The notes under the pieces were generated by a model, which saw only the letters and a program-made list of their open reading frames with translations, made no database searches and had not been told where the DNA came from. A stretch of 35,776 nucleotides of DNA from a virus (taxonomy: Duplodnaviria > Caudoviricetes), in the IMG/VR virus record IMGVR_UViG_3300012952_000051, positions 1 to 35,776 of that record. The stretch is one strand, 5' to 3'. The translations under genes were made by a program, and so were the position numbers. Shown here in pieces: positions 1 to 35,776 of the stretch (within the stretch, counting starts at the first letter, position 1; the number at the start of each line of letters is the position of its first letter).

Positions 1-948
1 AATGACAAAGATTACGGCACTAATCCATGCGCTGAGATTGCTCTTCGCCCATATCAGTTTTGTAATTTAGTTGAAGTAAACGTATCTAATATTGAATCAC
101 AAGAAGACTATGAGAATCGTTCGCGCGCTGCCTCTTTCATAGCAACGTTGCAAGCGGGGTACACAGATTTCCACTATCTAAGAGATGTCTGGAGAAGAAC
201 AACAGAAAAAGAAGCTCTCATTGGTGTTAGTATGACAGGAATCGCGTCAGGAAAAGTTTTAGATTTAGATATGTCTTCTGCCGCAAAGCTTGTAAAGAAA
301 GAGAATAAAAGAGTAGCAGAACTAATAGGTATAAATTCATCAGCGCGCTGCACGACTGTTAAGCCAGCCGGCACCACGTCTTTGGTGCTGGGAACGTCCA
401 GTGGTATACACGCATGGCATAGTGATCACTACATCAGAAGAATAAGAGTCGGGAAAAACGAGGCTATTTACAGTCACCTTGTAAAAAATCATCCTGAATT
501 AATCGAAGATGAATATTTTAGACCTCATGACACAGCTATTATTTCAATACCCCAGAAAGCACCTGCCTGTGCTATAATGAGAACAGAATCAGCACTGCAA
601 TTATTGAGAAGAGTGAAATCTGTCAGCAATCTTTGGGTTAAACCTGGCCATCGATCAGGACAAAATAGTCACAACGTGTCCGCAACAATATCTGTTAAAG
701 AAGCTGAGTGGATTGACGTTGGAGAGTGGATGTGGGACAATAGAGATTGTTATAACGGTCTGTCAGTGTTACCATATGACGAACACACTTATAAGCAAGC
801 TCCTTTCGAGGACTGCTCTACAGAGACTTATGAAAAGATGTTTGAAAATTTAACTAAAGTTGATTTATCTAGTATTATAGAAGAAGACGACAATACTGAT
901 CTAAAGGGAGAACTAGCCTGCGCCGGCGGCGCATGTGAAATAACGTAA
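1..948 (+). CDS. nrdJ: Ribonucleotide reductase, probably class II (B12-dependent); 5'-truncated by the window edge
   Basis: Frame 1 is open from base 1 (NDKDYGTNPCAEIALRPYQFCNL). Contains the NPCxE active-site motif, TTVKPAGTTS, and C-terminal ACAGGACEI redox cysteines. Confidence 0.85.
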   Translation, partial: NDKDYGTNPCAEIALRPYQFCNLVEVNVSNIESQEDYENRSRAASFIATLQAGYTDFHYLRDVWRRTTEKEALIGVSMTGIASGKVLDLDMSSAAKLVKKENKRVAELIGINSSARCTTVKPAGTTSLVLGTSSGIHAWHSDHYIRRIRVGKNEAIYSHLVKNHPELIEDEYFRPHDTAIISIPQKAPACAIMRTESALQLLRRVKSVSNLWVKPGHRSGQNSHNVSATISVKEAEWIDVGEWMWDNRDCYNGLSVLPYDEHTYKQAPFEDCSTETYEKMFENLTKVDLSSIIEEDDNTDLKGELACAGGACEIT

Positions 949-1223
949 TGGAAGTAGTACCAGTTAATAGATTTATTTCGATTGAGCCAATTGTAGAGGA
1001 AGAAGAAAGCAATGACGCGCCTATCTTGGTGCCTGATAACTTTAGACCAAAGACTTTACACGGCACAGCCAAAGTTTTAGGCGTCGCAAGTGATTGTAAT
1101 ATTATGATCGGCCGCGGCGACCGAGTTATCGTAGATAATTCTATGATTCAAGAGATAAACGTTGGAGAAGAGACTACATATTTAATTCTTGAAAATCATA
1201 TTCTTTGTGTCTTAGAGGATTAA
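948..1223 (+). CDS. groES: Co-chaperonin GroES-like protein
   Basis: 91 aa with N-terminal VPVNRFISIEP, ILVP mobile loop, GDRVIV and YLILENHIL, matching the GroES/T4 gp31 pattern. Confidence 0.75.
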   Translation: MEVVPVNRFISIEPIVEEEESNDAPILVPDNFRPKTLHGTAKVLGVASDCNIMIGRGDRVIVDNSMIQEINVGEETTYLILENHILCVLED

Positions 1224-1227
1224 TATC

Positions 1228-1815
1228 ATGGGCTCTATATTATTATTAATCGCGGCGAGCTTTGTCGCGACAGCGGATTTTTGTGAGCAAGATGCTCTAA
1301 ACTATGATAACATTGTGTCCGTTGCAATGAAGAATTGCAAAAATGCTAGGCCTGAAAATATTGATCCAGAGTTGTTATGGTCTTTGGTTGAGGTAGAGAG
1401 GAAATATGATGTCCCCTACGAACTTCGCGGTATGATATTGGCTGCAGCTTGTATGGAGTCTGGCTATAATCCAGAGGCTAAAGGCGACAGAAAGTTCAGC
1501 AAGAATAAAAAGAAACCAATGGCGATAGGCATCTTGCAGCAGTGGCCGATATACGAGAGGGCATATGGCGCAGTAAGAACCGATCCGGTGTCCGCCGCTG
1601 ATACTTGGATGAGGCACATCGTGAAAATGTTACCAAAAGTTAAAAAACAGTGCAAGTACCGTACTGAAAGGCGACAATGGATTGCCGCTTGGGTTACAGG
1701 AATTAGGTACAAAAAGCCCGGTGGTCGTTGTAAGGAAACACCAAAACACTTAAAATTACTAAACCGCTGGCACCGTGAAGCGAGAAGAAGATCCTGTGCA
1801 GAAGACGGATGTTAA
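1228..1815 (+). CDS. Secreted lysozyme-like/lytic transglycosylase (SLT) protein
   Basis: N-terminal hydrophobic signal; ILAAACMESGYNPEA and AIGILQ resemble SLT motifs I and II. Confidence 0.65.
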   Translation: MGSILLLIAASFVATADFCEQDALNYDNIVSVAMKNCKNARPENIDPELLWSLVEVERKYDVPYELRGMILAAACMESGYNPEAKGDRKFSKNKKKPMAIGILQQWPIYERAYGAVRTDPVSAADTWMRHIVKMLPKVKKQCKYRTERRQWIAAWVTGIRYKKPGGRCKETPKHLKLLNRWHREARRRSCAEDGC

Positions 1816-2611
1816 GATAAAAGATCATATATATGATTATGAACAAGTTGTTATTGGAGGTGATTTAAATGCTATCTTATACGCATACAAAACGAATAGT
1901 GTACTCATCTGTAATACTCATGGCTGCACTTTTCCTTTCGACAAAACCGATCATGACATTACTCTGGGGACCCTAGACTTTCCAAAAGGAAGTTATATAA
2001 GAGATATCAGGAACATTCTTATTTATGATATGTCCCTGCAGGGTAGAGTGCCATATGGCGATACCGCAGCCTCCCTGACCATAGACCAAACCGAAAACAA
2101 AATCTCGGTTTTTAAAAATTTTTCCCGGGTCAATTTTTCCAGATTTTCGAACTTGAGAATATTCGACCTCAGTAACATTAATGGTATTGAATATGATCCT
2201 GTCACTGTAGTTGGCAATAGAGTTTTTGATTGGTTTGACGTTAGATCTGGTATGAAGCATAAATATGATGCCCTAACTGATGAATCTAATTTTTGTAGAA
2301 ACATACATTTTTATTTATCTTGGAGAATTGATGGAAACCGTGATAAAAAAGATCTTGTTTGCGAGTCGTGGCTAAATGATGAACAATTGCGCGATATAGA
2401 CTACTCCGACTCTATTTCTAGATTGAAGGTCATAAAAATGATGCAACAGGCAGGAATAAAAGGAACTGGAAACGGCCAGGGTAGATGGCTGCCAATAAAA
2501 ATAGAATTGTGGAAAAGAGAGATATTTCCGGTTATTGAGTTTGATTATTTTGAAAAAGATAATATTGTTATTGACAACCGTACCGTAGAAGATGTATTAT
2601 TGGAAGGATGA
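1775..2611 (+). CDS. Hypothetical protein with a degenerate Rossmann-like N-terminus (start may be GTG 1796)
   Basis: 278-aa ORF; YEQVVIGGDLNAILYA resembles a dinucleotide-binding beta-alpha unit. Confidence 0.55.
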   Translation: MKREEDPVQKTDVKIKDHIYDYEQVVIGGDLNAILYAYKTNSVLICNTHGCTFPFDKTDHDITLGTLDFPKGSYIRDIRNILIYDMSLQGRVPYGDTAASLTIDQTENKISVFKNFSRVNFSRFSNLRIFDLSNINGIEYDPVTVVGNRVFDWFDVRSGMKHKYDALTDESNFCRNIHFYLSWRIDGNRDKKDLVCESWLNDEQLRDIDYSDSISRLKVIKMMQQAGIKGTGNGQGRWLPIKIELWKREIFPVIEFDYFEKDNIVIDNRTVEDVLLEG

Positions 2612-3429
2612 GTGGATTTCATCTAGCCGGTATTGTTCCTGTCGCAGGACAGCCTTTTAACTATAATATGCCTTGGCACGATTGTATGATGCCTCTAGCA
2701 CCTGATTATCTGGCTGTAGAGAGGAGTGTCTTAGAATGTGCATATGCGGGTTGTGAGACAATATGGGTTATTTGTAATGACGATATGCAACCTTTAATAA
2801 GGTATCGTTTGGGCGACTATGTGCAAGACCCAATTTGGGCTTTTAGAAAATATGATAGAAACATATCTGAAAGTCAAAAAATCATTCCGATATATTATGT
2901 GCCTATCCATCCACGCGATCGTGCAAAGAGAGATTGTTTGGGCTGGAGCGTCTTGTACGGCTCTTATATGTCTTGGAAAATATCTAGAGGCATGAGTAAG
3001 TGGCTGGCGCCCAACAAGTATTATGTATCTTTTCCATATGGTGTTTATAAAGTTTCTTTTTTGAGAGAACACAGAAGAGAAATATCTTCAGATAAAACAT
3101 TCTTGTTGACAAATAATGGAAAAAGTATAATAGATGGTGAGTATCTTGGATTTACAACAGATTTTGAAGAAACTAAAAGATTGACCAAATATCTAAAGTA
3201 TGAAGCAACAGAAAATTATGCCCACGGCCCAAAAAACTTTAGCTTAAAAGAAGTATTTGAAACAATAGACTTCAAAGACCCAGAGATAATAGAAATCGAC
3301 TACTATTGGAATATAGACAGCTGGGACAATTATTCAAAATATATCTCAGAAATTGATGGTAAAATCCAGCGTCCATCGAAGAACATTCTAAATTATCATG
3401 AATTTAATAAAATAGGAGTGGATTCATAG
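2608..3429 (+). CDS. Nucleotidyltransferase-fold (NTP_transferase-like) protein
   Basis: N-terminal LAGIVPVAG...CMMPL, AGCETIWVI and C-terminal YWNIDSWDNY resemble sugar-nucleotidyltransferases. Confidence 0.5.
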   Translation: MSGFHLAGIVPVAGQPFNYNMPWHDCMMPLAPDYLAVERSVLECAYAGCETIWVICNDDMQPLIRYRLGDYVQDPIWAFRKYDRNISESQKIIPIYYVPIHPRDRAKRDCLGWSVLYGSYMSWKISRGMSKWLAPNKYYVSFPYGVYKVSFLREHRREISSDKTFLLTNNGKSIIDGEYLGFTTDFEETKRLTKYLKYEATENYAHGPKNFSLKEVFETIDFKDPEIIEIDYYWNIDSWDNYSKYISEIDGKIQRPSKNILNYHEFNKIGVDS

Positions 3430-3439
3430 ACTTAAGATG

Positions 3440-3446
3440 CTATTTA
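3440..3446 (+). promoter_or_regulatory. Putative late-promoter motif CTATTTA
   Basis: Intergenic; the same CTA(T/A/G)TTA motif precedes several acidic/virion-like genes. Confidence 0.4.
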
Positions 3447-3462
3447 TGTAGAGGTGTGAATT

Positions 3463-4095
3463 ATGGAATATTCGAGAAATGATTTAAAGAAATTTATTAA
3501 AGGTGTCCTAAATGAAAAAAAGGAAACTTTTCTATTACACGAAAACGAAGGGCCTTGTTGGGCTTCAATAATGGATTCTCTAACAAATCTACAAAGAGAA
3601 GATCCGCAAGCTTTTAAAAACTTGATTACTTCTCTCAGCAATGCTTACGCCCAATATGTTGGTTCATATACACCAGAATGTGAGCCAGCCCACGGCTCAG
3701 CCGCTAGTTTATTGTGGGGTAAACAAGGCCAACGCGATCGTGCGCAGTTCGCGGACTTGGCTAGTAGACTACCGGGTGGCAAGAATATATCGATGACTCC
3801 AAAAAAACCCAGAGTCACCAAAACCATGGAAGAAAACTATGATTACCCAGAAGGCGGTAAAACAGTTAGGGGAGAACCTCATTATCTTCCTGGCGAAGAA
3901 CCTATAAACGTTGGCAAAAATGTAGTAGCTGACGATGATGCAGGTAAAATATTAAGCACAATTGATGCTGTTATCGAGATGGACGTTGAAGACTACCAAT
4001 CACAAGGATATGATTATGAGGAAGCTCTTCAATTAGCTCGCGAAGATGCAGCGCAGACTTTAGAGATAGTTTTAAACGATCTAGACAATAACTGA
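3463..4095 (+). CDS. Hypothetical acidic protein, possibly virion-associated
   Basis: 210 aa with SD GAGGTG; N-terminal LKKFIKGVLNE amphipathic leader. Confidence 0.6.
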   Translation: MEYSRNDLKKFIKGVLNEKKETFLLHENEGPCWASIMDSLTNLQREDPQAFKNLITSLSNAYAQYVGSYTPECEPAHGSAASLLWGKQGQRDRAQFADLASRLPGGKNISMTPKKPRVTKTMEENYDYPEGGKTVRGEPHYLPGEEPINVGKNVVADDDAGKILSTIDAVIEMDVEDYQSQGYDYEEALQLAREDAAQTLEIVLNDLDNN

Positions 4096-4102
4096 GGATG
4101 TA

Positions 4103-4972
4103 ATGATAAAGAACGTCTTGGATACGGTGGGCTTCACACCGTTGATACAGCTAGATGATATGCTGTATGCAAAATTTGAAGCTTTTAACCCCACTGGCTC
4201 CATAAAAGACAGGATGGTACATTACATTTTGAAAAGCTCAAAAGCTAGAGGAAAACTAAAAGACGGCGATACGATAATTGAAGCGTCTTCTGGTAACACT
4301 GGCATTTCTATCTCTATGATGGGCTCTGTTATGGGTCACAATGTTATCATTATAATGCCAAAAAATATGAGCAATGAACGTAAACAAATGATCCGGCTCT
4401 TCGGAGCAGAGATAATAGAAGTAGGCGTCAATGATTTTAAGGGCGCGATTGCCCTAAGAGATCAAATGTTGCAAGAAAACGAAGATTATTTCTCTCTGCA
4501 ACAATTTAGTAATCAATTAAACATTGATTGCCACAGGGAAACGACGGCACAAGAAATAATTTATCAGCTAATGAATGATCGGGGAGACAAAAGAATATCT
4601 GCTTTTGTTTCGGGCGCAGGCACGGGTGGTACTATTATGGGTATCAGCAAAAGACTAAACAGTATGAAAATGGGAACTAAGATAATTTTGGTTACGCCCT
4701 ATGAGTCAGCCCAAGAACACGGAATTCAAGGCATCGGCGACGGCGGAGATTATCTTGTCGATAGAAAACAAGTAAATCAAGTTGTCAAAATTAAAACTCT
4801 CGATGCAACAGAAAGAGCCAAGAGGCTGGCTAGAGAAAAAGGTTTGCTGGTCGGCATTAGCTCAGGCGCAAATGTTTTGGCAGCAGAACAGTGGATAAAA
4901 GAAAACAATCCAACGTTGCCAGTCGTAACAATCTTGCCGGATCGTGGCGAGCGGTATTTAAGTTTATTTTAA
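4103..4972 (+). CDS. cysK: Cysteine synthase (PLP-dependent, CysK/CysM family)
   Basis: KFEAFNPTGSIKDR (PLP lysine), EASSGNTG, GAGTGGT, GISSGAN, ILPDRGERYLS. Confidence 0.93.
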   Translation: MIKNVLDTVGFTPLIQLDDMLYAKFEAFNPTGSIKDRMVHYILKSSKARGKLKDGDTIIEASSGNTGISISMMGSVMGHNVIIIMPKNMSNERKQMIRLFGAEIIEVGVNDFKGAIALRDQMLQENEDYFSLQQFSNQLNIDCHRETTAQEIIYQLMNDRGDKRISAFVSGAGTGGTIMGISKRLNSMKMGTKIILVTPYESAQEHGIQGIGDGGDYLVDRKQVNQVVKIKTLDATERAKRLAREKGLLVGISSGANVLAAEQWIKENNPTLPVVTILPDRGERYLSLF

Positions 4973-4974
4973 TC

Positions 4975-5003
4975 TTGACTTTTTTCGCTAGCTGCGGTAT
5001 ATT
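4975..5003 (+). promoter_or_regulatory. Sigma70-type promoter TTGACT-17-TATATT
   Basis: Near-consensus -35/-10 with 17-bp spacing, upstream of the 5033/dnaE operon. Confidence 0.7.
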
Positions 5004-5032
5004 AGTTATACACTATGATTTGGAGGTGAAGT

Positions 5033-5284
5033 ATGTCTGAGAAGACAAAAGACGAGCACGTCATCGAGTTTATTAAATCTTTCAAAGAGGTCGAAGACCA
5101 GATGGAGCCATTTAAAGAGCACAAGAGAGATTTGAGAAAGAATTATGTAGAAAACTCTTGGCTTACAAAAGATGAGATACGAGACGCCATCCGCGCCTAT
5201 AGAATGATCTCTAAAGATGAGGATTTTGATCAGCTACATGTAATTTATGATAAGATTATGAAGTCTTTTCGAGGTGTTAAATGA
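5033..5284 (+). CDS. Small helical protein, possibly GapR/DsbA-like dsDNA-binding
   Basis: 83 aa with SD GGAGGTG; EFIKSFKEVEDQM...KRDLRKNY...EIRDAIRAYR resembles DUF2312/T4 DsbA. Confidence 0.45.
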   Translation: MSEKTKDEHVIEFIKSFKEVEDQMEPFKEHKRDLRKNYVENSWLTKDEIRDAIRAYRMISKDEDFDQLHVIYDKIMKSFRGVK

Positions 5285-8200
5285 CAGAGCGAGTTGAAAG
5301 CAAGATTCCGTTTGTCGGCCTACACGCCCACAGTGTAGCCGGCTCTCCTTTTGATGGATTTGGATATCCCAACGAACATATGGACTTTGCATATGCGAAT
5401 GGGTGCGATGCCCTAGCATTGACTGACCATGGCAATATGAATGGCTTCTCTCACCAGCTTCTGCATTTAAAGAAGATGAGAGAAGCAGGTAAAGACTTTA
5501 AGGCGATCTTTGGTGTTGAAGCTTATTTTACCACATCAGTAAAAGAATGGAAAGAAGCATATGAAAACGCGAAAAATGATAAAAAGTCAGCGAAGACCCT
5601 TGAGAAAAACGACACAAAGATGTCAATCGAAAACGAAGGGGCTTCAAAACAAAGCAACGGTATCCTCAAAAGAAGGCGGCACCTTGTACTACTCGCCCAG
5701 AACCAAACTGGTCTCAACAATATCTTCAAGATGGTATCGGAATCGTACCAGGGAGACAATTACTATCGGTACCCGCGCGTCGACTATGAATTACTTAAGA
5801 AATATGGAGAAGGAGTCATCGCTAGCTCCGCATGTCTTGGTGGAGTATACGCTGGAAACTATTGGGAGAATAGGGATGAAGGCGAAGATGCTGTGCTTGA
5901 AGCTATGCGAGAGACTACCCGTAATATGGTAGATATCTTTGGTGACAGGTGGTTCGGTGAAATTCAATGGAACAATATTCCAGAGCAACACGAGTTAAAC
6001 CAGTATGTCATCAAGATGCATGAAGAGTTCGGTATCAATTTGGTATCGACTGCCGACAGTCACTATCCTAATCCCACGGCCTGGAAAGATAGAGAGCTTT
6101 ACAAGCGCCTAGGTTGGATTGGCCGTAGCCGCCCAGAGTGGATGACTGACGAGCTTCCTATCGATGTCGATGAGATTGGGTATGAGCTATATCCAAAGAA
6201 CGGTGATCAGATGTGGGAAAGCTACAAGAAGTATTCCGAGGGTCATGATTATGACGATGATGTTGTTTTTAAATCAATAACAAACACCCATCATATTGCG
6301 CATGAACTAATCGAAGAGTTTGATCCTGACACGGAAGTCAGATTGCCTGGGTTTGTTGTACCGCCAGACTCAACAGCAGATGAAACTCTACGCAAGTTTT
6401 GTTTTGAGGGACTCAAAAGCATGGGTCTATATACCAGAAAGGATTATGTGGAGAGACTTGAAACAGAGATCGACGTAATTGAAGACAGAGGATTTAGCAA
6501 GTACTTTTTGACAATGAAGGCGGTTGCTGACAAATCAAATGAAGTTATGCTCACAGGTCCTGGTCGAGGCTCTGCGGCTGGCTCTCTTGTTGCTTATGTG
6601 TTGGGGATTACACAAGTTGACCCGATAAAGTATGGACTTCTATTTGAGAGATTCCTTCGCAAAGATGCCACAGACTATCCGGATATTGACTTTGATGTTG
6701 CTGAGCCAATGGAGATTAAAGAGTATTTGATGGAAGAGTGGGGCAGAACAACAGTTGTTCCGATCTCTAACTTTAACACTCTACAACTTCGTTCTCTTAT
6801 TAAAGATATTTCAAAGTTTTACAACGTTCCGTTTGTCGAGGCCAACTCGGTAACTTCTAGAATGATTCATGAGGCCACGCCCATGGCCAAGCAACGCCAT
6901 GGGATTAAATCTGGTGTTTATGTTCCGACATTTGAAGAAGTCATGGAATTTTCAGTAAGCTTGCAGAGCTTCTTTAATAAGTATCCTGATATCAAGACAC
7001 ACGTTGAAGCTTTGTATGGGCAGGTCCGTGCAGTCAGCAGGCATGCCGGTGGTGTTGTTATTGGAGAGGAATTGGATAGGCACATGCCTCTTATCCAGTC
7101 AGGTGGTGTCTTGCAGACTCCATGGTCAGAAGGCCAGAACGTCAGGCACCTTGAACCTCTTGGCTTTATCAAGTTTGATGTTTTAGGCCTTTCGACTCTT
7201 CGCATGATCGAGGGCGCGATCGGGCATATCCTAACGAGGCATCATGGTGTAGAATCTCCAACCTTTGAACAGATCAAGAAGTTCTATAACGAGAAGCTCC
7301 ACCCAGATGTCTTAGACCTTAATGATAATGATATCTACAAGAATATCTTTCAAGCAGGAAAGTTCGCAGGAATATTCCAGTTTACTCAAAAAGGAGCACA
7401 AAACTTCTGTAAGCGCGCTGAGCCAGATAACATTATTGACCTTTCTGCAATCACAAGTATTTACAGGCCAGGACCTTTGGGTGCTGATGTTGACAAACTT
7501 TATGTGAGAGCGAAGAAAAGCCCAGAAGATATCAGCTATGTTCATCCGATTGTAGAGAAGGTTACAAAGGAAACTTACGGCTTCCTTATTTTCCAAGAGC
7601 AGATCGCTATATTGGCTCACAAGCTTGGAAAAGATATCTCTCTTGACGAAGCTAATCTTCTGCGCAAGCTGCTTACAAAGAAAGGTACCGGCAAGGGCGC
7701 ACGAGATAAGAGAAAGATTGAGACAAAGTTTGTTGAGGGATGTAAAGAAAAGGGAATCGACGAGACAACAGCAAATCAGCTATGGCAGAAGTTCGAATAC
7801 TTCTCCGGATATGGCTTCAACAAGTCTCATGCTGTCTCTTATAGTATTCTTAGCGTGCAATGCGCATGGCTTCTAAATTACTATCCTGCGGAATGGATGG
7901 CTGCTTTCCTTGACAAAGAGCCTGAAGGAAGAAAGGAAGAAGCTATCAATATCGCCAAGCAGGCTGGTTTTGATATTAGAGATCTAGATGTTAATACTTC
8001 TGGAGTTCAGTGGGAAATCAGCGAAGATGGAACAACTCTTATCCAACCTTTGACTTCTATTAAAGGATTGGGAGATTCAGCTACAGAGCAGATTCTTAAG
8101 AATCGCCCTTTTAATGATATAGATGATTTCCTATTTAACGAGAACGTTGTTTATTCTAAGTTAAACAAAAAAGCATTGGACGTTCTATGTCGTTCGGGAG

Positions 8201-8703
8201 CTTTAGATTCATTTATCGACGATAGATTTACAGGGGCCAAACACTTTTGGACTTCTGTCGCAGTCGAGAGACCAAAGAATCCAAAGAAGTTTAAAGAAAA
8301 CATAGAAGAGTACGCTCCAGAAGGTAATTTTACAGAAGAAGAGAAGATTGAATATATTTCTTCACTAACTGGCATTTTTCCTATTGACATGGTGGTCGAT
8401 AAAGATGTACAATCTAAGTTGAATGATTATTGTGTTCCTCCTATTGGAGAGTGGGATAACGAGTTGGGCGTTGCCTGGTTTATTCCGAGAGAAGTAATCA
8501 AGAAAAAAACAAAGAACGGAAAGCTTTATTGGATTGTTAGGGTGATTGACGCAACTTCAACGATGACAAGCATTAAATGTTGGGGCGTCAGAGATACTGA
8601 CCAGCTACACTTAAACAGGCCATACATGGGCAAGCTTGACTATAGCGAGCAGTGGGGCTTTTCAACGAGGTCAACGTACCACAACTTCAGGTTATTGGGA
8701 TAA
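5281..8703 (+). CDS. dnaE: DNA polymerase III alpha subunit (family C)
   Basis: PHP domain (HAHS, TDHG, ADSHY), GPGRGSAAGSLV, PDIDFD, RHAGGVVI, IKFDVLGL, YGFNKSH; 1140 aa with no evident intein. Confidence 0.96.
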   Translation: MTERVESKIPFVGLHAHSVAGSPFDGFGYPNEHMDFAYANGCDALALTDHGNMNGFSHQLLHLKKMREAGKDFKAIFGVEAYFTTSVKEWKEAYENAKNDKKSAKTLEKNDTKMSIENEGASKQSNGILKRRRHLVLLAQNQTGLNNIFKMVSESYQGDNYYRYPRVDYELLKKYGEGVIASSACLGGVYAGNYWENRDEGEDAVLEAMRETTRNMVDIFGDRWFGEIQWNNIPEQHELNQYVIKMHEEFGINLVSTADSHYPNPTAWKDRELYKRLGWIGRSRPEWMTDELPIDVDEIGYELYPKNGDQMWESYKKYSEGHDYDDDVVFKSITNTHHIAHELIEEFDPDTEVRLPGFVVPPDSTADETLRKFCFEGLKSMGLYTRKDYVERLETEIDVIEDRGFSKYFLTMKAVADKSNEVMLTGPGRGSAAGSLVAYVLGITQVDPIKYGLLFERFLRKDATDYPDIDFDVAEPMEIKEYLMEEWGRTTVVPISNFNTLQLRSLIKDISKFYNVPFVEANSVTSRMIHEATPMAKQRHGIKSGVYVPTFEEVMEFSVSLQSFFNKYPDIKTHVEALYGQVRAVSRHAGGVVIGEELDRHMPLIQSGGVLQTPWSEGQNVRHLEPLGFIKFDVLGLSTLRMIEGAIGHILTRHHGVESPTFEQIKKFYNEKLHPDVLDLNDNDIYKNIFQAGKFAGIFQFTQKGAQNFCKRAEPDNIIDLSAITSIYRPGPLGADVDKLYVRAKKSPEDISYVHPIVEKVTKETYGFLIFQEQIAILAHKLGKDISLDEANLLRKLLTKKGTGKGARDKRKIETKFVEGCKEKGIDETTANQLWQKFEYFSGYGFNKSHAVSYSILSVQCAWLLNYYPAEWMAAFLDKEPEGRKEEAINIAKQAGFDIRDLDVNTSGVQWEISEDGTTLIQPLTSIKGLGDSATEQILKNRPFNDIDDFLFNENVVYSKLNKKALDVLCRSGALDSFIDDRFTGAKHFWTSVAVERPKNPKKFKENIEEYAPEGNFTEEEKIEYISSLTGIFPIDMVVDKDVQSKLNDYCVPPIGEWDNELGVAWFIPREVIKKKTKNGKLYWIVRVIDATSTMTSIKCWGVRDTDQLHLNRPYMGKLDYSEQWGFSTRSTYHNFRLLG

Positions 8704-8975
8704 TGGGAAGCTTAAAAAGAAAGATGGCTCGCAGTAAACAAAAGAGAGCCAAAAAAGATCTAAAGCAAAAGATAGGCTTGTTCGATAAACTCGAAGATGA
8801 ATGTTTGACTTGCCAGAAACCTTTTGACAAAACTTCAAAGGAACACGCACAAAGTTGGTTTGTAGCTGTTAGGAAGCAAGAGGGCAAAGTTAATTTATAT
8901 TGTCCAGAGTGTTGGAACAGAGCACAAGAGATCATTAAAGACTACGGAGAAAAACTTAATGAAAGAAAGAATTAA
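8703..8975 (+). CDS. Small basic zinc-binding protein
   Basis: ATG overlaps the dnaE stop (TAATG); CLTC...CPEC. Confidence 0.65.
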   Translation: MGSLKRKMARSKQKRAKKDLKQKIGLFDKLEDECLTCQKPFDKTSKEHAQSWFVAVRKQEGKVNLYCPECWNRAQEIIKDYGEKLNERKN

Positions 8976-9222
8976 AAGATTTTTATCAGACCTATGGTAT
9001 TGCTTGGTGGTTATTACACTAATAACAGTATTATCTGTGCCGCTCGTATTGCCATTAGTAACCGCGTTCCATCCGCTACTTGTTGTGCCATACTATGGAA
9101 CCCTATGGTGGATTGCAGGAATGCATTTCTTAACAAGAAAGCATCTTTCAATAAAAAAAAGAAAGAAGTGTTGCCCGTCAAAAAAATCAGTAAAGGAGTT
9201 TCATGATGATTTTGGAGTATAG
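8959..9222 (+). CDS. Small membrane protein
   Basis: Two hydrophobic segments and a basic tail; overlaps both neighbours. Confidence 0.55.
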   Translation: MKERIKRFLSDLWYCLVVITLITVLSVPLVLPLVTAFHPLLVVPYYGTLWWIAGMHFLTRKHLSIKKRKKCCPSKKSVKEFHDDFGV

Positions 9223-9742
9223 CCTACGTGAAGGGGCTAAGAAGCCGGATAGAGCTAATCCTAGCGATGCTGGACTAGATGTGTTTTATTGTCCTAAAGA
9301 TCCTAGCGTGTCAGCGGTTACGATCAATCCAGGCGAGAATCACCTTTTGCCAACTGGCCTAAGTTTCGGTATCCCACACGGATATATGTTACAAGTCTGT
9401 AATCGTTCGAGCATGGGAGCAAAGAAGTCTCTAGTTGTTGGCGCACATATTGTTGATAGCGGATACGATGGAGAAGTTTTCATTGATCTACATAATATAG
9501 GAAAAGAAACACAACACGTCGTAACAGGAGACAAGATAGCTCAGTTAGTTTTAGTTCCTGTTGTACATTTTCGTGCTAAAAGTGTTGACGACGAATCAGA
9601 TGGCTTGTATAAAACACCCATAACTATATCGGGCAGAGGCGCCGGAGCGTTGGGTTCAACAAACAGCAAAACAAGTAAATCAGCCGTCGATGATGCAAAA
9701 TTGACAGAAGTATTAAAAGACTGGCTGCCAAACGGTTTTTGA
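9203..9742 (+). CDS. dut: dUTPase (trimeric)
   Basis: AGLDV, NRSSMG, IVDSGYDGE, GDKIAQL and RGAGALGST motifs. Confidence 0.95.
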   Translation: MMILEYSLREGAKKPDRANPSDAGLDVFYCPKDPSVSAVTINPGENHLLPTGLSFGIPHGYMLQVCNRSSMGAKKSLVVGAHIVDSGYDGEVFIDLHNIGKETQHVVTGDKIAQLVLVPVVHFRAKSVDDESDGLYKTPITISGRGAGALGSTNSKTSKSAVDDAKLTEVLKDWLPNGF

Positions 9743-9743
9743 T

Positions 9744-9962
9744 ATGAAAAAGAAAGAGACAGTAGATCATCCAGATCATTATAATAAAGGTATTGAAGTG
9801 ATAGATTTTATAGATTCCTGGGATATGGATTTCAATACTGGAAATGCTATCAAGTATTTGTCGCGACACAAATACAAAAATAAACCGCTAGAAGATTTAC
9901 AAAAAGCCAAGTGGTATATTGAGAGATTAATAGATAACCTAGAGAAGAGCAACAATGAATAA
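9744..9962 (+). CDS. DUF3310-family phage protein (T7 gp1.7-like)
   Basis: VDHPDHY, IEVIDFI, GNAIKYLSR, EDLQKAKWYI. Confidence 0.85.
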   Translation: MKKKETVDHPDHYNKGIEVIDFIDSWDMDFNTGNAIKYLSRHKYKNKPLEDLQKAKWYIERLIDNLEKSNNE

Positions 9963-10983
9963 CTTTGATATTAAAGATTCTTTATCTTTTGATGATGTAT
10001 TGTTAACACCAAAATATAGTGACATTACGAGCAGAAGCCAAGTAGATATTTCAAACTATCTAGATGACGAACTGCTTTTTGATTTTCCTATAATATCTAG
10101 CCCGATGGATACGGTCACGGAAGATCGTATGGCAATTGCAATGGCTAACGCCGGCGGCTTTGGGGTAGTACATAGGTACAACACCATCGAGGAACAGGTC
10201 AATATCTTATCTAAGATTGAGGGTACTCGCGCCGCAGCTATCGGCATGACTGGAGATTGCATCGAGAGAGCTACGCATTTATATAACACTTGTAATGTAG
10301 ATATACTTTGTATCGATGTAGCCCACGGCCACCACTCTATGATGAAGAGCTGTCTCCTAGAGCTTAAACAAAGGTTTGGAGATGATGTACACATTATGGC
10401 TGGCAACGTCGCAACCCTTGAAGCCTTCGACGCTCTTTCTTCTTGGGGTGCAGATAGTATTAGGGTTGGTATCGGCGGTGGCAGTATATGCTCGACCAGA
10501 CTTGTATCAGGCCATGGCGTACCCACTTTTCAAAGTCTTTTGGATTGTTCACAGACTACTTATGACACCACAATAATCGCAGATGGAGGGATAAAGACCT
10601 CTGGCGACGTGGTTAAAGCTTTTGCTGCAGGCGCAGACTTTGTTATGGTCGGCTCACTTCTGTCAGCAACCAGCGAAACACCAGGAGAGGTATTTAACAG
10701 TGCAGAGGGTAAACAATACAAGGTTTATCGTGGCATGGCTTCGTCAGCAGCGCAAAAAGACTGGAGAGGTAAGTCCTCCTCCCCAGAAGGAATCTCAACC
10801 ACGATCCCATACAAAGGAAAAACGCACAACATCTTGAGAGATCTCAAGGGCGGCGTGCAGAGCGGGTTTTCTTATTCCGGAGCAAGAAGTTTCGAAGAAT
10901 TCCAAGCTAAATCTTCTTTTATCAAACAAACTAGTGCAGGACAATCAGAGAGCTTCACACACATCTTGACGAGAAAGAAGTGA
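9955..10983 (+). CDS. guaB: IMP dehydrogenase/GMP reductase family protein lacking CBS domains
   Basis: [34 protein letters not shown] (catalytic Cys), IADGGI, YRGMAS, PEG. Confidence 0.9.
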
Positions 10984-11330
10984 TGCCCAAAGAGAAACCT
11001 CCGATACCTGATCCTAGACAAAGAAAAAAGATCACTTTTTATGAAAATGAAAAGACACAAGCTGATCTGAGGATAAGACTGAAGTACGATAACATGAATC
11101 AGTCGGAGTTTTTTAGAGCTTTGATATCTGGATATTTGAGCCAGGATGATCGTATTATAAGTTTCCTAGAAGAATATAAAGAAAAGTATGAAATCCAAGG
11201 AAAGCCGAAAAGAAGAAAGTCGAGAATCTTAAGACAAAAAGGTAAGGAAACAAAAACAAAGTTTGCGCTCGACGAAGATATGATAGAAAGTATATTTGAT
11301 TTAATAGAAAAGGAACACCCAGAGCTATGA
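10980..11330 (+). CDS. Hypothetical protein, possibly ribbon-helix-helix DNA-binding
   Basis: KKITFYE...NQSEFFRALI pattern; coupled to neighbours by 4-nt overlaps. Confidence 0.5.
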   Translation: MMPKEKPPIPDPRQRKKITFYENEKTQADLRIRLKYDNMNQSEFFRALISGYLSQDDRIISFLEEYKEKYEIQGKPKRRKSRILRQKGKETKTKFALDEDMIESIFDLIEKEHPEL

Positions 11331-11554
11331 AGTGCTTAGAAGATTGCCGGATTAAAAACTTGCCATGCAGACAAAAAGATTGCAGGTTATGGATAGATTA
11401 TAAAAAAGATTTAAATTGTATACACGAGGCAACTAAAAAGAATGGGCCGATGACTTTAAGAGAGACCGCCAAAAGATTGAACATTAGTTTTGTCAGGGTT
11501 AAGCAGATCGAAGACGAAGCAAAGAGAAAACTGCATAGAATTCTTAAAAAATAA
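11327..11554 (+). CDS. Small Cys-rich protein with a sigma70 region-4-like HTH
   Basis: MTLRETAKRLNISFVRVKQIEDEAKRKL closely resembles sigma region 4.2; N-terminal cysteines. Confidence 0.7.
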   Translation: MKCLEDCRIKNLPCRQKDCRLWIDYKKDLNCIHEATKKNGPMTLRETAKRLNISFVRVKQIEDEAKRKLHRILKK

Positions 11555-11577
11555 ATTGCATTTAAACATTTATAACA

Positions 11578-11584
11578 CTATTTA
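11578..11584 (+). promoter_or_regulatory. Putative late-promoter motif CTATTTA
   Basis: Intergenic, upstream of the acidic gene at 11621. Confidence 0.4.
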
Positions 11585-11620
11585 TTTTAGAAACGACTAC
11601 TTTAACGAGGAGAAGTCATA

Positions 11621-12226
11621 ATGAAGAAGCGTTTACTTAACGAATCAGCTGTTCGCAAAATGATGAAGTTGGCGAATATCGAAGCACTCACAGAAAATTT
11701 TCTTGATGAGACAAATGAGTTGGAAGAAACTCAAGAAGTTAACGAAGAAGAAGTTAACGAAGAGGAAGTTACCGAGGACGTAGCAGAAGAAGGCATGGGC
11801 GCCGTCTATGATAGAGACGACGAGCCTATGGACGATGATGCTCCTATGGGTGACCTGCCATTAGACGACGAGCCTATGGGTGACGAGCCTATGGGCGACG
11901 ACGCCGAGGCAGACGCTGGCCCAACAGTATCAATTGACGTTGAGAAGTTGGTTTCTGATATTGTTGCTGCCCTCAACGCTCAGGGCGCAGACGTATCAGT
12001 CGACGACGGTGCTCCTGCGGACGACGCGCCTCTAGATGACGCTCCCATGGATGACGCTCCCATGGATGACGCTCCTCTAGGCGACGATCCTATGGAAGAA
12101 GAGTTTGTCGCAGAAGAAACTGTCAGCGAAGATGAAACTCTAGAAGAAGAGGCCGTAGAGGAGGATCTTGTCAACGAGATCACTCGTCGCGTAGCTCAAA
12201 GAATTCTTCAAAACGCTTCAAACTAA
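11621..12226 (+). CDS. Highly acidic, low-complexity protein (scaffold/internal virion-like)
   Basis: SD GAGGAG; very high D/E content; repeated P(M/L)(D/G)D(A/E) pentapeptides. Confidence 0.75.
   Translation: MKKRLLNESAVRKMMKLANIEALTENFLDETNELEETQEVNEEEVNEEEVTEDVAEEGMGAVYDRDDEPMDDDAPMGDLPLDDEPMGDEPMGDDAEADAGPTVSIDVEKLVSDIVAALNAQGADVSVDDGAPADDAPLDDAPMDDAPMDDAPLGDDPMEEEFVAEETVSEDETLEEEAVEEDLVNEITRRVAQRILQNASN
11811..12095 (+). repeat. Imperfect 15-bp coding repeats in two blocks (GACGAGCCTATGGGT and GATGACGCTCCCATG)
   Basis: Visible tandem repeats encoding DEPMG and DDAPM. Confidence 0.8.
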
Positions 12227-12262
12227 AAGAGACTGGCACAAATAAAAAAGCCAAATAATTAT

Positions 12263-12284
12263 GCCCGTCCTTGACGGGCTTTTT
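12263..12284 (+). terminator. Rho-independent terminator GCCCGTC-CTT-GACGGGC-TTTTT
   Basis: 7-bp GC-rich stem followed by a T tract, downstream of the 11621 gene. Confidence 0.75.
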
Positions 12285-12299
12285 ATTTTGTGGTATAAT
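12271..12299 (+). promoter_or_regulatory. Sigma70-type promoter TTGACG-17-TATAAT with extended -10 TG
   Basis: Near-perfect consensus; the -35 lies inside the terminator hairpin. Confidence 0.75.
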
Positions 12300-12316
12300 A
12301 AACCCAGGGAGGGTTT

Positions 12317-12706
12317 ATGATTGGAGAAATGAACGTCTTAGAAAGCGGCCTCTGGTTTTTTGCCGGCGCTATTTGCTATCGTTTTTTCAGTGTTTTGTTA
12401 GGTAACGCGTATGCTATATTGATGGCCCAGGAAACTATCAAAAATTCCTTAAGGCTCTTGATGCTCACTGAAGCAAGTTTTAAATTAATTCAAGAGATGA
12501 AATATGATGCTATAGACTCATCAAATTATTCTCTAGAAGAGATTAACAAAATGAAAGAAGTTGATAAAATACTATTATCGACATGGCAAAATTTATCAAT
12601 ATCAAATTTAATCTACTCTTCTCCAAAGTTTTTTCGAGGTGCAATAAGTTTTACAAACTGGAGAGAAGCCAGACAACAATACAGAGAGTGGTATAAAAAT
12701 GACTAA
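12317..12706 (+). CDS. Hypothetical protein with an N-terminal TM helix
   Basis: 129-aa ORF with SD GGAGG. Confidence 0.6.
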   Translation: MIGEMNVLESGLWFFAGAICYRFFSVLLGNAYAILMAQETIKNSLRLLMLTEASFKLIQEMKYDAIDSSNYSLEEINKMKEVDKILLSTWQNLSISNLIYSSPKFFRGAISFTNWREARQQYREWYKND

Positions 12707-13349
12707 AAAAGATCAAGAGGCTAAAGAAGAGGTACCGCAAGAAGAGGTGATGCAAGAAGAGGCTCCAATAATCTTTAATATACCTGGCTTGGGCGAGCCC
12801 GAGGCTGACAAACACAAAACAAGGATGGTAACTCTGTATGGTGATATAGACCAAGAGAAAGCTTCCGATGTTATATCAGGCTTGTATTACCTTAGAGACT
12901 CCGGAATAACAATTGTAGAGGACGCTGAACTGTTCGACCCTTTTTCCATGCTCATATCGACATGGGGTGGATCCGCTTTGGATATGTTCGCTATTTATGA
13001 TACCATGAGAATTATTAAAAGTGAGTGTGAGATACACACGATGGGCATGGGCAAAGTTATGTCGGCAGGTGTTTTGTTGCTAGCCGGCGGAACCAAGGGG
13101 AAAAGAAAGATTGGAGCAAATTGTAGAGTGATGCTCCACGGAGTTGTTTCTGGACAGTCTGGGCATATTCATGATATAGAGAATGAGATGGAAGAAGCTA
13201 GATGGATTCAGAGAAGGTACATAAAAGCTCTAAGCGAAGAGACAGATATGACACAAAAATATATCAAAAAACTGATGGATAGGAAAATTAATGTTTATCT
13301 CGATGCTAAGGAAGCTGTTGAATTGGGAATTGCAGATGAAATTGTATAA
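12699..13349 (+). CDS. clpP: ClpP-family protease proteolytic subunit
   Basis: ISTWGGSALDMFAIYD, GKVMSAG (catalytic Ser), VMLHG (His), YLDAKEAVELGIADEI. Confidence 0.9.
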   Translation: MTKKDQEAKEEVPQEEVMQEEAPIIFNIPGLGEPEADKHKTRMVTLYGDIDQEKASDVISGLYYLRDSGITIVEDAELFDPFSMLISTWGGSALDMFAIYDTMRIIKSECEIHTMGMGKVMSAGVLLLAGGTKGKRKIGANCRVMLHGVVSGQSGHIHDIENEMEEARWIQRRYIKALSEETDMTQKYIKKLMDRKINVYLDAKEAVELGIADEIV

Positions 13350-14214
13350 AATATTGTATAACAGAAGGTCAGCCAAAAAACATGGCTGGACACCAACATG
13401 GTTTGGAGCAACTAAGTTTGATTCTTACTTAGTAGAAAGAGTTATGGAATTTCAGAGAATCCATGACTTGAAATCAGATGGTCTCGTCGGGCCAATAACT
13501 TTTAGAAGAGTTTTTACAAATAGAGAAGCTTTTCCTATCTCTGATAAAAGAATATTGTGCAACGGAACAATGATCCCTATCAAATGGGATAAGGTCAAAA
13601 CGAGCCTGCTAAAAGAAGGAACATACAAAAAGGTAAACACAAGAAGAAAACCTTCTATGGTGGTCACTCATTGGGACGCTTGTTTATCAGCGACTTCTTG
13701 TAAAAGAATTCTAGAGAGAAGAGGTATTTCCACACACTTCGTTATCGATAATGATGGCACGATCGTGCAACTGGCTGACTGCAATGATATTGCTTGGCAT
13801 GCCGGCAACAGAAAGGTTAATAGTGTTTCGATTGGTATTGATTTCAGCAATGCATATTATACTAAATATCAAAGCACTTACATCAGGAATGGCCTAGGCG
13901 AACGCCCGGTATTAACGGACAGTGTTGTTCATGGGGTAAAACTTAAGCCGCATCTAGGATATTATCCTGCACAAATTTTAGCTTATAAAGCTTTGCTGCA
14001 GTTTTTAAACGAGACATACGGTATATTATTAGAATGTCCTTTGGATGAAGATGGGAATCTAAAAACAAAGGTTCACAAATCAGCAGTTAAAGGTACATTT
14101 AGTGGTGTAGTTTGCCATTATCATTTAACTCGTGGTAAGATTGATACCGCTGGCTTAAAATTAAAAAAAATACTTAAAGAAATTAATATTCTCCCTATCG
14201 GTTCTTTGGACTAA
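13336..14214 (+). CDS. N-acetylmuramoyl-L-alanine amidase (endolysin) with a peptidoglycan-binding domain
   Basis: VMEFQRIHDLKSDGLVGPIT (PG-binding), VVTHW, STHFVID, AWHAG, NSVSIGID, CHY; likely start ATG 13336. Confidence 0.88.
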   Translation: MKLYKILYNRRSAKKHGWTPTWFGATKFDSYLVERVMEFQRIHDLKSDGLVGPITFRRVFTNREAFPISDKRILCNGTMIPIKWDKVKTSLLKEGTYKKVNTRRKPSMVVTHWDACLSATSCKRILERRGISTHFVIDNDGTIVQLADCNDIAWHAGNRKVNSVSIGIDFSNAYYTKYQSTYIRNGLGERPVLTDSVVHGVKLKPHLGYYPAQILAYKALLQFLNETYGILLECPLDEDGNLKTKVHKSAVKGTFSGVVCHYHLTRGKIDTAGLKLKKILKEINILPIGSLD

Positions 14215-14222
14215 TTATTAAT

Positions 14223-15599
14223 ATGAATGATATCGACAAGTTAATCAATAAACACTATGAAAGCAACTTCTCTTTTGAGTCTTTACTTGGCCTCATAAAC
14301 GAGCAGCTGGAAGGCTTGACTTTACTAGAGGGTAAAAAAAGTAAAAAGCGCATGCTTCTTGAAGAACTTCAAGAGAAGATTATCAAGTTCCCTAAAATTA
14401 AAATCACAGAAAGATGGGGAGAAAAGCATAACGAAGACCGAGAGATCTTTGAAGACTTAATGCGTCAGGTCCGAGGCGAAACTGTCGCAGATAAAATTGC
14501 TAGTGTTAATGAATTTTTGGCGTATAAGAAAAACCTATCTGTTGCTGAAATTTTATCAAATCTAATGTTTGTTGAGATCTTCTCTACAATCATTGAAGAG
14601 TTTAATGCTTCAACCGCAGGATTCTTATTTGAAGCATTCTTAGCAGGATTGTTTGCTGGTGAGCAGATCGCAGATCCAGAACAGGTTGGTGCAAAAGCCG
14701 GATCGCTCCCTATTGAAGACGTTACTCTCGCTATCAGACAAAAAGACCAACCGGTTGAAGAGATCGTACCTTATAGCCTTAAGGTGCTGAGCCCAACTGT
14801 GGATCTAAAAGGTAGTTTCGTAAACTTGGTTGATTACTTTGCTAGTGGCAGGCAAGACAACATTGTTTATCTTGTTGTTACAAAGCTAGGTCAAGGCACC
14901 CTGGCGTTCAACGAGTTCACAATCACTCAAGATAACTTCTTAGATTATATTGGTCACGAGAAATATGAAAAACAAAAAGTTTTCGAACCGATAGAATTTT
15001 CTCCTAGAGACATGCTGCAGCCCAAAGTTACGAAGGCTCGCGGCGAGGAGTATGTCTTGACAAAGGCGTGGCTAAAATCAAATCAAATATCATCAGTCAC
15101 CACTAAAGACGGAAAGCCACTAGAGGGAAATTTGCTAGATCCTGAACAAGCTTATATAGCAAATCAATGGCAGGGAGATTACCAGATGGTTCCTGTCGGT
15201 GGTATGACAGCTAATGCCAAGAAACTATATGGTGATGAGAAAGTATTCAAAAAACTTTTGGGCTCTAAAGAGAATCCAAACTTTTGGGAAATGCTAAAAT
15301 CAACTAAAGGGTATATGAATAACGAGCAGTTTCATATATCTCCAGGCAACGTACGTGGCCGTTCAGAAATGATAGGCCGGCTAGACTTGCACCCCCCGAA
15401 GCTAATTAAAGTTGCCAACCATTATGCCGTTGATCTCGGCCGAGGGTTGGTTGATCTTTATAATGCTGTTGCAAGTTTATCAGTAAATATTAACAAATAC
15501 TTTATTGGAAGTGATAAAATCGCTGGACGCTCCGCTATCCAGGACGCGCAGACGATTAAAAGCGAATCAGAAAACTTAATTAAAGTCGAAGAAAATTAA
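14223..15599 (+). CDS. Hypothetical 458-aa protein, possibly virion-associated
   Basis: Long ORF preceded by CTAATTA (14211-14217); AGFLFEAFLAG...D...YSLK is weakly PD-(D/E)xK-like. Confidence 0.65.
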   Translation: MNDIDKLINKHYESNFSFESLLGLINEQLEGLTLLEGKKSKKRMLLEELQEKIIKFPKIKITERWGEKHNEDREIFEDLMRQVRGETVADKIASVNEFLAYKKNLSVAEILSNLMFVEIFSTIIEEFNASTAGFLFEAFLAGLFAGEQIADPEQVGAKAGSLPIEDVTLAIRQKDQPVEEIVPYSLKVLSPTVDLKGSFVNLVDYFASGRQDNIVYLVVTKLGQGTLAFNEFTITQDNFLDYIGHEKYEKQKVFEPIEFSPRDMLQPKVTKARGEEYVLTKAWLKSNQISSVTTKDGKPLEGNLLDPEQAYIANQWQGDYQMVPVGGMTANAKKLYGDEKVFKKLLGSKENPNFWEMLKSTKGYMNNEQFHISPGNVRGRSEMIGRLDLHPPKLIKVANHYAVDLGRGLVDLYNAVASLSVNINKYFIGSDKIAGRSAIQDAQTIKSESENLIKVEEN

Positions 15600-15607
15600 T
15601 TAATCTA

Positions 15608-15636
15608 TTGACTTTACATTGATTCGTTGTTATTAT
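15608..15636 (+). promoter_or_regulatory. Sigma70-type promoter TTGACT-17-TATTAT
   Basis: Consensus spacing plus extended -10 TG, upstream of groEL. Confidence 0.65.
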
Positions 15637-15662
15637 ATACTGTATCAAACAAAGGAATAATT

Positions 15663-17231
15663 ATGCCTAAGCATTATGAATCTGGCCGCGATCTTCAAGA
15701 GAGAATCTTGGAGGGAGTTAATATTTTAGCTGACAATGTTGCTTCAACTTTGGGTCCGCGCGGAAGAAATGTCCTGCTTTATAAAGTTGGCGCTCCTAAT
15801 CCTATCGTAACAAAAGACGGCGTTACCGTCGCTAAGTTTGTTGACTTGGAAGATCCGGTACAAAATGTTGGCGCGCAAATTGTCAAACAAGCAGCATCAC
15901 AAACCAATACCAATGCAGGCGATGGCACTACCACTGCCACAGTTCTTACGAGAGAGATTCTATCACAAGCGCAGAAGCATCTAATCGCCGGCTCCTCACC
16001 AGTTGAGCTTAAGCGTGGCATGGACAAAGCTGTTGACAGGATCGTTAACTATATTAAGGATGTATCTGTTCCGGTATCCAGCGAAGAAGATGTACGTCAT
16101 ATCGCTACAATCTCCGCTAATGGAGACAGTTCTGTTGGAGAGTTAGTTACAATGGCCGTTGATCAAGCTGGCAAAGACGGCGCTATAACGATTGAAGAGG
16201 CCCGTTCATCTGAGACTAGCTTGAATGTCGTGGAAGGTTTTAGATTCGATTCTGGATACTTTGCCAGAGCTTTTATAACAGATGAAAGACGAGAGGTTGT
16301 AAAGTATGATAGTCCTCTAATGCTTGTGACCGACTATAAGATTGAAGCAGTCGAAGAGATCTACCCTATCCTTGAACTGATAGCACGAGACTCTCGTCCG
16401 CTAGTAGTAGTATCAGAAGAGGTAGAAGGGCAAGCACTAGCTGCTTTAATAATGAATGCTCAGAGAGGCACGCTAAAGGTCGCCGCTGTCAAGGCTCCTC
16501 GTTACGGAGAAGAGCGGCGAGAGATATTGAAGGATCTTTGCTTCGCGACAGGAGCTACCTTTATCTCAAGAGATGCTGGCTTAAGCCTAAAGGATGTTAA
16601 GCTAACACATTTGGGAAGTTGTAAAACAATCGAAGTTGAGAAAAGCTTCACTACTATTGTTGGAGGCAAGGGCGATTCCGAAGCTGTTGAAGAAAGGATC
16701 GACTCTATCAAAGAGCAAATATCTGAAACAAAAGATTTGTATAGATGCGAGAAACTACAAGAAAGAATATCTAGACTTGCTAGCGGCATCGCCATAATTC
16801 ATGTTGGCGCACCGACCGAAGTAGAGATGATAGAGAAAAAGCATAGAATTGAAGACGCCCTTGAGGCAGTTAAATCCGCCCAGGCCGAGGGCATGATCCC
16901 AGGCGGCGGAAGAACCTTACTATCTGCATCTGAATTAGATGTGGAAACAGACAACGATGAGCAAGCGATCGGTGCTAAGATCGTTCTAAGCTCGTTGGCT
17001 GCGCCGATTCGCCAGATGGCACTTAACGCAGGCGAATCGGCAGACATTGTACTCAGCAAAGTTTTGGAGGCAGAAGATAATATTGGGTACAATTTTGCTA
17101 CTGGAGAACTTACGGATATGTTTGAGAGCGGGGTTATTGATCCCGCCAAAGTAACCAGAGTCGCGCTACAGAACGCGGTTTCAGTTTCATCGACTTTGAT
17201 TACAACAAACTTTTCAATCGTAGAGCTTTAA
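15663..17231 (+). CDS. groEL: Chaperonin GroEL
   Basis: TLGPRGRNV, VTKDGVTVA, AGDGTTTATVL, VKAPRYGEER, GVIDPAKVTR; start set at ATG 15663 after AAGGA; no GGM tail. Confidence 0.96.
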   Translation: MPKHYESGRDLQERILEGVNILADNVASTLGPRGRNVLLYKVGAPNPIVTKDGVTVAKFVDLEDPVQNVGAQIVKQAASQTNTNAGDGTTTATVLTREILSQAQKHLIAGSSPVELKRGMDKAVDRIVNYIKDVSVPVSSEEDVRHIATISANGDSSVGELVTMAVDQAGKDGAITIEEARSSETSLNVVEGFRFDSGYFARAFITDERREVVKYDSPLMLVTDYKIEAVEEIYPILELIARDSRPLVVVSEEVEGQALAALIMNAQRGTLKVAAVKAPRYGEERREILKDLCFATGATFISRDAGLSLKDVKLTHLGSCKTIEVEKSFTTIVGGKGDSEAVEERIDSIKEQISETKDLYRCEKLQERISRLASGIAIIHVGAPTEVEMIEKKHRIEDALEAVKSAQAEGMIPGGGRTLLSASELDVETDNDEQAIGAKIVLSSLAAPIRQMALNAGESADIVLSKVLEAEDNIGYNFATGELTDMFESGVIDPAKVTRVALQNAVSVSSTLITTNFSIVEL

Positions 17232-17279
17232 ATTTTTTAATTACTATTTAATGTATCCCACAAAAAGGGGAAATATAAA

Positions 17280-17570
17280 ATGGTTGATGAATCGTGCGAA
17301 ACAAATATAAAAGTCGATCTGATTGAGTTAGACGGCAAGCTCCAGAGAATGATGGATGGTATTGATACAGTTAAAGAACGCCAAGGAATTATGGCTGATG
17401 ATATCAGCAAAATAAAAGAGGCGGTGTATAATCCTGATGAGGGTATCTACACAAGGTTGAGAGAACTTGAAAGCTGGAAAAAAACACAATCTAAATTAAT
17501 GTGGATTGTTGTCACCAGCGCGGTAGGTATATTCACAGCGCTTATATTTAATAATATAGTAATACGTTAA
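17280..17570 (+). CDS. Coiled-coil protein with a C-terminal TM helix (holin/hemolysin XhlA-like)
   Basis: GIYTRLRELESWKK followed by a hydrophobic helix; preceded by CTATTTA (17244-17250). Confidence 0.5.
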   Translation: MVDESCETNIKVDLIELDGKLQRMMDGIDTVKERQGIMADDISKIKEAVYNPDEGIYTRLRELESWKKTQSKLMWIVVTSAVGIFTALIFNNIVIR

Positions 17571-17583
17571 CAAAGATTTTATT

Positions 17584-17889
17584 ATGAATTTTAAAACAAC
17601 TCGAAACATTCCTTATGGAAAGTTTCTTGACACGATTAAGAGAGACCTAGATAATTTGTGCGCCGACATCAGTGCCTCCCTTAAAAAAACACAAGAATCT
17701 AGAATGTGTTTTGAGAGAGATGGGACTACTTATAGGGATGTTGCCCAGCGTCTTCACGAGGCTAAAGTGGCAATTGATGATTGTTCTGTTGAACTAGATA
17801 ACCAGATAAGAAGCTTGATAGAATTTGAATCTGAAATCACAGAACAGCAGACTGCACAACAAGAGGAACAAGATGAAAACTCAGTATAA
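17584..17889 (+). CDS. Hypothetical coiled-coil protein
   Basis: 101-aa ORF in a co-oriented run. Confidence 0.55.
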   Translation: MNFKTTRNIPYGKFLDTIKRDLDNLCADISASLKKTQESRMCFERDGTTYRDVAQRLHEAKVAIDDCSVELDNQIRSLIEFESEITEQQTAQQEEQDENSV

Positions 17890-18103
17890 AGAGGGCGAAC
17901 TAGTCTACGTCCCATCAGAAGTAGTATTAAATAAATATAATTCTTATGACACTAGCGAGTGTAGCTCACAGTGTTGTATAACAGAGAGCCCAGAGTATCT
18001 ATTGGTTGTTGACGGAAATAGAAATAAAGAAGTCGGCGTGTATTTCAATGGGGACACTTGGTTTGTCAATCAGAAAGATGTTTATAATGGTGACAGAGTA
18101 TGA
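17873..18103 (+). CDS. Small beta-rich protein (YKEGELVYV), distant KOW/SH3-like
   Basis: ATG 17873 follows GAGGA. Confidence 0.55.
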   Translation: MKTQYKEGELVYVPSEVVLNKYNSYDTSECSSQCCITESPEYLLVVDGNRNKEVGVYFNGDTWFVNQKDVYNGDRV

Positions 18104-18435
18104 ATCAGTTTATTGCTTTAACCGAGATATATGAAACTTCTACATCATCAGTTTATACAAAATTAGACTCAGAGGGTAATAGGCAGACTTCCACATCCTC
18201 AACATCTTTTTCTTTAAGAAAAGTTATTCTGAATAAGAACAGTGTTTTGTTGTTAAGGCAAGATGAAACAATTAAAAATGTTCATGATCAGAACGCATTG
18301 AACCTCGGCTTGGATAAGATGCAAGATTTCACTAGAATCTACTTATGCACACCGAAAGCCTCTTCTTATATAACTGTCGTTGGTCCATTGTCTTTGATTG
18401 CTGAAAAATTATCACAAGATGTTAAAACAGTATGA
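18100..18435 (+). CDS. Hypothetical protein
   Basis: 111 aa; ATGA overlap with the upstream gene. Confidence 0.55.
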   Translation: MNQFIALTEIYETSTSSVYTKLDSEGNRQTSTSSTSFSLRKVILNKNSVLLLRQDETIKNVHDQNALNLGLDKMQDFTRIYLCTPKASSYITVVGPLSLIAEKLSQDVKTV

Positions 18436-18706
18436 AAATGGAACTTATGTTCTGTTTGTAAAAACGACTTGCCCTTATTGTCACATGGCGGTTGAACTAT
18501 TGGAAGAGGCTGATCTGCCCTATAAGAAAATAATCATAGGGAGCAGTTCTCCAATACAGGAAGAGATAAAAGAAGCGTTTGGTTGGAAAACTGTGCCGAT
18601 AGTTTTCTTTAAAAGAAACGAAAAATTTCCAGAGACTTCGTTGTTTACAAACATGTATGAGTTGATCGGCGGCTACACTGACCTAGAGAAGATTATTAAT
18701 GGATGA
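18419..18706 (+). CDS. Glutaredoxin
   Basis: CPYC, WKTVPIVF and IGGYTDL motifs. Confidence 0.9.
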   Translation: MLKQYENGTYVLFVKTTCPYCHMAVELLEEADLPYKKIIIGSSSPIQEEIKEAFGWKTVPIVFFKRNEKFPETSLFTNMYELIGGYTDLEKIING

Positions 18707-19040
18707 ATCATCAGGAAAAAGTTATTCGCTTGATGCAGAATATCTCTGCAAGGTAAGAGCGAGAGGAAAGAGAGAGCAGTCAAGAGTTGTTTCTTTATTG
18801 AAACACGTTTGTTCACAAGAGAATATAAACGAATACATTCTTGAGATCTTGTCTGAATTATATTTCTTGAATCGAAAACTAAAAGAAGAGGTAGAGAGAT
18901 ATGATCTCACAGATTGTGATAAAGAGACTTTGTTTAAAGTTAACGAAGTAGATCTGTTTGTGCTAAGAACAATAATATTAAGTAAGCATAAGCTAGTCCA
19001 ACAGCTATCACAAATGAACATATCAGTGAGAGAAAATTAG
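18699..19040 (+). CDS. Hypothetical protein
   Basis: 113 aa, translationally coupled. Confidence 0.55.
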   Translation: MDESSGKSYSLDAEYLCKVRARGKREQSRVVSLLKHVCSQENINEYILEILSELYFLNRKLKEEVERYDLTDCDKETLFKVNEVDLFVLRTIILSKHKLVQQLSQMNISVREN

Positions 19041-19381
19041 TGGAACTTCTTTTAGGCATTATATTTTTTGCCATTGGAAACATCTTTGCGTGGTTTCAGT
19101 TCAATTCTCAATTCGTTTGGGAATGGTGGGAAGATAAACCATTTGTTTCTGTAGCAATATTCGCAATACCCATGAGCTTATGTTTTTGGTATGCGGTCAA
19201 AAATATCGTTGACTCAACCGGTCTTCTGTGGTCATCTAGGCTGGTAGGCTTCGGCGTCTCAACATTTGTTTTTGCTTTATTAACTTTTTTCATCGCTAAA
19301 GAGAGTATTTTTACTTTTAAAACTCTGAGTAGCGTGTTTCTGGCAGGAATAATAATTTTCATACAAATTTATTGGAGATAA
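19040..19381 (+). CDS. Four-TM small membrane protein (SMR/DMT-like)
   Basis: 113 aa with four hydrophobic segments. Confidence 0.6.
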   Translation: MELLLGIIFFAIGNIFAWFQFNSQFVWEWWEDKPFVSVAIFAIPMSLCFWYAVKNIVDSTGLLWSSRLVGFGVSTFVFALLTFFIAKESIFTFKTLSSVFLAGIIIFIQIYWR

Positions 19382-19388
19382 GAAGCAT

Positions 19389-19733
19389 ATGGAATCGTTA
19401 GTAGAAAAGCCTTGGGGTCATGAAATTCGTTGGGCCATAACAGATAGATATCTTGGAAAAATACTGCAAATAGATCCCGGGCAGAGGCTCTCTCGACAGT
19501 ATCATGAAGAAAAAGACGAGAGTATTTATGTTTTGCAGGGAACTTTAATATTAGAAATAGGCAACGAAAGCTCGGTTGAGAAGTTTATTTTGCAAGAAGG
19601 TGCTTCTTGGAGAATAACTCCTGGCACCATTCATAGATTTTGCGCGCCCTCAACCGGTTGCAAACTTATAGAAGTCTCCACACCAGAAATTGATGATGTT
19701 ATCCGACTAGAAGATGACTACGATAGAAAATAA
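19389..19733 (+). CDS. Cupin (mannose-6-phosphate isomerase type II C-terminal-like)
   Basis: VEKPWG, LSRQYHEEKDE, PGTIHRF, IEVSTPEIDDVIRLEDDY. Confidence 0.88.
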   Translation: MESLVEKPWGHEIRWAITDRYLGKILQIDPGQRLSRQYHEEKDESIYVLQGTLILEIGNESSVEKFILQEGASWRITPGTIHRFCAPSTGCKLIEVSTPEIDDVIRLEDDYDRK

Positions 19734-19856
19734 TTTTTAAAAAATGTACAGTTCTGTCTTCTTTTCGCAATAAAAGCTCATAGTTATAAATGAGGTGTAG
19801 AACTCTTTTCGCACCTTTGTATCACTTTTGTCTATCAGGATAGAAAGAGGGCAGGT

Positions 19857-20525
19857 ATGTCTACAAAAGTCAAGGCCAAATATTTCTTAGTATTAAGTTT
19901 TATCAACCTTGCTTTATATTATGTAGTCCAAGGATACGTGACCCAACATGAAGTGGATTTAATGACAGACTTTGACAGAGCTGTTCCGTTTATGCCCGAA
20001 TATATTTGGATATATCACAGCATACTTCCCGTGATCGGCGTAACAATGGTGCTTTTAGTAAAGACTAAAAGAATATTCTTCACAACATTTTGGTCTTGCA
20101 TTCTTGCGACGTTGGTGTTAAACTCTATGTATCTGCTTTTCCCCTCGTTTTATCCGAGAGAAGAGTTTCAGATCAATACCATATCGGAATTATTAGTTGA
20201 TTTGACAAGACAGATAGACGGAGCTAATAATACTTTTCCGAGTGGGCATGTAACTTTTGCATGGATATTGTTTTGGGGCGTGTTTTATTCAGAAGTAGCT
20301 AGCACGCTCAAGGGAATAAAATCTTTATATATGTTATGGGCCATTGGTATATCCCTTTCAACATTAGTTCTAAAGCAGCATTATATTGCGGATGTTTTTT
20401 CAGGCTTTGGCATGGCAATGACATTATTCTTTTTTGTCAAGATACTTTTCGAGAACTACGGATTTTATGAAACAGACAAAAAGCTCACACAAGAATCTAA
20501 TTACTTGTGTGTAGAGAAAAAATAA
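19857..20525 (+). CDS. PAP2-superfamily membrane phosphatase/phosphotransferase (AUR1/IPC-synthase-like)
   Basis: NTFPSGH and STLVLKQHYIADV motifs; multiple TM helices. Confidence 0.85.
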   Translation: MSTKVKAKYFLVLSFINLALYYVVQGYVTQHEVDLMTDFDRAVPFMPEYIWIYHSILPVIGVTMVLLVKTKRIFFTTFWSCILATLVLNSMYLLFPSFYPREEFQINTISELLVDLTRQIDGANNTFPSGHVTFAWILFWGVFYSEVASTLKGIKSLYMLWAIGISLSTLVLKQHYIADVFSGFGMAMTLFFFVKILFENYGFYETDKKLTQESNYLCVEKK

Positions 20526-20591
20526 AACTGCTTTTATATATCAACGCATTAATTTTGACTCAGCTTTTTGTTGTAGCATTTATGGTTTCAA

Positions 20592-21074
20592 ATGAGTGAA
20601 CAATACAAGATAGTAACCAGCAGAGAGGCCCTCTCTAGCCCCTGTACGGAGGTTTCAGTAGAAGAAGGCAAGGAGATAGGTAAGTTCTTGCTGGAGACCT
20701 TAAAGGGCACATCAGACGGGGTGGGCCTCGCAGCCAATCAGGTGGGCATCGACGCCGCAGTCTGTGTTATAAATGTTGATAAGCCGGTGGTGTTAGTAAA
20801 TCCGGTCGTGGAAAACTCGTTCAAAAAAATTTTTTTCCAGGAAGCATGCCTATCTTTCCCAGGTGAAGCAGTAGTAACCCAAAGATACGCAAATATCGCA
20901 GTTAGAGCAGACAATCATAGGAACTTATTGTTCTTTGGTGAGGATAATTTGTTGGAGTGTGTATGCGTTCAGCATGAAATTGATCATTTAAATGGAATAA
21001 CTATGTTCGATAGGCAGAAAGGGCTTGACAAAAAGAACATTTTAGAGTACATTAGTAGTAAGAAAAGTCTTTAA
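20592..21074 (+). CDS. def: Peptide deformylase
   Basis: GVGLAANQVG, EACLS, QHEIDHLNG. Confidence 0.94.
   Translation: MSEQYKIVTSREALSSPCTEVSVEEGKEIGKFLLETLKGTSDGVGLAANQVGIDAAVCVINVDKPVVLVNPVVENSFKKIFFQEACLSFPGEAVVTQRYANIAVRADNHRNLLFFGEDNLLECVCVQHEIDHLNGITMFDRQKGLDKKNILEYISSKKSL
21025..21053 (+). promoter_or_regulatory. Sigma70-type promoter TTGACA-17-TACATT inside the def 3' end
   Basis: Consensus -35 with 17-bp spacer. Confidence 0.6.
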
Positions 21075-21087
21075 AGGGGTGCGTTAA

Positions 21088-21243
21088 ATGGCTAAGAAAA
21101 TTAATAAGTTAAAAACTATTAACAAGAAAAAAACTAAGATTGGTAACGGCAAGTTTACTAAGCGTTCTAATAAGGGAGGCGGCGCGGGCGGCTCGACTAC
21201 CTCTAAGACTTATAGAAAAAGATATCGAGGTCAAGGCAAATGA
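21088..21243 (+). CDS. 51-aa very basic protein ending RKRYRGQGK (not in the ORF track)
   Basis: Translated by hand: MAKKINKLKTINKKKTKIGNGKFTKRSNKGGGAGGSTTSKTYRKRYRGQGK; SD AGGGGT; ATGA overlap with the next gene. Confidence 0.75.
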   Translation: MAKKINKLKTINKKKTKIGNGKFTKRSNKGGGAGGSTTSKTYRKRYRGQGK

Positions 21244-21425
21244 GTAACCAGATACCCTTATATATACCCATACCCTCGCGAGAAGAGTACGAAAGATATA
21301 AAGAGTGGGAGCGCCAACAAGAAGAGCAGAAAGCTTCTCCATCTGGCAGCGTCATTGTTATTGATTTAGCTGGTGATATAAATGAAAATAATAAAATACA
21401 CAGTTCGTCAGTTAAAAAGAGCTAG
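21240..21425 (+). CDS. Hypothetical protein
   Basis: 61 aa with PLYIPIP...VIVIDL. Confidence 0.55.
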   Translation: MSNQIPLYIPIPSREEYERYKEWERQQEEQKASPSGSVIVIDLAGDINENNKIHSSSVKKS

Positions 21426-21699
21426 GGCCGCTTACAAAGGTTGGCGAGTTGTCAGGCAAGCGATCGATCCAGAATATATTCAATACAAAGAAGTTAGGTA
21501 CAAGTTGGATAGGATAAATGACGAGGCTATACCTGAAGAAGAAAAGTTAGCTGATAAGAAAACTTATCCGTATTACATAAACAAAGAAACAAAATTCGGT
21601 AGAATACAAAAACAATTTTACAGGACCCGCGTAGAAGCCGAAGAAGCCATGAGAGATTGCTTGGCGAATAAAATTTGTGCGTGGGTTATTAAACAATAA
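21382..21699 (+). CDS. Hypothetical basic protein
   Basis: 105-aa ORF. Confidence 0.55.
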   Translation: MKIIKYTVRQLKRARAAYKGWRVVRQAIDPEYIQYKEVRYKLDRINDEAIPEEEKLADKKTYPYYINKETKFGRIQKQFYRTRVEAEEAMRDCLANKICAWVIKQ

Positions 21700-21708
21700 A
21701 GGAAAAAA

Positions 21709-22698
21709 ATGCTAGCTGATATAACTGTAGATCTGCAATATGGAGATTGTGGCAAAGGAAAAGTTACACATCATTTGTGTAAGTCTAAAGAGTATACTCA
21801 TGTTCTAAGATATAATGGTGGCTGCAACGCAGGTCATACAATATATCATGAAGGAAAAAAATTCGTAACGCATCATATACCTGCTGGTGTTTTCTTCGGC
21901 GTTAAATCAATTATTGGATCTGGCTGTGTTGTTAATAAGCATCAGTTCTTCAAAGAACTAAAAGAGCTTAACGAGGGCGGGATCGAAACAGATGGTCTGG
22001 TGTTCATCGCAAATAACGCTCACGTCATAACCGACAATCATCTAAATGAAGATGGTTCTGATACACAAATTGGTACAACAAAGAGAGGCAACGGGCCGGC
22101 TTACAGAGATAAGTATTCTAGAGATGGCCTCCGAGCAGAAGACGTGCCCGAGTTTCAATCATTTCTAATTGATCTATATGATGAGTTTCATGGTAACGAG
22201 GAAGTAAAAATCTTGTGCGAAGGAGCACAAGGCTTTGGCTTGGACATTGATTGGGGGGATTATCCATACGTAACCTCTAGTCACTGTACGTCAGCCGGCG
22301 CTCTCTTGAACGGGATCCCACATAATTGGGCTAGAGATATTTGGGGCGTCGCGAAGATCTATGAGACTTATGTCGGAGCAAAAAGTTTTGAACCAGATGA
22401 ACCAATCTTTCAAAAGATCCGCGATCTAGGCGAAGAGTATGGCGCGACAACGGGCCGTCCTCGCCAGTGTAATTGGATGGATTTTAACCTTTTAAATAAA
22501 GCGTGCAAGATCAACGGTGTTAACAAATTAGTCTTGAACAAGGTTGATATTTTAAGAGAACTTGATATTTGGAAACTATTTAGTGATGGACAACTACTTG
22601 AATTTAATACAGAATTAGATATGAAAGACTGGATTCGTGACAAATTCAACGAAAATGATGTAGAAATATTCTTCTCAGAAAATAAAAACAGGATTTGA
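21709..22698 (+). CDS. purA: Adenylosuccinate synthetase (short form)
   Basis: QYGDCGKGK, NAGHT, IGTTKRGNGPAY, EGAQG, YPYVTSS, GATTGRPRQC. Confidence 0.95.
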   Translation: MLADITVDLQYGDCGKGKVTHHLCKSKEYTHVLRYNGGCNAGHTIYHEGKKFVTHHIPAGVFFGVKSIIGSGCVVNKHQFFKELKELNEGGIETDGLVFIANNAHVITDNHLNEDGSDTQIGTTKRGNGPAYRDKYSRDGLRAEDVPEFQSFLIDLYDEFHGNEEVKILCEGAQGFGLDIDWGDYPYVTSSHCTSAGALLNGIPHNWARDIWGVAKIYETYVGAKSFEPDEPIFQKIRDLGEEYGATTGRPRQCNWMDFNLLNKACKINGVNKLVLNKVDILRELDIWKLFSDGQLLEFNTELDMKDWIRDKFNENDVEIFFSENKNRI

Positions 22699-22720
22699 TA
22701 AGTGAAAAAGGAGCCTCCAA

Positions 22721-22963
22721 ATGAAAAAAGTAGAAAAAGCCAGGCTCCTTTTGTTAGAGACAGCTCTAAAAAAGCATAACCAACTGATGAGTGGTTCAGC
22801 GTTTACCACTGATTTTGCGGCAGCAGAAATTATCAAAAATCTCGTAACGGAAATAAAAATTTTATCACTTGAAAATAAAAAGTATAAAAAAATAATTGAA
22901 GTTCAAAATCTTTATATAAAGAAAAAGGAAAGTGAAATTAAGCGCTTGCAAAATTCAGAATAA
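22721..22963 (+). CDS. Hypothetical coiled-coil protein
   Basis: 80 aa with SD AAGGAG. Confidence 0.55.
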   Translation: MKKVEKARLLLLETALKKHNQLMSGSAFTTDFAAAEIIKNLVTEIKILSLENKKYKKIIEVQNLYIKKKESEIKRLQNSE

Positions 22964-23052
22964 GCTCTGAATATTCTCCACTAAGCGTGCTTTGGTAAGA
23001 AGGCTAAGTGCGGTACTAGTTATCGTTATCCGCCCGATCGGAGGTAAATTTT

Positions 23053-23226
23053 ATGCAATATATGTTAGAGAGAATTGAAGAGTATCAAAACGGTAAATTA
23101 TCTTTTGAAAAAACCGTGATGCTATTTCAGCAGCTAGTAGATACCGGCATGCTCTGGAGAGTTAACGAAAATATACTGAAAGATGTAGACGAGTTGATCG
23201 AGCGTGGATATGTCCTCAAACGTTAA
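23053..23226 (+). CDS. 57-aa hypothetical phage protein (not in the ORF track)
   Basis: MQYMLERIEEYQNGKLSFEKTVMLFQQLVDTGMLW...; SD GGAGGT. Confidence 0.65.
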   Translation: MQYMLERIEEYQNGKLSFEKTVMLFQQLVDTGMLWRVNENILKDVDELIERGYVLKR

Positions 23227-23452
23227 AGTAATATACCCGCCGTTTTTGGGCGCGAAAGGCGATTTGGTAGAAGTTAACCCAATCTATATACCAGAAAATT
23301 TGGTATGGAAATTAAAATATACGCCTCCTGACAGACCTCTTGGAGTAGTTTTGAATTATGAGTCTTTTGCAACATCAGGCGAGATATGGTACGAGATTGG
23401 CTTTCCGGAGGGAAGCTGCTGGGTCGTAGAGACAGCAATAAATTTATGTTAA
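23210..23452 (+). CDS. Small beta-barrel protein, distant member of the GDLV family
   Basis: AKGDLVEV...LGVVL...WYEIGF. Confidence 0.55.
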   Translation: MSSNVKVIYPPFLGAKGDLVEVNPIYIPENLVWKLKYTPPDRPLGVVLNYESFATSGEIWYEIGFPEGSCWVVETAINLC

Positions 23453-23490
23453 AGGGAAGTTAGCTTCCTAATTAAGTATGGGGAATTGAA

Positions 23491-23715
23491 TTGAATTTAT
23501 ATTACGTTTATCAAGACGAGAATACAGGTAAAGGCACTTATCACGCTATGATCGTCGCAGCAGATAATGAAGATGATGCAGCGCTTATCCATCCCGATGG
23601 GGATTGGGATAGAGTTGATACATGGTGCTATTCAGAGAATGATGTTGTTGTAACTTTTATAGGAGACGCGCACGAAGACGTGCTTCCTGGGGTTATATTA
23701 AGCAGCTTCTCATAA
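23491..23715 (+). CDS. Hypothetical acidic phage protein
   Basis: 74 aa; TTG start after GGGGAA. Confidence 0.55.
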   Translation: MNLYYVYQDENTGKGTYHAMIVAADNEDDAALIHPDGDWDRVDTWCYSENDVVVTFIGDAHEDVLPGVILSSFS

Positions 23716-23730
23716 AAGGAAAAACATTTA

Positions 23731-23907
23731 ATGAGAGTTTTCGAGCCAAAAAAACATAACAGCAAAATAGGAGAAGCGCTCACTCAACTATATTTGTTGA
23801 AAAAAGCTTTGGGCGTGCAGAACACTGACACGCTAGAGAAACAGGTAGACAAGATTCGTGAGATCTTAAAAGAACTAAAAGAAATGCTAAACGAAAGAGA
23901 GGAATAA
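23731..23907 (+). CDS. 58-aa coiled-coil protein (not in the ORF track)
   Basis: MRVFEPKKHNSKIGEALTQL...; SD AAGGA; fills the gap between neighbours. Confidence 0.55.
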   Translation: MRVFEPKKHNSKIGEALTQLYLLKKALGVQNTDTLEKQVDKIREILKELKEMLNEREE

Positions 23908-23908
23908 A

Positions 23909-24115
23909 ATGAGCCAGGGACTAGAAGAAGAAGACCTAAGATTTATTGTTGAAGCCGCTAAAGAAAAAGTTAAACTTGATAGAGAGCGTGCTTACTCTAT
24001 GATAGAGGATAGTGAAAGCCCACAAGATATTACCAATCTATTTAATGAAACTTCTAGGCTAGAACGCGCTCTAGACAACATAGAGAGAACCTTAGACAGA
24101 ACTTATTTTGAATGA
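23909..24115 (+). CDS. Hypothetical helical protein
   Basis: 68 aa with SD GAGGA. Confidence 0.55.
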   Translation: MSQGLEEEDLRFIVEAAKEKVKLDRERAYSMIEDSESPQDITNLFNETSRLERALDNIERTLDRTYFE

Positions 24116-24405
24116 TAGGCAACTTAGTTCACTACAATTGCGGTGGAAGCAAATCAATAGCGATCGTGACAGATTTTTTTCGTTATGAGGGTGAGAACAC
24201 ACGAACTTATCGCAACGGCGATATCCTGGTCTCGATAGAGTGGGTCAAAAAATCTGGCGCCATGCCACAGTCCATATCTCCAAATTATTTCCGATACAGT
24301 GACATGAGCATGAACAATGGCCGCGATACTAAATTTTGGCCTGCGGATTGGCATACAAAAAGATGGTATAACTTGAGATATTTTAAAGTTATTTCAAGCG
24401 CTTAG
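24112..24405 (+). CDS. MKVGDLV-family small protein (MIGNLV)
   Basis: Family N-terminus and FKVISSA C-terminus. Confidence 0.6.
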   Translation: MIGNLVHYNCGGSKSIAIVTDFFRYEGENTRTYRNGDILVSIEWVKKSGAMPQSISPNYFRYSDMSMNNGRDTKFWPADWHTKRWYNLRYFKVISSA

Positions 24406-24416
24406 AAATAAAATGT

Positions 24417-24443
24417 TTAATTTATGTTTTTCGTGCTTATAGT
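24417..24443 (+). promoter_or_regulatory. Repeated promoter-like motif, copy 1 (TTAA-N12-GTGCTTATAGT)
   Basis: One of 13 copies; this one has a 12-nt spacer. Confidence 0.65.
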
Positions 24444-24459
24444 TATAATATAAGGAGGC

Positions 24460-24693
24460 ATGAATATGTTTGGCGAAACACAATTTTTAACTGATAGCTT
24501 CAAGACACTCTATCTTGAAGATTATTTCAAACTGAAAGAAGAGGCAGAGCTTCTTAGAATAGAAGCAGAAGAAAATCGGCTAGCCGGTGATGATATAGCA
24601 TATATGGAAAAACTAAAACAGTATGATGTATACAATCTTACAGCAGATACTATGTTGAGCTTGGCTATTAAGACCCCCGTTGCGGAGGCGTGA
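24460..24693 (+). CDS. Hypothetical protein
   Basis: SD AAGGAGG. Confidence 0.6.
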   Translation: MNMFGETQFLTDSFKTLYLEDYFKLKEEAELLRIEAEENRLAGDDIAYMEKLKQYDVYNLTADTMLSLAIKTPVAEA

Positions 24694-25046
24694 TGAACTA
24701 TTCAGAAGAAGAAATAGAGATGGCATTTAATTATTTCGCCTCAGAAGCACAGAGAATTGTGTCACAATACATGGACACACACTTTCCAACGTTGCCCAAA
24801 GAGCATATTGAAGTAGATGATAACGGGCACGTATATTGGAAGCTTTTTAAAGTCTCTGAGCCGGATCACTGTGGGGGCATTTCTAGACAGATCTACGCTT
24901 TTGTCAGAAAGAGAGACGGCGCTATTTTTAAAGCCGCATCCTACCGCGCGCCATATACCAAGGGTAAGAGCGCCATTAGGGGCTACGTAACCGATGAATG
25001 GGCGTCTAGCCTCATCACAGCACACGGGGTGATATATGCGAGGTGA
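24690..25046 (+). CDS. Conserved phage hypothetical protein (FVRKRDGAIFKAASYRAP)
   Basis: G-x-I-x-K-A-A-S-x-x-A-P motif recalled from phage early proteins; SD GGAGG. Confidence 0.65.
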   Translation: MMNYSEEEIEMAFNYFASEAQRIVSQYMDTHFPTLPKEHIEVDDNGHVYWKLFKVSEPDHCGGISRQIYAFVRKRDGAIFKAASYRAPYTKGKSAIRGYVTDEWASSLITAHGVIYAR

Positions 25047-25243
25047 GAGTTGGCTCCCTAGTTTCGTATGTAGGACATTGGATCCCAGGGATATTTCCCG
25101 ATGATCGAACTAGAGAACCATCTTACGGCATCATAATAGAAATTGATCATTGGTCGCAAGGCACAAACGTTTGTGTCTATTGGACAGAAGCCGAAGAGAC
25201 GTACTGGCACGAAGAAACAGAATTGTTGTTGTTAAATGAATAG
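25043..25243 (+). CDS. MKVGDLV-family small protein
   Basis: MRVGSLV...GIII...VYW...ELLLLNE. Confidence 0.7.
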   Translation: MRVGSLVSYVGHWIPGIFPDDRTREPSYGIIIEIDHWSQGTNVCVYWTEAEETYWHEETELLLLNE

Positions 25244-25478
25244 AAAAATACCAAGAAATTTAAAAGTAGGCGATCTTGTTATATGGGAAGATGATTCGTT
25301 AGGAATACTTGCCAAACGGTTTGACATGTACGCCAATTCCTCTAGGCCAACTTGGCCAACTTGGTGTTGGAGAATCGAGTTTCCTAATGGTGCCCCTGCA
25401 AATTATAATGAGCGCTATGGCGAGGGCGAGATAAATTTAAAGAACAGGAATAAGATAAAAGAGATTATTTCTTGTTAA
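25236..25478 (+). CDS. MKVGDLV-family small protein
   Basis: NLKVGDLVIW. Confidence 0.7.
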   Translation: MNRKIPRNLKVGDLVIWEDDSLGILAKRFDMYANSSRPTWPTWCWRIEFPNGAPANYNERYGEGEINLKNRNKIKEIISC

Positions 25479-25502
25479 CTTTACGGCACTGGTGCTTATA
25501 GT
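25475..25502 (+). promoter_or_regulatory. Repeated promoter-like motif, copy 2
   Basis: TTAA-N13-GTGCTTATAGT; its TAA is the upstream stop codon. Confidence 0.7.
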
Positions 25503-25523
25503 TTATTCATCAGGAGATATTAA

Positions 25524-25676
25524 ATGAAAATTGGCGATTATGTTGTCTGTCAAGGCAAGGAAGGCAAAATTATAAGATTTCAACCAAAGACAAGAGATCT
25601 TATTGTAAAAGATGGCGAAGGAAATATACACACGTTCTCACAGTTTGCTGCGGAGTTGAAGAATGAAACCCGGTGA
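25524..25676 (+). CDS. MKVGDLV-family small protein, 50 aa (not in the ORF track)
   Basis: MKIGDYVVCQGKEGKII...ELKNETR; SD AGGAG. Confidence 0.7.
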   Translation: MKIGDYVVCQGKEGKIIRFQPKTRDLIVKDGEGNIHTFSQFAAELKNETR

Positions 25677-25857
25677 TCTAGTGAGGGTTAACCCTTCTAT
25701 GCGCGACACACGTCGACGAGGCGATGCAGTAGGCGTGATTGTTGAATACCATCCCGAAGAAGCATATCTTCACGAGTCAGTCCTCGTGCGCTGGGGCGAC
25801 GGCAAACAAGAGGTAGAATTTCCGCATTGGCTAGAGGTTGTTAATGCAGCCGGGTGA
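25663..25857 (+). CDS. MKVGDLV-family small protein
   Basis: MKPGDLVRV...VRWGDG...WLEVVNAAG. Confidence 0.75.
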   Translation: MKPGDLVRVNPSMRDTRRRGDAVGVIVEYHPEEAYLHESVLVRWGDGKQEVEFPHWLEVVNAAG

Positions 25858-26017
25858 TTTGGTGAGACATAAGACCGTTACCTCTTACGGGTTTGGTTTG
25901 GTAACTCACGTTGCTCATGGCACAAAAGCTGTTAAAGTATTGTGGTCTGTAAACAAAAGCAAGACACCGACCGCCGAAATTAGTGATATGTTAGAGATTG
26001 TAAGCGAGATTAAATAA
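25844..26017 (+). CDS. MKVGDLV-family small protein, 57 aa (not in the ORF track)
   Basis: MQPGDLVRHK...GFGLV...VLW...MLEIVSEIK. Confidence 0.75.
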   Translation: MQPGDLVRHKTVTSYGFGLVTHVAHGTKAVKVLWSVNKSKTPTAEISDMLEIVSEIK

Positions 26018-26019
26018 TT

Positions 26020-26163
26020 ATGTGGGTTTTTTACCATAAGATACCTGTCGTTGCCGCCGATTTTCCGAGCGACTTTACGGTGTTTGTTATAGTTGGTTTC
26101 ATTACCGGCGTTGTTGTTCTGGCGCCATCTTTTTTGGAGCGCAAAAGAAATGAAACCCGGTGA
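26020..26163 (+). CDS. 47-aa single-TM protein (not in the ORF track)
   Basis: MWVFYHKIPVVAADFPSDFTVFVIVGFITGVVVLAPSFLERKRNETR; ends in the same 14-nt junction. Confidence 0.5.
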   Translation: MWVFYHKIPVVAADFPSDFTVFVIVGFITGVVVLAPSFLERKRNETR

Positions 26164-26332
26164 GCTGGTAACTTTATCTGCATATGGACAGAAGTTAAAA
26201 ATGTTCACAAGCCTAAGAAACAAAGTCGGCTTGATTATTTCTGTCATGAAAGATGGTTCCTGCCATGTTCGCTGGCAAGGGTTTAGCACTAATCAATATA
26301 TGGAAAGAAAAGACATAAAGAAAGCTAAATAA
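26150..26332 (+). CDS. MKVGDLV-family small protein
   Basis: MKPGELVTLSAYG...VGLII...VRW; start reassigned to ATG 26150. Confidence 0.7.
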   Translation: MKPGELVTLSAYGQKLKMFTSLRNKVGLIISVMKDGSCHVRWQGFSTNQYMERKDIKKAK

Positions 26333-26353
26333 AAGTAATATTATGCTTATAAT
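26326..26353 (+). promoter_or_regulatory. Repeated promoter-like motif, copy 3
   Basis: TAAA-N13-ATGCTTATAAT. Confidence 0.6.
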
Positions 26354-26382
26354 AAAGAAAAGGAGGTTGGGCATTATGTCCG

Positions 26383-26739
26383 GTGTATTACGAAGCTCGT
26401 GATAGAGCATTGAATAATGGTAGGGTTTATCACCTCGCAGCTATTTTGAAACGACGAAACAAAGTCGTTAAGATTGGCGAGAACACGTATAAGACCCATC
26501 CTAGATTCAAAAGAACATACCCAGATGGTACAACAGGCAGCCACATGCATGCAGAGATGAACGTCCTGCGCTTCGCGAAGCCTGGAGATACCATAGAGGT
26601 TATTAGATTTCTAAAGACTGGTGGTCATGCCATGGCCAAGCCTTGCAGATACTGTATGCAACACATTCGAGAGGCTGGTATTAAAGAGGTAAGATATACC
26701 AATCCAGATGGAGAGTGGGAGTGCATGAAGGTAACGTGA
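26383..26739 (+). CDS. Zinc-dependent cytidine/dCMP deaminase-superfamily protein
   Basis: HAE and KPCRYC zinc motifs; AGIKEVRYT. Confidence 0.85.
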   Translation: MYYEARDRALNNGRVYHLAAILKRRNKVVKIGENTYKTHPRFKRTYPDGTTGSHMHAEMNVLRFAKPGDTIEVIRFLKTGGHAMAKPCRYCMQHIREAGIKEVRYTNPDGEWECMKVT

Positions 26740-26951
26740 GGGTAGGCGATTTAATTCTGTATGAGAATATGGATTCTAAATTAATTTATGGAATTGTTGC
26801 GGAAGCAGCTAGTTGGAGAAAAGAATATAAAGGCCCAGCCGTCCGCGTGTGTTGGTTTGACGACGCATCAATGACATACGAGTCTGTAGAAGCTATACTC
26901 AGCGATGAGGATATCGATCGCTACATAGGAGTCGTAAGTGGAAATCGGTGA
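26736..26951 (+). CDS. MKVGDLV-family small protein
   Basis: GTG start, (M)RVGDLILY...YGIV...VCWFDD. Confidence 0.7.
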   Translation: MRVGDLILYENMDSKLIYGIVAEAASWRKEYKGPAVRVCWFDDASMTYESVEAILSDEDIDRYIGVVSGNR

Positions 26952-27165
26952 TCTAGTAAAATGCAATTGGCAACCCGGTTCATCACACATTGAAGATGAT
27001 TGCGCTGTGCCTATGAAGTTTATAATCAAAGGCGAGATAGGAATTGTTATTGGCAAGAGAGAGCAGCACTATATAGGCAGCAGCTATAACGTGGTTCTAT
27101 TTCCAAAGTTTGGTTATAAACATACGTTAAGCGACCACACTCTTGACTTATTGAGCCAAATTTAG
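26938..27165 (+). CDS. MKVGDLV-family small protein
   Basis: MEIGDLVKC...IGIVI. Confidence 0.7.
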   Translation: MEIGDLVKCNWQPGSSHIEDDCAVPMKFIIKGEIGIVIGKREQHYIGSSYNVVLFPKFGYKHTLSDHTLDLLSQI

Positions 27166-27171
27166 TATGAT
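27143..27171 (+). promoter_or_regulatory. Sigma70-type promoter TTGACT-17-TATGAT; probably gives a leaderless uvsE mRNA
   Basis: ATG 27178 lies 7 nt after the -10, with no SD. Confidence 0.65.
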
Positions 27172-27177
27172 GGTATT

Positions 27178-28122
27178 ATGAACAACAAAACAAACTTAGG
27201 CTATGCTTGCATCAACATGCAGCTTTCTAGCCTACCAAAATCACAACGCGTAACTACGAACCGCACTATGATCAAGCGCACATTCAAACAGCGCGGATTA
27301 CCTTACGCTTCCGAACTGGCCCTTGCCAACTGTCGTGACTTGCTGACAATCCTAAAGTGGAATGAGCAGAACAATATCCGCTTCTTTCGCATCTCGTCAG
27401 ATATATTTCCATGGGCATCAGAGTATAAATTGTCTGACCTGCCCGACTATGATGACATTTGTGATGCCTTGCAAGATGCTGGCGATTATATTGAAGAGCA
27501 TGGCCATCGCATCACATCGCATCCTGGCCCTTACAACAAGCTGACATCGCCTCGCGAGCAAGTTGTATTAAACACTATCCGCGATCTTGATATCCATGGC
27601 GAGCTATTCGACATGCTTGGTTTATCGCGCACACCATACAACAAACTCAACATTCACGTTGGCGCACACTACAATGACAAGCCTATGGCATTGGGCAATT
27701 TCTGCCGCAATTTTCATCGCCTGTCTGAAGCTGCCCGTGCTCGCCTGACTGTCGAGAACGACGACAAGGCTAGCCTCTACTCGACCAAAGAGTTGTATGA
27801 TAGTGTCTACAATGAGATTGGTATCCCTATCGTCCACGACGTACATCACCACAAGTTTTGCACTGGCGATATCGACGACGAAGAAGCTATGTTGCTAGCA
27901 GCCATGACATGGGGCGATGTCAAGCCAGTTATCCACTACTCACAGTCGCGCTCAATTGAACACGATGACCCCAAGATCAGAGCTAATGCTCATAGCGATT
28001 CTTATTGGGAGCCGGTAGATACTTATGGTCTAGACATTGACGTAATGTTGGAGTGCAAACACAAAGAGCTTGGCTTGTTCAAGATGAGAGAATTACTAAG
28101 CGCCCGTAGCTCAGCTGGATAG
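27178..28122 (+). CDS. uvsE: UV DNA damage endonuclease
   Basis: [55 protein letters not shown]. Confidence 0.94.
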
Positions 28123-28176
28123 AGCAACGGCCTTCTAAGCCGTAGGTCACAGGTTCAAATCCTGTCGGGCGTGCCA
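28100..28176 (+). tRNA. tRNA-Arg (UCU)
   Basis: Cloverleaf; anticodon loop CTTCTAA; GGTTCAAAT T-loop; encoded CCA. Confidence 0.93.
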
Positions 28177-28180
28177 ATAC

Positions 28181-28489
28181 TTAAAAAAGATAACCGAGGT
28201 AAAGATATATTTTGCAAAGCAAGTAGCAGTGCCAAGCAGCTAGAGCACCGTAGAAGTAAACAATCCAATTTAAGTATTTAGATTGGTGCCTTGCTAACAA
28301 GAATATTGCAACAGCAAAAAGAACAACCTTAATAAATATAAAGAACCATGGGCTTATCTCAATCGCGTAAGCCATCAGAGGATTTACCTCGATCCCACCG
28401 TTGCTCAAGATAAGCAAAGTGGATCCAGCATCAAACAAGTTCAACAACATGGCGGTCATAGCTAGTATCTTTGTTTTCTTGCTCATCAT
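28181..28489 (-). CDS. DUF5658-like small membrane protein
   Basis: LNLFDAGSTL...GGIEVNPLM plus TM helices; the only convincing minus-strand gene. Confidence 0.75.
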   Translation of the reverse strand: MMSKKTKILAMTAMLLNLFDAGSTLLILSNGGIEVNPLMAYAIEISPWFFIFIKVVLFAVAIFLLARHQSKYLNWIVYFYGALAAWHCYLLCKIYLYLGYLF

Positions 28490-28521
28490 AAATAAATATT
28501 AGGATAGTGGTATTTTTTGCA

Positions 28522-28549
28522 TTAACTTAACACATATCGTGCTTATAAT
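28522..28549 (+). promoter_or_regulatory. Repeated promoter-like motif, copy 4 (upstream of the tRNA cluster)
   Basis: TTAA-N13-GTGCTTATAAT. Confidence 0.7.
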
Positions 28550-28561
28550 ATAAACATACAT

Positions 28562-28647
28562 GGCCTTGTGGCGGAATTGGTAGACGCAGCAGACTCAAAA
28601 TCTGCCGTCCTTTGGGCGTGAGGGTTCGAGTCCCTCCGAGGCCACCA
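28562..28647 (+). tRNA. tRNA-Leu (CAA)
   Basis: Class II cloverleaf with long variable arm; GCAGA-CTCAAAA-TCTGC; encoded CCA. Confidence 0.93.
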
Positions 28648-28654
28648 CACATAC

Positions 28655-28731
28655 GGACCTTTAGCTCAGTTGGTTAGAGCCACCCGCTCATAACGGGTTA
28701 GTCCTCGGTTCGAGTCCGAGAGGGTCCACCA
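28655..28731 (+). tRNA. tRNA with CAU anticodon, probably Ile2 (lysidine-type) rather than Met
   Basis: CCCG-CTCATAA-CGGG; acceptor GGACCTT/AGGGTCC with A73 resembles bacterial tRNA-Ile2; lacks initiator features. Confidence 0.85.
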
Positions 28732-28736
28732 AATAA

Positions 28737-28812
28737 TGCACAGCGGCACTAATGGAGTGCCTCCCGTACCGCAACCCGGTGATAGCAGGTTCGACTCCTG
28801 TCTGTGCAGCCA
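28737..28812 (+). tRNA. Atypical tRNA-like gene with a degenerate anticodon arm
   Basis: Acceptor TGCACAG/CTGTGCA+G+CCA, D-stem GCAC/GTGC and T-arm GCAGG-TTCGACT-CCTGT are intact; the anticodon stem does not pair canonically. Confidence 0.7.
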
Positions 28813-28833
28813 AACATTTAATGGAGAAATAAA

Positions 28834-28980
28834 ATGGAACAGATCATTTATGATTCGCTTGTAAGAGCACAAGAACACTTTGATGATATCGAGACACCAG
28901 AGCAGTTGGCAAAATATATTGCCGATGAATTAAAAAGAGCCATCGCAGAACAATTGATGCAACAGCTTAACCATCTCTAA
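28834..28980 (+). CDS. 48-aa helical protein (not in the ORF track)
   Basis: MEQIIYDSLVRAQEHFDD...; SD GGAG. Confidence 0.6.
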   Translation: MEQIIYDSLVRAQEHFDDIETPEQLAKYIADELKRAIAEQLMQQLNHL

Positions 28981-28994
28981 TTCGTGCTTATACT
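28967..28994 (+). promoter_or_regulatory. Repeated promoter-like motif, copy 5
   Basis: TTAA-N13-GTGCTTATACT, directly abutting ATG 28995. Confidence 0.65.
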
Positions 28995-29198
28995 ATGAAA
29001 GTAGGCGATTTAGTTCGTTTGTCCGCTCATGGTGAGAGACTATCGTGGTATCAGGATTGTCGAGGCAAACTCGGCTTAATAATTCGTGAGTGTGATATGT
29101 GGACAGGCAAAGAATATAAGCACTGCTTTTGGGTTAATTTTATTAATGGCCCACAAACGATAAAAGCATATCGCTCGGATCTTAAACACGCAAAATGA
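28995..29198 (+). CDS. MKVGDLV-family small protein
   Basis: MKVGDLVRLSAHG...LGLII. Confidence 0.75.
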   Translation: MKVGDLVRLSAHGERLSWYQDCRGKLGLIIRECDMWTGKEYKHCFWVNFINGPQTIKAYRSDLKHAK

Positions 29199-29395
29199 TT
29201 AAAGTTGGAGATTTAGTTAGGCCCGCCCCCGGCTGTGAATATATAGCAGAGCTTGGAACTGGTAGAGGCACTTATCGAGTACGCTACGGCATAGTGTGTG
29301 GGTGGGTTGAAAGCTCCCATATGTGGGAAGTTATTTGGAACGACGGACGCGAAACTAGCTGGTGGAACGAGAGAGAACTTAGGATTTTAACATGA
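29195..29395 (+). CDS. MKVGDLV-family small protein
   Basis: MIKVGDLVRP...YGIV...VIWNDG...ELRIL. Confidence 0.75.
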   Translation: MIKVGDLVRPAPGCEYIAELGTGRGTYRVRYGIVCGWVESSHMWEVIWNDGRETSWWNERELRILT

Positions 29396-29577
29396 AAGTC
29401 GGAGATTTGGTAACATTAGCGCCCAAGGTGATGCTTCGTCGTGAGCAGAACTTCGCTGGGTTCATCATAGGTTTTGATGAAGATAACGATCCGGTTGTCC
29501 AGTGGTTCCTGAAGGGAAATGAGATTTTTGTAGAATCAGAGTATAGAAGCCAGATAAAGGTAATTAGCGAAGCCTAA
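29392..29577 (+). CDS. MKVGDLV-family small protein
   Basis: MKVGDLVTL...VQWF...IKVISEA. Confidence 0.75.
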   Translation: MKVGDLVTLAPKVMLRREQNFAGFIIGFDEDNDPVVQWFLKGNEIFVESEYRSQIKVISEA

Positions 29578-29583
29578 CATTAT

Positions 29584-29660
29584 ACGCCCATAGCTCAGTA
29601 GGTTAGAGCGCCATTCTTATAAAGTGGAAGTCACGGGTTCAAGTCCCGTTGGGCGTACCA
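29584..29660 (+). tRNA. tRNA-Ile (UAU)
   Basis: Acceptor ACGCCCA/TGGGCGT; CCATT-CTTATAA-AGTGG; A73 plus CCA. Confidence 0.9.
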
Positions 29661-29680
29661 AAAACAAGGAGAATAAAATT

Positions 29681-29803
29681 ATGAAGAAATTATTTAGCAG
29701 TCCGCTGACCAATTCGGGTGGCCTCACCCTGGTAGGGTTTTTTTGGGCTATAGTTACAGCGATCTCAGCGTTTCTGTTGCCAATCTTTCTTTTCGTTGAG
29801 TGA
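29681..29803 (+). CDS. 40-aa single-TM protein (not in the ORF track)
   Basis: MKKLFSSPLTNSGGLTLVGFFWAIVTAISAFLLPIFLFVE; SD AAGGAG. Confidence 0.6.
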   Translation: MKKLFSSPLTNSGGLTLVGFFWAIVTAISAFLLPIFLFVE

Positions 29804-29985
29804 TCTCTACGATGGTACCAGGCGATTTAGTGAAATTTAAGAAGCCAAACACTAGAGAAATTGGACAATATTATTTGGTGTTGGAGATCGATGGTCCCGG
29901 TTGGGTTAGGCTCGACGATGGAGAGAGGAATCTATTTCACCATATGAAAGATCTGACGATTGTCAGCACTGGTCATGAAAAATGA
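29800..29985 (+). CDS. MKVGDLV-family small protein
   Basis: MVPGDLVKF...DLTIVS. Confidence 0.7.
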   Translation: MISTMVPGDLVKFKKPNTREIGQYYLVLEIDGPGWVRLDDGERNLFHHMKDLTIVSTGHEK

Positions 29986-30209
29986 TTCCGATGGAATATC
30001 TTAGGACCGATGCAAAGAGTCCAACTGGCCTTAATCCAGGCGCTAAGTCTGGCGAGAGCACGAACAAGAATAATTTTATTAAGCATAAGTCCTCGAAATC
30101 AAAGAGGAAATTAGATATTGGCCCAGCAGTTGTTCTTCATATTGGAGAAAGTGCTAAACTTGAGCCGATGCGTGCTTATGATTTTCTTGGAAGACCCAAG
30201 GAGATGTGA
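29982..30209 (+). CDS. Hypothetical basic protein
   Basis: 75 aa; ATGA overlap. Confidence 0.45.
   Translation: MIPMEYLRTDAKSPTGLNPGAKSGESTNKNNFIKHKSSKSKRKLDIGPAVVLHIGESAKLEPMRAYDFLGRPKEM
30155..30182 (+). promoter_or_regulatory. Repeated promoter-like motif, copy 6
   Basis: TAAA-N13-GTGCTTATGAT. Confidence 0.6.
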
Positions 30210-30769
30210 TGAGATTCTGCAATTTTATATTCAAACCCAAACAGAAAGAGATCGCCGAGAAAGTATTAAAAGGTCTTTGTGAAGGATGGCTTGGTTGGAA
30301 CGACGCTGGTCTTTATTGGGGATTTGATAACCGTGAACTTCCAGAAGGATATATTAAATTCTACGGCGAGGCGGATCCTTACAGCGGAGCTTCTGAAATG
30401 TCGAACGCCACCGAGATTTGCCATAGTGATGAGCCCGTCCGCGCATCTGATCTCACAGAGCATATGATGATCGCTCTTGACGAAGAAGGCTTCTTCGATG
30501 ATCCAAAGATCCATGAATGGATGTCATATGAAGATGCACAAGAGGACGAGAGAGTTTCTGGATGGGACAGCAACAACCCCAAATACTATAGTTTTTTTGA
30601 AAGAGAGCTTGGCGAAGTTATTATGTGCTTAGCCGCTAGCTCCTCCCGTGTCATGTCTTTCTATGAGGATTCCGTTTGGGTAGCAGACAAAGATGAGGCC
30701 GGGAATACTCAAACAAAGTCCGTTCCTCTGGTCGAAAATATCTTGAACATGCCAATCGATCACTCTTAA
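30206..30769 (+). CDS. Hypothetical acidic protein
   Basis: 187 aa with SD AAGGAG. Confidence 0.65.
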   Translation: MMRFCNFIFKPKQKEIAEKVLKGLCEGWLGWNDAGLYWGFDNRELPEGYIKFYGEADPYSGASEMSNATEICHSDEPVRASDLTEHMMIALDEEGFFDDPKIHEWMSYEDAQEDERVSGWDSNNPKYYSFFERELGEVIMCLAASSSRVMSFYEDSVWVADKDEAGNTQTKSVPLVENILNMPIDHS

Positions 30770-30793
30770 TTTAGCACAATCTGTGCTTATAGT
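30766..30793 (+). promoter_or_regulatory. Repeated promoter-like motif, copy 7
   Basis: TTAA-N13-GTGCTTATAGT; ATG 7 nt downstream. Confidence 0.7.
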
Positions 30794-30799
30794 TTACTT

Positions 30800-31015
30800 A
30801 TGAAATCACCAGAACTCAAAGTAGGCGATCTCGTCCAGTGGACGCTGGATGGAGATCTTGGATTCGTAACCAAGGTTGATCTCGCGGAGCTGGACGCTAC
30901 TGATAAGCCACCAGCCGATCGCGAGCCTTATTTTATTCAGTGGATTTACGAGCCCGGATCCTCTGGCTGGCATGGCGCGCACGAAGATTCTTTGAAATTG
31001 CTTAATCCTGCTTAA
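30800..31015 (+). CDS. MKVGDLV-family small protein
   Basis: ELKVGDLVQW...LGFV...IQW...SLKLLN. Confidence 0.75.
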   Translation: MKSPELKVGDLVQWTLDGDLGFVTKVDLAELDATDKPPADREPYFIQWIYEPGSSGWHGAHEDSLKLLNPA

Positions 31016-31029
31016 ACTGTGCTTATAGT
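31002..31029 (+). promoter_or_regulatory. Repeated promoter-like motif, copy 8
   Basis: TTAA-N13-GTGCTTATAGT. Confidence 0.7.
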
Positions 31030-31054
31030 CTTACTATAGAAAGGAGAAACAAAA

Positions 31055-31783
31055 ATGTCCCGTTGTTCATATTGTTATACAGAAGGTCACAATCGCCGCA
31101 CCTGTCCACAACTGACGAAAAGGCTGGAGCAATCGGCTGCTTCCGGTAGTTCCTATTCCCAATCCATGCTCGACGCTCGCGGCAAAGGCAGTGGCAGAAA
31201 GAAAGACACTCGTCGCTGTTCTTTCTGTGGTACTTATGGCCATGATCGTCGGACTTGCGATAAGCTAAACACTTTCCTCAAGGAAATCACGAGACGAGAT
31301 GTCATCGCCCGTGATATCATTAGAGAGCGGATGATTGATAGCGGTTTTGGCCCCGGCGCTTTGGTAGCATTTAGTGTTAGTGATTGGGATTACGAAAACA
31401 ACAAAACCAAAATGACAGATTACACTGGAATCATATCGAAAATCAAATGGAACGATATTGGACGAACGACGTTCGATAGCCGTCACCAGCTAGCTTTGGT
31501 AAAGTTTTTTGTCCAACGCGAAGGCGCAACGGTTCCTGCCGAACGCTGGCTCAGCCTACCCTTTGATGTGTTCGCCAAAGATCTCAAAGAGGTACCTGAT
31601 CGTCCTAGTTGGTCTGATGTTCCGGTAACTGTTTCTAAGGTCGATGTAGCTATCCCAGACTCTTACGATGATCATCGAGCCATTTTGAAACACAACAAGA
31701 TTGCATACAGAGAGCAAGATTCATATACTTGGGAGTACCGAGAGGTTATGAACGAGCTAGAGAACCAAGAGCAACAAAAGTAA
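31055..31783 (+). CDS. Protein with two CCHC zinc knuckles and a probable beta-barrel domain
   Basis: CSYCYTEGHNRRTC and CSFCGTYGHDRRTC, then FGPGALV...TGII; SD AAGGAG. Confidence 0.8.
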   Translation: MSRCSYCYTEGHNRRTCPQLTKRLEQSAASGSSYSQSMLDARGKGSGRKKDTRRCSFCGTYGHDRRTCDKLNTFLKEITRRDVIARDIIRERMIDSGFGPGALVAFSVSDWDYENNKTKMTDYTGIISKIKWNDIGRTTFDSRHQLALVKFFVQREGATVPAERWLSLPFDVFAKDLKEVPDRPSWSDVPVTVSKVDVAIPDSYDDHRAILKHNKIAYREQDSYTWEYREVMNELENQEQQK

Positions 31784-31983
31784 TGAAAGTTGGCGACTTG
31801 GTAAAAGTAATACACCCTACCTTTGGTGTGCCCTTCGGGGCACTAGCTATAATTTCGAGGGTTATGCGCTCTAACTTCGATGAGTTTGATATATATGATC
31901 TAGTGGTAGTAGGAACGAAAGAGCAAACTAGAAGGCAAGGCCGCGATCTAGAACTAGTCGCATCAGCGAATATTTCTTCTTAA
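31783..31983 (+). CDS. MKVGDLV-family small protein
   Basis: MKVGDLVKV...DLELVAS; TAATG coupling. Confidence 0.75.
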   Translation: MKVGDLVKVIHPTFGVPFGALAIISRVMRSNFDEFDIYDLVVVGTKEQTRRQGRDLELVASANISS

Positions 31984-32007
31984 CATATGCCTACTCGTGC
32001 TTATGAT
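31980..32007 (+). promoter_or_regulatory. Repeated promoter-like motif, copy 9
   Basis: TTAA-N13-GTGCTTATGAT; ATG 7 nt downstream. Confidence 0.7.
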
Positions 32008-32013
32008 TAGTAT

Positions 32014-32220
32014 ATGATTAAGGGACCATTCAAAACAGGCGATTTAGTAAAGTTTCCCGATACCGGATTCCTCGCTACGATTGTAAATATTGAAACCGAG
32101 TACAACACCACCAACGCGACGTTGTGGGTATCTGGCGATTACACTGGTCCGAACCCAACTTTCATGAGCTTAAATATGCTGCGCCGTCGAGCGGTTGTTA
32201 TTTCTAAGGCTAACAAATGA
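32014..32220 (+). CDS. MKVGDLV-family small protein
   Basis: FKTGDLVKF. Confidence 0.7.
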   Translation: MIKGPFKTGDLVKFPDTGFLATIVNIETEYNTTNATLWVSGDYTGPNPTFMSLNMLRRRAVVISKANK

Positions 32221-32411
32221 AAGTCGGAGATCTAGTAAGAATCAAGCGCCCCTGCCACATGACCGGAGACGCGGTAGGCTTGTGTGTATCACATGAATGG
32301 CACAAATATAGTATTAAATCTAAGATTTGGATCGTTGAGATCCTTAATCCCGCTCAAGGCACCCACCGCTATCTTGAGGAAGAACTGGAGTTAGTCAGTG
32401 AAAGCCGGTGA
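32217..32411 (+). CDS. MKVGDLV-family small protein
   Basis: MKVGDLVRI...ELELVSESR. Confidence 0.75.
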   Translation: MKVGDLVRIKRPCHMTGDAVGLCVSHEWHKYSIKSKIWIVEILNPAQGTHRYLEEELELVSESR

Positions 32412-32580
32412 TTTAGTAAAGCGTAAACTTAATGGCAAATATGAATACGCCATTATAGTTCAAATCTCGTCACATAAAGAAAACAATCATAGATCACCAT
32501 TCGCTCTTAAAGTGTGGACACGCTTAGGTCACGGATGTTGGGATGCTAGAAAATGTGAGTTGGCCAATGAAAGTCGGTAG
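32398..32580 (+). CDS. MKVGDLV-family small protein
   Basis: MKAGDLVK...CELANESR. Confidence 0.75.
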   Translation: MKAGDLVKRKLNGKYEYAIIVQISSHKENNHRSPFALKVWTRLGHGCWDARKCELANESR

Positions 32581-32818
32581 CCTAGTAAAATATGTCGGTT
32601 CAGCAGCTATGTATCGCGACCGAGTTGGTATTGTTGCGAAACTCTACGGGTTCATCGATGAACGAATCGACTCCGCGCTCGTTCACTTCGCTGGCCTTGA
32701 AGGCAAGGGCCGCGACGAAGTTGTGGATGCCTCCAATGTCCGCGCAAACCGAGGCAAGGGCGACGGACTTCATCCCATGGCGTTTGATGAGCTAAAGATC
32801 ATTGGTGAAAATCAATAA
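32567..32818 (+). CDS. MKVGDLV-family small protein
   Basis: MKVGSLVKY...VGIV...ELKIIGE; start ATG 32567. Confidence 0.75.
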   Translation: MKVGSLVKYVGSAAMYRDRVGIVAKLYGFIDERIDSALVHFAGLEGKGRDEVVDASNVRANRGKGDGLHPMAFDELKIIGENQ

Positions 32819-32825
32819 TAAAGCA

Positions 32826-32853
32826 TTAATTCTGACGGATCCGTGCTTATAGT
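32826..32853 (+). promoter_or_regulatory. Repeated promoter-like motif, copy 10
   Basis: TTAA-N13-GTGCTTATAGT; ATG 7 nt downstream. Confidence 0.7.
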
Positions 32854-32859
32854 TATATC

Positions 32860-33057
32860 ATGTTCAAGATAGGAAACCTAGTAAGACTTACCCGCCGTCA
32901 AGGCTGGAGAGAAGAAACTGACCCTGGCATCGGACTTGTGCTAGCTATCCGTTCGCACGATTATTTGCTTGATGAAATCAAAGTCCGCTGGCGAGATGGA
33001 AAAATAGAGTGGACAAACTCAGGTTTGCTTAGGATAATCTCCAGAGGAGTTAGTTAA
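32860..33057 (+). CDS. MKVGDLV-family small protein
   Basis: MFKIGNLVRL...IGLV...VRWRDG...LRIIS. Confidence 0.75.
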   Translation: MFKIGNLVRLTRRQGWREETDPGIGLVLAIRSHDYLLDEIKVRWRDGKIEWTNSGLLRIISRGVS

Positions 33058-33278
33058 TGAAAGTTGGTGATTTGGTAAGAATTATGGACGGCGGGAGCGG
33101 CCTGGTCCACGGCGGCGAGATTCCTCCTGATGCCATTGGCATCGTGGTTGCGGAGCCTTCCACAGCGTGCTTCCAGAAGGGCGGCGCGCTACCGTCGATG
33201 TGGGTTCAGTGGCCCGGACGCGGAGATTGGGACTCGATGGAGATCGAGGACTTGGAGGTTATCAGTGAAAGTCGGTGA
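33057..33278 (+). CDS. MKVGDLV-family small protein
   Basis: MKVGDLVRI...VQW...DLEVISESR. Confidence 0.75.
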   Translation: MKVGDLVRIMDGGSGLVHGGEIPPDAIGIVVAEPSTACFQKGGALPSMWVQWPGRGDWDSMEIEDLEVISESR

Positions 33279-33444
33279 TTTAGTTGTGCAGCTAGGCTGG
33301 GAAGCAGACGGTGTAGGTATCGTAACCAGAGTAGCCGCCGAGTCTGCCCTCATTGAACCGCCCGTGCTGGTTACAGTGCAGTGGCCAAACGGCGAGGACG
33401 ATATGTATCGGAGCGAGTTGAAGGTTATCAGTGAAAGTCGGTGA
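33265..33444 (+). CDS. MKVGDLV-family small protein
   Basis: GTG start after GGAGG; (M)KVGDLVVQ...VQWPNG...ELKVISESR. Confidence 0.75.
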   Translation: MKVGDLVVQLGWEADGVGIVTRVAAESALIEPPVLVTVQWPNGEDDMYRSELKVISESR

Positions 33445-33613
33445 TTTAGTAAAACATTCAGACATCCCCTCGCTAGGTCTTGGCCTCGTGACGGAAGATT
33501 TTGGTGTACACGTATGTGTACAGTGGCTATACGAAGCTGGCGACGACCGCAAGGATCCCGGTCCAACGCTGGAAACAATCAGTATGCTGGAGATTGTAAA
33601 TGAAAGTAGGTGA
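33431..33613 (+). CDS. MKVGDLV-family small protein
   Basis: MKVGDLVKH...VQW...MLEIVNESR. Confidence 0.75.
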   Translation: MKVGDLVKHSDIPSLGLGLVTEDFGVHVCVQWLYEAGDDRKDPGPTLETISMLEIVNESR

Positions 33614-33830
33614 TTTGGTTAAACTTCTGAATGATCCAGAAGTTCACAGAAATAACGGAGAGATTCCCCCTGATGCTATTGGTATCGTGGTCGAAGAGGA
33701 ATTGGCCGACCACGCCAGAGGTTCTCACGGCCCGCTGTGGTCGGTGTGGGTTAATTGGTTTGGTCGATGGGATTGGGATTCAATGTTCGTCGAGGATCTG
33801 AAGATCATCAGTGAAGCGCGAGGTTCATGA
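33600..33830 (+). CDS. MKVGDLV-family small protein, close paralogue of 33057
   Basis: Shares GEIPPDAIGIV and DWDSM..EDL with 33057. Confidence 0.75.
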   Translation: MKVGDLVKLLNDPEVHRNNGEIPPDAIGIVVEEELADHARGSHGPLWSVWVNWFGRWDWDSMFVEDLKIISEARGS

Positions 33831-33934
33831 TGGAGCACCTCTTTAACTGTCACGGCGAGTGGGCGCTGTTTGGGTCCGTCGCAGGCTCCGCGTTTTATAT
33901 TAAACACTGGATCAAAGCCAAGTGGAATAAATGA
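33827..33934 (+). CDS. 35-aa small protein (not in the ORF track)
   Basis: MMEHLFNCHGEWALFGSVAGSAFYIKHWIKAKWNK; ATGA overlaps at both ends. Confidence 0.5.
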   Translation: MMEHLFNCHGEWALFGSVAGSAFYIKHWIKAKWNK

Positions 33935-34125
33935 AAGTCGGTGATTTAGTAAAGCCTGGAGATGAACACGGGCTAAAAAACCGACCCTACAGAAAGTCTG
34001 GTGTTGTCATTAACCTACTGCCCGCAAAGCCAGGATGGAATGAGGCTTGTGTGGTTTTTTGGAACGATGGAGATTATGAGTTGGAAGTCCCGGCATGGTT
34101 GGAGATTATAAGTGCAGCCCGGTGA
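33931..34125 (+). CDS. MKVGDLV-family small protein
   Basis: MKVGDLVKP...VFWNDG...WLEIISAAR. Confidence 0.75.
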   Translation: MKVGDLVKPGDEHGLKNRPYRKSGVVINLLPAKPGWNEACVVFWNDGDYELEVPAWLEIISAAR

Positions 34126-34279
34126 TTTGGTAAGATTTAAGCACGATGGCCAGCTAATGTTGATCACTGCTATCCAGCGCCCCGGCTGCTTCCATGGTGT
34201 ATTTGTGTCTGGCAGACGCCACGGCCAAGGTGTAACATCGTATGAGAGTTTGATGGAGAAAATAAATGAAAGTCGGTGA
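34112..34279 (+). CDS. MKVGDLV-family small protein, 55 aa (not in the ORF track)
   Basis: GTG start; (M)QPGDLVRFK...MEKINESR. Confidence 0.7.
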   Translation: MQPGDLVRFKHDGQLMLITAIQRPGCFHGVFVSGRRHGQGVTSYESLMEKINESR

Positions 34280-34436
34280 TCTAGTAAAAGCGCCCCATTG
34301 GGGAGTCGATCAGGTAGCTGTTGTTATTAGTACCAAGCGTCTGGAACATACCGGAATTGTTAAAGTTTTTGGTTCCTTCGGTTGGGAGCTTGATCAAGAG
34401 TCACGACATCTTGAGATTATTTCCGAGGCCACTTAA
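34266..34436 (+). CDS. MKVGDLV-family small protein, 56 aa (not in the ORF track)
   Basis: MKVGDLVKAPHW...HLEIISEAT. Confidence 0.75.
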   Translation: MKVGDLVKAPHWGVDQVAVVISTKRLEHTGIVKVFGSFGWELDQESRHLEIISEAT

Positions 34437-34460
34437 CAAATGTGTTCCCATGCTTACTAT
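34433..34460 (+). promoter_or_regulatory. Repeated promoter-like motif, copy 11
   Basis: TTAA-N13-ATGCTTACTAT. Confidence 0.65.
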
Positions 34461-34482
34461 CTTTATGTAAGTACGGAGGCCC

Positions 34483-34731
34483 ATGATGGCGTTTAACAAT
34501 ATTCACACTGTGAAGGTCGGTGATCTTGTACGACGAGATCGCGGCTTCGGAAATGGAGAGCTGTTCATGGTGGTTGATGTCCAGGGCGAGCCCTGCCCGC
34601 TCAGATCTCACGAGATGACCCTGAAGCTATGGGAAGTTACAGAGCCTCCAGGCCACCACCATCATGCTCCGGCTAGCTTTTATATGATTGTCGGAGGAAA
34701 ATATGAATCAGATCTCTACGGGTCCAACTAG
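34483..34731 (+). CDS. MKVGDLV-family small protein
   Basis: VKVGDLVRR; SD GGAGG. Confidence 0.7.
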   Translation: MMAFNNIHTVKVGDLVRRDRGFGNGELFMVVDVQGEPCPLRSHEMTLKLWEVTEPPGHHHHAPASFYMIVGGKYESDLYGSN

Positions 34732-34734
34732 CAT

Positions 34735-35079
34735 ATGAAACACAAGCAAGCCATGTGCGGGTATTGTGCCAAGCGAGGGCACACCAGACGATCGTGCGCG
34801 TTGAGAAAGCGGCACGAAAAGATGTTTGACACCGCAATCTTTCCGCAAATCTTCAAGCCTGGAGATCTGGTGGTCACTGCGTTAGCTCCACCCCGGTACA
34901 AAGACGAGCACCCACGAGGATGGGGGACAGAACCAGAAGGCACGCTAGCGATGGTTACTAGCGGACCCATTGAACATTATCATTCGTGGGGTGGACTCTA
35001 CGATATTGTTTACGTTTCAGGAGATAGCACCGGTACGACAAGTCAGATTTGTGCTGATTTTGTTAGACCGACAACTTAA
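34735..35079 (+). CDS. CCHC zinc knuckle fused to an MKVGDLV-family domain
   Basis: CGYCAKRGHTRRSC followed by FKPGDLVV. Confidence 0.75.
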   Translation: MKHKQAMCGYCAKRGHTRRSCALRKRHEKMFDTAIFPQIFKPGDLVVTALAPPRYKDEHPRGWGTEPEGTLAMVTSGPIEHYHSWGGLYDIVYVSGDSTGTTSQICADFVRPTT

Positions 35080-35103
35080 TTCACATACTTTAGTGCTTAT
35101 ATT
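35076..35103 (+). promoter_or_regulatory. Repeated promoter-like motif, copy 12 (upstream of tRNA-Lys)
   Basis: TTAA-N13-GTGCTTATATT. Confidence 0.7.
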
Positions 35104-35119
35104 TTAAGTATCAGATTAT

Positions 35120-35195
35120 GCCTCTTTAGCTCAGTTGGTAGAGCACGCGGCTTTTAACCGCTAGGTCGTAGGTTCGATCCCTACAGGGGGCACCA
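35120..35195 (+). tRNA. tRNA-Lys (UUU)
   Basis: Cloverleaf; GCGG-CTTTTAA-CCGC; encoded CCA. Confidence 0.92.
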
Positions 35196-35210
35196 AACAC
35201 AGGAGATCCA

Positions 35211-35606
35211 GTGGGATACCGTTCAGAAGTAGTTTTGGCTGTAACAAAGCAAGCCGCGCCATACTTCATGGCGATGCTAGCCAAAAGTCCAGATACCAAA
35301 CGATTGTGTGAAACCGCTGACGAGTTTACCCCCGACTTCGATGAAGAAGGCGGCTGGTTAGTTCGCTGGAGCAATATCAAGTGGTACGAAGGATATCCAG
35401 AAGTTGATGTAATCAATGATTTTGTTGAGGCGATGAGTTCAGATGATCTAGCTCAATATGGAGAACTGGAGTCTAGTTCAATCGAATGGTCTGAACACTT
35501 CATTTTCGTGAGAGTTGGTGAGGAATGTGATGATATCCGTCAAGAAGGTTACGGACCATGGCCAATCTTCCCACAAACTTCAATTCATATTGGCAAAGAT
35601 ACTTAA
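35211..35606 (+). CDS. Conserved phage hypothetical protein (MGYRSEV...WSNIKWYEGYPEV...RVGEE)
   Basis: 131 aa; GTG start after AGGAG. Confidence 0.7.
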   Translation: MGYRSEVVLAVTKQAAPYFMAMLAKSPDTKRLCETADEFTPDFDEEGGWLVRWSNIKWYEGYPEVDVINDFVEAMSSDDLAQYGELESSSIEWSEHFIFVRVGEECDDIRQEGYGPWPIFPQTSIHIGKDT

Positions 35607-35630
35607 TTAGCACCTTAGCGTGCTTACTAT
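35603..35630 (+). promoter_or_regulatory. Repeated promoter-like motif, copy 13
   Basis: TTAA-N13-GTGCTTACTAT. Confidence 0.7.
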
Positions 35631-35651
35631 TCAAACATGAGAGGTAAAAAC

Positions 35652-35776
35652 ATGAAACCGTGGACCGTCATTCTTAAAGAGTGCCCAGAATCCTTTACGC
35701 CCAGCTATACCCGCGAAGCGTTCCTTCCATATAACAGCACAGATGCATGGGATCGAGCGTGTAACCTTTATGGTAA
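35652..35776 (+). CDS. Hypothetical protein, 3'-truncated by the window edge
   Basis: ATG after GAGGT; open to the end of the window; in-frame upstream ATG at 35637. Confidence 0.5.
   Translation, partial: MKPWTVILKECPESFTPSYTREAFLPYNSTDAWDRACNLYG

Follow-up and report, generated by a model that had tools for sequence, protein, structure and literature searches.

An array of small paralogous genes with a predicted SH3-like fold, linked by a dual-coding 14-nt joint, in an uncultured marine phage

Accessory regions of phages are usually bags of unrelated orphans. T4-type phages have hyperplastic regions in which non-essential genes, bordered by short repeated signals, form PeSL cassettes, as outlined by Arbiol et al. 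(2010, PMC2839356) and in PMC4122927. These sources present PeSLs as intergenic promoter-plus-terminator elements placed around unrelated ORFans. A precedent for SH3-like domains in counter-defence is the phage protein Nip, described with two such predicted domains (PMC11984713). Known SH3-like barrels include KOW domains (NusG/Spt5, eS4, uL24), Tudor domains (53BP1, PHF19, UvrD), PsaE/NdhS, Mib-Herc2 and YorP, and the account of the Tudor/chromo-like methyl-lysine readers in PMC5906684 gives them a multi-residue aromatic cage.

Here we analysed a 35,776-nt fragment of a large uncultured marine phage (the window), in which no structural genes were found. A preliminary description had listed about 29 small ORFs with shared ends and variable middles. 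All 29 starts proved to open ORFs of 50–114 aa exactly where they had been placed, all on the + strand. A first strand of the G[DSNE][LYFM][VI] type was present in 29/29, preceded by an N-terminal extension in six (25236, 29800, 30800, 32014, 34483 and 34735), and a six-frame motif scan gave 40 matches on the + strand vs. 2 on the – strand. The same gene order recurs in contigs that span the array and come from independent seawater runs (for example 31040–32870, with 47 substitutions and 0 gaps), so the array is not an assembly artefact. Its genes are as follows.

23204..23452, + strand: weak extra candidate member, 11.4 bits with the window-set profile
24112..24405, + strand: member, 97 aa, long-insert outlier; predicted SH3/Tudor-like barrel; core test not passed
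25043..25243, + strand: member, 66 aa; orthologue in L049
25236..25478, + strand: member, 80 aa; core test not passed
25524..25676, + strand: weak member, 50 aa; 3′ end is the 14-nt joint
25663..25857, + strand: member, 64 aa
25844..26017, + strand: member, 57 aa
26020..26163, + strand: non-member hydrophobic cargo ORF, 47 aa; terminates in the same 14-nt joint
26150..26332, + strand: member, 60 aa
26736..26951, + strand: member, 71 aa
26938..27165, + strand: member, 75 aa; orthologues in L117 and L133
28995..29198, + strand: member, 67 aa
29195..29395, + strand: member, 66 aa
29392..29577, + strand: member, 61 aa; acidic loop-2 motif common to 7 other genes of the set
29800..29985, + strand: member, 61 aa; alternative start 29812
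30800..31015, + strand: member, 71 aa; start likely leaderless
31783..31983, + strand: member, 66 aa; core test not passed
32014..32220, + strand: member, 68 aa; start likely leaderless
32217..32411, + strand: member, 64 aa
32398..32580, + strand: member, 60 aa
32567..32818, + strand: member, 83 aa, third loop long; orthologues in L045 and L060
32860..33057, + strand: member, 65 aa; start likely leaderless
33057..33278, + strand: member, 73 aa; recent paralogue of 33600
33265..33444, + strand: member, 59 aa; five-strand barrel predicted by AlphaFold2, pLDDT 85.7
33431..33613, + strand: member, 60 aa; L045 has a different member in the same slot
33600..33830, + strand: member, 76 aa; recent paralogue of 33057
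33931..34125, + strand: member, 64 aa
34112..34279, + strand: member, 55 aa
34266..34436, + strand: member, 56 aa
34483..34731, + strand: member, 82 aa; alternative start 34510; core test not passed
34735..35079, + strand: member domain with fused zinc-knuckle-like N-terminus, 114 aa

In a leave-one-out profile test with both shared ends removed, 19 of the 29 cores scored above 100 shuffles (p≤0.05) and ten, 24112 among them, failed. The window-set profile gave 254 domain matches of at least 12 bits in 81 sources and 0 in reversed sequence; its internal columns include a Gly (82%) and an aromatic position (95%), and conservation peaks in the first and last strands. An SH3-like barrel was predicted for two of the 29 members, 33265 and the outlier 24112, which took the same topology when modelled from its own orthologues; both predictions have the five strands and the 3-10 turn before the last strand that mark SH3-like small beta-barrels. 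The best Foldseek rows were eS4 KOW domains (TM about 0.7), and 50 VIA rows among the matches listed are SH3-like small beta-barrels. None of the 29 reached a Pfam cut-off, and the KOW family (PF00467) was matched by 0/29 at E≤0.1 and by 0/148 members at E≤0.01. The profile columns, which are not mapped onto a Tudor structure, show no multi-residue aromatic cage, the next best column after the 95% one being 37% aromatic. PADLOC profiles of known defence-system proteins matched 0/148 members; phage anti-defence proteins lie outside that library. These results show that the genes are paralogous and support the proposal that they derive from one expanded, predicted SH3/KOW-like scaffold with diverse loops. 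Outside the overlaps, the first strand shows synonymous variation; accordingly, we found neither a similarity confined to the first seven residues or to a start motif nor heterogeneous folds, both folded members being SH3-like.

Ten member-member pairs of the window overlap by exactly 14 nt, and with the cargo ORF the joints are:

25647..34285, + strand: eleven dispersed 14-nt overlap joints, at starts 25663, 25844, 26150, 26938, 32398, 32567, 33265, 33431, 33600, 34112 and 34266

At the joint, the ribosome-binding site lies within the last strand of the upstream gene, the start codon follows, and the upstream stop falls within the downstream Gly-Asp codons; one joint is thus last strand, ribosome-binding site, stop codon and next start at once, and the overlap leaves no intergenic room there. 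In the UvsE-anchored set, a 14-nt overlap was seen in 72 of 131 adjacent pairs, and the Gly codon was GGT at 70/72 overlapped starts vs. 95/236 free ones. The C-terminal ‘ESR’ tail is mostly the start of the next gene read in another frame. Non-member genes, e.g., GIY-YIG, also carry joint-derived ends, and the joint grafts MKVGD starts onto them. The fixed C-terminal end can therefore not be read as a purely structural strand, as had been proposed: the shared first strand stands, while the C-terminal one is partly a nucleotide-level joint. The joint makes the genes exchangeable cassettes, a point absent from the preliminary description.

Near-complete relatives (180–192 kb) each contained 14–27 matches (7/7), and one of them, G004, is a T4-type myovirus with a gp23 capsid, T4 portal, T4-type terminase and tail sheath. 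The sample held 1,223 distinct genes in 756 clusters, 547 of which were seen once, and the Chao1 estimate is about 2,200 clusters in the sample. Between G004 and G009, which are 96% identical, three of four indels of at least 50 nt were single genes bounded by the joint. Homology ended within 25 nt of a joint in 107 of 172 cases vs. 28.4 expected, and in 28 of 44 groups of close orthologues the downstream neighbour had changed. The mark of PeSL-like shuffling, a short repeat that bounds indels and replacements in an accessory region, is thus present. Results showed that the expansion is clade-wide, related phages differing by whole genes bounded by the joint, and that diversity arises via whole-gene turnover at the joint, captured cargo genes included. 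A second source, less firmly supported, is loop replacement within genes, mosaics of loops being seen in 25 of 107 related groups.

Between orthologues, dN/dS was higher in loops (0.19–0.29) than in strands (0.12–0.15), yet the loops remain under purifying selection and are not hypermutating. Loops were conserved between orthologues with diverged synonymous sites (dS 0.35–0.9), and pN exceeded pS in only 4/59 and 0/70 pairs. ‘Hypervariable’ in the sense of ongoing diversifying selection is not supported by these values, which also lack the non-synonymous excess in a variable region that is the sign of a diversity-generating retroelement. Whole-gene dN/dS (0.17–0.22) was about twice that of core genes (0.08–0.10). 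A reverse transcriptase, searched with the RVT_1 profile only (PF00078), was found in 0/5 relatives (control 3/14), and the tyrosine integrase (PF00589) by which an integron IntI would be recognized in 0/5 near-complete relatives (control 14/14). A RecA-like gene was present in 5/5 near-complete relatives. Promoter motifs were in excess (14 vs. 1.4 expected), their –35 box often overlapping the previous stop codon, and terminators were not (15 vs. 10.4 ± 4.6).

23971..35630, + strand: fourteen dispersed sigma70-like promoter motifs (–35 TTAA.., 16-nt spacer, TGCT, TATAAT-like –10); the TGCT part begins near 23988, 24433, 25492, 26343, 28539, 28984, 30172, 30783, 31019, 31997, 32843, 34450, 35093 and 35620

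We favor, at a probability of slightly over one half, an array of exchangeable cassettes of predicted SH3-like mini-genes in a likely early-expressed accessory region, with products whose likely partners are host proteins of various kinds. Right after entry, the sigma70 RNA polymerase of the host would start on the many short promoters and transcribe the gene trains, and gene overlap would couple their translation. Joints may recombine through the RecA-like protein of the phage, or by some other route that depends on homology, so that genes are added, deleted or reordered; recombination at conserved strand codons inside genes would sometimes replace one loop. Each barrel, with its own set of three loops around the conserved aromatic residue, would bind one host protein surface, candidates being the machineries of defence, transcription or translation; the set of cassettes that a phage carries would then be the main object of selection. 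The products range in net charge from –8 to +6, and 6/748 cluster representatives look membrane-bound. We propose more tentatively, as a possibility on the unlikely side, a binder library that is combinatorial at two levels. A marine phage clade would share thousands of SH3-like mini-proteins, reshuffled by recombination at the dual-coding joint between genes and at conserved strands within them, each neutralizing or redirecting a different host protein, with neither a dedicated recombinase nor a mutator.

Other readings appear clearly less probable. The members might mimic host Tudor/KOW adaptors (CarD, the RNAP-interaction domains of Mfd and UvrD, NusG) and converge on transcription/translation machinery. 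The early-type promoters agree with this, as do fold matches to NusG, Spt5 KOW, UvrD/PcrA Tudor and CdnL and the match of one member in 148, none of the window's 29, to CarD_TRCF_RID (E 1.1e-5) and PcrA_UvrD_tudor (8.6e-4). Against it, the fold matches are tied with PsaE, NdhS, R67 DHFR and others, the other 147 members matched neither family, and hundreds of distinct loop sets exceed the apparent need of one machine; we consider such mimicry improbable. About as improbable is an array that is mostly a by-product, with copy number driven up by a joint that is self-coupling and recombinogenic, and with most copies of little benefit and kept folded merely to avoid harm. The raised dN/dS, the many clusters seen once, frequent loss and the capture of non-member genes would fit, yet the loops are conserved at high dS with few pairs of pN above pS, and direct repeats should favor deletion, whereas 7/7 near-complete genomes retain at least 14 copies.

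Somewhat more doubtful is a role as KOW-like nucleic-acid binders, coating or regulating the RNA/DNA of phage or host. The eS4 KOW rows and a pI above 9 in 29% of the 748 representatives speak for it; however, pI is below 5.5 in 36% and the median net charge is 0, a spread that speaks against such a role in general; the Pfam KOW profile is reached by none of the members, and the only conserved basic surface columns are the joint-encoded Lys and position 18. Less likely again, conserved edge strands may let the coupled barrels assemble together as mixed oligomers of an Sm-like or R67-like kind, the complex being the functional unit: the first and last strands are the best conserved, coupling would give equal amounts, and both the fold and the atlas neighbours include R67 DHFR, but the conserved ends are largely explained by the nucleotide joint and neighbours change freely (28/44). 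A shared translation-start DNA motif in otherwise unrelated ORFs is very improbable. The joint is a real nucleotide-level motif that reaches non-member genes, and ten cores fail the leave-one-out test; this explanation stands only for a few weak members, e.g., 25524, and for most it is contradicted by the 19 cores that pass without their ends, synonymous variation at free starts, the internal Gly and aromatic columns, and the fold of 24112.

If the barrels bind host proteins, the family amounts to a natural library with hundreds to thousands of inhibitors of 60 residues, and screening it would chart the targets of defence and host takeover in marine bacteria. In such an array, the gain and loss of genes and the exchange of loops in phages can also be counted directly. 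To our knowledge, the host-takeover genes of SPO1 are mutually unrelated and have neither a shared scaffold nor a joint. Their module is alike as a dense small-gene cluster inferred, in PMC6873191 and PMC10531801, to act early on host machinery. The zinc-ribbon expansion of Bacillus phage G (about 35 copies) is, as presented by Iyer et al. (2021, PMC7824862), likewise lineage-specific and concerns a single small domain of a large phage; its fold differs, and that account describes neither a cassette joint nor turnover. Interchanged hypervariable segments between conserved motifs are also reported for the gp38 adhesin of T-even phages (Trojet et al., 2011, PMC3157838), there as one virion receptor-binding gene per phage, whereas the array consists of dozens of standalone, likely cytoplasmic paralogues of unrelated fold. 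Nip of phage Phi3T, characterized as a 279-aa single-copy multidomain protein (PMC11984713), resembles the members in having predicted SH3-like domains. Compared with known SH3-like barrels, the members fall below Pfam cut-offs, lack the multi-residue aromatic cage and are standalone, one small scaffold occupying 14–39 slots per genome. As in the PeSL accounts, indels and replacements in a T4-type phage map to short repeats, and sigma70-like early promoters are present. Unlike PeSLs, the array has no terminator excess, most of its cargo is one paralogous fold, and its repeat is protein-coding in two frames and overlaps stop and start; the exchange site lies within the reading frame itself, so that any inserted gene arrives with its translation signals.

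The window, which is the entire record, encodes DnaE, GroEL, ClpP, dUTPase, IMPDH, cysteine synthase, peptide deformylase, PurA and an amidase in its left 22 kb, and UvsE and five tRNAs in its right part. These tRNAs (Arg-TCT, Leu-CAA, Met-CAT, Ile-TAT and Lys-TTT) lie within the array at 28100-35195, interleaved with members; GC content is 40% in the core region and reaches 47-48% in the array. Using UvsE we recovered 80 viral loci on contigs up to 192 kb, and one of these relatives, G004, carries genes for gp23, a T4 portal, terminase and sheath, along with a RecA/UvsX-like protein. No close cultured phage was found, DnaE identity being at most 32%. The array-holding sequencing runs were marine, seawater or aquatic metagenomes (20 rows from 14 studies; at least half of the words in 5 rows).

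Members were present in 46 of the 80 UvsE loci, always on the UvsE strand. All seven relatives at least 90% complete carried them, with 14-27 matches each, and three partial relatives gave 1, 2 and 14; all these counts are lower bounds, because the profile built in this analysis finds 39 family ORFs within 20 kb of the relative G005. The window and 241 loci, a set biased by the 141 loci selected by joint pattern, yielded 1,223 distinct genes that fall into 756 core clusters with 547 singletons (1,720 profile matches vs. 2 in reversed sequence), and the Chao1 estimate is ~2,170 clusters. No orthologue was found in this sample for 17 of 27 clustered window members. Among representatives at 50% identity the profile hit 1,754, which include some unrelated SH3-repeat proteins. 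Arrays of the family also turn up in public MAGs assigned to WOR-3, Legionellales and Flavobacteriales (L248, L251, L253 from GTDB record CP070664.1, L255), where they sit within phage-like stretches and are likely binning contamination.

Successive genes overlapped by exactly 14 nt in 72 of 131 adjacent pairs of the UvsE-anchored set, in 545/753 pairs of the biased set and, in the window, at 10 pairs of members and at one pair involving a cargo ORF. Within this joint the upstream gene's L-E-V codons double as a GGAGGT-like ribosome-binding site, the next start codon lies inside the upstream S/N-E codons, and the upstream stop falls within the downstream Gly-Asp codons. GGT encoded this Gly at 70/72 overlapped starts vs. 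95/236 free starts (background 35%), which shows that the first strand is under selection as protein. Joint-type tails were seen in 45/72 overlapped genes vs. 32/236 others, and the C-terminal tail is mostly joint. The same ending occurred in 64 ORFs outside the profile (25 of them ESR), some being missed members and others unrelated; one of the unrelated genes, GIY-YIG, occurs in a version that has an MKVGD start and in one that lacks it.

Comparison of G004 with G009, a 96% identical relative, showed that three of four indels of at least 50 nt in a 10-kb stretch were single joint-bounded genes of 145-181 nt; two more distant pairs gave 11 and 7 alignment gaps without clean repeats. Across loci, homology ended within 25 nt of a joint in 107 of 172 non-redundant cases vs. 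28.4 expected; conservation of the joint on both sides inflates this figure. The downstream neighbour belonged to more than one family in 28/44 close-orthologue groups, and the window is itself involved, since another member occupies the 33431 slot in locus L045. A RecA-like gene was present in all five relatives tested, and neither a tyrosine integrase nor RVT_1 (a reverse transcriptase profile) was detected in any of these five; we thus infer that genes are exchanged at the joint by a homology-based route.

Some loops showed a mosaic pattern as well. The gene L045:16152 combines a 33600-type loop 1 with a 33057-type loop 2 around shared strand-2 DNA. Of 318 protein pairs that share a segment of at least 80% identity, 80 also had a segment of at most 30% (35 cluster pairs); in the best pair from each of these, codon identity over the shared segment reached at least 0.75 in 12/35, vs. 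0.35 at saturation. At the nucleotide level, 57 mosaic pairs were found in 25/107 groups, and a strict three-way mosaic test was passed by only 1/951 genes. Such mosaics might alternatively arise by local fast divergence with no loop exchange. Loop exchange between members is the likely reading, less firm than gene turnover. The dN/dS values (one pair per cluster) were 0.13-0.15 for strands, 0.23-0.29 for loops and 0.08-0.10 for long neighbouring genes; pairs drawn at random by nucleotide identity within 109 groups had 0.12 for strands and 0.19 for loops, both samples being weighted toward conserved pairs. Loops are conserved, though more loosely than strands.

Net charge of members spans -8 to +6, only 6/748 cluster representatives look membrane-bound, the span of loops 1 and 2 varies two- to threefold, and only one profile column is consistently aromatic. 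These sequence features are a better match for varied cytoplasmic binders than for a shared nucleic-acid-binding role or a methyl-lysine reader. The fold alone is unremarkable, since a phage counter-defence protein has SH3-like domains (PMC11984713) and no other small fold is as common among bacterial-virus clusters (PMC12487901). The odds lean slightly toward predicted host-protein binding together with cassette turnover; for the array architecture alone we estimate a probability of about 0.9. One member, L070:5680-5868, scores against CarD/TRCF RID at E 1.1e-5 and is a candidate RNA-polymerase binder. An acidic loop-2 hairpin, G/S-F-D-x-D-x-D-P, recurs in 8/1,223 otherwise differing members, its codons saturated in the pairs checked, and is a candidate shared binding motif. 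Its carriers are:

Window 29392-29577
L036:5466
L101, L112, L147, L164, L176 and L236

A promoter-like motif with sigma70-like boxes spaced 16 nt apart occurs 14 times in window 22901-35776 (shuffle mean 1.4, maximum 5) and three times in the remaining 22.9 kb; a generic promoter scan alone gave 35 vs. 24.8. Early expression of the array is predicted. Across relatives, a -10-like hexamer peak 6 nt before the start in 24/489 train-leading genes suggests that their messages are leaderless.

Other genes of note are:

Window 31055-31783: 242-aa ORF carrying two zinc-knuckle-like motifs plus an internal G-A-L-V strand
Window 26383-26739: 118-aa cytidine/dCMP-deaminase-like gene within the array
Window 17825-18103: core-region ORF with a G-E-L-V first strand
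Window 28181-28489, minus strand: 102-aa hydrophobic ORF between tRNAs
L089:15503-18148 and L094:5045-7459: MoxR-type AAA ATPase and DUF2201 vWA/metallopeptidase pair adjoining the array in relatives

The 242-aa ORF has a relative, L024:13050, with a score of 12.3 bits against the family profile, so the ORF may join a zinc knuckle to a diverged barrel, as in 34735. Genes similar to the core-region ORF in L042 and L059 match this profile, and that ORF is possibly a dispersed, older member. A DUF5658 gene in the G004 array resembles the hydrophobic ORF.

No description of the family was found in the literature searched, and the tests run, with the integrase and RVT_1 counts of 0/5, rejected integron and DGR identities. 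The array's copy number recalls the zinc ribbons of phage G, and its loop mosaics recall gp38 (PMC7824862 and PMC3157838, respectively). The array is real and represents a new form of cassette shuffling, its function being testable: it works like PeSL shuffling (PMC2839356), with the difference that here the repeat is coding.

Follow-up and report, generated by a model that had tools for sequence, protein, structure and literature searches.

Integron cassettes are promoterless and are read from an upstream promoter, and the attC sites of integrons fold as single-strand hairpins. In phages, the closest described arrangement is that of the PeSL (promoter-early stem-loop) cassettes of the T4-type phages RB49 and phi1 (Arbiol et al. 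2010, PMC2839356), where, in that paper's description, an intergenic element of about 100 bp with a sigma-70-like promoter and a stem-loop isolates unrelated ORFans transcriptionally. According to the linker model of Botstein and Campbell, as outlined in PMC2839356 and PMC2327257, short conserved flanks secure the placement and regulation of the modules that are exchanged. Another type of short repeat, the Start-Associated Sequences (SAS/ESAS) of cluster K mycobacteriophages, is 13 bp long and lies upstream of the start codon of genes of different families; the passages of PMC3203893 devoted to it propose a role in translation and mention none in recombination. Our literature search found no description of a system of chained mini-gene junctions such as the one reported here.

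The window, i.e. the whole stretch of 35,776 nucleotides that was analysed, is part of one uncultured marine phage, the complete relatives of which are T4-like myoviruses of 185–204 kb (relative G004 encodes sheath, tube, portal, head protease, UvsX, SbcCD and RuvC). It holds about 28 family-like ORFs, as called by a custom heuristic caller that awards a bonus to family starts, which code for small (~60 aa) predicted SH3-like barrel proteins and form an array stretch of two clusters, with a deaminase, UvdE and tRNAs interrupting; other small genes and one tRNA also lie among the family genes of the second cluster (Table 1). Several copies of a second repeat class, GTGCTTAY, stand at the head of sub-arrays and may act as promoters. 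In the loci fetched, 1,316 family genes fall into 792 clusters at 60% identity, and a profile of the family is matched by 1,378 clusters at 50% identity, some of them beyond this clade. With a dN/dS of 0.17 across 65 orthologue pairs, the family is under purifying selection.

Table 1. Arrays, junctions and associated features of the window
Feature	Position	Strand	Details
First cluster	25043..27165	+	family genes 25043, 25236, 25524, 25663, 25844, 26150, 26736, 26938
Non-family gene of first cluster	26020-26163	+	upstream partner at 26150
Deaminase-fold gene of first cluster	26383-26739	+	
Second cluster, part 1	28995..35079	+	family genes 28995, 29195, 29392, 29812, 30800, 31783, 32014, 32217
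Second cluster, part 2		+	family genes 32398, 32567, 32860, 33057, 33265, 33431, 33600, 33931
Second cluster, part 3		+	family genes 34112, 34266, 34483/34510, 34735 (internal barrel domain)
Second repeat class, promoter-like GTGCTTAY	23988..35627	+	mostly TTAA, ~13 nt, then GTGCTTATA
GTGCTTAY copies	23988, 24433, 25492, 28539, 28984, 30172, 30783, 31019, 31997, 32843, 35093, 35620		
Chained junction	25651..25682	+	start 25663, stop ends 25676; DNA homology with relative L109 stops at +19
Chained junction	25832..25863	+	start 25844, stop ends 25857
Chained junction, after non-family gene	26138..26169	+	start 26150, stop ends 26163
Chained junction	26926..26957	+	start 26938, stop ends 26951
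Chained junction	32386..32417	+	start 32398, stop ends 32411
Chained junction	32555..32586	+	start 32567, TAG stop ends 32580
Junction-like sequence	33046..33076	+	unchained start 33057 (1-nt overlap); upstream half out of frame relative to gene 32860
Cassette, folded model	33057..33278	+	73 aa
Chained junction	33253..33284	+	start 33265, stop ends 33278; 29 nt same as next junction
Chained junction	33419..33450	+	start 33431, stop ends 33444
Chained junction	33588..33619	+	start 33600, stop ends 33613
Decayed junction, upstream half	33800..33816	+	gene 33600 C-terminus = IISEARGS
120-bp segment	33812..33931	+	non-family 34-aa gene (33830-33934) with own SD-like site
Perfect core	33931..33950	+	unchained start (4-nt overlap)
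Chained junction	34100..34131	+	start 34112, stop ends 34125
Chained junction	34254..34285	+	start 34266, stop ends 34279; DNA homology with L109 begins at -4

The predicted model of one member (cassette 33057) is a five-strand barrel with a pLDDT of 85, which matches the structures of PsaE (Z 8.0, rmsd 2.3, 61 aligned), Spt5 (Z 7.7, rmsd 1.9, 56 aligned) and MIB1 (Z 7.3, rmsd 2.9, 65 aligned); a profile search returns the same fold set, with MIB1 at an E value of 7.5e-7. None of the 28 family ORFs passes a curated Pfam cut-off (KOW, PsaE, MIB_HERC2 and Tudor included), the Pfam hits being sub-threshold ones to SH3-B/C_UBE2O and MIB_HERC2. The family is predicted to adopt an SH3-like small beta-barrel fold of five strands and 50–70 residues, comparable to the barrels of PsaE, the Spt5/NusG KOW domain, Mib-Herc2/REP, NdhS, YorP and Tudor; as the top structure matches are tied, no sub-family is assigned. 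The shared fold shows no function.

The ~60-aa genes are linked by a clade-wide junction element of 32 nt, extending from -12 to +20 relative to the start codon. The upstream gene contributes its last codons and its stop, and the element further holds a Shine-Dalgarno (SD)-like site and the start codon of the next gene; it is fully coding in two frames, the promoter-like motif being located in the separate repeat. Within it, the conserved ends of the fold (MKVGDLV and LE[VIL][VI]) overlap by 14 nt. The preliminary description of this DNA had listed eleven gene pairs with such an overlap, and all 11 pairs of start and stop coordinates are exact, with open upstream frames of 49–121 codons. Other parts of that description needed adjustment: the repeat said to be identical at 33257-33284 and 33423-33450 extends one base further left (29 nt in total); the proposed consensus RTGAAAGTCGGTGA is matched exactly in only 3 of the 11 junctions; the upstream stop is supplied by Gly-Asp codons in 9/11, the others being 26150 (Gly-Glu) and 32567 (Gly-Ser, giving TAG); and the SD site is present as GGAG or GAGG in 9/11, being weak at 32567 and 33431. 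In the fetched loci, which were selected partly by the junction pattern, the 14-nt overlap occurs at 677/1120 family starts compared to 165/3870 other starts, with up to 22 junctions within one locus, and the figure is 74/182 in 80 loci selected by UvdE homology alone. The 14-nt overlaps at family starts are not due to chance.

At synonymous sites, conservation of the core DNA goes beyond the need of the protein, as had been proposed for testing, while gene bodies share little. An exact 13-nt core is found in 233/323 chained MKVGD genes (11% expected) and in 67/160 unchained ones (3% expected). For Val3, GTC is used in 307/358 cases versus GTA, a choice that is synonymous in both frames (gene interiors 53%); Leu6, which lies outside the overlap, is TTR in 322/441 (background 35–44%), and the Glu at -7, within the SD, is GAG in 317/329, compared to 44% in the interior. 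As a control, the interior beta-2 glycine is GGT in 31%, the background rate. Against this, GAG also encodes the LE-motif Glu in 62 of the 79 family genes without downstream chaining. These data bear on an explanation that we consider unlikely, namely that the repeat is a by-product of protein ends and translation signals, and that breaks are random, with only junction-rebuilding joins surviving selection. Codon bias in start regions is real (in other genes, AAA stands at 67% at the 5' end) and may account for some of the synonymous signal, and non-family genes before a core end in NESR too; yet the conservation persists in unchained genes and outside the overlap.

Across relatives, gene order is unstable and breakpoints are non-random with respect to the junction, so neither of the two grounds for refutation named in the preliminary description applies. 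In arrays, 161 of 204 ends of matches of at least 85% lie within -20 to +30 of a family start in both genomes, a zone into which 20% of array positions fall; the number is 99/126 after merging near-identical populations (28 population pairs) and 67/87, with the same null of 20%, when counted once per cassette and side. There are also 24/204 ends near no family start, some within gene bodies. Because a BLAST match continues through any shared repeat and crossovers in gene bodies would be removed by selection, this clustering alone is no proof of homology guidance. A by-product with subsequent selection would also fit the lack of intergenic space, so that a viable exchange must fall in the overlap, and illegitimate recombination is, as PMC2327257 presents it, the prevalent model of phage mosaicism. 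What argues against it is that breaks follow the core match: in pairs of at least 97% identity they occur in 16/112 cases at no more than 1 mismatch versus 4/96. At unchained starts, the numbers are 39/81 versus 7/56. Non-family starts of the same arrays break in just 2/77. Furthermore, the exact register is kept, in two cases with 0 mismatches to both parents.

Of 14 clean indels, 12 are in arrays, 8 of these having the best crossover at -1 to +20 and 4 not resolving to the core (8–60 mismatches). Near-identical genomes differ by exact whole-cassette indels. For example, L094 and L104 (99.5–99.99% identical) show a 176-bp difference with the crossover inside a 20-nt identity, and L062 and L061 show differences of 148 bp and 145 bp with crossovers in 11 nt and 16 nt, respectively. 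Shuffled gene order is seen among L127, L136 and L103, between L004 and L111, and between the window and both L050 and L147. Several of the resolved events share one lineage (L004, L103, L127, L136).

We have also considered whether a dedicated site-specific recombinase, belonging to phage or host and so far unrecognised, could act on the core in the manner of integrons. The core is sharply bounded at -12 and +20, its bases are nearly fixed, its copies lie on a single strand of a single genome region in 5/5 complete genomes, and the majority of scanned G004 proteins match no family. Nevertheless, a dedicated enzyme is very unlikely, as crossover intervals differ among events (+6 to +17, +1 to +6, -1 to +3) and do not define one bond, and no hairpin was found in six junctions folded as RNA (+ strand) and DNA (- strand), with z values of -0.74 to +1.54. 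Tyrosine integrase, resolvase, ERF, RecT and Rad52 were detected in 0/5 complete relatives (PF00589 in 0/5, compared to 14/14 controls; the window's own genome is a fragment). A RecA family protein (RecA/UvsX) is encoded by 5/5, the recA/uvsX region being outside the window.

Movement of cassettes is also observed close to the window itself. Runs X17 and X19, from two studies, represent strains of the window's own phage; their contigs join 33049/33050 to 33266, with a depth of zero at 33094-33181, and cassette 33057..33278 is apparently missing there, the lacking stretch being 33057-33264. The 120-bp segment 33812..33931 is present in the window, X6 and X12 and absent in X17 and X19, where the joint across it (short side 52–53 letters) forms a full chained junction. 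In the window's version only 4 letters are shared, which counts in favour of the by-product explanation and fits microhomology or illegitimate joining with selection just as well as homology guidance. Over a larger distance, cassette 33265..33444 (+ strand) has 88% DNA identity in phage L050, the core proteins of which are only 24–69% identical to those of the window; homology sets in at the start codon and reaches about +23 of the next core, and the neighbours differ on both sides (flanks 37% and 23%). In other strains of the window's phage the majority of junctions are bridged without change, indicating that exchange is slow and does not represent a rapid switch.

It is extremely unlikely that these differences were produced by assemblers skipping or reordering cassettes at the repeat. 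Usual assembly k-mers are longer than the 11-, 16- and 4-nt identities in which crossovers lie, even though every genome is metagenomic and the 20-nt identity in L094/L104 is close to common k values. Many short-sided joints are plainly cross-phage noise, but the same joined form is found in two studies (X17, X19), the shuffled copies are 78–96% identical and have thus diverged since, and the L096 and L123 samples assemble the same array identically.

We favour, with a probability of roughly 0.75, a process where, at the start-codon half of the junction, whole family genes enter and leave genomes, change their order and move from phage to phage, likely guided by homology and without a site-specific enzyme. 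The earlier proposal of cassette gain, loss and reordering at junctions agrees with the indels, the shuffled order and the presence of cassette 33265 in L050, and exchange without an integrase-type att site agrees with the lack of an integrase and of att-like hairpins in the material searched. Its repeat-spacer-repeat array is retained, the spacers being paralogues of one SH3-like family and not unrelated ORFs, while the resolved crossovers lie in the MKVGDLV half (+1 to +20), which is also supplied by unchained starts. As 4 of the 8 best-resolved events are at a start outside a 14-nt overlap, triple coding is unnecessary for exchange, although chained junctions are broken more frequently (18/133 versus 2/75 in pairs of at least 97% identity; non-independent counts).

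The repeat is made by the conserved ends of the SH3-like family itself. The 14-nt overlap would provide translational coupling, each gene being translated off the end of the preceding one, and this would start from the promoter-like repeats heading the sub-arrays. As the core is the sole homology between neighbours, a RecA/UvsX-type system or a replication template switch may pair two cores, either within a genome or between co-infecting phages. Since the resolved crossovers are in the +1 to +20 half, SD and C-terminus stay attached to the upstream gene when it moves; the recombinant would keep register, so that the moved unit would consist of body, C-terminus, SD and next core, and no gene would be broken. 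Repeated exchange may also homogenise the core sequence. Identities of 11–20 nt are short for RecA-type pairing. For T4, patches under 50 bp are cited in PMC2839356.

The outcome would be a swappable protein set with a putative role only. There are about even chances that the proteins are early binding modules directed at the host, built on a fixed scaffold that bears variable loops, that they serve in counter-defence or host takeover, and that the benefit lies in turnover of the set. More doubtful is the wider picture of an integrase-free system with a cargo-encoded site, the first seven barrel codons being selected, at the level of DNA, as a universal plug. In this picture, more than a thousand loop-variable binders would form a pool spanning the ocean, distant phages would exchange them one gene at a time, perhaps via single-gene circles, and the pool would serve as a recombining library against host defence or regulatory proteins. 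Among the joints listed, which are from contigs only, none has the 166-bp size expected for a circle. The results bear on the old question of whether phage mosaics arise via conserved linkers or by random joining and selection, which becomes directly testable because this linker is short, its copies can be counted, and it can be recoded with both proteins left intact. They also point to a very large unnamed protein family under purifying selection in marine phages that are themselves widespread, and to a natural scar-free, presumably translationally coupled gene-assembly joint that packs stop, start, SD and the crossover site into 32 nt.

Integrons, a subject of PMC1382264 and PMC11023631, share with the junction the repeat-gene-repeat arrays in which mostly single small genes are gained, lost and reordered, but no tyrosine integrase (IntI) was found in the five complete relatives, the junctions folded show no hairpin site, and the cargo is one protein family. 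With the SAS, according to the description in PMC3203893, the junction has in common a short, asymmetric repeat of one orientation with an SD-like part at the start of non-structural genes. The SAS feature of an SD-like repeat 3–7 bp before the start corresponds to the conserved -12 to -1 block with GGAG, although the sequence differs, the downstream genes form a single family and the block is coding in two frames. The junction resembles PeSL shuffling in its working, yet it is not a PeSL. Both, on the account given in PMC2839356, are dispersed direct repeats in a T4-type hyperplastic region that include SD and start codon and serve as crossover site for small ORFans, crossovers inside the repeat leading to gain, loss and replacement of small genes; a dedicated recombinase was not found for either, and PeSL were explicitly likened to integrons. 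PeSL mini-circles have been demonstrated (PMC2839356), whereas the junction cassettes are known here from contigs alone. The junction, by contrast, has 32 nt, codes in two frames without hairpin or promoter, and would couple translation. In lambdoid phages, the classical linkers lie on either side of functional modules, as summarised in PMC2839356 and PMC2327257, whereas here single paralogous mini-genes of one fold family are chained by a linker made from the conserved ends of the cargo proteins themselves.

All eleven 14-nt gene overlaps listed for the window in the preliminary description are present as described there, with small corrections. A degenerate 30-nt pattern of the junction matched about 140 stretches in IMG/VR. 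From 225 collected sequences, 172 with a length of 1.5 kb or more were used and 16 contained ones were dropped, giving 139 locus groups, and in 67 of these we found at least three chained junctions, where a gene overlaps its upstream neighbour by 14 nt. Across 498 non-redundant chained genes, conservation is bounded by positions -12 and +20 relative to the start codon, so that the junction unit comprises 32 nt. Copies of its start-codon half (the core) lie on one strand and in one region per genome in five complete relatives. A hairpin or attC-like site was considered and rejected, as no such structure was found in the junction on either strand.

Synonymous-site conservation, which had been proposed as a check, proved positive, the repeat being conserved beyond the protein that it encodes. 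An exact copy of the 13-nt core is present in 233 of 323 chained MKVGD genes (11% expected, with GGT forced) and, among the unchained ones, in 67 of 160 (3% expected). At Val3, GTC and GTA are equivalent in both reading frames (Val in one, Arg in the other), and GTC is used in 307 of 358 such cases (53% in gene interiors). Leu6, which lies beyond the overlap, is encoded by TTR in 322 of 441 genes against a background of 35–44%, while Val7 shows no excess relative to the 5' ends of other genes and interior glycine, taken as a control, is GGT at the background level of 31%. For the glutamate at -7, GAG is the codon used in 317 of 329 cases, a preference which supports the view that it reflects the Shine-Dalgarno site. 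GAG is also found in 62 of 79 family genes without downstream chaining, which fits remnant junctions; xSE/xNE tails of this remnant kind are carried by 94 of 456 family genes that are unchained, versus 54 of 2,285 others. Selection on translation initiation could contribute to the synonymous signal and is not fully separable from homogenisation by recombination.

The junctions had been proposed to allow recombination to shuffle complete cassettes, each being a single gene of the family, and the ends of homology between related phages are indeed concentrated at family starts and not random. For matches of at least 85% identity ending inside arrays, 161 of 204 ends are close to a family start in each of the two genomes, compared with 20% of positions under the null; the figures are 99 of 126 with near-identical populations merged and 67 of 87 when each cassette and side is counted once. 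The commonest position is +19 for right ends, and -12 and +1 for left ends. Pairs of at least 97% identity lose homology at 18 of the 133 starts that are chained, at 2 of the 75 family starts that are not, at 2 of 77 other array starts and at 1 of 631 starts outside arrays, these rows not being independent of each other. Clean indels are likewise found mostly inside arrays (12 of 14), where 8 were mapped to -1..+20 and the other 4 did not resolve; among five cases chosen by hand, of which two are less clear, are indels of 176 bp in 20 nt of identity, 148 bp in 11 nt and 145 bp in 16 nt. The resolved indels map to -1..+20, and in 4 of the 8 one of the partners is an unchained start, which places the working site in the start-codon half. 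The resolved breakpoints are in the core, and the Shine-Dalgarno half remains with the upstream gene. More than one upstream neighbour was seen for 100 of the 156 family clusters present in more than one locus group (other short genes: 146 of 358).

Exchange is also seen among the cassettes of the window itself. Relative to the collinear phage L109, homology stops at +19 of gene 25663 and resumes at -4 of gene 34266; genes 32217 to 34279 are mostly without counterparts in L109, where the best match of gene 33931 sits at the position of 25663. A counterpart of cassette 33265, which lies between the pair of junctions with 29 identical nt, occurs in phage L050. It is 88% identical, from the start codon to about +23 of the next gene, in a phage whose core proteins are only 24–69% identical to those of the window. 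Sequencing runs with other strains of the window's phage (X6, X12, X17 and X19; X2 was uncounted, being an almost letter-for-letter match and perhaps the source of the window) were searched for altered joints, and joints with fewer than about 35 letters on a side were discarded as noise from other phages. Contigs of X17 and X19, which come from two studies, skip an insert (see table); the short side of the joint measures 52–53 letters, 4 letters are shared, and the skip yields a full chained junction. They also join 33049/33050 to 33266, with zero depth at 33094-33181, and cassette 33057 appears to be absent from both strains. A putative join of 33050 to 33600 was seen in X12, which also carries the window's form. 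Misassembly is scarcely credible as a general source of the skipped and reordered cassettes. Two cassettes appear to be polymorphic within the window's own species. These strains bridge the other junctions without change, which makes exchange an evolutionary process rather than a fast switch. Among the joints listed, back-joints of 200 and 203 bp in X6 were not accepted as a circular cassette, having unknown letters between and the wrong size. Same-length diverged replacements, which do not start at junctions, were observed as well, one of them inside a family gene.

Of the possible explanations we favour, with a probability of about 0.75, a homology-guided crossover between cores that would rely on general machinery of recombination or replication; the enzyme, translational coupling and transcription are parts of this mechanism that we infer. 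A RecA-family gene is present in the five complete relatives. Dedicated recombinase or single-strand annealing families were rejected as candidates, as no tyrosine integrase, resolvase, ERF, RecT or Rad52 domain was found in these five genomes, and a hidden site-specific enzyme is highly improbable. Its chief competitor, joining at random followed by a filter of selection, is favoured by the skipped insert with its 4 shared letters, but register-perfect joins and the dependence of breaks on a core match speak against it, and we regard it as unlikely.

The window contains 28 related ORFs or domains of the family, which have MKVGDLV, an interior G-[IL]-V, V-x-W and a final LE[VIL][VI] in common. 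The predicted model of one member has five strands (pLDDT 85) and in a VIA search matches PsaE (Z 8.0, rmsd 2.3, 61 aligned) as well as Spt5 KOW and MIB1, a set also returned by a profile search of solved structures. No member scored above the Pfam cut-off, and Pfam, PHROGs and PADLOC provided no name for the family (two weak PHROG hits have unknown function); only unnamed viral clusters were matched in the ESM Atlas, and Foldseek against viral models gave nothing at E<=0.001. With a dN/dS of 0.17 (65 pairs; 0.13 for other short genes), the proteins are under purifying selection. Diversity is high, with 792 clusters among 1,316 genes and 1,378 representatives matching the profile, and net charge ranges from -8 to +6, making a single nucleic-acid ligand shared by all members less likely. 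There is perhaps an even chance that the family consists of early, host-facing binding modules. In the 127-aa protein P0010, two family barrels are fused in frame ahead of the C-terminus LEVISESR, so that cassettes can also fuse.

Additional features of the window
Position	Feature	Remarks
11815-12102	15-bp tandem units	in 201-aa ORF; encode acidic D/P/M repeats
23988-35627	promoter-like TTAA-N~13-GTGCTTATA	12 plus-strand copies; 13 in L109
25062-25492	same-length diverged replacement	X6
27178-28122	UvdE	absent at syntenic position in close relative L109; flanking genes retained
28740-28812	tRNA-like by eye	T-arm-like motif, paired ends, CCA; uncalled by ARAGORN or Rfam
29584-29660	tRNA-Ile, anticodon TAT	anticodon unusual for bacteria; tRNA genes interspersed among mini-gene arrays
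29687-29806	same-length diverged replacement	X6
31055-31783	N-terminal zinc-knuckle-like motif	Pfam sub-threshold
32249-32268	same-length diverged replacement	X19
33057-33278, 33600-33830	paralogues, 49–55% aa identity	sole recognisable recent duplicate pair in window
33812-33931	insert skipped in X17 and X19	retained in X6 and X12
33830-33934	34-aa gene (MEHL...CHGEW) inserted at junction	its family common in relatives, there among non-family genes
34735-35079	N-terminal zinc-knuckle-like motif	Pfam sub-threshold; fused to family-like barrel domain

By inspection of translations, the left part of this 35.8-kb virus record appears to encode ribonucleotide reductase, DNA polymerase III alpha, dUTPase, a GuaB-like enzyme, ClpP and GroEL. 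The right part contains UvdE, a deaminase and five tRNAs, which apart from two sub-threshold overlaps are the only Rfam hits. The complete 204-kb relative G004, which has the junction, carries polymerase, dUTPase, dehydrogenase, ClpP-like protease and GroEL in the same order, and additionally myovirus sheath, tube, portal, head protease, UvsX, SbcCD and RuvC (112 of 153 long ORFs scanned). Among the matches listed, 31700-34500 was present in 20 marine or aquatic DNA runs from 14 studies and in no RNA run. In 50,697 GenBank phage records, polymerase III alpha has no relative above 60% identity and a 73-aa family member has no match, and no cultured relative was found with these two proteins. 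The heterogeneous PGC_A cluster, where 52% carry polymerase III alpha according to the accessible part of PMC9123017, is a possible home of this phage. The junction pattern also matched five MAG contigs assigned to five unrelated taxa, probably mis-binned phage DNA.

A second class of repeats is promoter-like. All its copies in the window lie beyond 23,900, with sub-arrays following the motif, and in the relative L124 (4267-11563) clear sigma-70-like repeats of ~70 nt stand ahead of genes of the same region. Two clean indels outside arrays (L027/L022 and L076/L070) are poorly resolved, in AT-rich sequence 12–36 nt upstream of a gene. Together with the promoter-like repeats, these indels suggest that a true layer resembling promoter-early stem-loop (PeSL) cassettes may coexist with the junction system.

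Neither family nor junction is described in the open literature searched, although earlier mention is possible in subscription papers or supplements; 'MKVGDLV' returned 0 papers, and the accessible parts of PMC7824862, PMC9123017 and PMC5332604 contain no description. In its working, the system resembles the PeSL shuffling of phages RB49 and phi1, as far as this is covered by the accessible part of PMC2839356, and the classical linker model of phage evolution. It differs from PeSL in lacking promoter, stem-loop and intergenic position, and from integrons in that no tyrosine integrase was found in the five complete relatives and no attC-like hairpin in the junction. With the Start-Associated Sequences of cluster K mycobacteriophages, as presented in the part of PMC3203893 consulted, it has only the start-associated position in common. 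The junction system is real, and a variant of an already known kind of shuffling.
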